Part shown: positions 1 to 35,925 of the stretch, piece after piece
Position numbering within the stretch: position 1 is the first letter of the stretch
Layout of the letters: each line of letters begins with the position of its first letter
Assembly (NCBI GenBank): GCA_046082745.1
Contig: JBJTYK010000074.1
Span: 1-35,925 of the forward strand
Length of the DNA stretch: 35,925 nucleotides
DNA from: Actinomycetota bacterium
GTDB lineage: Bacteria > Actinomycetota > UBA4738 > HRBIN12
Direction of reading: 5' to 3'
Made by a program: the position numbers and the translations under genes
The notes under the pieces: generated by a model
Told to the model about the DNA's origin: nothing
Databases searched by the model: none
The model's input: the letters and a program-made list of their open reading frames with translations, nothing else

Positions 1-1648
1 CCCGCTCCCCCGTCGCGCGGAGCTTCAGGTCGGCCGTGTCGGCGGCCACGCCGCGCTTTCCGACGACGACCTGCACCGGGTAGCCGATGAGGTCGGCGTC
101 GGCGAACTTCACGCCCGCGGGGGCGTCGCGATCGTCGAGCACCGCGTCGATGCCGCGGGCTCGCAGGTCGTCGTAGAGGGCGGTCGCCGCCGCGACGACC
201 TCGTCGACGTCGCGGTTCGCGATGACGACGCAGACCGCGTGCGGCGCGAGCGCCTTCGGCAGGCGCATGCCCGCCTCGTCGTGGTGCTGCTCGACCGCCG
301 CCGCGAGGATCCGCGAGATGCCGATGCCGTAGCAGCCCATCCGGTAGTGCGTCGCGGTCCCGTCCTCCTCGGTGAACGTCGCGCCGAGCGGCTCCGAGTA
401 CTTCGTCCCGAGCTGGTAGATGTGACCGACGACGATCGAGCGCTCGATGCGGAGCGGCTCGCCGCACGCCGGGCAGGCGTCGCCCTCGCGGATGTCCACG
501 AGGTCGAGCTCCTCATCGATCCGGAAGTCGCGGTCGGCGTTCGCGCCCGTCACGTGGCGCTCGTGGGCGTTCGCGCCGGTGATCCAGTCGCGACCCGCGC
601 GCACCGCGGGGTCGGCGAGGATCGTGACGTCCGTGCCGAGGCCCTGCGGGCCGACGTAGCCCTTCGCGAACCCGTGCGCGGCGAAGTCGGCGTCCTCGAA
701 CGGACGGACCGGGTCGGGGAAGAAGCGGCGCTCGACCTTCGCCTCGTTCACCTCGCGGTCGCCGGGGACGAGTGCGGCGACCGCGCGGCCCGCGACGGAG
801 AACAGGATGCACTTCAGGGTGCGCGACGGCGCGCAGCCGAGCACCGCGCTGACCTTCTCGATCGTCGCGGCGTCGGGCGTCGCCACCTCCGTGAGCGGCT
901 CGAGGGCGTCGGTGGACGCCCGCTGCGGCGCGCGCGGCGACGCCGCCTCGGTGTCGGCGAGGTAGTCCCCGTTCGGGCAGGACACGTAGAGGTCCTCCCC
1001 GACCTCGGCGACCGCCATGAACTCGTGGTTCACCCCGCCGCCGATCGTGCCGGGATCGGCCTCGACGACGACGAAGGAGAGCCCGCAGCGCTCGAAGATC
1101 CGTCGGTAGGCGGCGAGCATCGCGTCGTAGGAGCGCACCATCCCGGCCTCGTCGCGATCGAACGAGTACGCGTCCTTCATGAGGAACTCGCGTCCCCGGA
1201 GCAGGCCGAAGCGCGGCCGGAACTCGTCGCGGTACTTCCACTCCACCTGGTAGAGGTTCAGCGGCAGGTCCCGGTACGAGGGGGCGTCGGCGGCGACGAG
1301 CGGCGCGACGACCTCCTCCTGCGTCGGCCCGAGGAGGAGCTCGCGACCGTGGCGGTCGACGGGCTTGAAGAGGAGGTCGCCGTAGGCCTCCCAACGACCG
1401 GTCGCCTTCCACGGTTCCGAGGGCAGGAGGATCGGCATCCGGATCTCCTGGGCGCCCGAAGCTTCCATCTCCTCGCGGACGATGTCCTCGATGCGCCGCA
1501 GCGTCCGCAGCCCGAGCGGCATCGTCGTGTAGACGCCCGCCATGAGCTGGCGGATGAAGCCCGCCCGCAGGAGGAGTCGGTGGGACGCCGCCTCGGCCTC
1601 GGCGGGGTCCTCGCGGAGCGTGGGGACGAAGCGTTCGGAGAGCTTCAC
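1..1648 (-). CDS. proS: Prolyl-tRNA synthetase. GTG start at 1648; the C-terminal end runs off the window.
   Basis: Own reverse translation from cac 1646-1648 gives VKLSERFVPTLREDPAEAEAASHRLLLRAGFIRQLMAGVYTTMPLGLRTLRRIEDIVREEM...GLLRGREFLMKDAYSFD...GCYGIGISRIL. This is typical bacterial ProRS. It is absent from the ORF track because it stays open to the window edge. Confidence 0.93.
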   Translation of the reverse strand, partial: MKLSERFVPTLREDPAEAEAASHRLLLRAGFIRQLMAGVYTTMPLGLRTLRRIEDIVREEMEASGAQEIRMPILLPSEPWKATGRWEAYGDLLFKPVDRHGRELLLGPTQEEVVAPLVAADAPSYRDLPLNLYQVEWKYRDEFRPRFGLLRGREFLMKDAYSFDRDEAGMVRSYDAMLAAYRRIFERCGLSFVVVEADPGTIGGGVNHEFMAVAEVGEDLYVSCPNGDYLADTEAASPRAPQRASTDALEPLTEVATPDAATIEKVSAVLGCAPSRTLKCILFSVAGRAVAALVPGDREVNEAKVERRFFPDPVRPFEDADFAAHGFAKGYVGPQGLGTDVTILADPAVRAGRDWITGANAHERHVTGANADRDFRIDEELDLVDIREGDACPACGEPLRIERSIVVGHIYQLGTKYSEPLGATFTEEDGTATHYRMGCYGIGISRILAAAVEQHHDEAGMRLPKALAPHAVCVVIANRDVDEVVAAATALYDDLRARGIDAVLDDRDAPAGVKFADADLIGYPVQVVVGKRGVAADTADLKLRATGER

Positions 1649-1701
1649 GGAGGCCGATGATAGCCGCGGGGACCCCGCCGGAGGCCGCGTACGCTTGGTC
1701 G

Positions 1702-2265
1702 GTGATCCTCGTCGTCGACCACTACGACAGCTTCACGTACAACCTCGTCCAGCTCATCGAGGGGCTCGGGCACGCGACCGAGGTCGTCCGCAGCGACGCC
1801 GCGTCGGCCGAGGCGCTCGTCGGGCGACGCCCCGCGGCGGTCGTGCTCTCCCCCGGACCGGGCCGACCGGAGGACGCGGGGGTGTTCCTCGACCTCCTGC
1901 GCGACCTGCCCGCGGAGACGCCGGTGCTCGGGGTGTGCCTCGGTCACCAGGCGCTCGGGCTCGCCGCCGGCGTCGCGGTCGTGCGGGAGGAACCCGTCCA
2001 CGGCCACGCCTCGCTCGTCGTCCACGACGGCCGCGGCATCCTCGCGGGCGTGCCGGATCCGTTCGCTGCGGCCCGGTACCACTCGCTCGTCCTGCCGGAG
2101 GCCTCGCTGCCACCCGACATCGTCGTCACGGGTCGCACCGGCGACGGGATCGTCATGGCGCTCCAGCACCGGGACCTGCCGCGGTTCGGGCTCCAGTTCC
2201 ACCCGGAGTCGATCCTGACCCCGGAGGGGCCGAGGATCCTCGCGAACTTCCTCGCGCTCGCCTAG
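1702..2265 (+). CDS. Class I glutamine amidotransferase, TrpG/PabA type (anthranilate or aminodeoxychorismate synthase component II)
   Basis: [23 protein letters not shown] and FHPES catalytic-triad motifs. The track ORF starts at ATG 1657, only 8 nt from the divergent proS start. In-frame GTG 1702 gives the usual family N-terminus, so the start is uncertain. Confidence 0.85.
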
Positions 2266-3371
2266 GCGCGCGCGTCGGCGTCGGCGTCGGCGTTCGCCTC
2301 CGCCTCCGCCGCGAACCGTCGCGCCTCCTCGAGGAGCGCCTCGACGAAGCGCTCCTCGGGGATCTTGTCCTTCACCTCGCCCTTCACGATGAGGAACCCC
2401 TGCCCCTTGCCCGCGGCGATGCCGAGGTCGGCCTCGCGGGCCTCCCCCGGACCGTTCACGACGCAGCCCATGACGGCGACGCGGATCGGGACCTTGATGC
2501 CCTCGCGCTCGAGCGCCTCGTTCACCTGCTTCGTGAGGCCGAGCACGTCGACCTCCGCGCGACCGCACGAGGGGCACGCGACGAGGTCGAGTCCCCGGCG
2601 ACGCAGGCCGAGCGACTGGAGGATCGTCATCCCGACCTTCACCTCCTCGACGGGGTCGTCGGTGAGCGAGACCCGGATCGTGTCGCCGATGCCCTCCGCG
2701 AGGAGCGTCCCGATCCCGACCGCGCTCTTCACGCCGCCCATCGGCATCGGACCCGCCTCCGTGACGCCGAGGTGGAGCGGGTAGTCGCACGCCTCGGCGA
2801 TGAGCCGGTACGCCTCGATCATCGTGCGCGCGTTCGAGTGCTTCACGGAGATCTTGATGTCCGTGAAGTCCTCGTCCTCGAGGATCCGCGCCTCGTTCAG
2901 CGCCGACTCGACGAGCGCCGCGGGGGTCGGCGCGCCGTGCTTCTCGAGGAGCTCCTTCTCGAGCGAGCCGGCGTTCACGCCGATGCGGATCGGCACGCCG
3001 CGGTCCTTCGCCTCGCGGGCGATGAGCCGGACTTTGTCGTGGTACTTGATGTTCCCCGGGTTGATCCGCAGCCCCTGGATGCCCGCCTCGAGCGCCGCCA
3101 TCGCGTACTTCCACTGGAAGTGGATGTCCGCGACGACGGGGATCGTCGACTTCGCCGCGATCGCCCGCAGCGCCTCGGCGTCCTCCCAGTGGGGGACGGC
3201 GACGCGCACGATCTCGCAGCCGGTCGCCACGAGCGAGGCGATCTGCTGGAGCGTCGCGTTGATGTCGGCGGTCTTCGTCGTCGTCATCGACTGGACGCGC
3301 ACGGGCGCGTCGCCGCCGACGGTGACGTCGCCGATGCGGACCTGCCGGGATCGCCTGCGCTCGAAGGCCAC
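2262..3371 (-). CDS. ispG: 4-hydroxy-3-methylbut-2-en-1-yl diphosphate synthase (flavodoxin type)
   Basis: 369 aa with [21 protein letters not shown]...GCEIVRVAV...LVACPSCGR. Full-length IspG/GcpE pattern. Its stop overlaps the convergent amidotransferase stop in a shared CTAG. Confidence 0.96.
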
Positions 3372-3380
3372 GACGAGAGC

Positions 3381-4751
3381 CTACCGGGGGTCGGCCGGCG
3401 CTCCCCGGGGCAGGTCCACGACGAAGCGGCTGCCGCCCGTCGTCCCCGCCTCCACCCAGATGCGACCTCCGTGCCCCGTCACGATCGAGCGCGCGATCGC
3501 GAGCCCGATGCCGGTTCCGCCGTCCTCGCGCGAGCGCGCGGGGTCGACCCGGTAGAAGCGCTCGAACACGCGCTCGCGCAGGTGCTCCGGGATGCCCGGT
3601 CCGGCGTCCTCGACCTCGAGGCGCACGCGGCCGTCGGTGGCGACCGCGCGGACGGCGACCTCGCCGCCGTCGGGGGTGAAGCGCACGGCATTGTCGACGA
3701 GGTTGAAGACGACCTGGTGGAGCCGCTCGGCGTCACCCTCGACCGGCGGGAGGGCGGCCGGCACCTCGCTCGCGAGGTGCCGGCCGCCGCCCGCGACCGC
3801 GAACTCCGACAGGACCCGCCCGACGAGCGCGCCGACGTCGACGGGCTCGCGGCGGAACGTCGCCGCCCCGGACTCGAGGCGCGCGAGGTCGAGGAGCTGG
3901 TCGACGAGGCGACCGAGCCGTTCGGACTGGGCGAGCATCACCGAGAGCGTCCCGGGGTCGGGGGCCTCGACGCCGTCGAGGAGGTTCTCGAGGCGCGCGC
4001 GCAGCGCGGAGATCGGCGTCTTCAACTCGTGCGAGACGTTCGCGACGAGATCGCGTCGCAGCCCCTCGAGGGCGGCGAGGTCGGCCGCCATCCGGTTGAA
4101 GGCGACCGCGAGTTCGCCCACCTCGTCACGGGAGTCCGTCTCGACGCGTCGGGAGTAGTCGCCGGTCGCCATGTCGCGCGCGGCGTCGGCCATGTCGCGC
4201 AGCGGACGCGTCATCCCGCGCGCGAGCCACCGGGCGAACGCGATCGCCGAGGCCGAGCCGACGAGTCCTGCGGCGAGGAGCTGCCACCAGAACTGGAGGA
4301 GGAATCGCGTCGACGCCGCGAGGAGGTCGGGCTCCTCGCGCACCGCGTAGAGCATCCCCTCACCCGCCTCCGCGCGCAGGGGCACCGCCGCGTAGGCGAC
4401 ACCCCGCGCGACGCCGACGTGGACGCCGGTCGTGAACCGGGGCGGCTCGGGGAGCGGGTCGCCGAACCAGACGAACGCCCCTGCCTCCCGGAGATGGGCG
4501 ATCGAGACCCCGGGCGGCGCGACCGGTGCCGGCGCGCGACTGCGCGACTGCGCGATCCCGAGGAGCTCGACGAGATCGGCCTCCCGGAAATCATTGCGGA
4601 GCGCGAAGGAGAGCAGCACGAAGACGAGACCGAGCGACACGGCGACCGCGACGACGATCGTGGACCCGAGCTTCGCGCGGATCGACGGGAGGCGCCGGAT
4701 CGGGCGCGCGATCCTGCGCGCCGCGCGCGCCGCCGGTGAGGACCCGCTCAC
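3381..4751 (-). CDS. Two-component sensor histidine kinase (2 TM, HAMP, HisKA, HATPase_c)
   Basis: SHELKTPISAL H-box, DNAVRFT N-box and GTGIGLAIARSIV G-box, with N-terminal TM segments. GTGA overlap with the upstream response regulator. Confidence 0.9.
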   Translation of the reverse strand: MSGSSPAARAARRIARPIRRLPSIRAKLGSTIVVAVAVSLGLVFVLLSFALRNDFREADLVELLGIAQSRSRAPAPVAPPGVSIAHLREAGAFVWFGDPLPEPPRFTTGVHVGVARGVAYAAVPLRAEAGEGMLYAVREEPDLLAASTRFLLQFWWQLLAAGLVGSASAIAFARWLARGMTRPLRDMADAARDMATGDYSRRVETDSRDEVGELAVAFNRMAADLAALEGLRRDLVANVSHELKTPISALRARLENLLDGVEAPDPGTLSVMLAQSERLGRLVDQLLDLARLESGAATFRREPVDVGALVGRVLSEFAVAGGGRHLASEVPAALPPVEGDAERLHQVVFNLVDNAVRFTPDGGEVAVRAVATDGRVRLEVEDAGPGIPEHLRERVFERFYRVDPARSREDGGTGIGLAIARSIVTGHGGRIWVEAGTTGGSRFVVDLPRGAPADPR

Positions 4752-5437
4752 CCGCGGAACGCGTATCCGACGCCGTGCACGGTCCGCACGAAGCGGGGCT
4801 CGCCCTCCTCGCGGAGCTTCCGGCGGATGCGCGCGACGTGCGAGTCGACGACCCGACCGCCGGCGTAGTCGCGGTAGCCCCAGACGAGGTCCATGAGCTG
4901 CTCGCGCGTGAACACGACGCCGGGTCGCCGTGCGAGCGTGAGGAGGATGTCGAACTCGAGCGGCGTGAGCGCGACCTCCTCGCCCTCGAGCGTGGCGACC
5001 CGTCGCGCCGGGTCGAGCACGAGGCCGTCGGACTCGAGCGGTCCCTCGGGTTCGCTCCCCCGTTCCGCGCGTCGCAGGATCGCGCCGACGCGAAGTGCGA
5101 GTTCCCGGAGGCTGAACGGCTTCGTGAGGTAGTCGTCGGCGCCCGCCGCGAAGCCGGCGGCCTTGTCCTCCTCCTCGGCCTTCGCCGTCAGCATGAGGAC
5201 CGGGACCCAGCGTTCCCGCTGGAGCTCCGCGCAGACCGCGAGGCCGTCCATCCCGGGGAGCATCCGGTCGAGCACGACGAGGTCCGGTCGCGCGCGGGAC
5301 GCGACGGCGAGCGCCTCGGGACCGTCGGCGGCCACGAGGACCTCGTAGCCCTCGCTCTCGAGCCGGGCGCGGACGGCCTCGGCGATCGCTGCCTCGTCGT
5401 CCACCACGAGCACGCGCCGACGTTCCACGCCCGCCAT
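4748..5437 (-). CDS. OmpR/PhoB-family response regulator
   Basis: Internal start MAGVERRRVLVVDDE (cat 5435-5437). Receiver motifs DLVVLDRMLPGMDG and LTAK, then a winged-helix C-terminus LTPLEFDILLTLA...VRTVHGVGYAF. The longer track ORF extension is Arg-rich and overlaps rseP. Confidence 0.9.
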   Translation of the reverse strand: MAGVERRRVLVVDDEAAIAEAVRARLESEGYEVLVAADGPEALAVASRARPDLVVLDRMLPGMDGLAVCAELQRERWVPVLMLTAKAEEEDKAAGFAAGADDYLTKPFSLRELALRVGAILRRAERGSEPEGPLESDGLVLDPARRVATLEGEEVALTPLEFDILLTLARRPGVVFTREQLMDLVWGYRDYAGGRVVDSHVARIRRKLREEGEPRFVRTVHGVGYAFRG

Positions 5438-5466
5438 CGTAGCCACGGAGGACGTCCGCGCGCCCC

Positions 5467-6585
5467 CTACGGGGCGAACGTGATGGGCTTCACGAGGTCG
5501 AGCCAGACGACCGAGAGCGTGAAGAGCACGAGGACCGCGGCGACCGCCGCCGAGACGGGGACGAGCCGACGCATGTCGACGGGGCGGCGGCGGATCCGCT
5601 CGACGGCGAGGACGGCGAGGTGGCCGCCGTCGAAGGGCGGCAGCGGCAGGAGGTTCAGGAGACCGATGAACACGTTCACGACGCCGAAGACGTAGGCGAC
5701 GTCGCCGAAGCGTCCCGCCGCCGCGGCCTGTCCCGCGACGCGGCTGATGCCGACGATGCTCGCCGGGTCCGTCGGACGCCGCGGGGCATCGGTGACGAGG
5801 AGTCGCACGAGCCGGTCGATGCCCTCGGGGCCGAAGATCCGGCCGAGGCTCTGCACCGTCGTGACGACCGAGTCCGCGAGGAGGCCCGCGGATCCCGTGA
5901 TCGCGCCGACGGGGCCGACCCGTTCGCGGGCGTCCTCGAGGGCGACACCGATGCGCCCGGCCCACTCGCCCTCGACGAGCGCGAGCACCGGCGCGATGGT
6001 CACCTCGAGCACCTCGCCGTCGCGCTCGATGCGGAACGGGACCGGTTCGCCGACGTGGGAACGGGTGTAGGCCACGAGCTCCTCGTCGGTGGGGCGGTCG
6101 ATGTCCCCGACGCCGACGATGCGGTCGCCGGGCTCGAGCCCCGCCGCCGCGGCGGGCGACGGCGACCCCGCGAGCGTCGGGGTGACGGCTCCCACGAGCG
6201 GAGCGACCGCGGTCGGTCGGCCGACGATGCCGAGCCACACGGCGAAGACGAGGAACGCGAGGACGAGGTGGGTCGCGGGGCCGGCGGCGATGACGATCGC
6301 CCGCTGCCAGACGGGCTTCGCCCCGAAGGTCCGCGGCAGGTCCTCCTCCGCCTCCTCGCGGTACGGGTTCATCCCGGCGATCCGGACGTAGCCGCCCGCG
6401 GGGATGAGCTTCACGCCGTACTCGGTCTCGCCGCGACGCGTCGACCAGATCCGCGGTCCGAAGCCGACGAAGAACTCCTCGACCTTGATGCCGAAGCGCT
6501 TCGCGGTCCCGAAGTGCGCCGCCTCGTGGATCACGACGACGAGGATGAGGGCGACGAAGAACGAGACCTGGGCGAGCGCGCTCAT
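5467..6585 (-). CDS. rseP: RIP (site-2) zinc metalloprotease, M50 family, RseP/Rip1-like
   Basis: Start MSALAQVSFFVALILVVVIHEAAHF (HExxH), a PDZ-like middle region, and C-terminal NLLPLPPFDGGH. The position between dxr and ispG matches actinobacterial rip1. Confidence 0.88.
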   Translation of the reverse strand: MSALAQVSFFVALILVVVIHEAAHFGTAKRFGIKVEEFFVGFGPRIWSTRRGETEYGVKLIPAGGYVRIAGMNPYREEAEEDLPRTFGAKPVWQRAIVIAAGPATHLVLAFLVFAVWLGIVGRPTAVAPLVGAVTPTLAGSPSPAAAAGLEPGDRIVGVGDIDRPTDEELVAYTRSHVGEPVPFRIERDGEVLEVTIAPVLALVEGEWAGRIGVALEDARERVGPVGAITGSAGLLADSVVTTVQSLGRIFGPEGIDRLVRLLVTDAPRRPTDPASIVGISRVAGQAAAAGRFGDVAYVFGVVNVFIGLLNLLPLPPFDGGHLAVLAVERIRRRPVDMRRLVPVSAAVAAVLVLFTLSVVWLDLVKPITFAP

Positions 6586-7733
6586 GCGAGGAGTTCCGCG
6601 GCGCGGGCGCGCGCCCACGCGTCCGCGCGCTCGAGGAGGACGAGCGAGACGACCGACGCGGCGGGGTCGTGTTCGTCGACGACGGCGGTGACCGTGTCGA
6701 CGATCGCGGGGAACGGGATGCGACCGTCGAGGAACGCCCCGACGGCGACCTCGTTCGCCGCGCTCATGACGGCGGGGTAGGTGAGGCCGAGCCGACCGAC
6801 GCGGTACGCGAGGTCGAGCGCGGGGAACGCCTCGCGGTCGACGGGCTCGAACGTGAGCCGCGAGCCGGCGAGCGACACGGGCTCGACGCCGGTCGCGAGC
6901 CGGTCGGGCCAGCCGAGGGCCGCCTGGATCGGAAGCCGCATGTCGGGCACGGCGAGCTGCGCGCTCATCGCGCCGTCGCGGAACTCCGCGATCGCGTGGA
7001 CGACGCCCTCGGGGTGCACGACGACGTCGATCTGGGCGTAGTCGAGGCCGAAGAGGTGGTGGGCCTCGATGACCTCGAGGCCCTTGTTCATGAGCGTCGC
7101 GGAGTCGATCGTGATCTTCGGCCCCATCCGCCACACGGGGTGGGCGAGCGCCTCCTTCACCGACGCGCGGGCGAGGTCCTGCGCCGACCAGCCGCGGAAC
7201 GGACCGCCGGATCCGGTGAGGATCACGCGCCGGACGTCCTCCCGGCGTTCGCCGCGCAGGCACTGCGCGAGCGCCGCGTGCTCGGAGTCCACCGGGATGA
7301 GCCGCTCGGGCTCCCCCTTCACGAGGTCGAGGACGAGGTCGCCACCGATCACGAGGCTCTCCTTGTTCGCGAGCGCGAGCGCCTTGCCGGCCTGGAGCGA
7401 CGCGAGGGTCGGCCCGAGTCCCGCCGAGCCGACGAGCGCGTTCAGCACGAGGTCGGCCTCGGAGTCGCGGGCGAGCCGCTCGGCCGCGTCCGGACCGGCG
7501 AGGACCTCGACGCCCCGGAACCCGGCGAGGCGCTCCTCGAGCTCGGGGGCCGACGCCTCGTCGGCGATCGCGACCTGCGCGGGCAGGAACTCGCGGACCT
7601 GTCCCACGAGGAGGTCGAGGTTCGCGCCCGCGGAGAGTCCGAGCACCCGGAAGCGGTCCGGGTTGCGTCGCACGACGTCGAGGGCCTGCGTGCCGACGGA
7701 GCCGGTCGAACCGAGGATGGCGAGCGAACGCAT
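6582..7733 (-). CDS. dxr: 1-deoxy-D-xylulose 5-phosphate reductoisomerase
   Basis: MRSLAILGSTGSVGTQALDV..., LANKESLV, PVDSEH, and ILTGSGGPFR. ATGA overlap with the rseP start. Confidence 0.95.
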   Translation of the reverse strand: MRSLAILGSTGSVGTQALDVVRRNPDRFRVLGLSAGANLDLLVGQVREFLPAQVAIADEASAPELEERLAGFRGVEVLAGPDAAERLARDSEADLVLNALVGSAGLGPTLASLQAGKALALANKESLVIGGDLVLDLVKGEPERLIPVDSEHAALAQCLRGERREDVRRVILTGSGGPFRGWSAQDLARASVKEALAHPVWRMGPKITIDSATLMNKGLEVIEAHHLFGLDYAQIDVVVHPEGVVHAIAEFRDGAMSAQLAVPDMRLPIQAALGWPDRLATGVEPVSLAGSRLTFEPVDREAFPALDLAYRVGRLGLTYPAVMSAANEVAVGAFLDGRIPFPAIVDTVTAVVDEHDPAASVVSLVLLERADAWARARAAELLA

Positions 7734-7777
7734 CGCCGTCCAGCCTACCGTCCCGCCCGCCGCGGGAGCCCCGGGGG

Positions 7778-8884
7778 CTAGCCGGCGACGAGCCGCAGGA
7801 AGATGAACGAGGCCGGCAGGACGAACAGGAGCGCGTCGATCCGGTCGAGGACGCCGCCGTGCCCCGGGAGGATGTTGCCCATGTCCTTCAGCCCGAGGTC
7901 GCGCTTCAGGATGGATTCGGCGAGATCGCCGAGCGGCGCGAAGATCGCGACGACGACCGCGAGGCCGGCCGCACGACCGATCGTGTCGAGGAGCTCCACG
8001 GCCGGCGCGACCGCGCCGATCGCGAGCGCGAGCGCCGCGATCGTGCCGCCGATCGCCCCTTCCCAGGACTTCTTCGGACTCACGCTCGCGGCGAGCGGGC
8101 GGCTCCCCCACAGGTAGCCGCCGAAGAACGCGGCGGTGTCGTAGGCGATCGTGAGCCCGATGACGGACGTGAGCAGCGACGCACCGTCCGGCAGCCGCAG
8201 GATGAGCATGCCGTAGCCGGCCATCACGCCGATGTAGCCGACGCCGAGGAGCGTCATCGCGATGTTCATGACGACGTCGCGTCGATGCCCCGGGGCCTGG
8301 GCGAGGAACCACAGGAACGTCGCGATGATCGAGAGCGGCAGCATCGCGAGCATCGCCGCCTCGCCCCGCAGGTAGGCCGCCGCGAGGATGAGGAGCGCCG
8401 AGACGAGGCCGACCGCGATCGCGGGCTGGTGGTCCGCTCGGCGGAGCGCCCGGTACCACTCGTCGAGACCGACGAGCACCGCGATGCCCGCGAACCAGGC
8501 GAACCAGGGCGCGCCGAGCCAGAGGGTCCCCACGGCGAGCGCGGCGAGCACGAAGCCCGTGGCCGCCGCGAGCGGGACGTTGCGGCCCGCGCGGCGCTCC
8601 TCGCCGGAGCCGACCTCGAGCGCGGTGGGGTCCTGCCAGCTCGGCCCCGCGGTCCCCTCGGGACCGATCGTGATCGTGCGGTCACGCGGCGCGGCGTCGG
8701 ACTCCCGGCCCTCGATCTCGCCGAGGAGCGCCGTGATGCTCCCGAACTCGCCCGAGGGGGGCGGCGCGCCGGTCACGCGGACGTCGTCGTCATCCACGGG
8801 CTCCTCGGGCGCGCGCGGCAGCCCGATCGGCGGCTCGTCCGACGTGTCGATGCGGATCGTGCCGGTGTCGAAGACCGATGGCAC
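7778..8884 (-). CDS. cdsA: Phosphatidate cytidylyltransferase with a long acidic/Pro-rich N-terminal region
   Basis: C-terminal signature SPKKSWEGAIGG...PLGDLAESILKRDLGLKDMGNILPGHGGVLDRID plus multiple TM segments. The coding signal continues upstream in another frame (see the 8885-9137 feature). Confidence 0.9.
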   Translation of the reverse strand: MPSVFDTGTIRIDTSDEPPIGLPRAPEEPVDDDDVRVTGAPPPSGEFGSITALLGEIEGRESDAAPRDRTITIGPEGTAGPSWQDPTALEVGSGEERRAGRNVPLAAATGFVLAALAVGTLWLGAPWFAWFAGIAVLVGLDEWYRALRRADHQPAIAVGLVSALLILAAAYLRGEAAMLAMLPLSIIATFLWFLAQAPGHRRDVVMNIAMTLLGVGYIGVMAGYGMLILRLPDGASLLTSVIGLTIAYDTAAFFGGYLWGSRPLAASVSPKKSWEGAIGGTIAALALAIGAVAPAVELLDTIGRAAGLAVVVAIFAPLGDLAESILKRDLGLKDMGNILPGHGGVLDRIDALLFVLPASFIFLRLVAG

Positions 8885-9137
8885 CGAGGGCTCGGGCTCG
8901 CGGCGCTCGGAGAAGTACGCGGCGGCCCGCTCGAGGTCGTCCTCGGACGGTTCGCGGCGGAGGTCGTCCTCGCCGTTGCGGATCGGCGGCAGCGGCGGCG
9001 GCGGGCGCGCCCTCGGGCTCCCGACCGGCGGGCCGCTCCGTCCCGGATCGGTCCTCGGGCCAGTCCACGTCGCGGATCGGCGCGAAGAACTTGTCGAGGT
9101 CCTCGAAGAGATCTTCGCGCTTCTCGTCGTCCGCCAC
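8885..9137 (-). other. Probable true 5' part of cdsA, split from the body by a 1-nt frame change near 8981-9015
   Basis: A GTG at 9137, 1 nt after the frr stop, opens MADDEKREDLFEDLDKFFAPIRDVDWPEDRSGTERPAGREPEG with high GC3. After a GCC/GCG-rich run, this frame loses GC3 bias. The cdsA frame gains it there (PPPLPPIRNGEDDLRREPSEDDLERAAAYFSERREPEPSVPSVFD). Confidence 0.5.
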
Positions 9138-9138
9138 G

Positions 9139-9699
9139 TCAGATCTCCTTCAGTTCGCGTTCCTTGTGGGCGAGCGCCTCGTCGATCGCCGCCGTGTGCC
9201 GGTCCGTGAGCTTCTGCAGCTCCTTCTCGGCGCGCGTGAGGTCGTCCTGCGAGATCTCGCCCTCGCGCTCGAGGCGCTCGAGTTCCTCCTTCGCGTGGCG
9301 GCGGACGTTGCGCACCGCCACCTTGCCCTCCTCGCCCCGGTGGTGGACGACCTTGATGAGGTCCTTGCGCCGCTCCTCCGTGAGGGGCGGGAAGTTCAGG
9401 CGGATCACCGCGCCGTCGTTCGACGGCGTGATCCCGAGGTCGCTCTGCTGGATCGCCTTCTCCATCGCCTGGATCGACCCCTTGTCGAACGGCTGGACGA
9501 CGAGGGTACGCGGTTCCGGGACGCTGAACGTCGCGAGCTGCTGGATCGGCACCTGCGAACCGTAGTAGTCCACGACCAGACGCGTGAGGAGCGCCGGCGT
9601 CGCCCGCCCGGTCCGGATGCCGGAGAGTTCCTCCTTCAGCACGGTCACGGCCTTGTCCATCTTCTCGTTCGCGTCGGCGAGAGCGACGTCGAGGGTCAC
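9139..9699 (-). CDS. frr: Ribosome recycling factor
   Basis: GTG start (cac 9697-9699) giving [38 protein letters not shown]...; full-length Frr pattern. GTGA overlap with the pyrH stop. Confidence 0.95.
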
Positions 9700-10436
9700 C
9701 GGACGCCCCCGTGGACGAGCGTGCCGATCGGCTCCCCCGTCACCGCGCGGCGGATGTTCCCCTCGCCGCGGTAGTCGAAGACGATGATCGGCAGGTGGTT
9801 CTCCATGCACAGGGAGACCGCGGTCGCGTCCATGACCGAGTACCCCTCGCGCAGGACGTCGATGTACTCGATCTGCTCGAACCGGCGGGCGTCCTTCGAG
9901 AGGTTCGGGTCGGCGTCGTAGACGCCGTCCACCTTCGTCCCCTTGAGGATCGCCTCGGCGCCGATCTCGAGCGCGCGCTGGGCGGCCGTCGTGTCGGTCG
10001 AGAAGTACGGGGCGCCGATGCCCGCCGCGAAGATCACGATGCGCCCCTTCTCGAGGTGCCGGACGGCGCGGAGCGGAACGTACGGTTCGGCGACCTGGGC
10101 CATGTGGATCGCGGTCTGCACCCGGGTCGGCACCTCGAGCTTCTCGAGGGCGTCCTGGAGGGCGAGCGCGTTCATGACCGTCGCGAGCATCCCCATGTAG
10201 TCGGCGCGGGACCGCTCGATGCCGGGGTTCTGTCGGCCGCGGAAGATGTTGCCTCCGCCGACGACGACCGCGCACTGGACGCCGAGCGACAGGACCTCCC
10301 GGAGCTGCGCCGACAGGGTGGCGGTCGCGTCGGCCGAGATGCCGTAGCCGGTGTCACGGGGCGAGAACGCGTCACCGGAGAGCTTCAGGAGCACGCGCCG
10401 GTAGGCCGGCCTCCGCTCCGCTCCGTTGCCGCTCAC
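9696..10436 (-). CDS. pyrH: UMP kinase
   Basis: [13 protein letters not shown]..., [10 protein letters not shown] and [15 protein letters not shown] motifs. Confidence 0.95.
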
Positions 10437-10455
10437 GCGCCCCTCCCCGACGTCC

Positions 10456-11061
10456 TCAGGCGGACCCTTCCCCGAGCCGGTACCGCGCGAACCGGCGCAC
10501 CGCGACGCGCTCGCCGACCTTCGCGCCGACCTCGTCGAGGAGCGCCTGCACCGTCTTCGAGTCGTCCTTCACGAACGGCTGCTCGACGAGGACGGTGTCG
10601 CCGTAGAAGGCCTTGAGCTTGCCCTCGACGATGTTCGCGACGACGTTCTCGGGCTTGCCGAGCTCCTTCGCCTGCGCCTCGTAGATGCGGCGCTCGGCCT
10701 CGACGACGTCCTCGGGGACCTCCTCGCGGGTCGCGTAGAGGGGCCCCGCGCTCGCGATGTGCAGCGCGATGTCGCGGGCGAGGTCGCGGAACTCGTCGGT
10801 GTTCGCGACGAAGTCCGTCTCGCAGTTCACCTCGACGAGGACCCCGACGCTGCGGTTGAAGTGGATGTAGCTCTCGATGACGCCCTGGTTCGCGGCCTTC
10901 CCCGCCCGCTTCGCGGCGGAGGCGAGGCCCTTCTCGCGGAGGATCTCCGTCGCGCGGGCGATGTCGCCGCCGGCGTCCGAGAGGGCGCGCTTGCAGTCCA
11001 TCATCCCGGCCCCGGTCGCCTCCCGGAGCTCCTTCACCTGCTGGGCGCTCACCTCGGTCAT
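10456..11061 (-). CDS. tsf: Translation elongation factor Ts
   Basis: [27 protein letters not shown] (UBA-like N-terminus) and [16 protein letters not shown] overlap with the rpsB stop. Confidence 0.95.
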
Positions 11062-11819
11062 GCGGCCCCCGCTGCGCCGGGAGTCGGCTCGGGCGTGATC
11101 TCCGGCTCCGTCGCTCGCGTGACGAGCGCCTCGCGTCCCGCCTGACGTCCCTCCGCGAGCGCGTCGGCGATGACGCGGGTCACGAGGGCGACCGATCGGA
11201 TCGCGTCGTCGTTGCCGGGGATGATGTAGTCGACCTCGTCGGGATCGCAGTTCGTGTCGACGATCGCGATGATCGGCAGGCCGAGCTTCCGCGCCTCGCC
11301 GACCGCGATCTGCTCCTTCTTCGTGTCGATGACGAAGATCGCGTCGGGGAGCCGCTCGAGGCCGCGCATGCCCCCGAGGTTGCGCTCGAGCTTCTCGCGC
11401 TCGTGGCGCAGCCGGATCGCCTCCTTCTTCGGCAGGACCTCCATCGCGCCGGTGCGCTCCATCTCGTGGAGCTCGCGCAGACGGATCAGGCGGCGCGAGA
11501 CCGTCGAGAAGTTCGTGAGCATGCCGCCGAGCCACCGCGTGGTGACCGAGGGCATGCCGACGCGTTCGGCGTTGTCGCGGATGACCTCCTGCGCCTGCTT
11601 CTTCGTTCCCACGAAGAGCACCGTGCCGCCGCGGCGACCGAGGTCGCGGGCGTACGCGCAGGCTTCCTCGAGGCCGACGAGCGTCTTCTCGAGGTCGACG
11701 ATGTAGATGCCGGAGCGTTCCCCGAAGAGGTAGCGGCCCATCTTCGGATTCCAGCGCCGCGTCTGGTGCCCGAAGTGCACCCCTGCTTCGAGGAGCTCCC
11801 GCCTGGTGACGACGGGCAC
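11058..11819 (-). CDS. rpsB: 30S ribosomal protein S2
   Basis: [27 protein letters not shown]..., [10 protein letters not shown] and VDTNCDPD. Confidence 0.97.
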
Positions 11820-11964
11820 TGCGTCCTCCTTGTCCGGTTTTCCCTCCGCGCGGTTCGACCCGTCTCCGGCCCGGTCGGAACCGGGACCCCGGGGGACGGT
11901 CCCCGCGCGTGCGTGCTCGGCTCTCGCCGGCGGGCGGAGTCTAGCAGCGGGCCCCCGGATGGGG

Positions 11965-12891
11965 TCAGGCCCCGCGCGCGGGGCGCTGCCGGGCGCGGCG
12001 GGGCGCCGGGGCGGGCACGACCTCCGCGACCGCGAGGTAGCGGTAGGCGAAGGCGGCGAGGAACGCGAGATGGAGGTAGGTGGCGACGAGCGCGTAGGTC
12101 CACACGCCGACCGAGGGGTTCACGCCGAGACGGGATCCATCGGGCGCGACGGCCACGAGGATCGGCAGGCAGAGGAAGAAGTACGTGAGGCACAGGTGCA
12201 GGTGCCGGCTCCCCGGCATGAGCGCCGCGCGCATCCCCTTGCGCACCGCCTCGGGACCGGGCAGGCCCTCGTGCGCCGCGACGATCGGACCGTAGGTGAA
12301 CAGCACGAGCGCGGCGATGAGCGTGACGACCGAGCCGAGGAATCCGAGTCCCGGTCCGAGGAGCGGCAGCACGACGCTGCCGACGAGCATGAGTCCGAGC
12401 CCGAGGAGACCGCCGATCAGGGCCGCCGGCACGGCGCGGAGTCCGCGGATGAGCCCGAGGAGCGGCGAGGACCGTTCGACCGCGGCGACCGCGAGCCCGG
12501 CGAGGAGCGCGACGAGGAACGAGCGCACGAGGAGGAACCCGGTCGTCGCGGCGAAGCCCTCGGCGCCGTAGCCGAACATCGAGGTCGCGTTCAGCGAGTC
12601 GACGTACGTCGAGATCGGCGGCAGCGCGACGAGGTTCACGAGCCGACCGAACGGACCGTCGAGGCCGACCGCGACGAGCGCGAACCACAGGAGCGGGAGC
12701 AGGAGCAGCCCCGCGGCGAGGTAGGGCGTCGAGGCGGCGGTGCAGAGGAAGCCCCGCACGAGCGAGCGCGCCGCGGGCGGGAACGGCGAGTCGGCGTCGG
12801 GGCGCTGCAGGAGCGCGACGAGGCGAGGGACGCGACCGGGGGCGGTCCGGCGTCCGCCGTTGCCGGTCGGATCGGGCGTCCGCGGACTCAC
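11965..12891 (-). CDS. Polytopic integral membrane protein, unknown function
   Basis: About 7 hydrophobic segments with high GC3. The GTG at 12891 forms a GTGA overlap with the upstream propeller gene. No family recognised. Confidence 0.55.
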
Positions 12892-14210
12892 GGCGCACCC
12901 TCGTCGGCGCGGCGCCGCCGACCCGTCGGCAGGAACCGGCGGGCGAGGCCGCCGGGCAGGATCGCGACCCCGAACGCGACGATCGCGAAGGCGACGACGA
13001 AGCGACCGAGCGACCCGACGAGGTCGAGAGCCGTCGGGGACGCGACGTCGAGGCGCCTGCCCTCGGGATCGGTCGCGAACGCGAGGACCCCCGGATCGCC
13101 CCCCGACTTCGGCACGATGACGAGATCGCCGGCGATCGCGATCGGGCCGAGGAGACCGGGGCCGGTCGCGCGGTCGACGACGACGTGGCCGTTCGACCGG
13201 TCGAGCGCGACGAGGTGCCCGTCGTTCGTCCCGATGACGATCGCGTCGCCGGCCGCGACCGGCGAGGACCGCACGACGAGTCGGTTCAGCTGCTGGTCCC
13301 AGGCCCGCTCCCCCGTCGCGAGGTCGAAGCGGTAGACGCCGCCCGCGTAGTCGGCCATGTAGACGGCGCCCTCCGCGACGAGGGGTGCGCCGACCGGCGA
13401 CGGGACGTTCACGAGGAGCGCGTTCCACCGCTCGCGCCCCGTCGCGGGATCGAGGACGCGCAGCAGTCGGTCGGCGCCCGCGACGACGACGTCGTCGCGG
13501 TCCGCGGCGATCGCCGACCCCGCGGGGATCGCGGAGGCGACGGTGTCGCCCCACACCGGCGCGCCGCTCGCGGCATCGAGGGCCGCGAGTCGCGCGGGGG
13601 CGTCCTCCGGACGCCCGGCGACGAGGAGGACATCGCCCGCGAGCGCGGGCGGGGCGTCCGAGGCGCCCGCGGCGTCGGCGGTCCATCGCTCGTCTCCGTT
13701 CGCGAGATCGAGCGCGGTGAGCACGCCGTCGCCGTCCACGACGTAGGCCAGGCCGTCGGCGAGCGTCACGGGCGCGGGGATGCCGGCGTCGAACCGCACG
13801 CGCCAGCGTTCCGAGCGGTCGCCGAGATCGAGCCCGACGACGTCCGCGGGATCGGCGCCCGACGTCGAGGTCGCGCCGCGCTCGGCGGACTCGGTGAACA
13901 CGAGGAGCGGTCGACCCGCGACGCGGGCGACGGCGGGCCGCAGCAGCGGCCCGCCGGAGCGCGCGACCGTCCACGCGAGTCGGCCCTCCGCGAGGTCGAC
14001 GGCGACGACGGCGTCGGCGGTGACGCCGAGCGCGAGGTCCTCCGCGACGGCGAGGCCGCTCGTCGGCGCCTCGGTGTCGACCCGCCACGCGAGCCGGTAG
14101 GGCGGCGCGAGCGCGGTCGCGACCGTCGGCGCGAGCGCGAACGCCGCCACGAGGAGGGCGGACGCCCGGGCGGGACGCGCGAGGCGACGGGGGGCGGTGC
14201 GTGGAGCCAG
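12888..14210 (-). CDS. PQQ-like (BamB/YxaL-like) beta-propeller repeat protein with N-terminal signal/anchor and C-terminal TM helix
   Basis: Repeated units such as VVAVDLAEGRLAW, LTALDLANGDERW, LAALDAASGAPVW, LRVLDPATGRERW, VYRFDLATGERAW and LVALDRSNGH. The start is uncertain. The track ORF N-terminus is Arg/Ser-rich and overlaps the M23 gene. CTG 14210 follows AGGAGG by 7 nt. Confidence 0.65.
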   Translation of the reverse strand: MAPRTAPRRLARPARASALLVAAFALAPTVATALAPPYRLAWRVDTEAPTSGLAVAEDLALGVTADAVVAVDLAEGRLAWTVARSGGPLLRPAVARVAGRPLLVFTESAERGATSTSGADPADVVGLDLGDRSERWRVRFDAGIPAPVTLADGLAYVVDGDGVLTALDLANGDERWTADAAGASDAPPALAGDVLLVAGRPEDAPARLAALDAASGAPVWGDTVASAIPAGSAIAADRDDVVVAGADRLLRVLDPATGRERWNALLVNVPSPVGAPLVAEGAVYMADYAGGVYRFDLATGERAWDQQLNRLVVRSSPVAAGDAIVIGTNDGHLVALDRSNGHVVVDRATGPGLLGPIAIAGDLVIVPKSGGDPGVLAFATDPEGRRLDVASPTALDLVGSLGRFVVAFAIVAFGVAILPGGLARRFLPTGRRRRADEGAP

Positions 14211-14268
14211 CGTCGGACCTCCTGCCGTTCGGGCGCCGTGCGGGGGTTCCCGCAATCCTAGACGCGGG

Positions 14269-14748
14269 TCAGGCGCGCGGCGCGAGGCGGAGGAACCCCG
14301 AGAGGTCGATCGGACCGAGCAGCGGAAGGGGGTCGAGGTAGACGCCCGACGATCTCGCCCCGAGGTGGACGTGCGGGGTCGTCGACCCCGGATGTCCCTC
14401 GCCACAGGTCGCGACGCTCGCGCCGACGGCGACCACCTGCCCCTTGCGGACGAGGGTCTGCGCGACCCAGGAGTACGTGCTCTGGAGACCACCACCGTGG
14501 TCGACGGTGACGTAGCGCTGTCCCCCGACGCTCCCCGCGAACGAGACGGTTCCGGCGGCCACGGCGCGGATCGCGGCGCCGCGGGCGCAAGCGATGTCGA
14601 CCCCGCGGTGACCCGCGCCGTAGGGCGTGTCGGGCGGGTCGTAGGCGCGGATCACCGGTCCGACGACGGGCCACGACCACGAGCCCGCGGCGTGGGCGGC
14701 CGTCGGCGCGGCGACGACGAGCGCGAGCTTCGACGCGAGAGCGACCAC
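14269..14748 (-). CDS. Secreted M23 family metallopeptidase (LytM-like)
   Basis: Signal-like N-terminus, then HRGVDIA ... TVDHGGGLQSTYSW ... HVHLG, the M23 zinc and catalytic motifs. Confidence 0.82.
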   Translation of the reverse strand: MVALASKLALVVAAPTAAHAAGSWSWPVVGPVIRAYDPPDTPYGAGHRGVDIACARGAAIRAVAAGTVSFAGSVGGQRYVTVDHGGGLQSTYSWVAQTLVRKGQVVAVGASVATCGEGHPGSTTPHVHLGARSSGVYLDPLPLLGPIDLSGFLRLAPRA

Positions 14749-14776
14749 CGCGCCGACGGCCGTCCGGCGGATGCGA

Positions 14777-15559
14777 TCAGCGCGCGTCGTCGCCCTCCGT
14801 CTCCTCGAACGCCCGCCGGAGGAGACGGAGGGCGTGACCGTGCACCTGCGACGTCCGCGAGTGGGAGATGCCGAGCAGTCCGGAGATCTCGAGGAGCGTC
14901 ATCCCGACGAGGTCGTGCAGCCACACGACGCGGGCCTCGCGTTCGGGCAGGGATCCGAGTGCGTTCGCGAGGATGGCGCGCGTCTCGCCGCCGTCCTCGG
15001 CGGCGAGCGGATCGGCGTCGCGGGTCGAGAGGAGCTCCTCGAGCGGGAGGATGACCGCGTTCTCGACGTCGGCTCGGACGCGTCGGTAGCGCGCGCGGGA
15101 GATCCCGAGGCGCTGCGCGACCTCGGCCTCGGTCGGGATGCGACCGAGCGAGGCCTCGAGCTCGGCGGACGCCGTCTCGACGCGACGCGCCGCCGCGCGC
15201 ACCGAGCGGGGCGCCCAGTCGTTCGCGCGCAGGGCGTCGAGCATCGCCCCGCGGATCCGCACCGCGGCGTACGTCGAGAACGCGCAGCCACGGCGCGCGT
15301 CGAAGCGTTCGATCGCGTCGACGAGGCCGAACGTGCCGTCGGAGACGAGGTCCTCGAGCTCGACCTCGTCGGACAGGAGCGTCCGCGCGCGCCGCGCGAG
15401 CGAACGGACGAGCGGGAGGTAGTGGACGATGAGGACGTCGCGCTCGGCGACGTCGTGGCGCGCGTGGTACCGCGCCCACACGTCGGCGACCTGCCGATCC
15501 CGGTCGTGGACCCGTCTCCCCCGACCGCGCCCCCTCGCGCGTTCGGACCCCGTGCTCAC
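14777..15559 (-). CDS. whiG: RNA polymerase sigma factor, FliA/WhiG family
   Basis: Regions 2-4 are recognisable (LVSDGTFGLVDAIERFD, FSTYAAVRIRGAMLD, LLEISGLLGISHSRTSQVH). Its location near xerC and rpsB parallels Streptomyces whiG. GTGA overlap with the xerC stop. Confidence 0.7.
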   Translation of the reverse strand: MSTGSERARGRGRGRRVHDRDRQVADVWARYHARHDVAERDVLIVHYLPLVRSLARRARTLLSDEVELEDLVSDGTFGLVDAIERFDARRGCAFSTYAAVRIRGAMLDALRANDWAPRSVRAAARRVETASAELEASLGRIPTEAEVAQRLGISRARYRRVRADVENAVILPLEELLSTRDADPLAAEDGGETRAILANALGSLPEREARVVWLHDLVGMTLLEISGLLGISHSRTSQVHGHALRLLRRAFEETEGDDAR

Positions 15560-16485
15560 GCCCTCGGATGGCTCCTTCCGTACGCCTCGAACAGTCGGGA
15601 GCGCGACACGTGGGTGTAGCGCTGCGTCGTCGCCACGCTCGCGTGGCCAAGGAGTTTCTGGACGGCACGGAGATCCGCGCCGCCCTCGAGGAGGTGCGTC
15701 GCGAAGGAGTGCCGGAACGTGTGCGGCGTGACGCGCTTGCCGGTCGCGCGCGCCAGCCGCTCGATCATCGCCCGCACATCGCGCGGGGTGAGCGGCTTGC
15801 GACGGCGGTTGAAGAAGAGGAGATCGCCGGCGCCGCGTTCCGGCGCGAGGACGTCGCGGCCGTCGGCGAGGTAACGCTCGACGGCATCGGCGGCGAGGTC
15901 GGCGATCGGCACCTCGCGTTCCTTCGAGCCCTTGCCCATCACGAGCACCCGGCCGCGACCGAGGTCGACCCGGTCGCGGGTGAGCCCCGTCACCTCCGAG
16001 ACGCGGAGCCCGGATCCGTAGAGGAGCTCGAGAACGGCGCGGTCGCGGAGCGCCACCGCGCGGTCGATCGGCCCCGCATCGGGTGCGGCTGCCGGCGCCT
16101 CGACCAGGTCGGCGGCCTCCGCGGGTCGGAGCACCGTCGGCAGCCGCGACACGATCTTCGGCCGCCCGAGGAGCGTGGCGGGGTCCTCGCGGACGGCGGC
16201 CTGGGCGTGCGCCCAGCGGAAGAACGTGCGGATCGCGCCGACCCGACGGGCGATCGACGCGCGGGCGTAGCCGAGGGTCGTCTGCTGCGCGAGGAAGCGG
16301 CGGAGGTCGTGGTAGGTGGCGGTGCGGAACGCGCCCTGGCCGCGCTCGAGGAACTCGGCCAGCTGCGCGAGATCGCGTCGATAGGCGGCGACGGTGTTCG
16401 GCGACAGGTGCCGCTCGCGCTCGAGGTGCGCGACGAAGCGGTCGATGAGGGCTGCATCGGCGTTGGCGCGGCTCGTCATGGCCAT
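15556..16485 (-). CDS. xerC: Tyrosine recombinase XerC/XerD family
   Basis: Start MAMTSRANADAALIDRFVAHLERERHLSPNTVAAYRRDL. Catalytic-region motifs LLYGSGLRVSE, HTFRHSFATHLL and LGHASVATTQRYTH. Confidence 0.88.
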   Translation of the reverse strand: MAMTSRANADAALIDRFVAHLERERHLSPNTVAAYRRDLAQLAEFLERGQGAFRTATYHDLRRFLAQQTTLGYARASIARRVGAIRTFFRWAHAQAAVREDPATLLGRPKIVSRLPTVLRPAEAADLVEAPAAAPDAGPIDRAVALRDRAVLELLYGSGLRVSEVTGLTRDRVDLGRGRVLVMGKGSKEREVPIADLAADAVERYLADGRDVLAPERGAGDLLFFNRRRKPLTPRDVRAMIERLARATGKRVTPHTFRHSFATHLLEGGADLRAVQKLLGHASVATTQRYTHVSRSRLFEAYGRSHPRA

Positions 16486-16507
16486 CTGCCTCCGGGGGGA
16501 GGGGGAC

Positions 16508-16536
16508 CTTCTACCAATTCGCGGGGAGGCGTTCAA
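16508..16536 (-). promoter_or_regulatory. Candidate sigma-70-type promoter for xerC-whiG
   Basis: The minus strand reads TTGAAC, a 17-nt spacer, then TAGAAG. It lies in the locally AT-richer 47-nt dprA-xerC gap. The -35 box overlaps the dprA stop. Motif match only. Confidence 0.3.
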
Positions 16537-17465
16537 GTTCGCTCCCCCCTCGGGACGGAACCGCGCGTGGCCGCCGACGCGCGCCGCTCGAACCGACCGC
16601 CCACCGCGCGCACGAGTCCCTTCAGTTCGAGCGCGAGGAGCACCGGGAGCGCCTCCGCGACGCCGACGCCGAGCGCTTCCGCGACGGCCTCCGGGAGCGT
16701 GCGATCGCCGACGGCCTCGAAGGCGCGGCGCTCGGCCTCGCTCAACCCGACGTCGGCGGCGGACGCCTCGGCCGGGACCTCGATCCCGAGTTCGGCGAAG
16801 ACGTCGTCGACGCCGCGCACGAGCGCCGCCCCCTCGCGGATGAGCGCGTTCGGGACCGCGGAGAGCGGACTCGCGATCGACCCCGGGACCGCCATCACCG
16901 TGCGTCCGAGGTCGAGCGCGTGTTCCGCCGAGATGAGCGAACCGCTCCCCTGCTCCCCCTCGACGACCACGAGTGCGCGGGCGAGGCCCGCGACGATGCG
17001 GTTCCGTGCCGGGAAGCGGAACGGCATCGCCGGCACGCCGGGCGTGTACTCGCTCACGACGGTGCCGGTCGCGGCGATGCGCTCGATGAGCGGCGCGCTC
17101 GACGCCGGGTACGCCACGTCGATCCCGGACCCGAGCACCGCGACGGTGGGCGCACCCGCGTCGAGCGCGCCCTCGTGCGACGCCGAGTCGATGCCGCGTG
17201 CCGCGCCGCTCACGACGATCCACCCGACCTCGCCGAGCCGGCGGCCGAGCCCGCGCGCGATCTCGCGCCCCAGCGGGCTGCACGCCCGCGCGCCGACGAT
17301 CGCGATGAGCCGCTCCGCGGACGGGAGCGGGCGACCGCGGAGGAACAGCCCCGCGGGCGGATCGTGGAGATCGAGGAGCTGTCCGGGATACCCATCGCTC
17401 CCCCGCGCGACGTAGACGGCCGAACGGCGTGCCGGGTCGTCGGTCGGGACGCGGTCAGCCGACAC
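16533..17465 (-). CDS. dprA: DNA-protecting/processing protein DprA (Smf)
   Basis: YPGQLLDLHDPPAGLFLRG..., IVGARACSPLG, VVSGAARGIDSASHEGAL, FPARNRIVAGLA and a C-terminal winged-helix-like tail. The GTG 17465 start overlaps comM by 11 nt, so the start is uncertain. Confidence 0.85.
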   Translation of the reverse strand: MSADRVPTDDPARRSAVYVARGSDGYPGQLLDLHDPPAGLFLRGRPLPSAERLIAIVGARACSPLGREIARGLGRRLGEVGWIVVSGAARGIDSASHEGALDAGAPTVAVLGSGIDVAYPASSAPLIERIAATGTVVSEYTPGVPAMPFRFPARNRIVAGLARALVVVEGEQGSGSLISAEHALDLGRTVMAVPGSIASPLSAVPNALIREGAALVRGVDDVFAELGIEVPAEASAADVGLSEAERRAFEAVGDRTLPEAVAEALGVGVAEALPVLLALELKGLVRAVGGRFERRASAATRGSVPRGERT

Positions 17466-18990
17466 GCTGGAGCGCCTCCTCGGTCGGATCCGCGCGGTAC
17501 GCGAGTGCCTCACCGACGTGCGCCGGGAGCACGTCGTCGGATCCGGCCAGGTCCGCAACCGTCCGCGCCACCTTGATCGTGCGGTCGAACCCGCGTCCCG
17601 TGAGCCCCAGCGTGTCGACCGCCCGCGCGAGCAGGTCGCGCGCGTCGGCGGAGAGCCTCGCCTCGCGCCGCGCGAGCGGGCCCGGGAGCCGCGCGTTGCT
17701 CCCGACGCCGAGGTGGTCGAGCCGCGCGCGCTGCCGCTCCCGGGCCCGCTCGACGCGTTCGCGCACCGCGGCGGAGGCCTCCCCGGTCTGTTCCCCGAGG
17801 AGCTCTTGCTTCGACAGCCGTGGCACGACGATGCGGATGTCGATCCGGTCGAGGAGCGGTCCCGAGAGCTTCTGCCGGTACTGCTGCGCGCGCGTCGGCG
17901 TGCACCGACAGGTCCGCGTGGGATCGCCGTCGAAACCGCACGGGCAGGGGTTCGACGCCGCGACGAGCGTGAAGCGCGCGGGGAACTCCGCCGCGCCGCC
18001 CGCCCGCGCCACGACGACGCGCCCGTCCTCGAGCGGCTGCCGCAGGCCCTCGACCGCGTCGCGGCGGAACTCGCTGAGTTCGTCGAGGAACAGGACCCCC
18101 TCGTGCGCGAGCGAGACCTCGCCCGGACGCAGGTGTCCGCTGCCGCCGCCGAGGAGACCCGCGGCGGAGATCGAGTGGTGCGGGGCGCGGAACGGACGGC
18201 GCTCCGCGAGCCCGCGCGGCAGGATGCCGGCGACGGAATGGAGCTGCGTCACCTCGAGCGCCTCGCCGCGGGAGAGCGTCGGCAGGATCGTCGCCAATCG
18301 CCGCGCGAGCATGGTCTTGCCCGCGCCGGGCGCGCCGAGCAGGAGGAGGTTGAGCCCGCCGGCAGCCGCGACCTCGAGTGCCCTGCGGGCCTGGCCCTGT
18401 CCCCGGACCTCCGCGAGGTCGGCGGCGGGCGCCTCCGGCTCGCTCGGCGACGCGACCGCCTCGGGCGCCGCCGGGGGCGTTCCGGAACGCAGGAACGCGA
18501 GCACCTCGGCGAGCGTCGTCGCCGCGACGACCTCGAGCCCGTCGACGAGGGATGCCTCCGGCGCGTTCGACGCGGGCACGACGACGCCGCGCATCCCCGC
18601 GCGCGCGGCGGCGATCGCGACGGAGAGGACGCCCGGCGTCGCGACGAGCGACCCGCGGAGCGAGAGTTCGCCGACGAACGCGTACGCCGCCGCCCGCGCC
18701 GCCGGCGCCTGGCCCGTCGCGACGAGCACGCCCATCGCGACGGGGAGGTCGAGTCCGGGGCCGTCCTTGCGGAGGTTGCCCGGCGAGAGGTTCACGACGA
18801 CGCGGCGCAGCGGCCACTCGAGCCCGCTGCTCTCGACGGCGGGACGGATGCGCTCCCGCGCGTCCTGCACGGCCGCGCCGGGGAGCCCCGTGAGGATCAG
18901 CGACGGGAGTCCGCGGCCGATGTGCGCCTCGACGACGAACGGCATCCCGCGGACCCCGATCACCGAGACGCCCGTGACGCGACCGTACAT
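17455..18990 (-). CDS. comM: Mg-chelatase-like AAA+ protein YifB/ComM
   Basis: 511 aa with a Lon-like N-domain, Walker A LLLGAPGAGKTMLA, GVLFLDELSEF, and a C-terminal ChlI-like helical region. Confidence 0.92.
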   Translation of the reverse strand: MYGRVTGVSVIGVRGMPFVVEAHIGRGLPSLILTGLPGAAVQDARERIRPAVESSGLEWPLRRVVVNLSPGNLRKDGPGLDLPVAMGVLVATGQAPAARAAAYAFVGELSLRGSLVATPGVLSVAIAAARAGMRGVVVPASNAPEASLVDGLEVVAATTLAEVLAFLRSGTPPAAPEAVASPSEPEAPAADLAEVRGQGQARRALEVAAAGGLNLLLLGAPGAGKTMLARRLATILPTLSRGEALEVTQLHSVAGILPRGLAERRPFRAPHHSISAAGLLGGGSGHLRPGEVSLAHEGVLFLDELSEFRRDAVEGLRQPLEDGRVVVARAGGAAEFPARFTLVAASNPCPCGFDGDPTRTCRCTPTRAQQYRQKLSGPLLDRIDIRIVVPRLSKQELLGEQTGEASAAVRERVERARERQRARLDHLGVGSNARLPGPLARREARLSADARDLLARAVDTLGLTGRGFDRTIKVARTVADLAGSDDVLPAHVGEALAYRADPTEEALQRVG

Positions 18991-19025
18991 GGGCGGCGGA
19001 CGCTAGCGCGCGGTGCTGACAGCGA

Positions 19026-19415
19026 TCAGAACGCGTCCTCGAACACGTGCACCTCTGCGCCGCGCGCGAGCAGGCGCACGCTCGCGACGTCGAAGCGGAT
19101 CGACGCGGACGCACGCGTGCGATCCGTCGCGAGGAACGCTTCCGTCACGCGGCGGATCGTCCGACGCTTCGCCGGACCGACGGCCTCCCAACCACCACCG
19201 AAGGTCGCAGAGGTCCGAGCCTTCACCTCGCAGACGACGAGCGTCCCGTCGCGCTCGAGGACGAGGTCGAGCTCGCCGAGCGCGCACCGCCAGTTGCGGG
19301 CGACGAGCCGGTACCCGAAGGCGAGGTACCGATCGAGGGCGGCCTGCTCGCCGGACCTCCCCCGCACCGCGCGCGGATCCGACACCGCGCGCACGTTAGC
19401 CGCAGGCACCGACAC
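19026..19415 (-). CDS. yraN: YraN-family (UPF0102) endonuclease-like protein
   Basis: GEQAALDRYLAFGYRLVARNWRCALGELDLVLERDGTLVVCEVKAR matches the PD-(D/E)xK YraN pattern. Its position next to comM is conserved in actinobacteria. Confidence 0.82.
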   Translation of the reverse strand: MSVPAANVRAVSDPRAVRGRSGEQAALDRYLAFGYRLVARNWRCALGELDLVLERDGTLVVCEVKARTSATFGGGWEAVGPAKRRTIRRVTEAFLATDRTRASASIRFDVASVRLLARGAEVHVFEDAF

Positions 19416-19425
19416 CCGGCGGGGT

Positions 19426-19455
19426 TTGACCCGGAGCGCATCGGCGGAGCAGACT
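19426..19455 (+). promoter_or_regulatory. Candidate promoter for the secreted-protein gene
   Basis: TTGACC (19426-19431), an 18-nt spacer, then CAGACT (19450-19455). A GAGAGGAAGGGGA Shine-Dalgarno region follows before ATG 19520. Motif match only. Confidence 0.35.
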
Positions 19456-19519
19456 CCGGGTCCGATCCGCAGGAGGCGCGGCCTTCCCCCCTCGCCGAAC
19501 CGAGAGGAAGGGGACGACC

Positions 19520-20539
19520 ATGCGGCACCGCACCTCTGGCCGACGGGAGCGGCGGCGGGCCGTGGCCACGGTGGTCGTCGGCGCGCTCGCCCTCGCAGCA
19601 GTGCTTCCGGGCATCGCGGCGGCGCTCACGACCGACGACGCCCCGACGACGTGGAACTGGCAGCTCGACGCCCAGGGCTCCGACGACGAGCCGAACCAGA
19701 AGGACCTCACCGCCCACGCCGCGGCGCTCGGGCAGGACGACACGTTCTGGGTGACCTGGAAGTGGGACGACACCCGCTTCCCCGGTAACAACAGCGGGGA
19801 CGCATGTTCGCTCTTCGACACGGCGCCCTTCGACGCGCTCGTCGATGCCGCGGTCTGCGTCACCGTGAAGGGGATCGACGCGGAACAGGTGCGCACATCG
19901 CCGCGGGTCTACCTCTGCGACGACGACTCGGAGGACCGCTGCTTCGGGGCTCGGCTCGTCGGTTCCGGCTCCGACCTCTCGACCGCGTGCTCGGTCGATT
20001 CGACCGCGCCGGAGGCCTTCGGCGGGAGCACGGCCGACACCCAGGCGATCTGCCACGTCGACCTCACTGAGATCGACGCGGGGAGCACCCCGATCCTGCG
20101 CAACACCTGCTCGTACCCGTCGCAGGAACCGAACTCCGACCCATCGGACTGCGTCCTCGCCGGCGTCGTGCCGCCGATCGACACGACGCCCTCGACCACG
20201 GCCGAGACCACGGCGATCCTCGCCGACGACGTGGCGCTGCCGTCGAACGCGGTGGGAACCGTGGTGTTCCGGCTCTACGCGGACGATCCAGCCGCCGAGA
20301 CCGAGACGCTCTGCGACACGCTCCTGTACGAGTCGGGCGAGATCGCCGTGGCGGACGGGACGGCGTCGTCGATGGATGACCCGAACCTCGCCGAGCCGGG
20401 CCCGTACACCGAGACGATCACGGCGGACACCACCTACAGCTGGGAGGCGCACTTCACGTCGGGGACGGACTTCTATCTCGACGCCGACGCGCCCTGCGGC
20501 GAGACGACGACCGTCACCGTCGCGACCGTCGCGCCCTGA
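19520..20539 (+). CDS. Secreted Cys-rich, Asp/Thr-rich protein of unknown function
   Basis: N-terminal RRERRR n-region, a hydrophobic core and AAA-L cleavage-like site. The mature part has 9 Cys. It has high GC3, a good SD and a strong downstream hairpin. No family recognised with confidence. Confidence 0.65.
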   Translation: MRHRTSGRRERRRAVATVVVGALALAAVLPGIAAALTTDDAPTTWNWQLDAQGSDDEPNQKDLTAHAAALGQDDTFWVTWKWDDTRFPGNNSGDACSLFDTAPFDALVDAAVCVTVKGIDAEQVRTSPRVYLCDDDSEDRCFGARLVGSGSDLSTACSVDSTAPEAFGGSTADTQAICHVDLTEIDAGSTPILRNTCSYPSQEPNSDPSDCVLAGVVPPIDTTPSTTAETTAILADDVALPSNAVGTVVFRLYADDPAAETETLCDTLLYESGEIAVADGTASSMDDPNLAEPGPYTETITADTTYSWEAHFTSGTDFYLDADAPCGETTTVTVATVAP

Positions 20540-20554
20540 TCGGACCGAACGCGC

Positions 20555-20585
20555 GAGGGGGGCGGCCCGGAGGGCCGCCCCCCTC
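20555..20585. terminator. Bidirectional intrinsic-terminator-like hairpin between convergent genes
   Basis: GAGGGGGGCGGCCC-GGA-GGGCCGCCCCCCTC forms a 14-bp perfect GC stem with a 3-nt loop. It sits between the secreted-protein stop (20539) and the DUF2469 stop (20600). Confidence 0.7.
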
Positions 20586-20599
20586 CGCACATCCGCGCC

Positions 20600-20902
20600 T
20601 CAGGAACCGATCGACGGGAGTTCATCCCGCCGGATCTCCTCCACGTTCACGTCGCGGCGGGTGAGCACCCGCACGGAGGCCACGAACCGCGCGGGCCGGA
20701 ACATGTCCCAGACCCACGCGTCGGTCATCCGGACCTCGACCCATCCCTCGGGTGTTCGCTCGACCTCGACCGCGTTCGCGAGGTAGAAGCGCCGCTCCGT
20801 CTCGACGACGTGGGAGAACATCCCGACGACGTCGCGGTACTCGCGGTAGAGCTCGAGTTCGCGCTCCTCCTCGAACCGCTCGACGTCGTCCTCGTCCGGC
20901 AT
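20600..20902 (-). CDS. DUF2469-family conserved actinobacterial protein
   Basis: [48 protein letters not shown]... (100 aa). This resembles the conserved small protein adjacent to rnhB in actinobacteria. Confidence 0.8.
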
Positions 20903-20974
20903 CGCGTCACTGTACCCGCCCGGGCCGACCCGGCGGCCCTTGCGCTGCGCCGCGCGACCCGCCACGCTCCCCAC

Positions 20975-21682
20975 ATGCCGACGCGCCCGACCCTCCGCGT
21001 GGAACGCGGGCTCCTCGCCGCGGGTCACGCGCTCGTCGCGGGCGCCGACGAGGTCGGGCGCGGCGCGCTCGCGGGACCCGTCACGGCCGGCGTCGTCCTC
21101 CTCGATGCCGCGCGGAAGGCCCCCGATGGCCTGCGCGACAGCAAGCTCCTGTCCCCCGCGCGTCGCGAAGGACTCGTCCCGGAGATCGAGGCGTGGGCGA
21201 GCGCGTCCGCCGTCGGCCACGCGAGCGCCGCGGAGATCGATCACTACGGCATCCTCCGGGCGCTCCGGCTCGCGGGCGAGCGGGCGTTGGCGCAGTTGTC
21301 CGACCTTCCGGAGGTCGTGCTCCTCGACGGGAATCACGACTGGCTCCACCGTCCCGCCCGCATCGGCACCTCGCCGCTCGCCGCCGCCGCGCCGCGCGTG
21401 GAACTGCGCGTGCGCGCCGACCTCGAGTGCGCGAGCGCGGCGGCGGCGAGCGTCCTCGCGAAGGTGGCCCGCGACGCGATCATGACCGACCTGGCTCGAG
21501 CGTTCCCCGCGTACGGGTGGGACGAGAACCGCGGATACGCGAGCGACGGCCACCGGCGCGCGATCGCGCAGCACGGGCCGTGCGAGCACCACCGGAAGAC
21601 GTGGCAGCTCCTGCCGAGCGGGGTGCAGGGTGAGCTGTGGGCGGGACGCGGACCGGACCCGGGTCCGCCGGGCGCCGCCTAG
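20975..21682 (+). CDS. rnhB: Ribonuclease HII
   Basis: Start MPTRPTL (ATG 20975), then [32 protein letters not shown] and [10 protein letters not shown]. Confidence 0.9.
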
Positions 21683-21686
21683 TCGC

Positions 21687-22247
21687 TCAGGACTCGGACG
21701 GCGCTTCCTCGGCGGCGACCTCGGGGGCGGCTGCCTCAGGGGTCGCGGCCTCGTCGGACGCTCCGCCCTCGGGCGTCGCGGTCGCCTCCGCCTCGGCCTC
21801 GGCAGCGGCCTGCGCCTCCGCCTCCGCGATGCGACGCTCGGCCTCCGCCTCGGCCTGCCGCGCCGCCTCGAGCGCCGCGGCCTCGGCCGCGATCTCCTCG
21901 GGCGAACGCCGGCGCTCGCGGATCCGCGCCTTGCGGCCGGTGAGCTCGCGAAGGTAGTAGAGCTTCGCGCGACGGACCTTCCCCGGCACGACGACCTCGA
22001 ACTTCGCGATCGTCGGCGAATGGACCGGGAACGTGCGCTCCACCCCGACGCCGAAGGAGATCTTGCGGACCGTGAAGGTCTCCTGCAGGCCCCCGCCCTG
22101 GCGGCGGATCACGACGCCCTGGAAGATCTGGACGCGCTCCTTGCCGCCCTCGACGACGCGGGCGTGGACGCGCACGGTGTCCCCCGGACGGAACGACGGG
22201 ATGTCGGTGCGCAGGTACGCCTGGTCGACGATGTCGGTGGGGTTCAT
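21687..22247 (-). CDS. rplS: 50S ribosomal protein L19 with a ~70-aa Ala/Glu-rich C-terminal extension
   Basis: [73 protein letters not shown], followed by [36 protein letters not shown]... Confidence 0.93.
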
Positions 22248-22290
22248 GGGAGCGGGAATGGTAGCAGGGCGCCCCGGGACGCCCGGGGGG

Positions 22291-22965
22291 TCAGCGCTCC
22301 CCGAGGAGGTCGGGGCGGTTCCTGCGGGTCTTCGCGAGTGCGGCCTCCCGGCGCCAGCGATCGACCTCGGCGTGGTTGCCGGACAGGAGCACCTCGGGCA
22401 CGGCCATCCCGCGGAACTCGGCGGGTCGCGTGTAGTGCGGGTGGTCGAGGATGCCGTCCTCGAAGGAGTCCCGCCGGTGCGACTCCTCACGGCCGATCAC
22501 GCCCGGCAGCAGCCGCGTCACCGCCTCGATGAGGACGAGCGCGGGGACCTCGCCGCCGGAGAGCACGTAGTCGCCGATCGAGACCTCCTCGGCCGGAAGC
22601 CCCTCGACGACGCGCTCGTCGATGCCCTCGTACCGCCCGCAGATGACGACGAGCGCGGGCTCGGCCGCGAGCTCGCGCACGAGGGCCTGGTCGAGGCGTC
22701 GGCCCGCGGGCGACAGGAGGATCGTCCGGCCCGCCCGCGGGCCGAGCGCCTCGACCGTCGCGAAGATCGGCTCCGGCTTCATCACCATCCCCGGTCCCCC
22801 ACCGAACGGCTCGTCGTCGACCTGCCGGTGGCGGTCCTCGGTGTGGTCGCGCGGGTCGTGGAGGCGCACCTCGACGAGCCCCCGGTCGATCGCTCGCCCG
22901 AGGAGGCTCTCGGCGAGCGCGCCGCGGAGGATGCCCGGGAAGATCGTCACGACGTCGATGCGCAC
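22291..22965 (-). CDS. trmD: tRNA (guanine37-N1)-methyltransferase
   Basis: [11 protein letters not shown]..., [28 protein letters not shown] and [14 protein letters not shown] start at 22965. Confidence 0.95.
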
Positions 22966-22971
22966 GCCCCG

Positions 22972-22977
22972 AGGCTA
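22972..22977 (-). promoter_or_regulatory. Candidate -10 box (TAGCCT) placed for a leaderless trmD transcript
   Basis: The minus strand reads TAGCCT-cggggc-GTG, so the 7th nt after the hexamer is the G of the trmD start codon. No SD is present. Motif match only. Confidence 0.35.
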
Positions 22978-23026
22978 CCGGGGGCCGCTTGCCTCGGCGA
23001 GCGGGCGACGGGAGGATGCGCCGACG

Positions 23027-25273
23027 ATGGGAACGGTTGCCGCGACCCTCCGACGCCTCACCCGCCGTCGGCGCGACGACGTCTACGACCGCATCCGGGA
23101 CGCGATCCGGGGCGCGCACCGCGTCCCCCGCGGCACGCGCCCCGGCGACCACCTCGCGCTCACCGCGCCGACGATCCGCATCGAGCGACCGGGCGGCGTC
23201 TGGGCGTCGGTCGACGCAGCGCTCCGCCCCGAGGCGTGGCGACCGCGGCTCGCCGACGGCGTCGAGGTCGTGGACTTCCCCTCCCGGCGCGGTCGCGCCC
23301 ACGCGATCATCGCGAGCCCCGATCGCCTCGAGCACTTCCGCGTCGAACCCTGGGAGGCGCGGCTCGCGCGACGGATGGACGGCACGCGGAGCGTCCAGGA
23401 CCTCATCGTCGAGCAGCTCGAGGAGGAGGGTGAGTTCGACGCGGCCGCCGTGACGCGACTCGTGACGCTCCTGCGCAGCGAGGACCTCCTCGCGACCCGC
23501 GCGGTGAACCTCCGGAAGGTCATCCGGCGCGCGCTCGACCCGACCCCGACGCGCCGCGCCCGCGTCTCGGAGTTCGGCCGGAGCCTGCGGGTGGACTGGG
23601 CGGGCGTCGAGCGGCTCACCCGATTCCTCCACCGCACCGTCCTCCGCCACGCCTTCCGCCCGGCGGCGGTCCTCGCCTGCGGGATCGTCTCCGCCGCGGG
23701 GTTCGCGGCGTTCACCGTGCTCTCCGAATCCCATCGCTTCCGCCTCGGCGACCCGTCCTACGCGGAGATCGCGGTGCTCCTCATCCTCGCCTTCTTCCTC
23801 ACCGCGGCGCACGAGCTCGGCCACGCGACGGCGCTCGTCCACTACGACCGGCGGGTCATCAGCTCCGGCGTGGAACTCCTCTTCGCGACGCCGACGTTCT
23901 TCGTGGACGCCTCCGACGCGCAGACGCTGCCGAAGCGCGAGCGCATCGTCCAGGCGTTCGCCGGTCCGTGGGCCGAGCTCGTGATGGCGGGGACCGCGTC
24001 GCTCATCGTGTTCGCCGCACCCGACGCCCCCGCCGCCGTCACGCTCTACCGGTTCGCCCTGTCGAACTACTTCTTCATCTTCCAGAACTTCATCCCGCTG
24101 CTGCGTCTCGACGGGTACTGGATGCTCTCCGACGCGATCGACGAGGCGGACCTGCGCGGCGCGTCGTTCCAGTTCGTCCGCCACGACCTCTGGTACCGAC
24201 TCCGGCACCGGGAACCCATCCGCCCGCAGGAATGGCTCCTCGTCGCCTTCGCGGTCCTCGGGCCGCTCTACGGGGTCTACGCCTTCTACGCGGCGGTCCT
24301 CGCCTGGGACCTCGGTCAGGTCGTCGGGGACCTCTGGGCGAACGGCGCGCCGTCGCGGCTCCTCCTCGCGCTCCTCGTCCTCGTCTTCGCCGGGCCGGTG
24401 ATCCGCGCGGGCTTCGACCTCCTGCGAACGCTTTTCCGCCGCCTCCGCGCGCTCGCCGCGCGCGTGCGCTTCCGCCTCCAGCGGAGCTGGCGCGCGGAGG
24501 CGGCGGAGCTCGTCGGGGCCCTGCCGGGCTTCGACGGACTCGGCGACGACGCGCGCGCGGCGATCGAACGCGCGGTGCGCCTCGGGACGTACGCTCCCGG
24601 CCAACCCGTCTTCCGCCAGGGCGACCGCCCGACGGCGTTCTACGTCGTGCGCAGCGGCGAGGTCGCCGTCGAGGACCTCGATCCGCACACCGGCGAGGTC
24701 CGGGTCCTGCGGACCCTCGGTCGCGGGGCCTCGTTCGGGGAACTCGGGCTCCTCGACATGGCGGCGCGCTCGGCGACCGTGCGCGCGACCGCGGAGACGC
24801 AGCTCTTCGAGGTCGGCAAGAGCGCGTTCGACCGGCTCCTGGCCGACACGATCGAGGCGCCACGGTTCGCGCCGTCGATGCAGAACTTCGCGGAGCTCCG
24901 GAGCCTGCCGACGTTCCGCCACCTGCCGACGGAGCGGCTCGCCGAGGTCCTCGAGCGCGGTGGCTGGGCGGGCTTCGAGACCGGCGACGTCATCGTCCAG
25001 CAGGGCGAGCCGGCCGACGCCTTCTACGTCATCGCCCGGGGTCAGGCGGTCGTCGACATCGACGGCGAGTTCGTCCGCGCGCTCGGCCAGGGCGCCTACT
25101 TCGGCGAGATCGCCCTCCTGCACGACGTGCCCCGGACCGCGACCGTCACCGCCGCGAGCGCGATGCGGGTCTTCCGGCTCGACCGCGAGGGGTTCGAAGG
25201 GGTCATCGCCGGCCAGTTCGACCGCGGGTTCCCCACTCACTACCGACGTTCCCTGCGGGACATGGAGCACTGA
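23027..25273 (+). CDS. Membrane M50/site-2-protease-like protein with a PqqD/RRE-like N-domain and two C-terminal cyclic-nucleotide-binding domains (paralog A, 748 aa)
   Basis: GGGAGGA SD lies 10 nt before ATG 23027. Motifs are HELGH (23810-23824) inside a TM helix, NFIPLLRLDG, and two CAP-type cNMP motifs (FGELGLLDMAARSATVRA and FGEIALLHDVPRTATVTA). The N-terminal MDGTRSVQDLIVEQLEEEG...LLRSEDLL segment is PqqD-like. Confidence 0.82.
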   Translation: MGTVAATLRRLTRRRRDDVYDRIRDAIRGAHRVPRGTRPGDHLALTAPTIRIERPGGVWASVDAALRPEAWRPRLADGVEVVDFPSRRGRAHAIIASPDRLEHFRVEPWEARLARRMDGTRSVQDLIVEQLEEEGEFDAAAVTRLVTLLRSEDLLATRAVNLRKVIRRALDPTPTRRARVSEFGRSLRVDWAGVERLTRFLHRTVLRHAFRPAAVLACGIVSAAGFAAFTVLSESHRFRLGDPSYAEIAVLLILAFFLTAAHELGHATALVHYDRRVISSGVELLFATPTFFVDASDAQTLPKRERIVQAFAGPWAELVMAGTASLIVFAAPDAPAAVTLYRFALSNYFFIFQNFIPLLRLDGYWMLSDAIDEADLRGASFQFVRHDLWYRLRHREPIRPQEWLLVAFAVLGPLYGVYAFYAAVLAWDLGQVVGDLWANGAPSRLLLALLVLVFAGPVIRAGFDLLRTLFRRLRALAARVRFRLQRSWRAEAAELVGALPGFDGLGDDARAAIERAVRLGTYAPGQPVFRQGDRPTAFYVVRSGEVAVEDLDPHTGEVRVLRTLGRGASFGELGLLDMAARSATVRATAETQLFEVGKSAFDRLLADTIEAPRFAPSMQNFAELRSLPTFRHLPTERLAEVLERGGWAGFETGDVIVQQGEPADAFYVIARGQAVVDIDGEFVRALGQGAYFGEIALLHDVPRTATVTAASAMRVFRLDREGFEGVIAGQFDRGFPTHYRRSLRDMEH

Positions 25274-25370
25274 CCGTGGCGGCCCCCGGTCCGATGTCCC
25301 GGGAGGTTGCGCGGGCGCGCCCTCGGGAGCAGGATGCGCCGACGGGCCGACCGGACAGGAGGGGAACCGC

Positions 25371-27671
25371 GTGGAGTGGCTGATCCTCGGCTTCGCGTGT
25401 GCGGCGACCTACGTCATCGCCCGTGACTTCGTCCGCGAACGTCGCTGGCGCGCCTCCCGACCGGACATCGCCGGGGCGATCGTCGCAGGACTCGCCGCCG
25501 CGGCACCCGCGACCGCCGCCGCGCCGCTCCGCGACCTCCTCGGCGACCAGGGCGGCCTCGAGGTCGGCGGCGAGCCCGGGGGGCTCTGGGCGGCGATGGC
25601 GGAGCGGATCGACCCGTCGTCGTGGTTCCCGCAGCTCGCCGCGGGCGTCGAGGTCATGGAGTTCCCCTCGCGCTCGGGCAACGACTACGCGCTCGTGCGC
25701 AACCCCGAGGGCGACTCGCACTACACGCTCGAGATCTGGGAGGCCCGACTCGCGCAGCTCATGGACGGGACCCGGTCGATCAAGGACCTCATCCTCCTGC
25801 GCCTCGAGGAGGAGGGCGACCTCGACCCCGCCGCGATCGCCGCGCTCATCACGATGCTCCGCGTCGAGGGCCTCCTCGAGCCCCGCGCCGTGAACGCGGA
25901 GGTCCTCCTGCGGGAGCGCATCGACCCGTCCTCGCCCGGCCGCAGGAAGCTGAAGGAGTTCGCGAAGACGCTCCGCCTGCGCTGGATGGGCGCCGAGCGC
26001 TTCACCCGCTGGGCCTACGGGACGGGCCTCCGCTTCGCGTGGTCGAGGCCCGGCGCCCTCGCGTGCACAGCCGTCGCGGCCATCGGGATGGTGCTCTTCG
26101 TGCTCACGGTCCGTTCCGGGACATTCTCCTTCAACTACGACCGCGCCCCCATCGAGACCACGCTGCTCATCGTCCTCAGCTTCTTCCTCACCTTCTGCCA
26201 CGAACTCGCGCACGCGATGGCCCTCGTCCACAACCGGCGACGGGTGATCTCGGCGGGCTTCCTCGTGTTCTTCGGCTCTCCGGCGTTCTTCGTCGACGCG
26301 TCGGACGGGCAGATGATCCCCCGGCGGGGGCGCATCTTCCAGGCGTTCGCCGGTCCCTTCGCCGAGCTCGTCCTCTGCGGCGTCGCCTCCGTGTTCCTCT
26401 TCCTGTTCCCGGAGTCCCCGGCCGCCCCGCTCCTCTACCGGTTCAACTTCGTGGGCTACATCGTGATCTTCGAGAACCTCATCCCGCTCATCAAGCTCGA
26501 CGGGTATTGGATCCTGAGCGACCTCATCGGCGAACCGACGCTCCGCGAGGTCTCGACCCAGTACCTCCGGCACGAGCTCTGGGACCGTATCCGCAACCGC
26601 AAGGGCCTCACGCCGTACGAATGGTCGCTCGTCGTGTTCGCCCTGCTGGGGACGGCGTTCGCGATCTCGATGACCTGGATCGGCCTCGTCTTCTGGCAGC
26701 AGCTGTTCGGCGAGATCGTCGCGAACCTCTGGCGGGGCGGTTGGGGCACCCGCCTCCTGCTCATCGCGTTCGTCCTCGTGTTCGGCGGACCGCTCATCCG
26801 CGCCGGCATCGACGCCCTCCGGGCGGTCGTTCGGCGCGCGAAGGCGGGGGTCGCGGCGATCCGCTTCCGCCTCGAACAGTCGTGGCGGGTCGAGGCGGCG
26901 GAACTCATCGGCGCGCTCCCGGCGTTCGGCGAGCTCGACGAGGACGTCCTCTCCGACCTCGCCGGTCGGGTCCAACTCGATCAGTTCTCCGCGGGTCAGC
27001 CCGTGTTCCGCCAGGGCGACCAGCCCGAGGCGTTCTACGTCGTGCGCTCCGGCGCGGTCGCCGTCGAGGACGTCGATCCCGACACCGGGAACACCCGGAT
27101 CCTGCGCACGCTCGGGCGGGGCGACTCGTTCGGGGAACTCGGGCTCCTCGACATGGCCCCCCGTTCCGCCACGATCCGCGCCATCGAGGAAACGCAGCTC
27201 TTCGTCGTCGGCAAGAGCGCCTTCGACCGGCTGCTCGCGGACGCGATCGAGGCACCGAAGTTCGCGCCCTCGATGCAGAACTTCGCGGAACTCCGGGCGC
27301 TGCCGACGTTCCGACGGCTGGCGACCGATCGCCTCGCCGAGGTCCTCGAGCACGGCGAGTGGCGGACGTTCGTCGCGGGCGACGTCATCATCGAGCAGGG
27401 CGAGCCCGGCGACGCCTTCTACGCCATCCAGCGCGGCCAGGCGGACGTCGCCGTGGACGGCGAGTTCGTGCGGACCCTCGGCCAGGGCTCGTACTTCGGC
27501 GAGCTCGCGCTCCTGAACGACACCCCGCGCACGGCGACCGTCACCGCCGCGAGCGCGATGCGGGTCTTCCGGCTCGACCGAGAGGGGTTCGAGCAGGTCG
27601 TGGCGGAACAGTTCGAGGGTAGCGCCATCCCGGCGCACTACCGACGCTCGATGCGCGACATGGAGCACTGA
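25371..27671 (+). CDS. Paralog B of the PqqD-like / M50 / 2x cNMP-binding membrane protein (766 aa), with an extra N-terminal hydrophobic segment
   Basis: AGGAGGGG SD before GTG 25371. Motifs are HELAH, NLIPLIKLDG, FGELGLLDMAPRSATIRA and FGELALLNDTPRTATVTA. It is collinear with paralog A and ends with the same RDMEH. Confidence 0.82.
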   Translation: MEWLILGFACAATYVIARDFVRERRWRASRPDIAGAIVAGLAAAAPATAAAPLRDLLGDQGGLEVGGEPGGLWAAMAERIDPSSWFPQLAAGVEVMEFPSRSGNDYALVRNPEGDSHYTLEIWEARLAQLMDGTRSIKDLILLRLEEEGDLDPAAIAALITMLRVEGLLEPRAVNAEVLLRERIDPSSPGRRKLKEFAKTLRLRWMGAERFTRWAYGTGLRFAWSRPGALACTAVAAIGMVLFVLTVRSGTFSFNYDRAPIETTLLIVLSFFLTFCHELAHAMALVHNRRRVISAGFLVFFGSPAFFVDASDGQMIPRRGRIFQAFAGPFAELVLCGVASVFLFLFPESPAAPLLYRFNFVGYIVIFENLIPLIKLDGYWILSDLIGEPTLREVSTQYLRHELWDRIRNRKGLTPYEWSLVVFALLGTAFAISMTWIGLVFWQQLFGEIVANLWRGGWGTRLLLIAFVLVFGGPLIRAGIDALRAVVRRAKAGVAAIRFRLEQSWRVEAAELIGALPAFGELDEDVLSDLAGRVQLDQFSAGQPVFRQGDQPEAFYVVRSGAVAVEDVDPDTGNTRILRTLGRGDSFGELGLLDMAPRSATIRAIEETQLFVVGKSAFDRLLADAIEAPKFAPSMQNFAELRALPTFRRLATDRLAEVLEHGEWRTFVAGDVIIEQGEPGDAFYAIQRGQADVAVDGEFVRTLGQGSYFGELALLNDTPRTATVTAASAMRVFRLDREGFEQVVAEQFEGSAIPAHYRRSMRDMEH

Positions 27672-27682
27672 GGGAGGACGAC

Positions 27683-27895
27683 ATGGATTGCTGGCACTGC
27701 AGGACCACCGCGGTCGGGGCATGCCGCTTCTGCGGTCGAGGGGTCTGCGAGGACCACGCCCAGACCCAGCCGTACGTGCTCGAGCTCTTCAAGGGAAGCG
27801 GCCCCACCCGGGCGCTCGTCGTGGAGGACGCCCTGTTCTGCGGCGCCTGCACGCCGAGGCCCGACCCGCTCGACCTGCCCGAGCTCGACGTGTGA
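27683..27895 (+). CDS. Small Cys-rich zinc-ribbon protein (70 aa), DUF2180-like by recollection
   Basis: MDCWHCRTTAVGACRFCGRGVCEDH ... LFCGAC contains three CxxC-type pairs. GGGAGGA SD lies 5 nt before the ATG, and the start is 12 nt after the paralog B stop. Confidence 0.6.
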   Translation: MDCWHCRTTAVGACRFCGRGVCEDHAQTQPYVLELFKGSGPTRALVVEDALFCGACTPRPDPLDLPELDV

Positions 27896-27906
27896 CGGGA
27901 GTCACG
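27891..27906. promoter_or_regulatory. Crp-type operator, TGTGA-N6-TCACG (9 of 10 consensus positions)
   Basis: tgtgacgggagtcacg overlaps the zinc-ribbon stop codon. Its centre is about 112 nt upstream of the peptide-1 ATG. Confidence 0.5.
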
Positions 27907-28010
27907 CGGACCCCGTGATGCCGGCGGCGCGCGACAGCGGCCCGCTGGCACAGGATGTGGCGGTACCCGTCCGGGAGTCGGCGGGGAGGACGAGCGGAAG
28001 CGAGGGAGCG

Positions 28011-28142
28011 ATGGCCGGAGCGAAGAAGGTCCAGCCGAAGAAGGCTGCGTCGAAGAAGGCCGCGCCGAAGCGCGCGGCGACCAAGAGCACTCGGGAGAGC
28101 CTGCGGGGCGGCAAGAAGTCGATGGCGATCCTCCCGGTCTAG
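28011..28142 (+). CDS. Lys-rich small peptide 1 (43 aa), the most divergent copy
   Basis: MAGAKKVQPKKAASKKAAPKRAATKSTRESLRGGKKSMAILPV. High GC3 and its own terminator. The SD (GAGGGAG) is only 2 nt from the ATG, so expression is less certain. Confidence 0.55.
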   Translation: MAGAKKVQPKKAASKKAAPKRAATKSTRESLRGGKKSMAILPV

Positions 28143-28165
28143 AAGTCGGACCGCCGTGCGGGATA

Positions 28166-28195
28166 GGGGCCGGGCCCGCACGGGCCCGGCCCCTT
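28166..28195 (+). terminator. Intrinsic-terminator-like hairpin after peptide 1
   Basis: GGGGCCGGGCCCG-ca-CGGGCCCGGCCCC forms a 13-bp stem, followed by TTCC. Confidence 0.6.
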
Positions 28196-28222
28196 CCGCT
28201 CCCCCCCGCCAGGCACGGCCGT

Positions 28223-28238
28223 TGTGACGCCCGTCACA
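28223..28238. promoter_or_regulatory. Perfect Crp/CAP consensus palindrome TGTGA-N6-TCACA
   Basis: ttgtgacgcccgtcaca lies in the 248-nt gap before peptide genes 2-4. A CAGAGT -10 candidate at 28260-28265 would centre the site at -41.5. Additional TCACA (28257-28261) and TGTGA (28270-28274) half-sites lie just downstream. Confidence 0.65.
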
Positions 28239-28390
28239 GTCCACCGGCACCGGCCATCACAGAGTGGGTTGTGACCGAGGGCACCCCCCGGGAGTGACCC
28301 GCGATGCGGCGGGACTCGGTTGCGCGGGGGAGGATGCCCGAGTCAGGCGCACCGACGAGCAGCGAGGATCGGAGAGGGGAGGCGGAGCAC

Positions 28391-28513
28391 ATGGCGGAGA
28401 AGAAGAAGGTCCAGCCGAAGAGGGCGGGCAGTTCCGCGGCCGGCGCGAAGAAGGTCGCGAAGAAGTCCACCCGCGAGAGCCTGCGAGCCGCCAAGGGCAG
28501 GCCAATCGCGTAG
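28391..28513 (+). CDS. Lys-rich small peptide 2 (40 aa)
   Basis: MAEKKKVQPKRAGSSAAGAKKVAKKSTRESLRAAKGRPIA. GGAGG SD upstream and high GC3 (AAG, GTC and GCG codons). Confidence 0.7.
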   Translation: MAEKKKVQPKRAGSSAAGAKKVAKKSTRESLRAAKGRPIA

Positions 28514-28552
28514 CCAGCGCAGCCACGACGACTCGGAAGGAGGGGGAACCAC

Positions 28553-28672
28553 ATGGCAGAGAAGAAGAAGGTCCAGCCGAAGAAGGCGACGGGCGCCGCT
28601 GCCGGCAAGAAGAAGGTCGCGAAGAAGTCCACCCGCGAGAGCCTGCGAGCCACTCGCTCCAAGATCGGCTAG
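28553..28672 (+). CDS. Lys-rich small peptide 3 (39 aa)
   Basis: MAEKKKVQPKKATGAAAGKKKVAKKSTRESLRATRSKIG. AAGGAGG SD lies 9 nt upstream. It is below the size cut-off of the ORF track and was found by hand. Confidence 0.7.
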   Translation: MAEKKKVQPKKATGAAAGKKKVAKKSTRESLRATRSKIG

Positions 28673-28731
28673 CGGCTCCGACGGCAACCAGGACACGAGC
28701 CTCACGAACTCGACGGAAGGAGGGAAACCAC

Positions 28732-28851
28732 ATGGCGGAGAAGAAGAAGGTCCAGCCGAAGAAGGCGGGCAGTTCCGCGGCCGGCGCGAAGAAGGTCGCG
28801 AAGAAGGCCACCCGCGAGAGCCTCAGCGCGAAGGTCGGGAAGGTGATCTAG
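28732..28851 (+). CDS. Lys-rich small peptide 4 (39 aa)
   Basis: MAEKKKVQPKKAGSSAAGAKKVAKKATRESLSAKVGKVI. AAGGAGG SD lies 8 nt upstream, and a terminator hairpin follows. Confidence 0.7.
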   Translation: MAEKKKVQPKKAGSSAAGAKKVAKKATRESLSAKVGKVI

Positions 28852-28869
28852 GTCCTCTGGAGCGAAGCG

Positions 28870-28906
28870 AACGGCGGGCCCGCAAGGGCCCGCCGTTCCT
28901 GTTTCC
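28870..28906 (+). terminator. Intrinsic terminator after the peptide array
   Basis: AACGGCGGGCCC-gcaa-GGGCCCGCCGTT forms a 12-bp stem, followed by CCTGTTTCC. Confidence 0.7.
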
Positions 28907-28938
28907 CCGGCCGTGTGGCCCCGCCACCCCTGCCGCGC

Positions 28939-28944
28939 TAGGCT
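28939..28944 (+). promoter_or_regulatory. Candidate -10 box (TAGGCT) for a near-leaderless crp-like transcript
   Basis: gcTAGGCTccgcc ends 9 nt before ATG 28954, which has no SD. Nearly the same string (gcTAGACTccgcc) lies upstream of rpsB on the minus strand (11938-11943). Confidence 0.3.
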
Positions 28945-28953
28945 CCGCCCCTG

Positions 28954-29658
28954 ATGTCGCCCTTGGACCAGACCGCGGTCGTCGAGAAGGCCATGACCCA
29001 GTCCCCCACCTTCGTGGGGGTCCCCCGCGCGCACGTGAAGGACTTCGCCGCGCAGGGCCGGGTCCGCGCCTACCGCCGAGGCACGTACCTCTGCCAGCAG
29101 GGCGACGAGGCCGACCGGGTCTACTTCCTCGTGAAGGGCCGGGTCGAGATCAGCTCGATCTCCCTCACCGGCAACCGGATCCTCCACGCGACGGTCGACC
29201 AGCCCCAATTCCTCGGGGAGCTCCCCGTGCTCGGCGAGATGGATCGCACGGCGGACCTCCTCGCCCTGGAGGACAGCGAGGTCTGGAGCATCGCGGCGGG
29301 CCGGTTCCTCGACTTCGTGACCTCGGAGCCGTCCGCCGCGCGCCAGGTGCTCGCGGCGCTCGCCCGCCAGGTCCGCGAGCACGAATCGTTCGTGGACGAC
29401 CTCCTGTTCCTCGACCTGAAGGGCCGGGTCGCCAAGCGCCTCCTCCAGATGGGCACCTCGACGCTCTCGGAGCTCCCCGAGGACGGCTCCTCGATCCCGG
29501 CCGTCACCCACGCGGACCTCGCGAGCCTGTGCGGCGGGAGCCGGGAGAACGTCTCGCGGATCCTCTCGGACCTCCAGCGCCGGGGCGTCGTCTCACGCGA
29601 GGGCTCGCGCTACGTCCTCGCGAAGGTCTCGTACCTCGCGCGGCTCGCCGCGCTCTAG
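28954..29658 (+). CDS. Crp/Fnr-family cNMP-binding transcriptional regulator
   Basis: A cNMP-binding barrel (FLGELPVLGEMDRTADLLA) plus a C-terminal HTH. GRVAKRLLQMG and HADLASLCGGSRENVSRILSDLQRRG resemble mycobacterial Crp. The recognition helix is R-E-x-V-x-R, as in E. coli CRP (RETVGR). The alternative start ATG near 28993 is not excluded. Confidence 0.85.
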   Translation: MSPLDQTAVVEKAMTQSPTFVGVPRAHVKDFAAQGRVRAYRRGTYLCQQGDEADRVYFLVKGRVEISSISLTGNRILHATVDQPQFLGELPVLGEMDRTADLLALEDSEVWSIAAGRFLDFVTSEPSAARQVLAALARQVREHESFVDDLLFLDLKGRVAKRLLQMGTSTLSELPEDGSSIPAVTHADLASLCGGSRENVSRILSDLQRRGVVSREGSRYVLAKVSYLARLAAL

Positions 29659-30170
29659 CCTTCGTCGGGGGCGGTGAGCCCCGGCAGGTCTCGGACGACG
29701 ATCCGCCGCTGCCCGACGTCCACGGAGACGAGCACGTCGCGGAGCACCGGCACGAGGGTCTCCTCCCCCGCCCGCACGACGCTCCAGACGTCGTTCGCCG
29801 GGGTGTGGATGACATCGGAAAGCACGCCGAGGTCGCGGCCGGCGTCGGTCGCGACCGCGCACCCGACGAGGTCGTGGTCCCACCAGGAGCCCTCGGGAAG
29901 CGGCGGCGAGGACGACGCCGGCACGACGAGGGTCTTCCCCGCGAGGGCCTTCGCGACCTCGCGGTCGGCGACGCCCGCGAACGTGACGAGCAGGAGCCCG
30001 CGGTGGCGGCGGGCGGCGGTCACGGTGAGCGGGCGGCCGTCCTCGAGGTGGACCGTCGCGCCGGGGTCGAAGCGGCTGGCGACGTCGGTGAGGACGACGA
30101 CCGCGAGTTCGCCCCGCACCCCGTGGGGGCGGCTGATGCGGCCGACCGCGACGGTCGGCTCCGCGGTCAT
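29655..30170 (-). CDS. rimM: 16S rRNA processing protein RimM
   Basis: VAVGRISRPHGVRGELAV..., a PRC-barrel C-terminus, and operon position after the KH protein. Its stop shares CTAG with the convergent crp-like stop. Confidence 0.9.
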   Translation of the reverse strand: MTAEPTVAVGRISRPHGVRGELAVVVLTDVASRFDPGATVHLEDGRPLTVTAARRHRGLLLVTFAGVADREVAKALAGKTLVVPASSSPPLPEGSWWDHDLVGCAVATDAGRDLGVLSDVIHTPANDVWSVVRAGEETLVPVLRDVLVSVDVGQRRIVVRDLPGLTAPDEG

Positions 30171-30406
30171 CCCTCCGGGTCGAGGATCTCGACGGAGACG
30201 CGGCGGTCGTCGCGGATCGCGGCGGCCTTCACGACGCTCCGCATCGCGCGGGCGATGCGGCCGCCCTTGCCGATGATCCGACCCATGTCGGCCTCGGCGA
30301 AGGAGAGCTGGAGGAGGGTGCCGCGGTCGTCCTGCACCTCGGTCACGCGGACGGCGTCGGGCTCATCCGCGAGTTGCTTCGCGATGAACTCGAGGAGTTC
30401 CCTCAC
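30167..30406 (-). CDS. KH-domain RNA-binding protein (YlqC/UPF0109 type)
   Basis: GTG start giving [59 protein letters not shown], which contains GKGG. Conserved position between rpsP and rimM. Both junctions are 4-nt overlaps. Confidence 0.85.
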
Positions 30407-30927
30407 GCCTCGGGCTGGGGCTCGTCGGCGGACGTCTCGGCGGCGGGGGCCTCGACCTGCGGTTCCTCGACCGGGGCGGCTTCTGCGGCCTCGGCCGTCG
30501 CGGCCTCCGCGGCCGCTGCCTCGGCTGCGGCGGCGGCCTTCGCTGCCTCCGCCTCGGCCTTCGCGGCGGATGCGGCGGCGGCCTCGGCTGCTGCGGCGGC
30601 CTTCGCGCCGACGCGCGGCGGGCGCTTGCGCGCGCGCTCGCCGCCACGGGGCTTGCCGGCCTCGGGGCGCTCGGCGACGAACTTCGGCCAGATGCCGACC
30701 TTGTCCATGAGGTTGCGGACGGTCTCGCTCGGCTGGGCGCCGGTGCGGAGCCAGTGGAGGGCGCGGGCCTCGTCGATCTCGATCCGCGAGGGCTCGTCGA
30801 GGGGGTGGTAGCGGCCGATGTTCTCGATGAAGCGGCCGTCGCGGGGGGAGCGCTGGTCGGCGACCACGACGCGGTAGAAGGGGCGCTTGTTCGCCCCGAG
30901 CCGCCGAAGCCTGATCCTCGTGGTCAT
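30403..30927 (-). CDS. rpsP: 30S ribosomal protein S16 with an Ala/Glu-rich C-terminal extension
   Basis: [43 protein letters not shown], followed by a long [35 protein letters not shown] tail. Confidence 0.95.
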
Positions 30928-30965
30928 CCGGTCTCCTCGCGCCCGCGGGCGCCTTCGGGAACCCT

Positions 30966-30987
30966 CCGCGGGCGGGACCGCCCGCGG
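30966..30987 (-). terminator. GC hairpin downstream of smc, in the rpsP upstream region
   Basis: CCGCGGGCGG-ga-CCGCCCGCGG forms a 10-bp perfect stem. There is no clear U-tract, so function is uncertain. Confidence 0.4.
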
Positions 30988-31041
30988 GAGCCCCGATGAT
31001 AGCCGCAGGGTCCTCCGCCCGACACCCGCCGGGCGGGCGGC

Positions 31042-34000
31042 CTAGGCCCGGGTCCCGCCCCCGGGGACGAGGTCGGCCGGGGAGTCCGGTGCCTTCGCCT
31101 CGTCCATCGCCTGACAGACGACCTTCGTCGTGCCGTCCTTCGACATCGAGACCCCGTAGAGCATCCGGGCGATCTCCATCGTGCGCTTCTGGTGGGTCAC
31201 GATGAGGACCTGGGAGTCCGCGGCGAACCCACCGACGAGCTTCAGGAACCGGTGGAGGTTCACGTCGTCGAGCGCGGGCTCGACCTCGTCCATGAGGTAG
31301 AAGGGCGAGGGCCGCGACCGGAAGATCGCGAACAGGAACGCCATCGAGGTGAGCGCGCGCTCCCCGCCCGACAGGAGCGAGATGCGCTTCATGCGCTTGC
31401 CGCCCGGCCGGGCCTCGATCTCGATGCCGGTGTTCAGGAGATCGGTCGGCTCGGTCGCGACGAGTCGCCCCTCCCCGCCCGGGAAGAGTTCGGCGAAGAG
31501 CCGCTCGAACTCCGCCGAGACGTCGCGGTAGGCCGAGGCGAACGTCTCGACGATCTCGTCCTCGATGCGGCGGATCACCTGGAGGAGGTCGCGGCGGGCC
31601 TTGCGGATGTCGTCGAGCTCGCGCGCGAGGAAGTCGTGACGCTCCTGGAGCGCCTCGAACTCGCCGCCCGCGAGGAGGTTCACGCGGCCGAGCAGGCCGA
31701 GCCGGCGCTGCACGAGTTCGGCCTTGCGCTCGAGCGTGCCGACGTTGTCGTCGTCGCGGAGGCGTCCGAGGACGGCCTCGGGGTCCTCGCCGTGGCCCTC
31801 GCGGATCAGGCGTTCGGCGTCGCGCATCCGGCGCTCGAGGTCGGCGCGGGCGCGGTCGTCGTCCTCGTAGGACTCGCGGAGCCGGTCGAGTTCCATCGAG
31901 GCCTCGCGCCAGCGGCGGTTCACGTCGGCCTCTGCCTCCATGGCCTGCGACTGCGCGGTCGCCGCGGCGGCACGCGCGGCGGCGGCGGCGTCGGTGGCGG
32001 CCGCAGCGGTCTCGAGGGCCGCCTCCGCCGCCGCGCGCGCCGCCCCCTCGCGGTCGAGCGCGGCCGCGAGCGACGTCGGATCGTCGGCACCGAGGCGTCC
32101 GAGTTCGGCCTCGAGGCCGGAGATGCGAGCGGCGAGGCCCGCCGCGTCGCGACGCAGCGTCTCGACGGCGACCCGCGCGGCGACCGGGGCCTCGGGCTCG
32201 GCGGGCAGTGCCGGGAGTTCCTCGGCGCGGGGCGCCGCGGACTCGAGTCGGTCGCGCCAGGTGGCCGCAGCCTCCTCCATGCCGGCGAGTCGCTGACCGA
32301 GGAGTTCCTCCTCGCGCGCGAGCGCGGCGGCGTCGGATTCGAGCTTCCCGAGGCGGTCGGCCGCCGCGGTGATCGCGGCGTCGGAGCCCTCGATCGCGGC
32401 GTCGGCGTCGGCGAGCCCCGCGACGGCGACGTCGAGCCGGCGACGCAGCGGCGTGAGCGCCCCGCGCGCGCCCGCGACCTCGTGCTCGGCGACGTCGAGT
32501 TCGCGGTCGAGGTCCTCGATGCGCTCGGCGCGGTCGGGGACGGTGCGGATCGTGACGGGGCCGAGGAGCAGGCCGTCGCGCGTGACGAACGAGGCGCGCC
32601 CGTGCTGCGCGGCCTTCCCGACGGCCTCTTCGACCGAGTCGGCGAGGTAGACGTCGGACAGGAGCGTCGCGACGATCCCGCGGACCGGCGCGTCGGCGTC
32701 GACGACGGACAGGAGCGGGCGCTCTCCCTCGAGGACGAGCGCCGCACCGCCGCCGCCGGCGATCGCGATCGTCGCGCCGCCCGCGCCGGGCGCGTCGCGG
32801 AGCGCCGCCGCGCCGTCGTCGTAGACGACCGCGTCGACGAGCGGGCCGAGCGCCGCGGCGAGGGCGGCTTCCCAGCCGGACCTCGCGCGGACCATGTCGC
32901 CGAGCAGCCCGAGGGCGGGGGTGGGTCGGCGCGCGAGGAACCGGGCGCCGTCGCTCGCGCGGAGGTCCTCGAGACGCGCCTTCGCGACGTCGCGGCGGTT
33001 CTCGGCGACGCGCAGGCGCTCCTCGAGGGTGGCGATCTGTTCGGCCAGGGCGGCGCGCTCCCCCTCGATCGTCCCGCGGCGCCCGGCGAGCGGCGCCGAC
33101 TCCGCGTCGAGCCGTTCGGCATCGGCGCGGGCGTCGTCGATCGCCCGCTCGGCGGCGGCGCGACGGGTGCGGACGTCCTCGAGGTCGGCCTCGACGCGGG
33201 CCCGCTCGCGGTCGGAGGCGGCGAGCGATTGGCGGAGCATCTCGATCTCGGCCCGTCGCGCCGCCGCCTCCTCGAGGAGCCTGCGGCGCTCGTCCGCGGC
33301 CAGTCGGTGTTCCTGGGTCGCCTGGCGGAACGCGCGCTCGGCCTCCTCGAGCGCGATCTCGGCTCCGCCGAGATCGCGCTGCGCGGTCGCGAGCGACTCG
33401 CGCGTCGCGCGGAGGTCGCCCTCGAGGGATTCGATCCGCACCCCGCGGGTGGACTCGGCGGCCAGACGCTGGCGCGCGTCGGCCTCGGCCGCGACGGCGC
33501 GGCGCAGTTCGGCCTCGGCGGCCGACCGCGCCTCCTGGGCCGCGGCGAGCGCATCCTCGGCCTCCTGGAGCGCCCACGTCGTGCGCGCGCGCTCGTCGGC
33601 GACCGTGCCGACGCGCTCGCTCAGGTCGTCGAGCTGTTCGCGCGCCTGCGCGCGCGCCGCCTGGCCGGCGTCCCAGCCGCCCTCGCGGGCGGTGTGCTCG
33701 GCGCGGAGCGCGCGCAGGCGCGCCCCCGCGAGCAGGACGGCGACGGCCTCGGCCTCGGCGCTCAGCTCCTCGTGGCGCTTCGCCATGTCGGCCTGCTGGC
33801 GGAGCGGCTTCAGCTGGCGGCGGAGCTCGGCGAGGACGTCCTGGAGGCGGAGGAGGTCCTGGTCGAGGCCCGCGAGCTTGCGCTCCGACCGCTCCTTGCG
33901 GCGGCGGTGCTTCGCGATGCCCGCGGCCTCCTCGATGTAGGTGCGGCGATCCTCCGGCCGCGCGTTCAGGACCTCCTCGAGCTGGCCCTGGCCGACGACC

Positions 34001-34416
34001 GTGTGGAGCGCGCGGCCGATGCCGCTCTCCGACAGGAGCTCCTGGACGTCGAGCAGCCGGACGAGCTGGCCGCCGATCCGGTACTCGCTCTCCCCCGAGC
34101 GGAAGATCGTGCGGCTGATCTCGATCTCGGTGAGCGGGACCGGGATGAGCCCCGCCGCGTTGTCGATGACGAGCTTCACCTCGGCGATGCCGAGGGCGGG
34201 TCGCTGGGGGCTTCCCGAGAAGATGACGTCGGCCATCTGGCCGCCCCGGAGCGACCGGGCGCCCTGCTCGCCGAGCACCCAGCTGATCGCGTCGACGAGG
34301 TTGGACTTCCCCGAACCGTTCGGACCGACGATGACGCTCACGCCGGGCACGAAGTCGAGGACGGTCCGGTCCGCGAAGGACTTGAACCCGCGGAGCTGGA
34401 GGGACCGGAGGAACAT
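31042..34416 (-). CDS. smc: Chromosome segregation protein SMC
   Basis: 1124 aa. N-terminal Walker A VGPNGSGKSNLVDAI, long coiled-coil Ala/Glu/Arg-rich arms, and C-terminal LSGGERALTSMAFLFAI and FYLMDEVEPALD. Confidence 0.97.
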   Translation of the reverse strand: MFLRSLQLRGFKSFADRTVLDFVPGVSVIVGPNGSGKSNLVDAISWVLGEQGARSLRGGQMADVIFSGSPQRPALGIAEVKLVIDNAAGLIPVPLTEIEISRTIFRSGESEYRIGGQLVRLLDVQELLSESGIGRALHTVVGQGQLEEVLNARPEDRRTYIEEAAGIAKHRRRKERSERKLAGLDQDLLRLQDVLAELRRQLKPLRQQADMAKRHEELSAEAEAVAVLLAGARLRALRAEHTAREGGWDAGQAARAQAREQLDDLSERVGTVADERARTTWALQEAEDALAAAQEARSAAEAELRRAVAAEADARQRLAAESTRGVRIESLEGDLRATRESLATAQRDLGGAEIALEEAERAFRQATQEHRLAADERRRLLEEAAARRAEIEMLRQSLAASDRERARVEADLEDVRTRRAAAERAIDDARADAERLDAESAPLAGRRGTIEGERAALAEQIATLEERLRVAENRRDVAKARLEDLRASDGARFLARRPTPALGLLGDMVRARSGWEAALAAALGPLVDAVVYDDGAAALRDAPGAGGATIAIAGGGGAALVLEGERPLLSVVDADAPVRGIVATLLSDVYLADSVEEAVGKAAQHGRASFVTRDGLLLGPVTIRTVPDRAERIEDLDRELDVAEHEVAGARGALTPLRRRLDVAVAGLADADAAIEGSDAAITAAADRLGKLESDAAALAREEELLGQRLAGMEEAAATWRDRLESAAPRAEELPALPAEPEAPVAARVAVETLRRDAAGLAARISGLEAELGRLGADDPTSLAAALDREGAARAAAEAALETAAAATDAAAAARAAAATAQSQAMEAEADVNRRWREASMELDRLRESYEDDDRARADLERRMRDAERLIREGHGEDPEAVLGRLRDDDNVGTLERKAELVQRRLGLLGRVNLLAGGEFEALQERHDFLARELDDIRKARRDLLQVIRRIEDEIVETFASAYRDVSAEFERLFAELFPGGEGRLVATEPTDLLNTGIEIEARPGGKRMKRISLLSGGERALTSMAFLFAIFRSRPSPFYLMDEVEPALDDVNLHRFLKLVGGFAADSQVLIVTHQKRTMEIARMLYGVSMSKDGTTKVVCQAMDEAKAPDSPADLVPGGGTRA

Positions 34417-34474
34417 CGCCGCGGATACTAACAGCGGTGTGATTCGCCCGCCAGCCGGGCCGCGCGCGGGCCCG

Positions 34475-35317
34475 TCAGCTCTGGCACTGCGGGCAGTAGT
34501 AGCTCGTCCGCCCGGAGACCTTCACGGTCTGGATCTTCGACCGGCAGCGCCGACAGGGCTGTCCGGCCCGACCGTGGACCTTGAGTTCGCTGCCGAACGC
34601 CCCCGGCTTGCCGAACAGGTCCACGTAGGCCTCGTCGGGCAGCGTCGTGCCCCGGTGGCGGATCGCCTCCTGGAGGACCTCCTGGAGCGCCCGGTAGAGG
34701 CGGCGGACCTCCTGGGAGGAGAGCGTGTCGGACATCCGATCGTGGCGCAGCCCGGCGTGGAACAGCACCTCGTCGGAGTAGATGTTCCCCAAGCCCGAGA
34801 TGAACTTCTGGTCCATGAGGATCTGCTTCATCTTCGCCTTGCGCTGGACGAGCGCGCCGCCGAAGGCGTTCCAGGTGAAGACGTGGTCGAGCGGGTCGAT
34901 CGCGATGTGCTGGAGCTCCTTCACCTTCCCGAGGTCGTCGGCCGTCGTCACGAAGAGCTCGCCGAACGTCCGGGGGTCCACGAAGCGCAGGTCGCCGCCC
35001 TGGGCGAACGTGATGACGACGTGGGTGTGGGGCGGCAGCGGCACCCGCTTCGTCGCCCGGAGGAACTGCCCGCTCATCCCGAAGTGGACGACGAGCACCT
35101 TGCCGTCGTCGAGGGCGACGAGGAGGTACTTCCCGCGCCGCTCGACCTTCGTCGCCTTCCGGCCGACGAGGAGGTCGACGAACTCCTTGCGCTTGCCGTG
35201 GCGGCGGATCGCGCGCATCGCGTTCTTCGACGGGCGCACCTCGACCTCGGCGATCTTGCGGCCGACGACGTCCTTCTCGAGGTCGCGCCGCATCACCTCC
35301 ACCTCGGGGAGCTCCAC
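34475..35317 (-). CDS. mutM: Formamidopyrimidine-DNA glycosylase family protein with an atypical N-terminus (no Pro after the initiator)
   Basis: ELPEVEV..., the H2TH motif LMDQKFISGLGNIYSDEVLFHAGL, and a C-terminal zinc finger CRRCRSKIQTVKVSGRTSYYCPQCQ. GTG 35317 directly follows the rnc TAG. The gene looks less GC-rich than its neighbours by eye. Confidence 0.85.
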   Translation of the reverse strand: MELPEVEVMRRDLEKDVVGRKIAEVEVRPSKNAMRAIRRHGKRKEFVDLLVGRKATKVERRGKYLLVALDDGKVLVVHFGMSGQFLRATKRVPLPPHTHVVITFAQGGDLRFVDPRTFGELFVTTADDLGKVKELQHIAIDPLDHVFTWNAFGGALVQRKAKMKQILMDQKFISGLGNIYSDEVLFHAGLRHDRMSDTLSSQEVRRLYRALQEVLQEAIRHRGTTLPDEAYVDLFGKPGAFGSELKVHGRAGQPCRRCRSKIQTVKVSGRTSYYCPQCQS

Positions 35318-35925
35318 CTACGCCTCCCCTCCCGCGCGAGCGTCGAGCACCTCGAGCGCGACCCGGGCGGCCTGCTGCTCGGCCTCCTTCTTCGAACGCC
35401 CCTCGCCGTCGCCGAGCGCCTCGCCGCCGAGGACGACCGTCGCGCGGAACTCCTTGCGGTGGTCGGGCCCGCGCTCCTCGATGCGGTACTCCGGCACCTC
35501 GTGCAGTTCGGCGGAGGCGCGCTGCTGCAGGAGCGACTTGTAGTCGCGACCGCCCTCGCCGCGGGCGTACGCGGCGATCCGGGGCCGGAAGAGGCGCTCG
35601 ACGAGCGCGTGGGCGGCCTCGACGCCGCGATCGAGGTAGACGGCCCCGATCACCGCCTCGAGGGCGTCCGCGAGGATGCTCGGCTTGTCCCGGCCCCCGC
35701 CCTTCTCCTCGCCCTTGCCGAGGAACACGGCCTCGCCGAGACCGAGCGAACGGGCCACCTCGGCGATCGCGGTCATGTTCACGATCGCGGCGCGCAGCGG
35801 CGCGAGTTCGCCCTCGTGGAGCTCGGGGAACCCGAGGTAGGCCATCTCCGCGATCGCGAGATCGAGGACGGCGTCCCCGAGGAACTCGAGCCGCTCGTTG
35901 TGCCCGTCGAGCCCCTCCTCGAACG
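35318..35925 (-). CDS. rnc: Ribonuclease III (N-terminus outside the window)
   Basis: Own translation to the window edge gives FEEGLDGHNERLEFLGDAVLDLAIAEMAY... (RNase III signature). A C-terminal dsRBD follows (DYKSLLQQ...GRSKKEAEQQAARVAL). Confidence 0.93.
   Translation of the reverse strand, partial: FEEGLDGHNERLEFLGDAVLDLAIAEMAYLGFPELHEGELAPLRAAIVNMTAIAEVARSLGLGEAVFLGKGEEKGGGRDKPSILADALEAVIGAVYLDRGVEAAHALVERLFRPRIAAYARGEGGRDYKSLLQQRASAELHEVPEYRIEERGPDHRKEFRATVVLGGEALGDGEGRSKKEAEQQAARVALEVLDARAGGEA

Follow-up and report, generated by a model that had tools for sequence, protein, structure and literature searches.

A conserved, undescribed four-part cassette of protease, zinc protein, small basic peptides and Crp regulator in uncultured soil Actinomycetota

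In an Actinomycetota bacterium of the UBA4738/HRBIN12 lineage (assembly GCA_046082745.1, contig JBJTYK010000074.1), the interval between trmD and rimM, both of which lie on the minus strand, is filled by eight plus-strand genes. This arrangement raises the question of whether the eight genes form a functional unit and, if so, what it does. The window, that is, the whole stretch of DNA that was analyzed, comprises 35,925 nt. The island within it encodes two M50/site-2 proteases (S2Ps) with tandem cNMP-binding domains, a zinc protein, four peptides and a Crp regulator, arranged as follows.

22291-22965, minus strand: trmD, left flank (Pfam tRNA_m1G_MT PF01746, 3.8e-66)
23027-25273, plus strand: gene A, 748 aa, RiPP recognition element (RRE, as modelled) + M50/S2P core + tandem cNMP-binding domains (Pfam, NCBIfam, motifs)
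25371-27671, plus strand: gene B, 766 aa, TM0 + RRE (as modelled) + six-TM S2P core + linker helix + tandem cNMP-binding domains
27683-27895, plus strand: zinc protein, 70 aa, 7 Cys and 1 His, weak DUF2180 match
27891-27906: Crp-type palindrome 1, TGTGACGGGAGTCACG, centred 112.5 nt ahead of the start codon of peptide 1
28011-28142, plus strand: peptide 1, 43 aa, net charge +12
28165-28194, plus strand: perfect 14-bp GC hairpin (inverted repeat I5; -43.7 kcal/mol, z = -3.5)
28223-28238: Crp-type palindrome 2, TGTGACGCCCGTCACA, perfect, centred 160.5 nt ahead of the start codon of peptide 2
28391-28513, plus strand: peptide 2, 40 aa, net charge +11, member of the 105-nt direct-repeat family D1
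28553-28672, plus strand: peptide 3, 39 aa, net charge +12
28732-28851, plus strand: peptide 4, 39 aa, net charge +10
28869-28898, plus strand: perfect 13-bp GC hairpin (inverted repeat I6; -37.3 kcal/mol, z = -5.1)
28954-29658, plus strand: Crp/Fnr-family regulator, 234 aa (Pfam cNMP_binding, HTH_Crp_2, Crp)
29655-30170, minus strand: rimM, right flank (Pfam RimM PF01782 and PRC_RimM)

A 61-bp spacer separates the divergent trmD and gene A, and the Crp gene converges on rimM with a 4-bp overlap. The genes rpsP, KH and smc lie past rimM, and rplS lies past trmD; the identity and order of the rpsP-KH-rimM-trmD-rplS genes, a core operon for ribosome maturation, were confirmed with Pfam for the window genes and for the called genes of related contigs. 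A preliminary description of this DNA had reported a nine-gene island at this position. The island is real, with gene identities supported by Pfam and the list of open reading frames, but it holds eight genes, the number that the description itself had listed. Its GC content (0.68-0.75, compared with 0.69-0.79 elsewhere) is not distinct, which agrees with the backbone-like composition noted earlier, and genes for cyclases, transporters, tailoring enzymes or mobility are missing from it, also as described.

We found the cassette (protease, zinc protein, one or more peptides and Crp) at 47 Actinomycetota metagenome loci. The protease was followed by the zinc protein at all 46 loci with room downstream, at least 38 of 46 loci had a downstream peptide (38 positive with the leader HMM and approximately five more by manual reading), and Crp lay downstream at 41 of 44. 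These frequencies clearly exclude the possibility, named in advance as one that would refute the original proposal, that the components are found together in this genome alone. Reverse look-ups begun from two peptides led to the same cassette both times. Two loci (L034 and L039) contained the protease and zinc protein without a recognizable peptide or Crp, and two paralogous proteases were present only in the window lineage and L001, the other loci having a single one. Of the 47 loci, approximately 20 are situated at the ribosomal operon, three of them with the cassette across trmD on the opposite side; over half lie away from this operon. The surroundings of the cassette are of two stable, housekeeping kinds. 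The splitting of rimM from trmD, as first described, thus applies to the window and some relatives but not to the rest of the family. A distant non-actinobacterial relative (L050) also lies in the rpsP-KH-rimM-trmD-rplS neighbourhood. No publication on the cassette was found, and we regard it as a conserved, undescribed, four-part cassette of uncultured soil Actinomycetota. The evidence comes from metagenome assemblies throughout, with no expression, cleavage or binding data.

Each of genes A and B contained two PF00027 cNMP-binding domains (cNMP_binding x2 in gene A, 5.9e-41), so that, with that of the Crp regulator, the count of five such domains given previously was correct; those of gene B are PKA-R/PKG-like. 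Peptidase_M50 matches were sub-threshold in both proteins. However, both the HExxH and the NxxPxxxLDG motif were found in gene A, and in gene B, where HExxH occupies residues 277-281 and LDG residues 376-378, the positions H277, E278, H281, N369, P372, D377 and G378 were invariant among 20 sequences, corresponding to the zinc-site motifs of the M50/S2P core. An AF2 model of gene B (pLDDT 73.8; full-length confidence moderate, pTM 0.49) was organized as in S2Ps: the six TM helices include a TM2-TM3 re-entrant hairpin, and a linker leads into a C-terminal ligand-binding domain. The N-terminal TM helix is missing from the paralogue gene A, the start codon of which was picked by its ribosome-binding site.

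The region preceding the core (approximately residues 88-170 of gene B) had been called PqqD-like. Pfam does not make this call at threshold, the PqqD and PaaA_N matches being sub-threshold only, but structure modelling upholds it. The N-domain model (AF2, pLDDT 79.6) has beta3-alpha3 topology, and its best ten Foldseek matches were all leader-binding RREs, several of them solved with bound leader, including TbiB1 (5V1U/5V1V), LynD (4V1T/4V1V), lasso B1 (6JX3), TruD (4BS9) and TigE (8VPO); target-normalized TM-scores of stand-alone RREs to this domain were 0.67-0.70. On the basis of this modelling, the protease N-terminus appears as a RiPP recognition element.

Judged by profile comparison, the closest curated family of the protease is the daptide leader peptidase, although at half the curated cutoff: gene A matched NCBIfam daptide_HExxH at 1.1e-45 (156 bits, cutoff 300). 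According to the daptide paper, MpaP carries an RRE at its N-terminus, joined to an intramembrane S2P, and serves to take off the leader. The cassette proteases share with MpaP (NF041824) the order of an RRE followed by a six-TM HExxH/LDG S2P core, the profile being matched over positions 2-370 of 379, and the two systems also share the host phylum Actinomycetota and adjoining small precursor genes with a conserved N-part and a variable C-part. However, the cassette proteases scored only 156.4 and 148.4 bits, under the equivalog cutoff of 300, and carry an added C-terminal tandem cNMP-binding module. In addition, MpaB, C, D and M (DUF-RRE, oxidative decarboxylase, aminotransferase and methyltransferase) are absent from the window and related loci, the cassette leader is basic (MAEKKITPK) where that of daptides is acidic (ELExMEAP), the invariant C-terminal Thr is lacking, and a dedicated Crp regulator and a zinc protein belong to the cassette.

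A second comparison is with EpeP/YydH and TglG/TmoG, M50 proteases of the membrane that act in the maturation of small ribosomal peptides; the cassette protease matched NF058609 (YydH/LiaK) only weakly (1e-8). The epipeptide and pearlin systems lack cNMP-binding domains and include ABC exporters and tailoring enzymes of the radical-SAM or PEARL type, none of which occurs here. A third likeness is to SpoIVFB-type S2Ps, in which a re-entrant hairpin likewise lies between TM2 and TM3 of a six-TM arrangement and an interdomain linker connects to a cytoplasmic ligand-binding domain. SpoIVFB cuts a short N-terminal pro-sequence off a non-transmembrane substrate. In contrast to SpoIVFB and mjS2P, the cassette C-terminus consists of tandem cNMP-binding domains rather than CBS, and an RRE is added at the N-terminus; in place of a sigma factor, polycations of 40 aa are the presumed substrates, and BofA or SpoIVFA-type inhibitors are absent.

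The peptides form a family of polycations of 34-84 aa with net charges of +4 to +25. Their leader-like N-part of 26-31 aa consists of MA(E/D)KK(I/V)xPK, a spacer and A(A/T)RV(T/S)K, the last motif being replaced by TRESL in the window, and M1, P9 and R28 were invariant in 37 aligned leaders from more than 30 loci. The tails are basic, hypervariable and often tandemly repeated, with a repeat period that varies between genomes: KKTRVGA x7 in L002 (eight units with the first, KKIRVGA), TRQ x10 in L032, ARN x8 in L010 and also KKQLA x5. The repeat units are identical in amino acids and differ at synonymous sites, indicating that the peptides are translated and under purifying selection. Each of the four window peptides is preceded by a strong GGAGG-type ribosome-binding site, and the tail of peptide 1, GGKKSMAILPV, is kept in its L001 orthologue. 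The window peptides matched neither the Frankia_peptide (PF14407) nor the Os1348 NHLP clan (NF038399) profile, and constitute a separate unannotated family. In Chloroflexota, the core of protease and zinc protein recurs and is followed by RiPP-type precursor genes (L047 and L052) that exceeded curated cutoffs (NF038399, 51 and 71.5 bits, cutoff 40; PF14407, 50.8 bits, cutoff 48). These Frankia_peptide/Os1348 NHLP precursors, of which Os1348 is an antibiotic-related small precursor, stand in the position that follows the protease and zinc protein, and their C-terminal regions are repetitive; in L052, a perfect Crp site lies ahead of the precursor.

The zinc protein scored 25.8 bits against DUF2180 (PF09947), above the gathering cutoff of 22.2; its membership is nevertheless marginal because many homologues lack a precomputed match. 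Its C-terminus is acidic (PRPDPxDLPELD). Homologues were 75-88% identical where the protease was approximately 50% identical, and clustering at 50% identity gave just 165 clusters of the family in a set of 1.84 billion proteins.

The regulator has the domain architecture of actinobacterial Crp/GlxR proteins, its nearest solved structures being GlxR (4BYY) and M. tuberculosis CRP (3D0S) at approximately 2e-22. All the elements of a Crp/Fnr protein with a cognate operator are present, namely a cNMP-binding domain, a Crp-type HTH and a TGTGA-N6-TCACA palindrome before the peptide genes, with the same half-sites as those of Crp/GlxR. The two palindromes were the only ones in 35.9 kb, compared with 0.09 expected from shuffles. 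Across loci, we counted 51 palindromes in approximately 27 kb of spacers between the zinc protein and Crp, compared with 19 in 820 kb of flanks, an approximately 80-fold difference per base. The two operators proposed earlier are thus present in the window and enriched in the spacers of related loci. An extended consensus, GTGACG-N2-CGTCAC, is kept across loci at or just past the zinc-protein stop codon, which falls inside site 1 in the window; the palindrome is a phylogenetic footprint. Unlike the global Crp/GlxR regulators, the cassette-linked paralogue is not obviously global, and it is distinguished by this extended site overlapping the upstream stop codon. No conserved -10 element at a fixed distance was found. 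Sequence cannot tell whether Crp is an activator or a repressor, and its ligand-dependent binding and activation are inferred only. The hairpin at 28165-28194 is likely to be the terminator of the peptide 1 transcription unit, and that at 28869-28898 is likely to terminate the unit of peptides 2-4.

These features could be accounted for by a self-contained cyclic-nucleotide-controlled peptide-processing system, a proposal that we consider evenly poised between right and wrong. In this proposal, the cassette Crp would bind GTGACG-N2-CGTCAC, and its cNMP-bound form would control transcription of the peptide genes, which in the window would form two units (site 1, peptide 1 and a hairpin; site 2, peptides 2-4 and a hairpin). 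The cytoplasmic RRE of the membrane protease may then dock the peptide leader, and the six-TM HExxH/LDG S2P core may cut near the junction of leader and tail to free the tail. The C-terminal tandem cNMP-binding domains, in the CBS position of SpoIVFB-type S2Ps, would make cleavage cNMP-dependent, and one messenger would thereby govern both peptide synthesis and maturation. The zinc protein is an obligate partner and extremely conserved, but of unknown role; it might serve the basic peptides as an adaptor or chaperone, or regulate the protease. The released polycations might be membrane-active or secreted peptides, or intracellular binders of nucleic acids or ribosomes. Proteolysis, cNMP gating and activation by Crp are inferences. 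The earlier suggestion that the protease acts on the peptides has gained a concrete basis from the modelled RRE and the RRE-fused leader peptidase as closest curated family, but proteolysis itself is not established. Moreover, classic S2P substrates are hydrophobic and these peptides are not. The locus meets the general RiPP criterion of a conserved-leader/variable-core precursor beside an RRE-containing enzyme and does not meet that of a tailoring enzyme besides the protease; the cassette is not a canonical RiPP cluster, because no tailoring enzyme or exporter occurs in either conserved context. A neighbouring radical-SAM gene was rejected as a tailoring enzyme, since it is MoaA, adjoins MoCF_biosynth/XdhC genes and lies on the opposite strand.

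The same polycations might instead be end products, namely protamine- or histone H1-like binders of nucleic acids or ribosomes induced by Crp-cNMP (e.g. in starvation), with the protease and zinc protein either degrading them, and so resetting the state, or acting on another, unknown membrane substrate. The high net charge, low complexity and genome-specific period of the tandem-repeat tails are consistent with this alternative, as are the absence of an exporter and the placement of approximately 20 of 47 loci, including L050, beside ribosomal genes. Among bacterial nucleoid proteins, chlamydial Hc2 and actinobacterial HU, for example, have Lys/Ala repeat tails that those of the cassette resemble. 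However, the fusion of an RRE to the protease implies that there is a specific peptide ligand, a simple polycation would not need a leader of constant length with invariant P9 and R28, the precursors that accompany this protease and zinc protein in Chloroflexota are RiPP-type and not basic, and the majority of loci are outside the ribosomal operon. We therefore think this alternative unlikely, while giving it serious weight.

An extension of the processing proposal, improbable and offered as speculation, is that the tails are multi-copy cores, from which the RRE-S2P, gated by a second messenger and possibly aided by another protease, would free many identical cationic units of 3-8 residues per precursor; the window lineage would have several single-tail genes in place of repeats, and the polycations would act on ribosomes or the nucleoid. 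If true, this would provide a bacterial counterpart of eukaryotic multi-core propeptides without tailoring enzymes, explain the repeated antisense embedding in the rpsP-rimM-trmD-rplS operon, and amount to a switch by which cAMP triggers growth arrest or hibernation in uncultured soil Actinomycetota.

The absence of a nucleotide cyclase holds for the window island but not for the whole family, as class III cyclase genes lie within or beside the cassette at L002, L020, L032 and L050. These genes, together with the match of the cNMP-binding domains to Pycsar effector models in PADLOC and the hypervariable tails, which could mirror an arms race, might point to a Pycsar-type anti-phage or abortive infection system in which a cyclic nucleotide made upon infection activates the protease to yield membrane-damaging cationic peptides. 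We consider this very improbable. The PADLOC matches were limited to the generic cNMP-binding domain, with none for the zinc protein or the peptides, and the cyclases found nearby are not PycC but large, multidomain class III proteins bearing AAA and TPR domains; the island has no PycC gene. Furthermore, both housekeeping contexts are without mobility or defence-island genes, and a Crp-type factor with a conserved operator suggests physiological signalling.

Finally, the possibility that the small ORFs act in cis as leaders or attenuators, sensing Lys/Arg tRNA charging or TrmD-dependent decoding to tune the downstream Crp gene rather than encoding functional peptides, already disfavored, can hardly be entertained, since, although the ORFs lie directly upstream of Crp and near trmD and contain runs of Lys and Arg codons, strong hairpins end the window peptide units ahead of Crp, each of the four peptides has its own ribosome-binding site, the leader motifs are conserved as protein, and the repeats hold the amino acid and vary the codon (Arg as CGC, CGG, CGA, CGT and AGG in one array), whereas a codon sensor would require the reverse.

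The window contig, an actinobacterial metagenome contig with a GC content of 73%, carries smc, rpsP, a KH-domain gene and rimM, then trmD and rplS, on the minus strand, as identified by translation and Pfam. A plus-strand island, hereafter the cassette, lies between trmD and rimM:

22291-22965, minus strand: trmD (translation and Pfam)
23027-25273, plus strand: gene A, membrane protease
25371-27671, plus strand: gene B, paralogous membrane protease
27683-27895, plus strand: 70-aa Cys-rich (zinc) protein
28011-28142, 28391-28513, 28553-28672 and 28732-28851, plus strand: peptides 1-4, 39-43 aa
28954-29658, plus strand: Crp/Fnr regulator
29655-30170, minus strand: rimM (translation and Pfam)
30403-30927, minus strand: rpsP (translation and Pfam)

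The preliminary description had counted nine island genes; we found eight, the number that its own list contains. Its remark that the base composition resembles the backbone was correct, as the GC content of the island is indistinct from that of the remainder of the contig. All four peptide genes of the window are preceded by a GGAGG-type ribosome-binding site (4/4), and no Rfam match was found within 21000-31500.

Gene B is annotated in NCBI as 'cyclic nucleotide-binding domain-containing protein [Actinomycetota bacterium]', and it has more than 600 homologues, every one from metagenomes or MAGs. We fetched 90 loci from related contigs (L001-L090), many of these contigs deriving from the Microflora Danica samples, and counted co-occurrence on the 47 loci of Actinomycetota type. 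The zinc protein lies 3' of the protease in all loci with room downstream (46/46), a peptide positive for the leader profile follows in 38/46, and Crp occupies the downstream position in 41/44. Manual reading adds peptides in L016, L022, L030, L032 and L043, and reverse look-ups from two peptides (P0441 and P0505) returned the same cassette. The components thus travel together outside this genome, and both the anatomy of the cassette and its conservation are established by these comparisons.

The cassette occurs in two stable genomic contexts, neither of which includes a tailoring enzyme, exporter or mobility gene. The first is trmD / cassette / rimM, with the cassette on the opposite side of trmD in L004, L036 and L040, and the second is between a PrmC-like methyltransferase region and moaA/moaB. 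The ribosomal-operon location accounts for ~20/47 loci, where the cassette is always antisense, on either side of trmD depending on the genome. In the window, trmD and gene A start divergently, only 61 bp apart (22966-23026), and at the other end the coding sequences of Crp and rimM run towards each other and share 4 bp (29655-29658); polymerases transcribing the island must therefore run head-on into those on the ribosomal operon. We also observed, in a non-actinobacterial MAG (L050:3189-13285), a protease homologue of 1111 aa and ~30% identity, with no zinc-protein match, less than 5 kb from rpsP-rimM-trmD; this linkage is either independent or ancient. The either-side position, the constant antisense orientation and the L050 relative leave room for a functional link to the operon, e.g. 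transcriptional interference with trmD-rplS. Insertions in this operon are not unprecedented, given that M. tuberculosis carries an opposite-strand gene, lppW, between trmD and rplS.

Several smaller features of the neighbourhood were noted. L19 and S16 (21687-22300 and 30403-30927, both minus strand) have long Ala/Glu-rich C-terminal extensions of ~70-90 extra residues each. RNase HII is encoded on the plus strand of the window (20810-21682) and lepB is absent between rplS and rnhB, while rplS-lepB-rnhB are all on the minus strand in L002, L003, L084 and L090; a local rearrangement has affected this neighbourhood in the window lineage and in L001. A 339-aa ORF (19520-20539, plus strand) has a signal-peptide-like N-terminus and no Pfam match. 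Four loci (L002, L020, L032 and L050) have class III cyclase genes within or next to the cassette: a gene combining an alpha/beta-hydrolase with a class III cyclase (Guanylate_cyc) lies between Crp and rimM of the orthologous island in L002 (13771-15108), and large cyclase-AAA-TPR genes flank the cassette in the other three.

Genes A and B share 55% identity. Pfam identified two cNMP-binding domains and a sub-threshold M50 match in each, and the HExxH and NxxPxxxLDG motifs are invariant among 20 homologues. The best NCBIfam match was NF041824, the daptide intramembrane metalloprotease, aligned over positions 2-370 of its 379-position profile (E = 1e-45). The scores, 148-156 bits, fall short of the 300-bit cutoff; a second, weak match was the YydH/LiaK epipeptide protease. 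In the AF2 model of gene B (pLDDT 73.8), one TM helix at the N-terminus precedes a beta3-alpha3 domain (~94-165); a set of six TM helices follows, in which a hairpin separates TM2 from TM3, and a long linker helix leads on to the tandem cNMP-binding domains. This order corresponds to the layout described for SpoIVFB-type site-2 proteases (S2Ps). The cNMP-binding pair resembles the PKA-R/PKG tandem. Because the full-length model matched nothing but PKA/PKG cNMP-binding domains in Foldseek, we modelled the N-terminal 123 residues separately (pLDDT 79.6) as a test for a RiPP recognition element (RRE). The top ten PDB matches were all RREs, including leader-bound TbiB1, LynD, lasso B1, TruD and TigE, and TglHI ranked 16th. 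Target-normalised TM-scores reached 0.67-0.70 for stand-alone RREs, with Foldseek E-values of just 4e-3 to 6e-2. No PqqD call was obtained in the protease at the Pfam threshold, single-sequence matches being sub-threshold; the earlier label 'PqqD-like' is therefore backed by the modelled fold, on which the assignment now stands, rather than by Pfam. The protease ORF is fragmented in L042:9278-12660, L031:9932-12279 and L039:9845-12075, by frameshifts or assembly errors. The L042 peptide is also atypical (70 aa, Cys-containing, with a GRGPQDR repeat), and this cassette copy may be in decay.

The zinc protein, which has seven Cys, a single His and a C-terminus of acidic character, follows the consensus MDCWHCRRTAVGxCRFCGRGxCEDHxxTxPYxLELF...ALVVEDALxCGxCxPRPDPxDLPELD. 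Its identity remains 75-88% where that of the protease falls to ~50%, and just 165 clusters, nearly all of ~70 aa, came up when 1.84 billion representative proteins were searched with its profile.

The peptides (34-84 aa) have a net charge of +4 to +25 and nearly lack aromatic and Cys residues. Residues 1 to 26-31 form a leader-like part, MA(E/D)KK(I/V)xPK, a variable spacer and A(A/T)RV(T/S)K, the last being replaced by TRESL in the window and L001; M1, P9 and R28 are invariant. The tails are hypervariable and in most genomes consist of tandem repeats with a genome-specific unit (KKTRVGA, KKVSR, KKLAR, KKTLA, KKQLA, RVK, RETK, KRTT, KKM, MKR, SATR, QHK, VQK, VQN, ARN, TRQ, GRGLK or TLKAR). 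The window lineage and L001 instead have four or five tandem peptide genes with short unrepeated tails and two protease paralogues; the peptide 1 tail GGKKSMAILPV is kept in L001 and the remaining tails differ. Certain repeat arrays are exact down to the nucleotide, a sign of recent slippage. All seven KKTRVGA units of L002, and likewise all ten TRQ units of L032, differ only synonymously, and we regard this as direct sequence evidence that the predicted ORFs are translated and the repeat peptide is under selection. The family had no match in Pfam, NCBIfam or PADLOC; a profile search found 186 relatives, all of 37-70 aa, and the few with a source name were 'hypothetical'. Enrichment of TrmD-dependent codons (CGG, CCN, CUN) was dropped as a candidate, not disproved: codon counts showed ordinary high-GC usage, and no background comparison was made.

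We searched for TGTGA-N6-TCACA with at most one mismatch and found exactly two matches in 35.9 kb (27891 and 28223), compared with a shuffle expectation of 0.09. These are the two Crp-type operators previously proposed to precede the peptide genes, and their placement was confirmed: site 1 (27891-27906), which overlaps the zinc-protein stop codon, precedes peptide 1, and site 2 (28223-28238) precedes peptides 2-4. Repeat search and folding identified a perfect 14-bp GC hairpin 3' of the peptide 1 gene (-43.7 kcal/mol, z = -3.5); peptides 2-4 are separated by unstructured spacers, and a perfect 13-bp hairpin closes the set (-37.3 kcal/mol, z = -5.1). The terminator scan missed these hairpins because they lack a U-tract, and a sigma-70 promoter scan gave no match. 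Across loci, 51 palindromes scoring at least 9/10 lie in ~27 kb of zinc-protein-to-Crp spacers versus 19 in the other 820 kb of fetched DNA, and the site centres precede the start codon of the first peptide by 85-190 nt. In a site-anchored alignment, conservation is confined to the palindrome itself (extended consensus tGTGACG-N2-CGTCACa). The palindrome is a phylogenetic footprint of a putative operator, without DNA-binding data.

We propose that Crp with cNMP would control peptide transcription, that the RRE would dock the leader for cleavage by the S2P core close to the R28 junction, and that the tandem cNMP-binding domains would gate the docking or cleavage step. That the regulator binds DNA, that the protease cleaves and is gated, and what the product does are all inferences, and we give this composite reading about an even chance. 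The peptides might alternatively be unprocessed polycations, as their charge would allow, that bind nucleic acid or ribosomes; this is possible, though we consider it doubtful. For a Pycsar-like defence module, PADLOC yielded domain-level matches only, and we hold this to be improbable. Attenuation by the small ORFs can almost be dismissed, as codons vary within the repeats and the hairpins also speak against it.

The cassette protease is a distant relative of the daptide RRE-S2P leader peptidase and, in the composite reading, is proposed to work likewise, cleavage being an inference. However, its NF041824 score is below the cutoff, and the cassette has no daptide tailoring genes or precursor features; a daptide system was therefore ruled out. 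SpoIVFB-type S2Ps share the core layout, but have CBS where the cassette protease has cNMP-binding domains, and the regulator is an ordinary Crp/GlxR-type protein. We found no published description of the combination, the zinc protein or the peptides in the literature on DUF2180, on cNMP with S2P and RRE, or in RRE-peptidase surveys. We rate RRE-guided proteolytic maturation of small ribosomal peptides as the known kind, and the direct second-messenger input, obligate zinc partner, precursor family and absence of tailoring chemistry as new. If true, this would be the first system for peptide maturation whose leader peptidase, and not only its transcription, is gated directly by a cyclic nucleotide, and the first S2P family regulated by cNMP-binding domains. 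Two unannotated families are defined, the strongly constrained 70-aa zinc protein and the polycationic peptides, whose tails are tandem repeats. Soil metagenomes carry both widely, but the best-matching cultured genomes that were examined lack them. The cassette is a tractable four-gene unit for heterologous reconstitution, and it raises the question of why a second-messenger module lies antisense inside a ribosome-biogenesis operon that ranks among the most conserved.

The pair of protease and zinc protein is kept at ~30% protease identity in the Chloroflexota relatives (L044-L049, L052, L055 and L056). Directly downstream of the zinc-protein gene, L047 and L052 each carry a gene that exceeds curated thresholds of RiPP-type precursor families (Os1348 NHLP clan, 51 and 71.5 bits versus a cutoff of 40; Frankia_peptide, 50.8 versus 48); Os1348 is a small antibiotic-related precursor of Pseudomonas. 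The L052 precursor gene encodes a repetitive Gly/Ala-rich C-terminal region and has a perfect Crp site ahead of it; L049 has a perfect site past the zinc-protein gene, where the contig stops before any downstream gene. This independent pairing with recognised precursors is the strongest indirect support for maturation of downstream peptides by the protease/zinc-protein pair.

Other variants were observed. In L045:5051-6331 (Anaerolineales), a cNMP-binding domain fused to a PP2C/SpoIIE-type phosphatase follows the zinc protein, without a peptide there. In L013:11109-12563, genes for an HxlR-type regulator and for an HtrA-like trypsin-PDZ protease are inserted downstream of the zinc-protein gene, ahead of the Crp sites and the peptide; the HtrA-like protein could be a second protease for basic tails. 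L022 (JBHGAT010000061.1) carries a complete actinobacterial-type cassette with 44% protease identity and high GC; this contig, binned as 'Candidatus Velamenicoccus archaeovorus' (Omnitrophota), is probably mis-binned.

Follow-up and report, generated by a model that had tools for sequence, protein, structure and literature searches.

The control of site-2 proteases (S2P) is known to involve PDZ domains, CBS domains or partner proteins, and the substrates characterised for them, as for the daptide leader peptidase MpaP, are hydrophobic or helical. In SpoIVFB the CBS domain binds ATP, and this nucleotide-binding domain is located C-terminal to the catalytic core at the cytoplasmic side, which is also the arrangement predicted for the two proteins studied here. 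To our knowledge, direct control of a site-2 protease by a cyclic nucleotide is undescribed, and the S2P fused to an RRE domain are known so far solely from daptide biosynthesis, in which they perform the final step. MpaP, a leader peptidase of the membrane that depends on its RRE, was found via co-occurring short ORFs (bioRxiv 10.1101/2023.03.08.531785). Likewise, HetC is a peptide exporter with a functional cyclic nucleotide-binding (CNB) domain, and this domain binds ppGpp in vitro (PMC10986499).

The window, that is, the whole stretch of DNA that was analysed, comprises 35,925 nucleotides of a contig of an Actinomycetota bacterium (JBJTYK010000074.1). The initial annotation had described in it two tandem paralogs, A and B, and both ORFs were confirmed. 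Gene A starts with ATG preceded by GGAGG and gene B with GTG preceded by AGGAGG, and their products are 58% identical across 698 residues. Their features are as follows.

23027..25273, + strand: gene A, 748 aa, with RRE, S2P-like core and two CNB domains; derived paralog without N-terminal membrane anchor
23243..23506, + strand: predicted RRE (PqqD-like) peptide-docking domain of A, residues ~73-160 (AF2 pLDDT 82-91, Foldseek)
23660..24421, + strand: S2P-like membrane core of A, six helices, residues 212-465 (motifs, predicted helices, profile)
23810-23824, + strand: HELGH of A, residue 262
24086-24115, + strand: NFIPLLRLDG of A, residue 354
24518..25231, + strand: tandem CNB domains of A, residues ~498-735 (Pfam, conserved residues, fold match), with phosphate-binding cassettes FGELGLL..RSAT at residue 570 and FGEIALL..RTAT at residue 692
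25371..27671, + strand: gene B, 766 aa, with the same domains as A and phosphate-binding cassettes at residues 587 and 709; ancestral-type paralog, N-terminal membrane segment kept
25377-25433, + strand: N-terminal membrane segment of B, residues 3-21, MQYLILAA...RQRR-type
26199-26213, + strand: HELAH of B, residue 277
26475-26504, + strand: NLIPLIKLDG of B, residue 369

The tandem duplication is lineage-specific: it was seen only in the window and in the closest relative (P0001 of locus L001, with 75-76% identity to A), all the other loci having a single copy. The extra hydrophobic segment attributed to the N-terminus of B is real. However, the suggestion that it gives B a different topology or indicates a heteromeric pair was abandoned, since this segment is the norm among family members and therefore is by itself no argument for either. 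Instead, B retains the ancestral state and A is the derived copy in which the segment was lost.

The N-terminal domain, which had been called peptide-recognition-like, could be identified as an RRE. Its predicted topology in A is beta-beta-beta-alpha-alpha-alpha (AF2 elements E27-31, E39-43, E50-53, H55-63, H70-81 and H86-98; pLDDT 82-91), that is, a three-stranded sheet followed by three helices which is superposable on solved RREs. The Foldseek matches 5v1u, 6jx3 and 5sxy had probabilities of 0.99-1.0 and target TM-scores of 0.60-0.65; the best one (5v1u, probability 1.0, target TM-score 0.65) is TbiB1 with bound leader peptide, and the others corresponded to lasso B1 and PqqD. The domain is acidic, with a median net charge of -6 across the family.

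The core is S2P-like. Both motifs are present in A and B in predicted membrane helices, HELGH and HELAH being at the ends of these, and H262, E263, H266, N354, P357 and D362, as well as the N, P, L, D and G of NxxPxxxLDG, are invariant in 32 family members. However, the Pfam Peptidase_M50 score (PF02163) was just under the gathering threshold (21.8 bits for A and 23.9 for B versus 27.2). When the core profile was compared with PDB, the sole significant match was the archaeal S2P 3B4R (E 0.0049), in an alignment spanning HExxH to NxxPxxxxDG in which the motif of A and B matches NLIPAFPMDG of mjS2P. This match, together with the precomputed PF02163 matches of most orthologs, indicates that the core belongs to a divergent branch of the S2P and is not a non-member. 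In addition, the NCBIfam profile NF041824 (daptide intramembrane metalloprotease) gave a full-length match (E 1e-45 for A and 3e-43 for B). A Foldseek search with the full-length model retrieved CNB structures only and, as a consequence, residues 54-490 of A were modelled separately; this second model gave the RRE matches and no S2P structure for the core. Six core helices were predicted, and the N-terminal anchor of B and of most orthologs is positive-inside. Accordingly, the RRE and the CNB tandem are predicted to lie in the cytoplasm, where the signal-sequence-free peptides described below would also be.

The two C-terminal cNMP-binding domains were corroborated. Each protein gave two matches to Pfam cNMP_binding (PF00027; E 3.8e-41 and 3.3e-46), the fold match was with the PKA-R and PKG tandems (E about 1e-18), and residues G571, E572, R581 and A583 of the first cassette and G693, E694, R703 and A705 of the second one are invariant in the 32 family members. 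A long single predicted helix (residues 441-497 of A) links the last membrane helix to the tandem. It is plausible that the tandem could couple proteolysis directly to a cyclic nucleotide, cAMP or cGMP, although cassettes of the RSAT and RTAT kind are no guide to which ligand is bound.

According to these comparisons, the closest named relative of A and B is MpaP, although the locus does not appear to be a daptide cluster. MpaP/DapP also has an N-terminal RRE fused to a membrane metalloprotease core with HExxH and LDG motifs, the match with its family covers positions 2-370 of the 379 of NF041824 (E 1e-45), and its gene adjoins several short ORFs that are conserved in their N-terminal region and variable in the rest. 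However, the scores (156.4 bits for A and 148.4 for B) are about half of the 300-bit cut-off, and the C-terminal CNB tandem of A and B is absent from MpaP. The SpoIVFB (CBS) and RseP (PDZ) types share with A and B the catalytic core and a soluble domain controlling a membrane active site, but the sensor of A and B is a PKA-R-like CNB tandem, to which an RRE is added, and their candidate substrates are soluble peptides instead of membrane-tethered regulators. As in HetC of Nostoc PCC 7120 and the TIGR03896 family ('cyc_nuc_ocin', CNB proteins belonging to export systems of the bacteriocin type; weak matches, E 1.5e-9 and 2e-14 for A and B), a CNB domain is tied to a peptide-processing machine. 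Nevertheless, HetC is an ABC exporter whose peptidase is of the C39 cysteine type and whose only CNB domain is N-terminal, whereas A and B have an S2P-type metalloprotease and no transporter. Finally, YydH/LiaK (NF058609; weak match, E about 1e-8) is a membrane HExxH protease maturing a small ribosomal peptide, an epipeptide, but the similarity spans only about 120 residues, YydH/LiaK lacks CNB domains, and the radical-SAM epimerase and ABC transporter of those systems are missing here.

The fusion had been presented as unusual. On the contrary, it is common: 217 GTDB species genomes and no fewer than 565 metagenome stretches contain relatives, and of the 79 nearest cluster representatives with a length of 650 aa or more, 64 have CNB domains. 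Nonetheless, it is uncharacterised, carrying generic annotations only, and searches of the literature on S2P with CNB, RRE with S2P, DUF2180 and daptides yielded no description of the system.

The two genes had first been read in the frame of regulated intramembrane signalling, and the conserved partners following B had gone unnoticed. These genes and the elements associated with them are listed below.

27683..27895, + strand: DUF2180 Cys/His-rich (AN1-like) zinc protein, 70 aa, with acidic C-terminal tail (PF09947, 25.8 bits versus a cut-off of 22.2)
27891..27906, + strand: predicted CRP box 1, TGTGACGGGAGTCACG, one mismatch, centre 112 nt upstream of the pep1 start codon
28011..28142, + strand: pep1, 43 aa, MAGAKKVQPKKAASKKAAPKRAATKSTRESLRGGKKSMAILPV
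28165..28194, + strand: perfect 13-bp GC hairpin after pep1, likely terminator (z-score -3.6)
28223..28238, + strand: predicted CRP box 2, TGTGACGCCCGTCACA, perfect, centre 160 nt upstream of the pep2 start codon
28391..28513, + strand: pep2, 40 aa, MAEKKKVQPKRAGSSAAGAKKVAKKSTRESLRAAKGRPIA
28553..28672, + strand: pep3, 39 aa, MAEKKKVQPKKATGAAAGKKKVAKKSTRESLRATRSKIG
28732..28851, + strand: pep4, 39 aa, MAEKKKVQPKKAGSSAAGAKKVAKKATRESLSAKVGKVI
28869..28898, + strand: perfect 13-bp GC hairpin after pep4, likely terminator of the pep2-3-4 unit (z-score -4.6)
28954..29658, + strand: CRP/FNR-family regulator, 234 aa, CNB and HTH_Crp_2 domains, with an intact GE...RTA cassette

Sequence comparison of the related loci identified A and B as duplicates of one part of a conserved cassette of uncultured Actinomycetota with four parts: the RRE-S2P-2xCNB protease, the DUF2180 protein, the polycationic peptide genes and the CRP-family regulator. 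The order protease, DUF2180, gap and Crp was found in 80 of 80 genome loci and in the informative metagenome loci, and was kept even in protease subfamilies only 34-37% identical to A. The DUF2180 gene, which in the window begins 12 nt past the stop codon of B, was present in all 81 tblastn sources (the 80 loci and the window) and in the metagenome loci that were long enough. Its product is the most conserved part of the cassette (69-93% identity in species genomes; seven Cys and one His invariant). The CRP regulator occupies the same position in related loci, with 56-69% identity. The cassette comprises 4-8 genes and, in the window, spans about 6.6 kb. No conserved tailoring enzyme, exporter, cyclase or sigma/anti-sigma pair was detected near it in the 80 loci; the conserved neighbours corresponded to housekeeping synteny only (DUF2469, trmD, lepB, rpsP, rnhB, rplS and SMC), and in the window, too, the cassette is flanked by housekeeping genes.

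Each locus contains 1-5 peptide genes, whose Lys/Arg-rich products measure about 40-50 aa. The head of these peptides is conserved (MAEKKIxPK ... A[AT]RV[ST] or TRESL), while the tail is hypervariable and often formed by tandem Lys/Arg repeats. All 76 gaps studied (76/76) had at least one peptide ORF behind a Shine-Dalgarno sequence. The 88 peptide genes displayed a coding signature, with GC of 0.51, 0.52 and 0.91 at codon positions 1, 2 and 3, a median length of 46 aa, a net charge of +12.5 and no Cys. A profile search with the peptides retrieved 175 database clusters, annotated as 'hypothetical' throughout. With respect to their regulation, TGTGA-N6-TCACA boxes with at most one mismatch appeared 106 times in 42.7 kb of gaps versus 10 times in 1.12 Mb elsewhere, at least one such box was upstream of a peptide in 76 of 76 loci, and the window had two boxes where 0.09 were expected, with GTGAC and TCACA half-sites further on after box 2. 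The extra peptide units carry boxes of their own and hairpins delimit the transcription units, direct folding giving no structure between pep2, pep3 and pep4. Between the DUF2180 gene and crp, Rfam returned nothing and the sigma-70 and terminator consensus scans gave nothing useful; direct folding revealed the strong hairpins listed above.

The partners, namely DUF2180, the basic peptides driven by CRP boxes and CRP itself, point to RRE-guided peptide processing. We consider that the cassette could be a cAMP-linked system in which a CNB-gated S2P processes the peptides, and we give to this reading a probability of roughly 0.55. The nucleotide-bound CRP would bind the arrays of TGTGA-N6-TCACA boxes and thereby activate the peptide genes, whose short transcripts are bounded by terminators. 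The RRE, acidic and cytoplasmic, would then dock the conserved basic head of the peptides, as RREs dock RiPP leaders, and the S2P active site would cut them, probably close to the boundary between conserved head and variable tail. A nucleotide, most likely cAMP, would bind the CNB tandem, and this could control catalysis or the entry of the substrate, since a continuous helix runs from the last membrane helix to the tandem. For DUF2180, the proposed role is that of an obligate protease subunit or adaptor. Thus a single second messenger would govern both the synthesis and the maturation or turnover of the peptides, and the whole suggests an undescribed second-messenger-gated peptide-maturation system. 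The pairing of peptide and protease rests on their co-occurrence and on charge complementarity.

Several features were counted against this proposal. The peptides of the cassette are extremely hydrophilic, in contrast to the hydrophobic or helical substrates of S2P and MpaP. A conserved exporter or tailoring enzyme is absent nearby, the CNB domains may bind other ligands, and DUF2180, despite its conservation, is left unexplained. Furthermore, the locus L162 has an orphan peptide gene with no protease within 5 kb, this being at least one such case, which fits an action in trans as well as an independent function.

This orphan copy far from any protease also supports the idea that the peptides are not substrates but small basic proteins of the CRP regulon, for instance nucleoid-, ribosome- or membrane-binding polycations, the protease acting on another member of the cassette, such as DUF2180 or CRP, or degrading the peptides to reset the response. 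In agreement with it, the peptides carry their own CRP boxes and terminators, their extreme charge and fast-evolving repeats suggest a bulk-charge function, and the very strongly conserved DUF2180 gene lies directly downstream of the protease gene. However, an RRE-protease strictly accompanied by short ORFs of conserved head and variable tail is what characterises an RRE-leader pair. Both DUF2180 and Crp are devoid of hydrophobic segments and bear no sign of being S2P substrates. In addition, the numbers of protease and peptide genes rise together, the window and L001 having two proteases with four and five peptides, respectively, while the other loci have one protease and one or two peptides. 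We regard this explanation as unlikely.

Classical regulated intramembrane proteolysis was also considered. In this case the target of the CNB-gated S2P, cut in response to cAMP or cGMP, would be a regulator anchored in the membrane, for example an anti-sigma factor whose gene lies elsewhere, and the small peptides and DUF2180 would have no relation to the protease other than proximity. In its favour, the catalytic motifs of the S2P core are intact, S2P with cytoplasmic domains that sense nucleotides are known, and ECF-sigma-like ORFs were found upstream of the loci L133 and L160 of distant subfamilies. Nevertheless, neither a conserved membrane-anchored substrate candidate nor a sigma or anti-sigma factor accompanies the cassette, the N-terminal RRE is a module that docks soluble peptides, and the best family matches were RiPP leader peptidases and not RseP or SpoIVFB. 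Besides, the organism already has a canonical RseP, the third S2P reported in the window, which was verified as an M50 protein with PDZ at 5470-6585 (- strand) adjoining dxr, and the co-occurrence of the partners in 80 of 80 loci is hard to put down to chance. This possibility seems quite improbable.

Lastly, a daptide-like or other conventional RiPP cluster making a modified and exported antimicrobial peptide, as the top NCBIfam match and the presence of several genes resembling precursors, their heads conserved and their tails variable, could suggest, was rejected as very improbable. The NF041824 score of A falls far short of the cut-off (156 versus 300 bits). None of MpaB (DUF-RRE), MpaC (dehydrogenase), MpaD (aminotransferase) and MpaM (methyltransferase), nor an ABC exporter, is present in the window or conserved in the 80 related loci. 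The DUF2180 and CRP that are obligatory here are absent from daptide clusters as described, and the peptides, which are polycationic and hydrophilic with varied C-termini, have neither the ELExMEAP leader, hydrophobic core and invariant C-terminal Thr of daptides nor any Cys or conserved core pattern hinting at a modification site.

Returning to RRE-guided processing, the cassette suggests that a docking-plus-cleavage module may have been reused, without tailoring chemistry, for signalling-controlled peptides. Tentatively, and with somewhat less confidence than in the processing itself, it might represent a previously unrecognised class of polycationic repeat peptides, made by the ribosome, matured by a protease and widespread among uncultured Actinomycetota of soils, which one second messenger would gate twice, through the CRP boxes and through a CNB-gated, RRE-guided intramembrane protease with a DUF2180 zinc-finger subunit. 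The released tails, hypervariable Lys/Arg repeats, would be the effectors, either as intracellular polycations acting on the nucleoid, the ribosome or the membrane, or as antimicrobial peptides.

If true, the cassette would constitute a mechanism wiring cAMP to proteolysis and would include the first cyclic-nucleotide-activated site-2 protease. DUF2180 would gain its first functional context and a first function, and the peptides, which make up at least 175 sequence clusters, would form a new family, cationic and hypervariable. The system is compact and therefore open to direct test by heterologous expression. Finally, a module would be added to the CRP regulon in a large uncultured part of the Actinomycetota.

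G+C makes up 72-77% of most of the window, in which core housekeeping genes accompany a cassette formed by two tandem paralogous proteases (A and B), a DUF2180 zinc protein, four small basic peptide genes (pep1 to pep4) and a CRP-family regulator. The elements of this cassette, including its TGTGA-N6-TCACA boxes, are:

23027-25273 (+), gene A, ATG start with GGAGG ahead, 748 aa
25371-27671 (+), gene B, GTG start with AGGAGG ahead, 766 aa
27683-27895, DUF2180 zinc protein, start 12 nt past the stop of B, 70 aa, Cys/His-rich
27891-27906, CRP box 1, upstream of pep1, one mismatch
28011-28142, pep1, strong Shine-Dalgarno
28223-28238, CRP box 2, upstream of pep2, perfect site
28391-28513, pep2, strong Shine-Dalgarno
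28553-28672, pep3, strong Shine-Dalgarno
28732-28851, pep4, strong Shine-Dalgarno
28954-29658, CRP-family regulator, CNB and HTH_Crp_2 domains

A and B are 58% identical across 698 residues, and both contain all the motifs by which the initial annotation had recognized a site-2 protease (S2P) core followed by two cNMP-binding domains. By Pfam, A (E 3.8e-41) and B (E 3.3e-46) each have two cNMP_binding domains. Peptidase_M50 scored 21.8 and 23.9 bits, just under the gathering score of 27.2; however, a profile of the core (13 sequences) gave the Methanocaldococcus S2P 3B4R as its sole significant match in the PDB (E 0.0049), with an alignment reaching from HELGH to NLIPxxxxDG. For the membrane core, a Foldseek search with the AlphaFold2 model brought up no S2P structure. 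The top NCBIfam match of both proteins was the daptide intramembrane metalloprotease NF041824 (E 1e-45 and 3e-43), whose alignment spanned the whole profile (2-370 of 379) at half the family cut-off score, and the YydH/LiaK RiPP protease family was matched more weakly.

Residues 54-490 of A were modelled with AlphaFold2 (pLDDT 81.7, pTM 0.73), giving a beta-beta-beta-alpha-alpha-alpha N-terminal domain. Its best PDB fold matches were RREs, namely TbiB1 with bound leader peptide (5v1u), lasso-peptide B1 (6jx3) and PqqD (5sxy), with Foldseek probabilities of 0.99-1.0 and target TM-scores of 0.60-0.65. This RRE is acidic, the family median net charge being -6. The full-length model (pLDDT 76.5) matched the tandem CNB-A/B of PKG and PKA regulatory subunits (E ~1e-18). 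In a 32-member family alignment the zinc ligands and catalytic Glu (H262, E263, H266, D362) were invariant, as were N354, P357 and both phosphate-binding cassettes (G571, E572, R581, A583; G693, E694, R703, A705). Hydropathy and the models indicated six core helices and, since this number is even, the RRE and the CNB tandem are both predicted to be cytoplasmic. Residues 441-497 are predicted to form a single long helix that links the last membrane helix to CNB-A. The RRE-S2P-CNB2 organization of the protease is thus computationally established, and we regard this architecture and the cassette itself as nearly certain.

The separate canonical rseP of the window was also recovered, with M50 and PDZ domains, at 5470-6585 (-) adjoining dxr. 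Two other ORFs had no Pfam match at E<=1e-5: 15433-17412 (+), of 660 aa, whose coding status is less certain (GC3 0.82), and 19430-20536 (+), of 369 aa, with a strong coding signature (GC3 0.92). Rfam gave a Guanidine-II (mini-ykkC) riboswitch match at 8933-8975 (-) (34.7 bits against a gathering score of 32, E 0.0018), upstream on the minus strand of an ORF (7781-8884) with a CdsA-type cytidylyltransferase domain. The match lies outside the usual guanidine-exporter context and could therefore be a false positive caused by high GC.

When the N-terminal 490 residues were used as query, about 200 protein clusters were obtained, nearly all of 720-790 aa with PF02163 and PF00027 and generically annotated ("cyclic nucleotide-binding domain-containing protein", "CRP-like cAMP-binding protein/Zn-dependent protease" and similar). 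With every GTDB species represented by one genome, relatives turned up in 217 species, the best 80 of the 217 being all MAGs of uncultured Actinomycetota; metagenomes added at least 565 confirmed stretches. With the RRE-S2P module as query, exhaustive HMMER searching yielded 7931 cluster representatives at a cut-off of E<=1e-3 and 165 at E<=1e-30; among the nearest 149, 64 of the 79 with at least 650 aa had CNB domains. Matches so numerous and so generically annotated indicate that the fusion is common, yet unstudied. Among these CNB-bearing proteins is a class of 1000-1150 aa (P0158, P0164, P0172, P0177) in which about six additional membrane helices and then a soluble region of unknown fold separate the same module from the two CNB domains; one relative (P0167) also has an AhpC/TSA redoxin domain.

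Two tandem protease copies were found solely in the window and its closest relative, L001, each other related locus examined having one. The additional N-terminal hydrophobic segment that had been noticed in B is indeed absent from A, but most single-copy orthologs share it, followed by a basic patch (MQYLILAA...RQRR). These orthologs are also consistently a few points closer to B than to A. Both features identify B as the ancestral-type copy and A as a diverged duplicate that lost its N-terminal anchor.

The initial annotation overlooked the conserved context of the proteases. The DUF2180 ORF matched its Pfam family above threshold, with an AN1/C5HCH-like cysteine pattern in which seven Cys and one His are invariant. 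It lies directly 3' of the protease in 80/80 related genome loci (tblastn) and is also seen in metagenome loci of sufficient length. Its identity across genome loci (69-93%) greatly exceeds that of the protease (43-52%) and of Crp (56-69%), and all of its 482 database clusters are annotated as hypothetical. The CRP-family regulator is similar to E. coli CRP along its full length (E 2.7e-25).

The products of pep1 to pep4 (39-43 aa) read MAEKKKVQPKK...AKKVAKKSTRESL followed by a variable tail. From one to five such ORFs occur in all 76 loci with a readable DUF2180-Crp interval. They have a conserved head, MA[ED]KKI[TSQ]PK, a spacer of 12-15 residues and A[AT]RV[ST] or a variant, whereas the tail is hypervariable, Lys/Arg-rich and frequently a short tandem repeat (RQTKRQTK..., KKLSHKKLSH..., ARKARK..., NARNAR..., KKTRVGAKKTRVGA...). 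In 88 peptide genes the GC at codon positions 1/2/3 was 0.51/0.52/0.91; their products, which lack cysteine, have a median length of 46 aa and a median net charge of +12.5. None matched a Pfam or NCBIfam family. A profile search gave no fewer than 175 clusters (37-88 aa), each labelled "hypothetical" and each from Actinomycetota MAGs. Among three of these whose context was checked, two lay within a cassette and one was an orphan (L162 5100-5249, ENA ERZ25039478 contig_1359; ...MAEKKITPQQP...AAARVTMKKLSHKKVSRKKVSRKQAAR). No cassette protease lies within 5 kb of the orphan, which nevertheless has degenerate GTGA-N6-TCAC boxes on its upstream side and a GC terminator hairpin on its downstream side; this suggests that the peptides form a dispersed regulon.

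With up to one mismatch, TGTGA-N6-TCACA occurs exactly twice in the window (0.09 expected), both times in the cassette. At least one such box lies upstream of the peptides in 76/76 loci, and a perfect one in 45/76; 106 boxes were counted in 42.7 kb of DUF2180-Crp intervals against 10 in the remaining 1.12 Mb of the loci. Boxes are frequently paired 22-24 nt apart, and further peptide units carry boxes of their own. In an alignment, 17 upstream regions share an array of GTGAC and GTCAC half-sites, among them an invariant GTGACGAACG(T/A)CAC, and a conserved GC hairpin right ahead of the Shine-Dalgarno. This array, with a spacing of about 22 nt, extends beyond a single CRP box, for example at 28223-28300 of the window and L024 5970-6130. 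The alignment suggests that several dimers of the regulator bind and that the 5' UTR is structured. A perfect 13-bp GC hairpin comes after pep1 (z-score -3.6) and another after pep4 (z-score -4.6), and none separates pep2, pep3 and pep4, indicating two short transcription units. No known RNA was detected by Rfam in the DUF2180-crp region.

The arrangement is kept even in protease subfamilies with no more than 34-37% identity to A, where the peptide tails are ARSARSARS... or RQARQARQ.... The association of the protease with DUF2180, head-conserved and tail-variable basic peptides, CRP boxes and the CRP regulator is strict and computationally established. In the window and about half of the genome loci the cassette is inserted between trmD and rimM, breaking on the opposite strand the usually contiguous rpsP-KH-rimM-trmD-rplS ribosome-biogenesis cluster (window 22291-22965 (-) and 29655-30170 (-)); in L005, L030, L043 and L078 it adjoins an intact trmD-rimM pair. 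L013 (JBLMXP010000256.1), labelled as a Planctomycetaceae MAG, has the trmD / cassette / rimM layout of the Actinomycetota loci, and its label is probably a binning error.

These data are most simply explained by a composite mechanism to which we assign a probability of about 0.55. Nucleotide-bound CRP would activate the peptide transcripts, the acidic RRE would dock the conserved basic head, as RREs do with RiPP leaders, and the S2P site would cut near the head/tail boundary. The lateral gate of mjS2P involves the first and last core helices; nucleotide on the CNB tandem could gate access through the continuous helix and the last membrane helix. A single messenger would then govern both peptide synthesis and processing in a feed-forward loop, and the two proteases and four or five peptides of the window/L001 lineage fit a matched enzyme-substrate set. 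The mechanism has weak points: the high hydrophilicity of the peptides suits an intramembrane protease poorly, an exporter is absent, the strong conservation of DUF2180 is left unexplained, and the CNB ligand is presumed, the CNB domain of HetC binding ppGpp (PMC10986499).

Alternatively, the peptides could be independent polycations of the CRP regulon, the protease acting on DUF2180 or Crp or just clearing them; we consider this unlikely. That the protease carries out classical regulated intramembrane proteolysis on a membrane regulator encoded elsewhere is quite improbable. What is conserved around the cassette, in the window and related loci, amounts to housekeeping synteny, and includes no sigma/anti-sigma pair, cyclase, tailoring enzyme or transporter. 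Two loci of distant subfamilies (L133 3740-3946 (+), L160 3128-3334 (-)) have an ECF-sigma region-4-like ORF (..FFDDLTQAETARRLG..) a few hundred bases 5' of the protease; such ORFs were not seen beside the cassette in genome loci. A conventional daptide-like RiPP cluster is very improbable and was rejected, because the NF041824 score is sub-threshold, enzymes are missing and the peptide features are unlike.

Processing of the peptides by a nucleotide-gated RRE-S2P would resemble known systems in part. MpaP is described as an intramembrane site-2 protease that has an RRE at its N-terminus and removes the leader peptide of daptides (bioRxiv 10.1101/2023.03.08.531785). A and B may be like it in acting as RRE-dependent leader peptidases, although their system failed the tests for membership of the daptide family. 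Their regulation would be in the style of nucleotide-sensing S2Ps such as SpoIVFB (CBS) or of CNB-bearing peptide exporters such as HetC, but unlike PDZ- and CBS-type S2Ps they have neither of those domains. No account of the fusion, DUF2180 or the cassette emerged from literature searches. We see a real, though less than even, chance that the cassette defines a new class of second-messenger-gated ribosomal peptides.

Follow-up and report, generated by a model that had tools for sequence, protein, structure and literature searches.

A family of small basic peptide genes in a putatively cAMP-controlled cassette of uncultured Actinomycetota

Membrane metalloproteases of family M50 already serve as peptidases in some RRE-dependent RiPP systems, such as the epipeptide EpeX/EpeP and the pearlins TglA/TglG and TmoA/TmoG (PMC10885120). 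In these, short ribosomal peptides have a conserved recognition part and a variable part, a PqqD-like recognition domain is encoded in the cluster, and the M50 protein is the associated peptidase. SpoIVFB-type (group III) site-2 proteases combine an M50 core (HExxH and NxxPxxxLDG) with a cytoplasmic nucleotide-sensing module, in that case a CBS domain. Lysine-rich repeat proteins are known from the bacterial histone-H1-like families (chlamydial Hc2, PF07382; Burkholderia H1-like, NF038053; the Rv3852 family, NF050153), and TGTGA-N6-TCACA palindromes mark the promoters of CRP/cAMP regulons (E. coli CRP, M. tuberculosis Crp Rv3676). Here, we describe a locus that shares some features with each of them. 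It is found in a window (the whole stretch of DNA analyzed, 35,925 nucleotides, contig JBJTYK010000074.1 of assembly GCA_046082745.1) from an uncultured member of the Actinomycetota. Compared with the M50 RiPP systems, there is no tailoring enzyme (no radical-SAM epimerase, PEARL, or MNIO) and no transporter in the contexts examined, the RRE-like domain is fused to the protease itself together with two cNMP-binding domains, the peptides are polycationic and Cys-free, and expression appears to be wired to a dedicated Crp. Compared with SpoIVFB, the sensor is two cNMP-binding domains rather than CBS, an N-terminal PqqD-like domain is present, and the candidate substrates lack the hydrophobic pro-sequence of Pro-sigmaK, although here too the likely substrate is a cytoplasmically made protein rather than a classical transmembrane anti-sigma factor. 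The peptides share with the H1-like proteins an extreme Lys/Arg/Ala content and short tandem basic repeats that vary in number and sequence between lineages, but they are three to eight times shorter, have a different genomic context, and carry a specific conserved head that is absent from those families. Literature searches found no description of this cassette.

Four small genes are present on the + strand, P1 (28011-28142, 43 aa), P2 (28391-28513, 40 aa), P3 (28553-28672, 39 aa), and P4 (28732-28851, 39 aa), coordinates including stop codons, and the translations given by the sequence-only reading were correct. Each has a GGAGG-type Shine-Dalgarno site 6-10 nt before its ATG and a GC3 of 0.90-0.97, the same as in the neighboring genes. 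Among the four, 18 columns are invariant, all within residues 1-31, and P2 and P4 are 29/31 identical up to TRESL, after which the sequences cannot be aligned at either the DNA or the protein level. P2-P4 form a tandem array with a period of about 162 nt (2.6 copies, 81% matches), and a family HMM hit the window only at these four places. P1 is annotated in the NCBI record as a hypothetical protein, while P2-P4 are absent from the protein collection and, thus, unannotated. The genes form two units, each ending in a strong GC-rich hairpin on the + strand, at 28166-28193 after P1 (-43.7 kcal/mol, z -3.5, 0 of 200 shuffles as stable) and at 28869-28898 after P4 (-41.3 kcal/mol, z -5.6). Both were missed by a consensus terminator scan because they lack long T runs, but folding shows them clearly, and an equivalent strong hairpin follows the last peptide gene in every locus examined. 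The tails had been described as hypervariable in all four copies, but this does not hold for P1, whose short hydrophobic tail (GGKKSMAILPV) is conserved as GGKKS[MI]x-ILPV in the orthologous first gene of two other contigs, L001 (8090-8218) and L002 (185-316). Identical partial copies of P4 occur on two further short-read contigs. An AF2 model of P2 shows coil for residues 1-14 and a single helix for 15-35 (pLDDT 72, pTM 0.26), with no fold, and says little about function.

The clearest functional signal at the locus, which had not been noticed from the sequence alone, is a pair of CRP-type palindromes just upstream of the two units. They are the only matches to TGTGA-N6-TCACA with at most 1 mismatch in the window, where 0.09 are expected. 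The first, TGTGACGGGAGTCACG (27891-27906), overlaps the stop codon of the preceding gene and is followed by a degenerate second site (27914-27929) and a -10-like CAGGAT (27951-27956), from which the transcription start site can only be guessed. It is conserved at the same place in L001, L002, and L005 (a further related locus) and in nearly all of the 80 metagenome loci. The second is the perfect palindrome TGTGACGCCCGTCACA (28223-28238), with a further degenerate site, TGTGACCGAGGGCACC, at 28270-28285; the equivalent perfect site is present in L001 at 8778 and in L002 at 730. Unlike the classical regulons mentioned above, here a dedicated regulator-target pair sits in one cassette, and in many lineages the operators form arrays of 2-4 sites spaced 23-24 bp apart. 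The regulator gene (28954-29658, + strand, 234 aa) lies downstream of the peptide genes and codes for a Crp-family protein with a cNMP-binding domain (Pfam cNMP_binding, 1.3e-20; HTH_Crp_2, 4.3e-14; Crp, 3.5e-08), an intact GELPVLGEMDRTA cassette, and an HTH carrying the R-E-x-x-x-R recognition helix (RENVSR). It has its own -10-like box, GCTAGGCT, at 28937-28944.

Upstream of the peptides there are two paralogous membrane M50 (site-2-protease-type) proteins with 58% identity, both on the + strand. M50A (23027-25273, 748 aa) has HELGH and two C-terminal cNMP-binding domains (5.9e-41, two stretches) but only a weak Peptidase_M50 match. M50B (25371-27671, 766 aa) has HELAH at nt 26199 and NLIPLIKLDG at nt 26475, plus two cNMP-binding domains with intact GE...R[ST]A phosphate-binding cassettes (cNMP_binding, 3.3e-46; Peptidase_M50, 3.3e-05). 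Both carry an N-terminal PqqD-like domain of the RRE type, located at about 23276-23500 in M50A and at 25662-25886 in M50B. An hhalign comparison of this domain (alignment of 18 loci) with PqqD (11 annotated pqqD genes) gave a probability of 86.7%, P of 4.4e-06, and a score of 38.0 over 72 aligned columns, while column shuffles scored 12.1 +/- 2.5 and the Crp winged helix gave a probability of 0.7%. It should be noted that this probability is below the customary 95% and that Pfam's own PqqD model does not reach its threshold; sub-threshold Pfam hits went to PaaA-like_N (5 of 18 members) and PqqD (1 of 18). The statement in the sequence-only reading that no modification enzyme is nearby holds for tailoring enzymes, but the adjacent proteases carry a peptide-recognition-like domain. 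Between M50B and the first operator lies a Cys-rich zinc-finger protein of 70 aa (27683-27895, + strand) of the DUF2180 family (PF09947, 25.8 bits against a gathering threshold of 22.2, E 1.2e-05), with an AN1/C5HCH-like C-x2-C...C-x2-C-x4-C-x2-H...C-x2-C pattern and an acidic C terminus. It is 100% identical in three lineages (the window, L001, and L005), and the 17-22 nucleotide differences between them are all synonymous. Its AF2 model has a pLDDT of 75, and a Foldseek search against the PDB gave no match better than E about 1, the top rows being cross-brace zinc fingers, which we treat only as a lead.

The peptides are a lineage-specific branch of a much larger unnamed family. The narrow subfamily (KKVQPK...TRESL) was not detected among GTDB species representatives: a scan with the peptide alignment matched 67 patterns, none confirmed by tblastn, and a combined DNA pattern (KKV[QE]PK ... 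RE[ST]L) gave two hits, in an Acidobacteriaceae MAG and a Patescibacteria MAG, both chance matches. An exact look-up of P1 in the contig index found no record, and that of the Crp returned only two short contigs. A search of 1.84 billion representative proteins with the narrow profile found 7 small relatives, all from three contigs, plus one spurious repeat protein. However, in loci anchored on DUF2180, the family HMM gave 100 hits in 83 of 84 loci, all on the same strand just downstream of that gene, and about 392 protein clusters of 35-70 aa match the family, all those that carry a name being called "hypothetical protein." Scans of Pfam and NCBIfam with P1-P4 and eight distant family members gave nothing above threshold, only compositional echoes, a PDB sequence-profile search gave nothing, and an Rfam scan of 27600-29100 gave no credible RNA family. 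No small ribosomal protein family (bL34, bL35, bL36, bS21, bS22, and others) was reported, apart from a chance L27 echo at E 0.16. The order M50-cNMP, DUF2180, peptide, Crp holds in all 28 long loci. Three peptides found by peptide similarity alone lie in the same place, with the complete cassette in two of the loci (L091 and L093), while in L092, a frameshifted long-read contig, only Crp is recognizable next to the peptide. The link to the M50-CNB and Crp genes, whose absence the sequence-only reading had named as a possible refutation, is essentially absolute. Of the 100 peptide genes, 89 have a CRP-type site 66-210 nt upstream, and the other 11 are downstream genes of multigene units. Among 12 close relatives, 239 of 835 differing codons in the head are synonymous. 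The boundary between conserved head and variable tail falls at residue 26-32 in 92 distinct peptides. In other lineages the tails are often lineage-specific basic tandem repeats (KRVHA x6, VKQ x7, and others), and repeat units with identical amino acid sequence differ by 103 nucleotide changes, synonymous by construction.

The RiPP-like organization proposed, and doubted for lack of a modification enzyme, by the sequence-only reading is partly supported, and the PqqD-like domain of the neighboring M50 proteases, together with the known role of M50 proteases as RiPP peptidases, revives a precursor-and-processing view. The interpretation that we favor, although only tentatively, is that Crp/cAMP induces the peptides and that the cAMP-gated protease processes them. 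When cAMP rises, the neighboring Crp would bind the operators and switch on the short and terminated peptide transcripts, although both the binding and activation rather than repression are inferred. The conserved head (MAEKK[KIV]xPK ... [ST]-x-R) would act like a leader, docked by the cytoplasmic PqqD-like domain of the M50 protein, and the protease, gated by its own cNMP domains as the CBS domain gates SpoIVFB, would cut the peptide, probably near the head-tail boundary. This would free or destroy the variable tail, whose composition points to a polyanionic target such as nucleic acid, ribosome, or envelope. In the window and in L001, both the protease and the peptide classes (the P1 type and the P2-P4 type) are duplicated. 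However, known site-2-protease substrates have hydrophobic or membrane-embedded segments, and these peptides have none (the longest apolar run is 6 residues or fewer, median 3, in 92 peptides). The PqqD-like domain could instead bind the DUF2180 protein or an unlinked substrate, and the conserved and partly hydrophobic P1-type tail suggests that a single mechanism may not fit all copies. An even more speculative extension, which we consider doubtful, is that the released peptides act as effectors on the nucleoid, the ribosome, or the envelope, or as released signals, a class of unmodified, RRE-guided, cAMP-dependent peptides with no described counterpart.

Alternatively, though less likely, the peptides might act uncut, as small histone-H1-like or protamine-like polycations that, under Crp/cAMP control, coat DNA, RNA, or ribosomes, for example during starvation or dormancy, with the M50-cNMP and DUF2180 proteins being co-regulated neighbors or controlling only peptide turnover. 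A nucleoid- or ribosome-binding role was among the alternatives offered by the sequence-only reading. The median net charge is +13, K+R makes up 33% of residues, the median pI is 11.5, and there is neither Cys nor a hydrophobic segment. Tail repeat periods run from 3 to 10 residues, so that composition is kept rather than any one amphipathic geometry. Besides, in many lineages the cassette sits inside the rpsP-KH-rimM-trmD-rplS cluster, and no exporter was seen in the contexts examined. The only database echoes are to H1-like families, but far below threshold (14.8 bits against 40, 16.4 against 80, and 17 against 100, for one family member only, with no hits for P1-P4). This view does not explain why a specific 10-residue N-terminal motif and a mid motif are conserved while the rest drifts, nor why a PqqD-like domain is fused to the invariably adjacent protease. 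None of our evidence decides between an intracellular and an exported polycation.

A toxin-antidote or stress-effector pair, in which the peptide is harmful to the producer or to competitors and the DUF2180 protein, the protease, or both neutralize it, seems unlikely. The adjacency of DUF2180 and peptide genes, the acidic C terminus of DUF2180 (PDPLDLPELDV) opposite a polycation, the tightly controlled and terminated transcription, and the rapid diversification of the tails between lineages would fit. However, DUF2180 is 100% conserved while the tails vary freely, and it therefore cannot be tracking them; there is no sign of mobility, no toxin-antitoxin family hit, and no export signal, and the locus sits among core housekeeping genes with a stable gene order in the loci examined. 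A classical RiPP or bacteriocin cluster, with modified and exported cores, is very unlikely. The conserved leader-like head and hypervariable core-like tail in multicopy arrays, the RRE-like domain next to an M50 peptidase, and repetitive tails reminiscent of multicore precursors would fit. But in the contexts examined (the window neighbors and six others) no radical-SAM, YcaO, LanB/M/KC, MNIO, PEARL, methyltransferase, or other tailoring gene belongs to the cassette, nor does any ABC or MFS exporter or immunity gene (moaA and prmC, next to some loci, are housekeeping genes and not conserved neighbors), so the locus does not meet the definition of a RiPP cluster. The peptides have no Cys and few modifiable residues beyond Ser, Thr, and Lys. 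Finally, cis-acting leader peptides attenuating crp, a noncoding RNA, or chance ORFs can be practically dismissed, in spite of the short, Lys-codon-rich ORFs followed by a hairpin and a regulator gene, since the head is conserved at the amino acid level across about 390 clusters with synonymous variation, conservation is N-terminal rather than stop-proximal, crp carries its own conserved -10-like TAGGCT/TACGCT box about 10 nt before its start codon, P1 is followed by another promoter and not by crp, there is no Rfam match, and the GC3 frame signal is 0.90-1.00.

If the favored interpretation is right, this is a compact and very widely conserved module, with more than 480 DUF2180 clusters and about 390 peptide clusters in public metagenome and MAG data, in which cAMP would decide both when a small peptide is made and when it is cut. 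It would extend RRE-guided peptide recognition beyond natural-product tailoring to signaling or physiology, give site-2 proteases a cyclic-nucleotide input, and assign a first context to DUF2180. The peptides themselves are below the usual annotation cutoffs, and with three of the four found here unannotated, the family is largely invisible in current genome annotation.

The four small ORFs were present as the sequence-only reading had described them, with exact coordinates, stop codons included, of 28011-28142 (P1, 43 aa), 28391-28513 (P2, 40 aa), 28553-28672 (P3, 39 aa) and 28732-28851 (P4, 39 aa). They share 18 invariant residues, all within positions 1-31. P2 and P4 differ at 2 of 31 head positions, and after TRESL the sequences are unalignable at both the DNA and protein level. 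Each gene has a GGAGG-type site 6-10 nt before its ATG, the GC3 (0.90-0.97) is like that of the surrounding genes, and P2-P4 form a tandem array with a period of about 162 nt. The two units end in hairpins of -43.7 and -41.3 kcal/mol (z scores of -3.5 and -5.6), which a simple terminator scan missed because they lack long T tracts. A family HMM hit the window only at these four places. In the public record only P1 is annotated, as “hypothetical protein ACKO8G_02345” in a MAG labelled Actinomycetota bacterium, while P2-P4 are not in the protein collection.

No Pfam, NCBIfam or PDB sequence match was found for the peptides, and a narrow profile recovered only seven small relatives among 1.84 billion representative proteins, all of them from three contigs. 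One of these (L001, 12 kb) is syntenic with the window and carries five copies, the second (L002) carries two complete copies and the start of a third, and the last (L005) carries a more divergent pair (...KKSTKDSM...). The first gene of the array keeps its tail (GGKKS[MI]x-ILPV) in the window, L001 and L002. This tail is therefore conserved, in contrast to the sequence-only reading, which had considered the tails hypervariable. The other tails differ freely and, among differing codons, 29% are synonymous in heads and 7% in tails. The 70-aa gene just upstream (27683-27895) is a member of the DUF2180 family (25.8 bits against a gathering threshold of 22.2). This zinc-finger protein is 100% identical over all 70 residues in the window, L001 (7762-7974) and L005 (1211-1423), although the genes differ by 17-22 nucleotides, all the changes being synonymous, which indicates extreme purifying selection. 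Its AF2 model (pLDDT 75) has no PDB fold match better than E about 1, the top rows being cross-brace zinc fingers. For P2, AF2 predicts coil for residues 1-14 and one helix for residues 15-35, with a pTM of 0.26.

Using the DUF2180 protein as an anchor in metagenome contigs, we obtained more than 270 relatives, of which 80 loci were fetched. An HMM built from 26 peptide heads found 100 family members in 83 of 84 loci, all on the same strand, directly downstream of the DUF2180 gene and nowhere else; the exception (L074) has one base of downstream sequence. Copy numbers per locus are underestimates, since a further, more divergent member (MPSKVTPKAPVAKGKASTSKAAAKKPVQKRTVKKHR), located between the terminator of the first peptide and crp in L011 (about 8730-8840) and at equivalent positions in L070, L024 and L026, was missed by the HMM threshold. 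The consensus is made up of a head (MAEKK[IV][QTS]PK.P), a mid motif that is either ...AAG[AS]RKAEKTSA[RK]R or ...AATRVTK (the ...AAGAKKVAKKSTRESL of the window is a variant of the first) and, from residue 26-32, a tail that differs between lineages. In 29 of 92 distinct peptides the tail is an exact tandem repeat of a basic unit of 3-10 residues, e.g., AKRVH x6.4, RRVH x4, KQV x7, RQA x8, KATH x4, RATLKKGS x5 and ARKQLAKKSL x4.8. Repeat units with identical amino acid sequence differ by 103 nucleotide substitutions, synonymous by construction, and thus, although the runs were selected for being exact at the protein level, the tails are translated and held constant within a lineage. Across the family, the median length is 44 aa, the median net charge +13 and the median pI 11.5; no peptide contains Cys, and no apolar run exceeds 6 residues. 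A 53-sequence profile retrieved about 392 clusters of 35-70 aa from 5.8 billion proteins. Every one that carries a name is a “hypothetical protein,” none has a Pfam domain, and the NCBI members are “Actinomycetota bacterium” MAGs. Three of these peptides, on long contigs, were chosen by peptide similarity alone; two contigs (L091 and L093) show the complete cassette, while the third (L092), a frameshifted long-read contig, shows only Crp next to the peptide.

The window contains only two matches to TGTGA-N6-TCACA with at most 1 mismatch, where 0.09 are expected. One, at 27891-27906, overlaps the DUF2180 stop codon, 112 nt before P1, so that the last codon and stop codon of that gene (GTG TGA) form the first half-site of the operator; the other, at 28223-28238, is a perfect palindrome 160 nt before P2. 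The same sites occur in L001, L002 and L005. Across the family, 89 of 100 peptide genes have such a site 66-210 nt upstream, and the other 11 are downstream genes of multigene units. Many loci have arrays of 2-4 sites at 23-24-bp spacing, followed by a -10-like NANNAT hexamer. In the loci long enough to judge, the gene downstream of the peptides is always a Crp-family regulator, and the copy in the window has the cNMP phosphate-binding cassette (GELPVLGEMDRTA) and the recognition helix RENVSR. As read from the translation, this helix matches the R-E-x-x-x-R that is known to read TGTGA in E. coli CRP. A strong hairpin follows the last peptide gene in every locus examined, and crp has its own conserved -10-like box (GCTAGGCT at 28937-28944 in the window; TAGGCT, TACGCT or TAGGGT at the equivalent position in nearly all loci) only about 10 nt before its start codon, which suggests that crp is transcribed as a leaderless or near-leaderless mRNA from its own promoter. 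The peptides are therefore independent, terminated transcription units and not leader ORFs of crp, although their activation or repression by Crp is only inferred.

In all 28 loci long enough to judge, the gene order is M50-cNMP, DUF2180, peptide(s) and Crp. The M50 proteins have HExxH and NxxPxxxLDG motifs and two cNMP-binding domains. The lineage of the window has two tandem paralogues, M50A (23027-25273) and M50B (25371-27671), with 58% identity between them and 47% in the PqqD-like domain, and the same double arrangement is present in L001 (3108-5354 and 5449-7749). The M50-cNMP gene is tandemly duplicated only in this lineage, the same one that has two separately promoted peptide classes (the P1 type, with a conserved hydrophobic tail, and the P2-P4 type), and the two duplications may be coupled as protease and substrate. 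The cytoplasmic segment between the first and second predicted membrane helices looked PqqD-like by eye, and we tested this by comparing an alignment of the domain from 18 loci with an alignment of 11 annotated pqqD genes from plasmid records. The hhalign probability was 86.7% (P 4.4e-06, score 38.0, 72 columns covering PqqD 13-89 of 92). In contrast, 60 column-shuffled versions of the domain alignment scored 12.1 +/- 2.5 (maximum 24.0) against PqqD, the reversed alignment scored 20.2, and the comparison with the Crp winged helix gave a probability of 0.7%. Pfam on single sequences gave only subthreshold hits, to PaaA-like_N (an RRE) in 5 of 18, PqqD in 1 of 18 and the PKMT winged helix in 7 of 18. 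The domain is therefore PqqD-like at the profile level, short of the usual 95% standard. M50 proteases have precedents as RiPP peptidases, namely, TglG and TmoG in pearlins and EpeP in epipeptides (PMC10885120).

No tailoring enzyme, exporter or immunity gene is conserved with the cassette in the contexts examined, and the flanks are housekeeping genes. In the window and many other lineages they are ComM, YraN, DUF2469, RNase HII, L19 and TrmD on one side and RimM, KH, S16, SMC and Fpg on the other. In the window, at 22291-30900, the whole cassette (23027-29658, + strand) is inserted on the opposite strand between trmD (22291-22965, -) and rimM (29655-30170, -), with KH (30167-30406, -) and rpsP (about 30403-30900, -) at higher coordinates, i.e., it sits inside the otherwise highly conserved rpsP-KH-rimM-trmD-rplS ribosome biogenesis cluster. 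The same insertion point is seen in lineages whose M50 proteins are only about 50% identical (L007, L020, L032, L078, L035 and L088-L090), while other lineages carry the cassette between prmC and moaA (L052, L063, L042, L091 and L093). In the latter type of location, an ORF of 221-263 aa with no Pfam match ends in an overlap with the M50 start codon (L052 5083-5811, L083 5023-5814, L042 5064-5810 and L093 2698-3363, all +) and may be a further cassette component in those lineages. A second conserved small ORF of 56 aa (MLxGEMAxYxIxDRVREAEAxRLARSTR...RRIGRAALAAATWPIKH), with a basic helix and a hydrophobic C-terminal tail, lies close to the cassette in 19 loci, usually divergent and upstream of the M50 gene (L091 2964-3134, L093 2380-2550, L089 2137-2307 and L063 4806-4973, all -, and 15 further loci), although tblastn found no copy in the window or in L001. 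The window also contains, between the YraN-like and DUF2469 genes, a 339-aa ORF (19520-20539, +) with a strong coding signal (GC3 0.93) and no Pfam family at E <= 0.001.

Altogether, the peptides are genuine, selected coding genes of a large unnamed family, preceded by CRP-type operators and located between a DUF2180 gene and a crp gene, next to an M50 protease with two cNMP domains and a PqqD-like domain. No profile library, solved structure or paper among those searched describes the peptide family, DUF2180 or an M50-RRE-cNMP protease. The components (a CRP regulon, an M50 peptidase, an RRE and a leader-and-core peptide) are of known kinds, but their combination is new to our searches, as are the inferred cNMP gating, the absence of tailoring and the polycationic repeat tails. 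Our tentative inference is that Crp-cAMP drives transcription of the peptides, that the PqqD-like domain docks the conserved head as a leader, that the protease, gated by cNMP, cuts near the head-tail boundary and that the polycationic tail is the active or regulated part. However, the peptides lack the hydrophobic segments typical of site-2-protease substrates, the RRE assignment is moderate, and nothing identifies the target of the tail. The chief alternative, also only possible at this point, is that the peptides act uncut as H1-like polycations on nucleic acids or ribosomes, which is compatible with everything except the unexplained conservation of the head and the RRE-like domain. A classical RiPP or bacteriocin cluster is unlikely since no tailoring enzyme is conserved with the cassette in the contexts examined, and an attenuation or upstream-ORF role, or a chance or RNA origin, is disfavored. 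The two leading readings may be combined, with the protease controlling an intracellular polycation.
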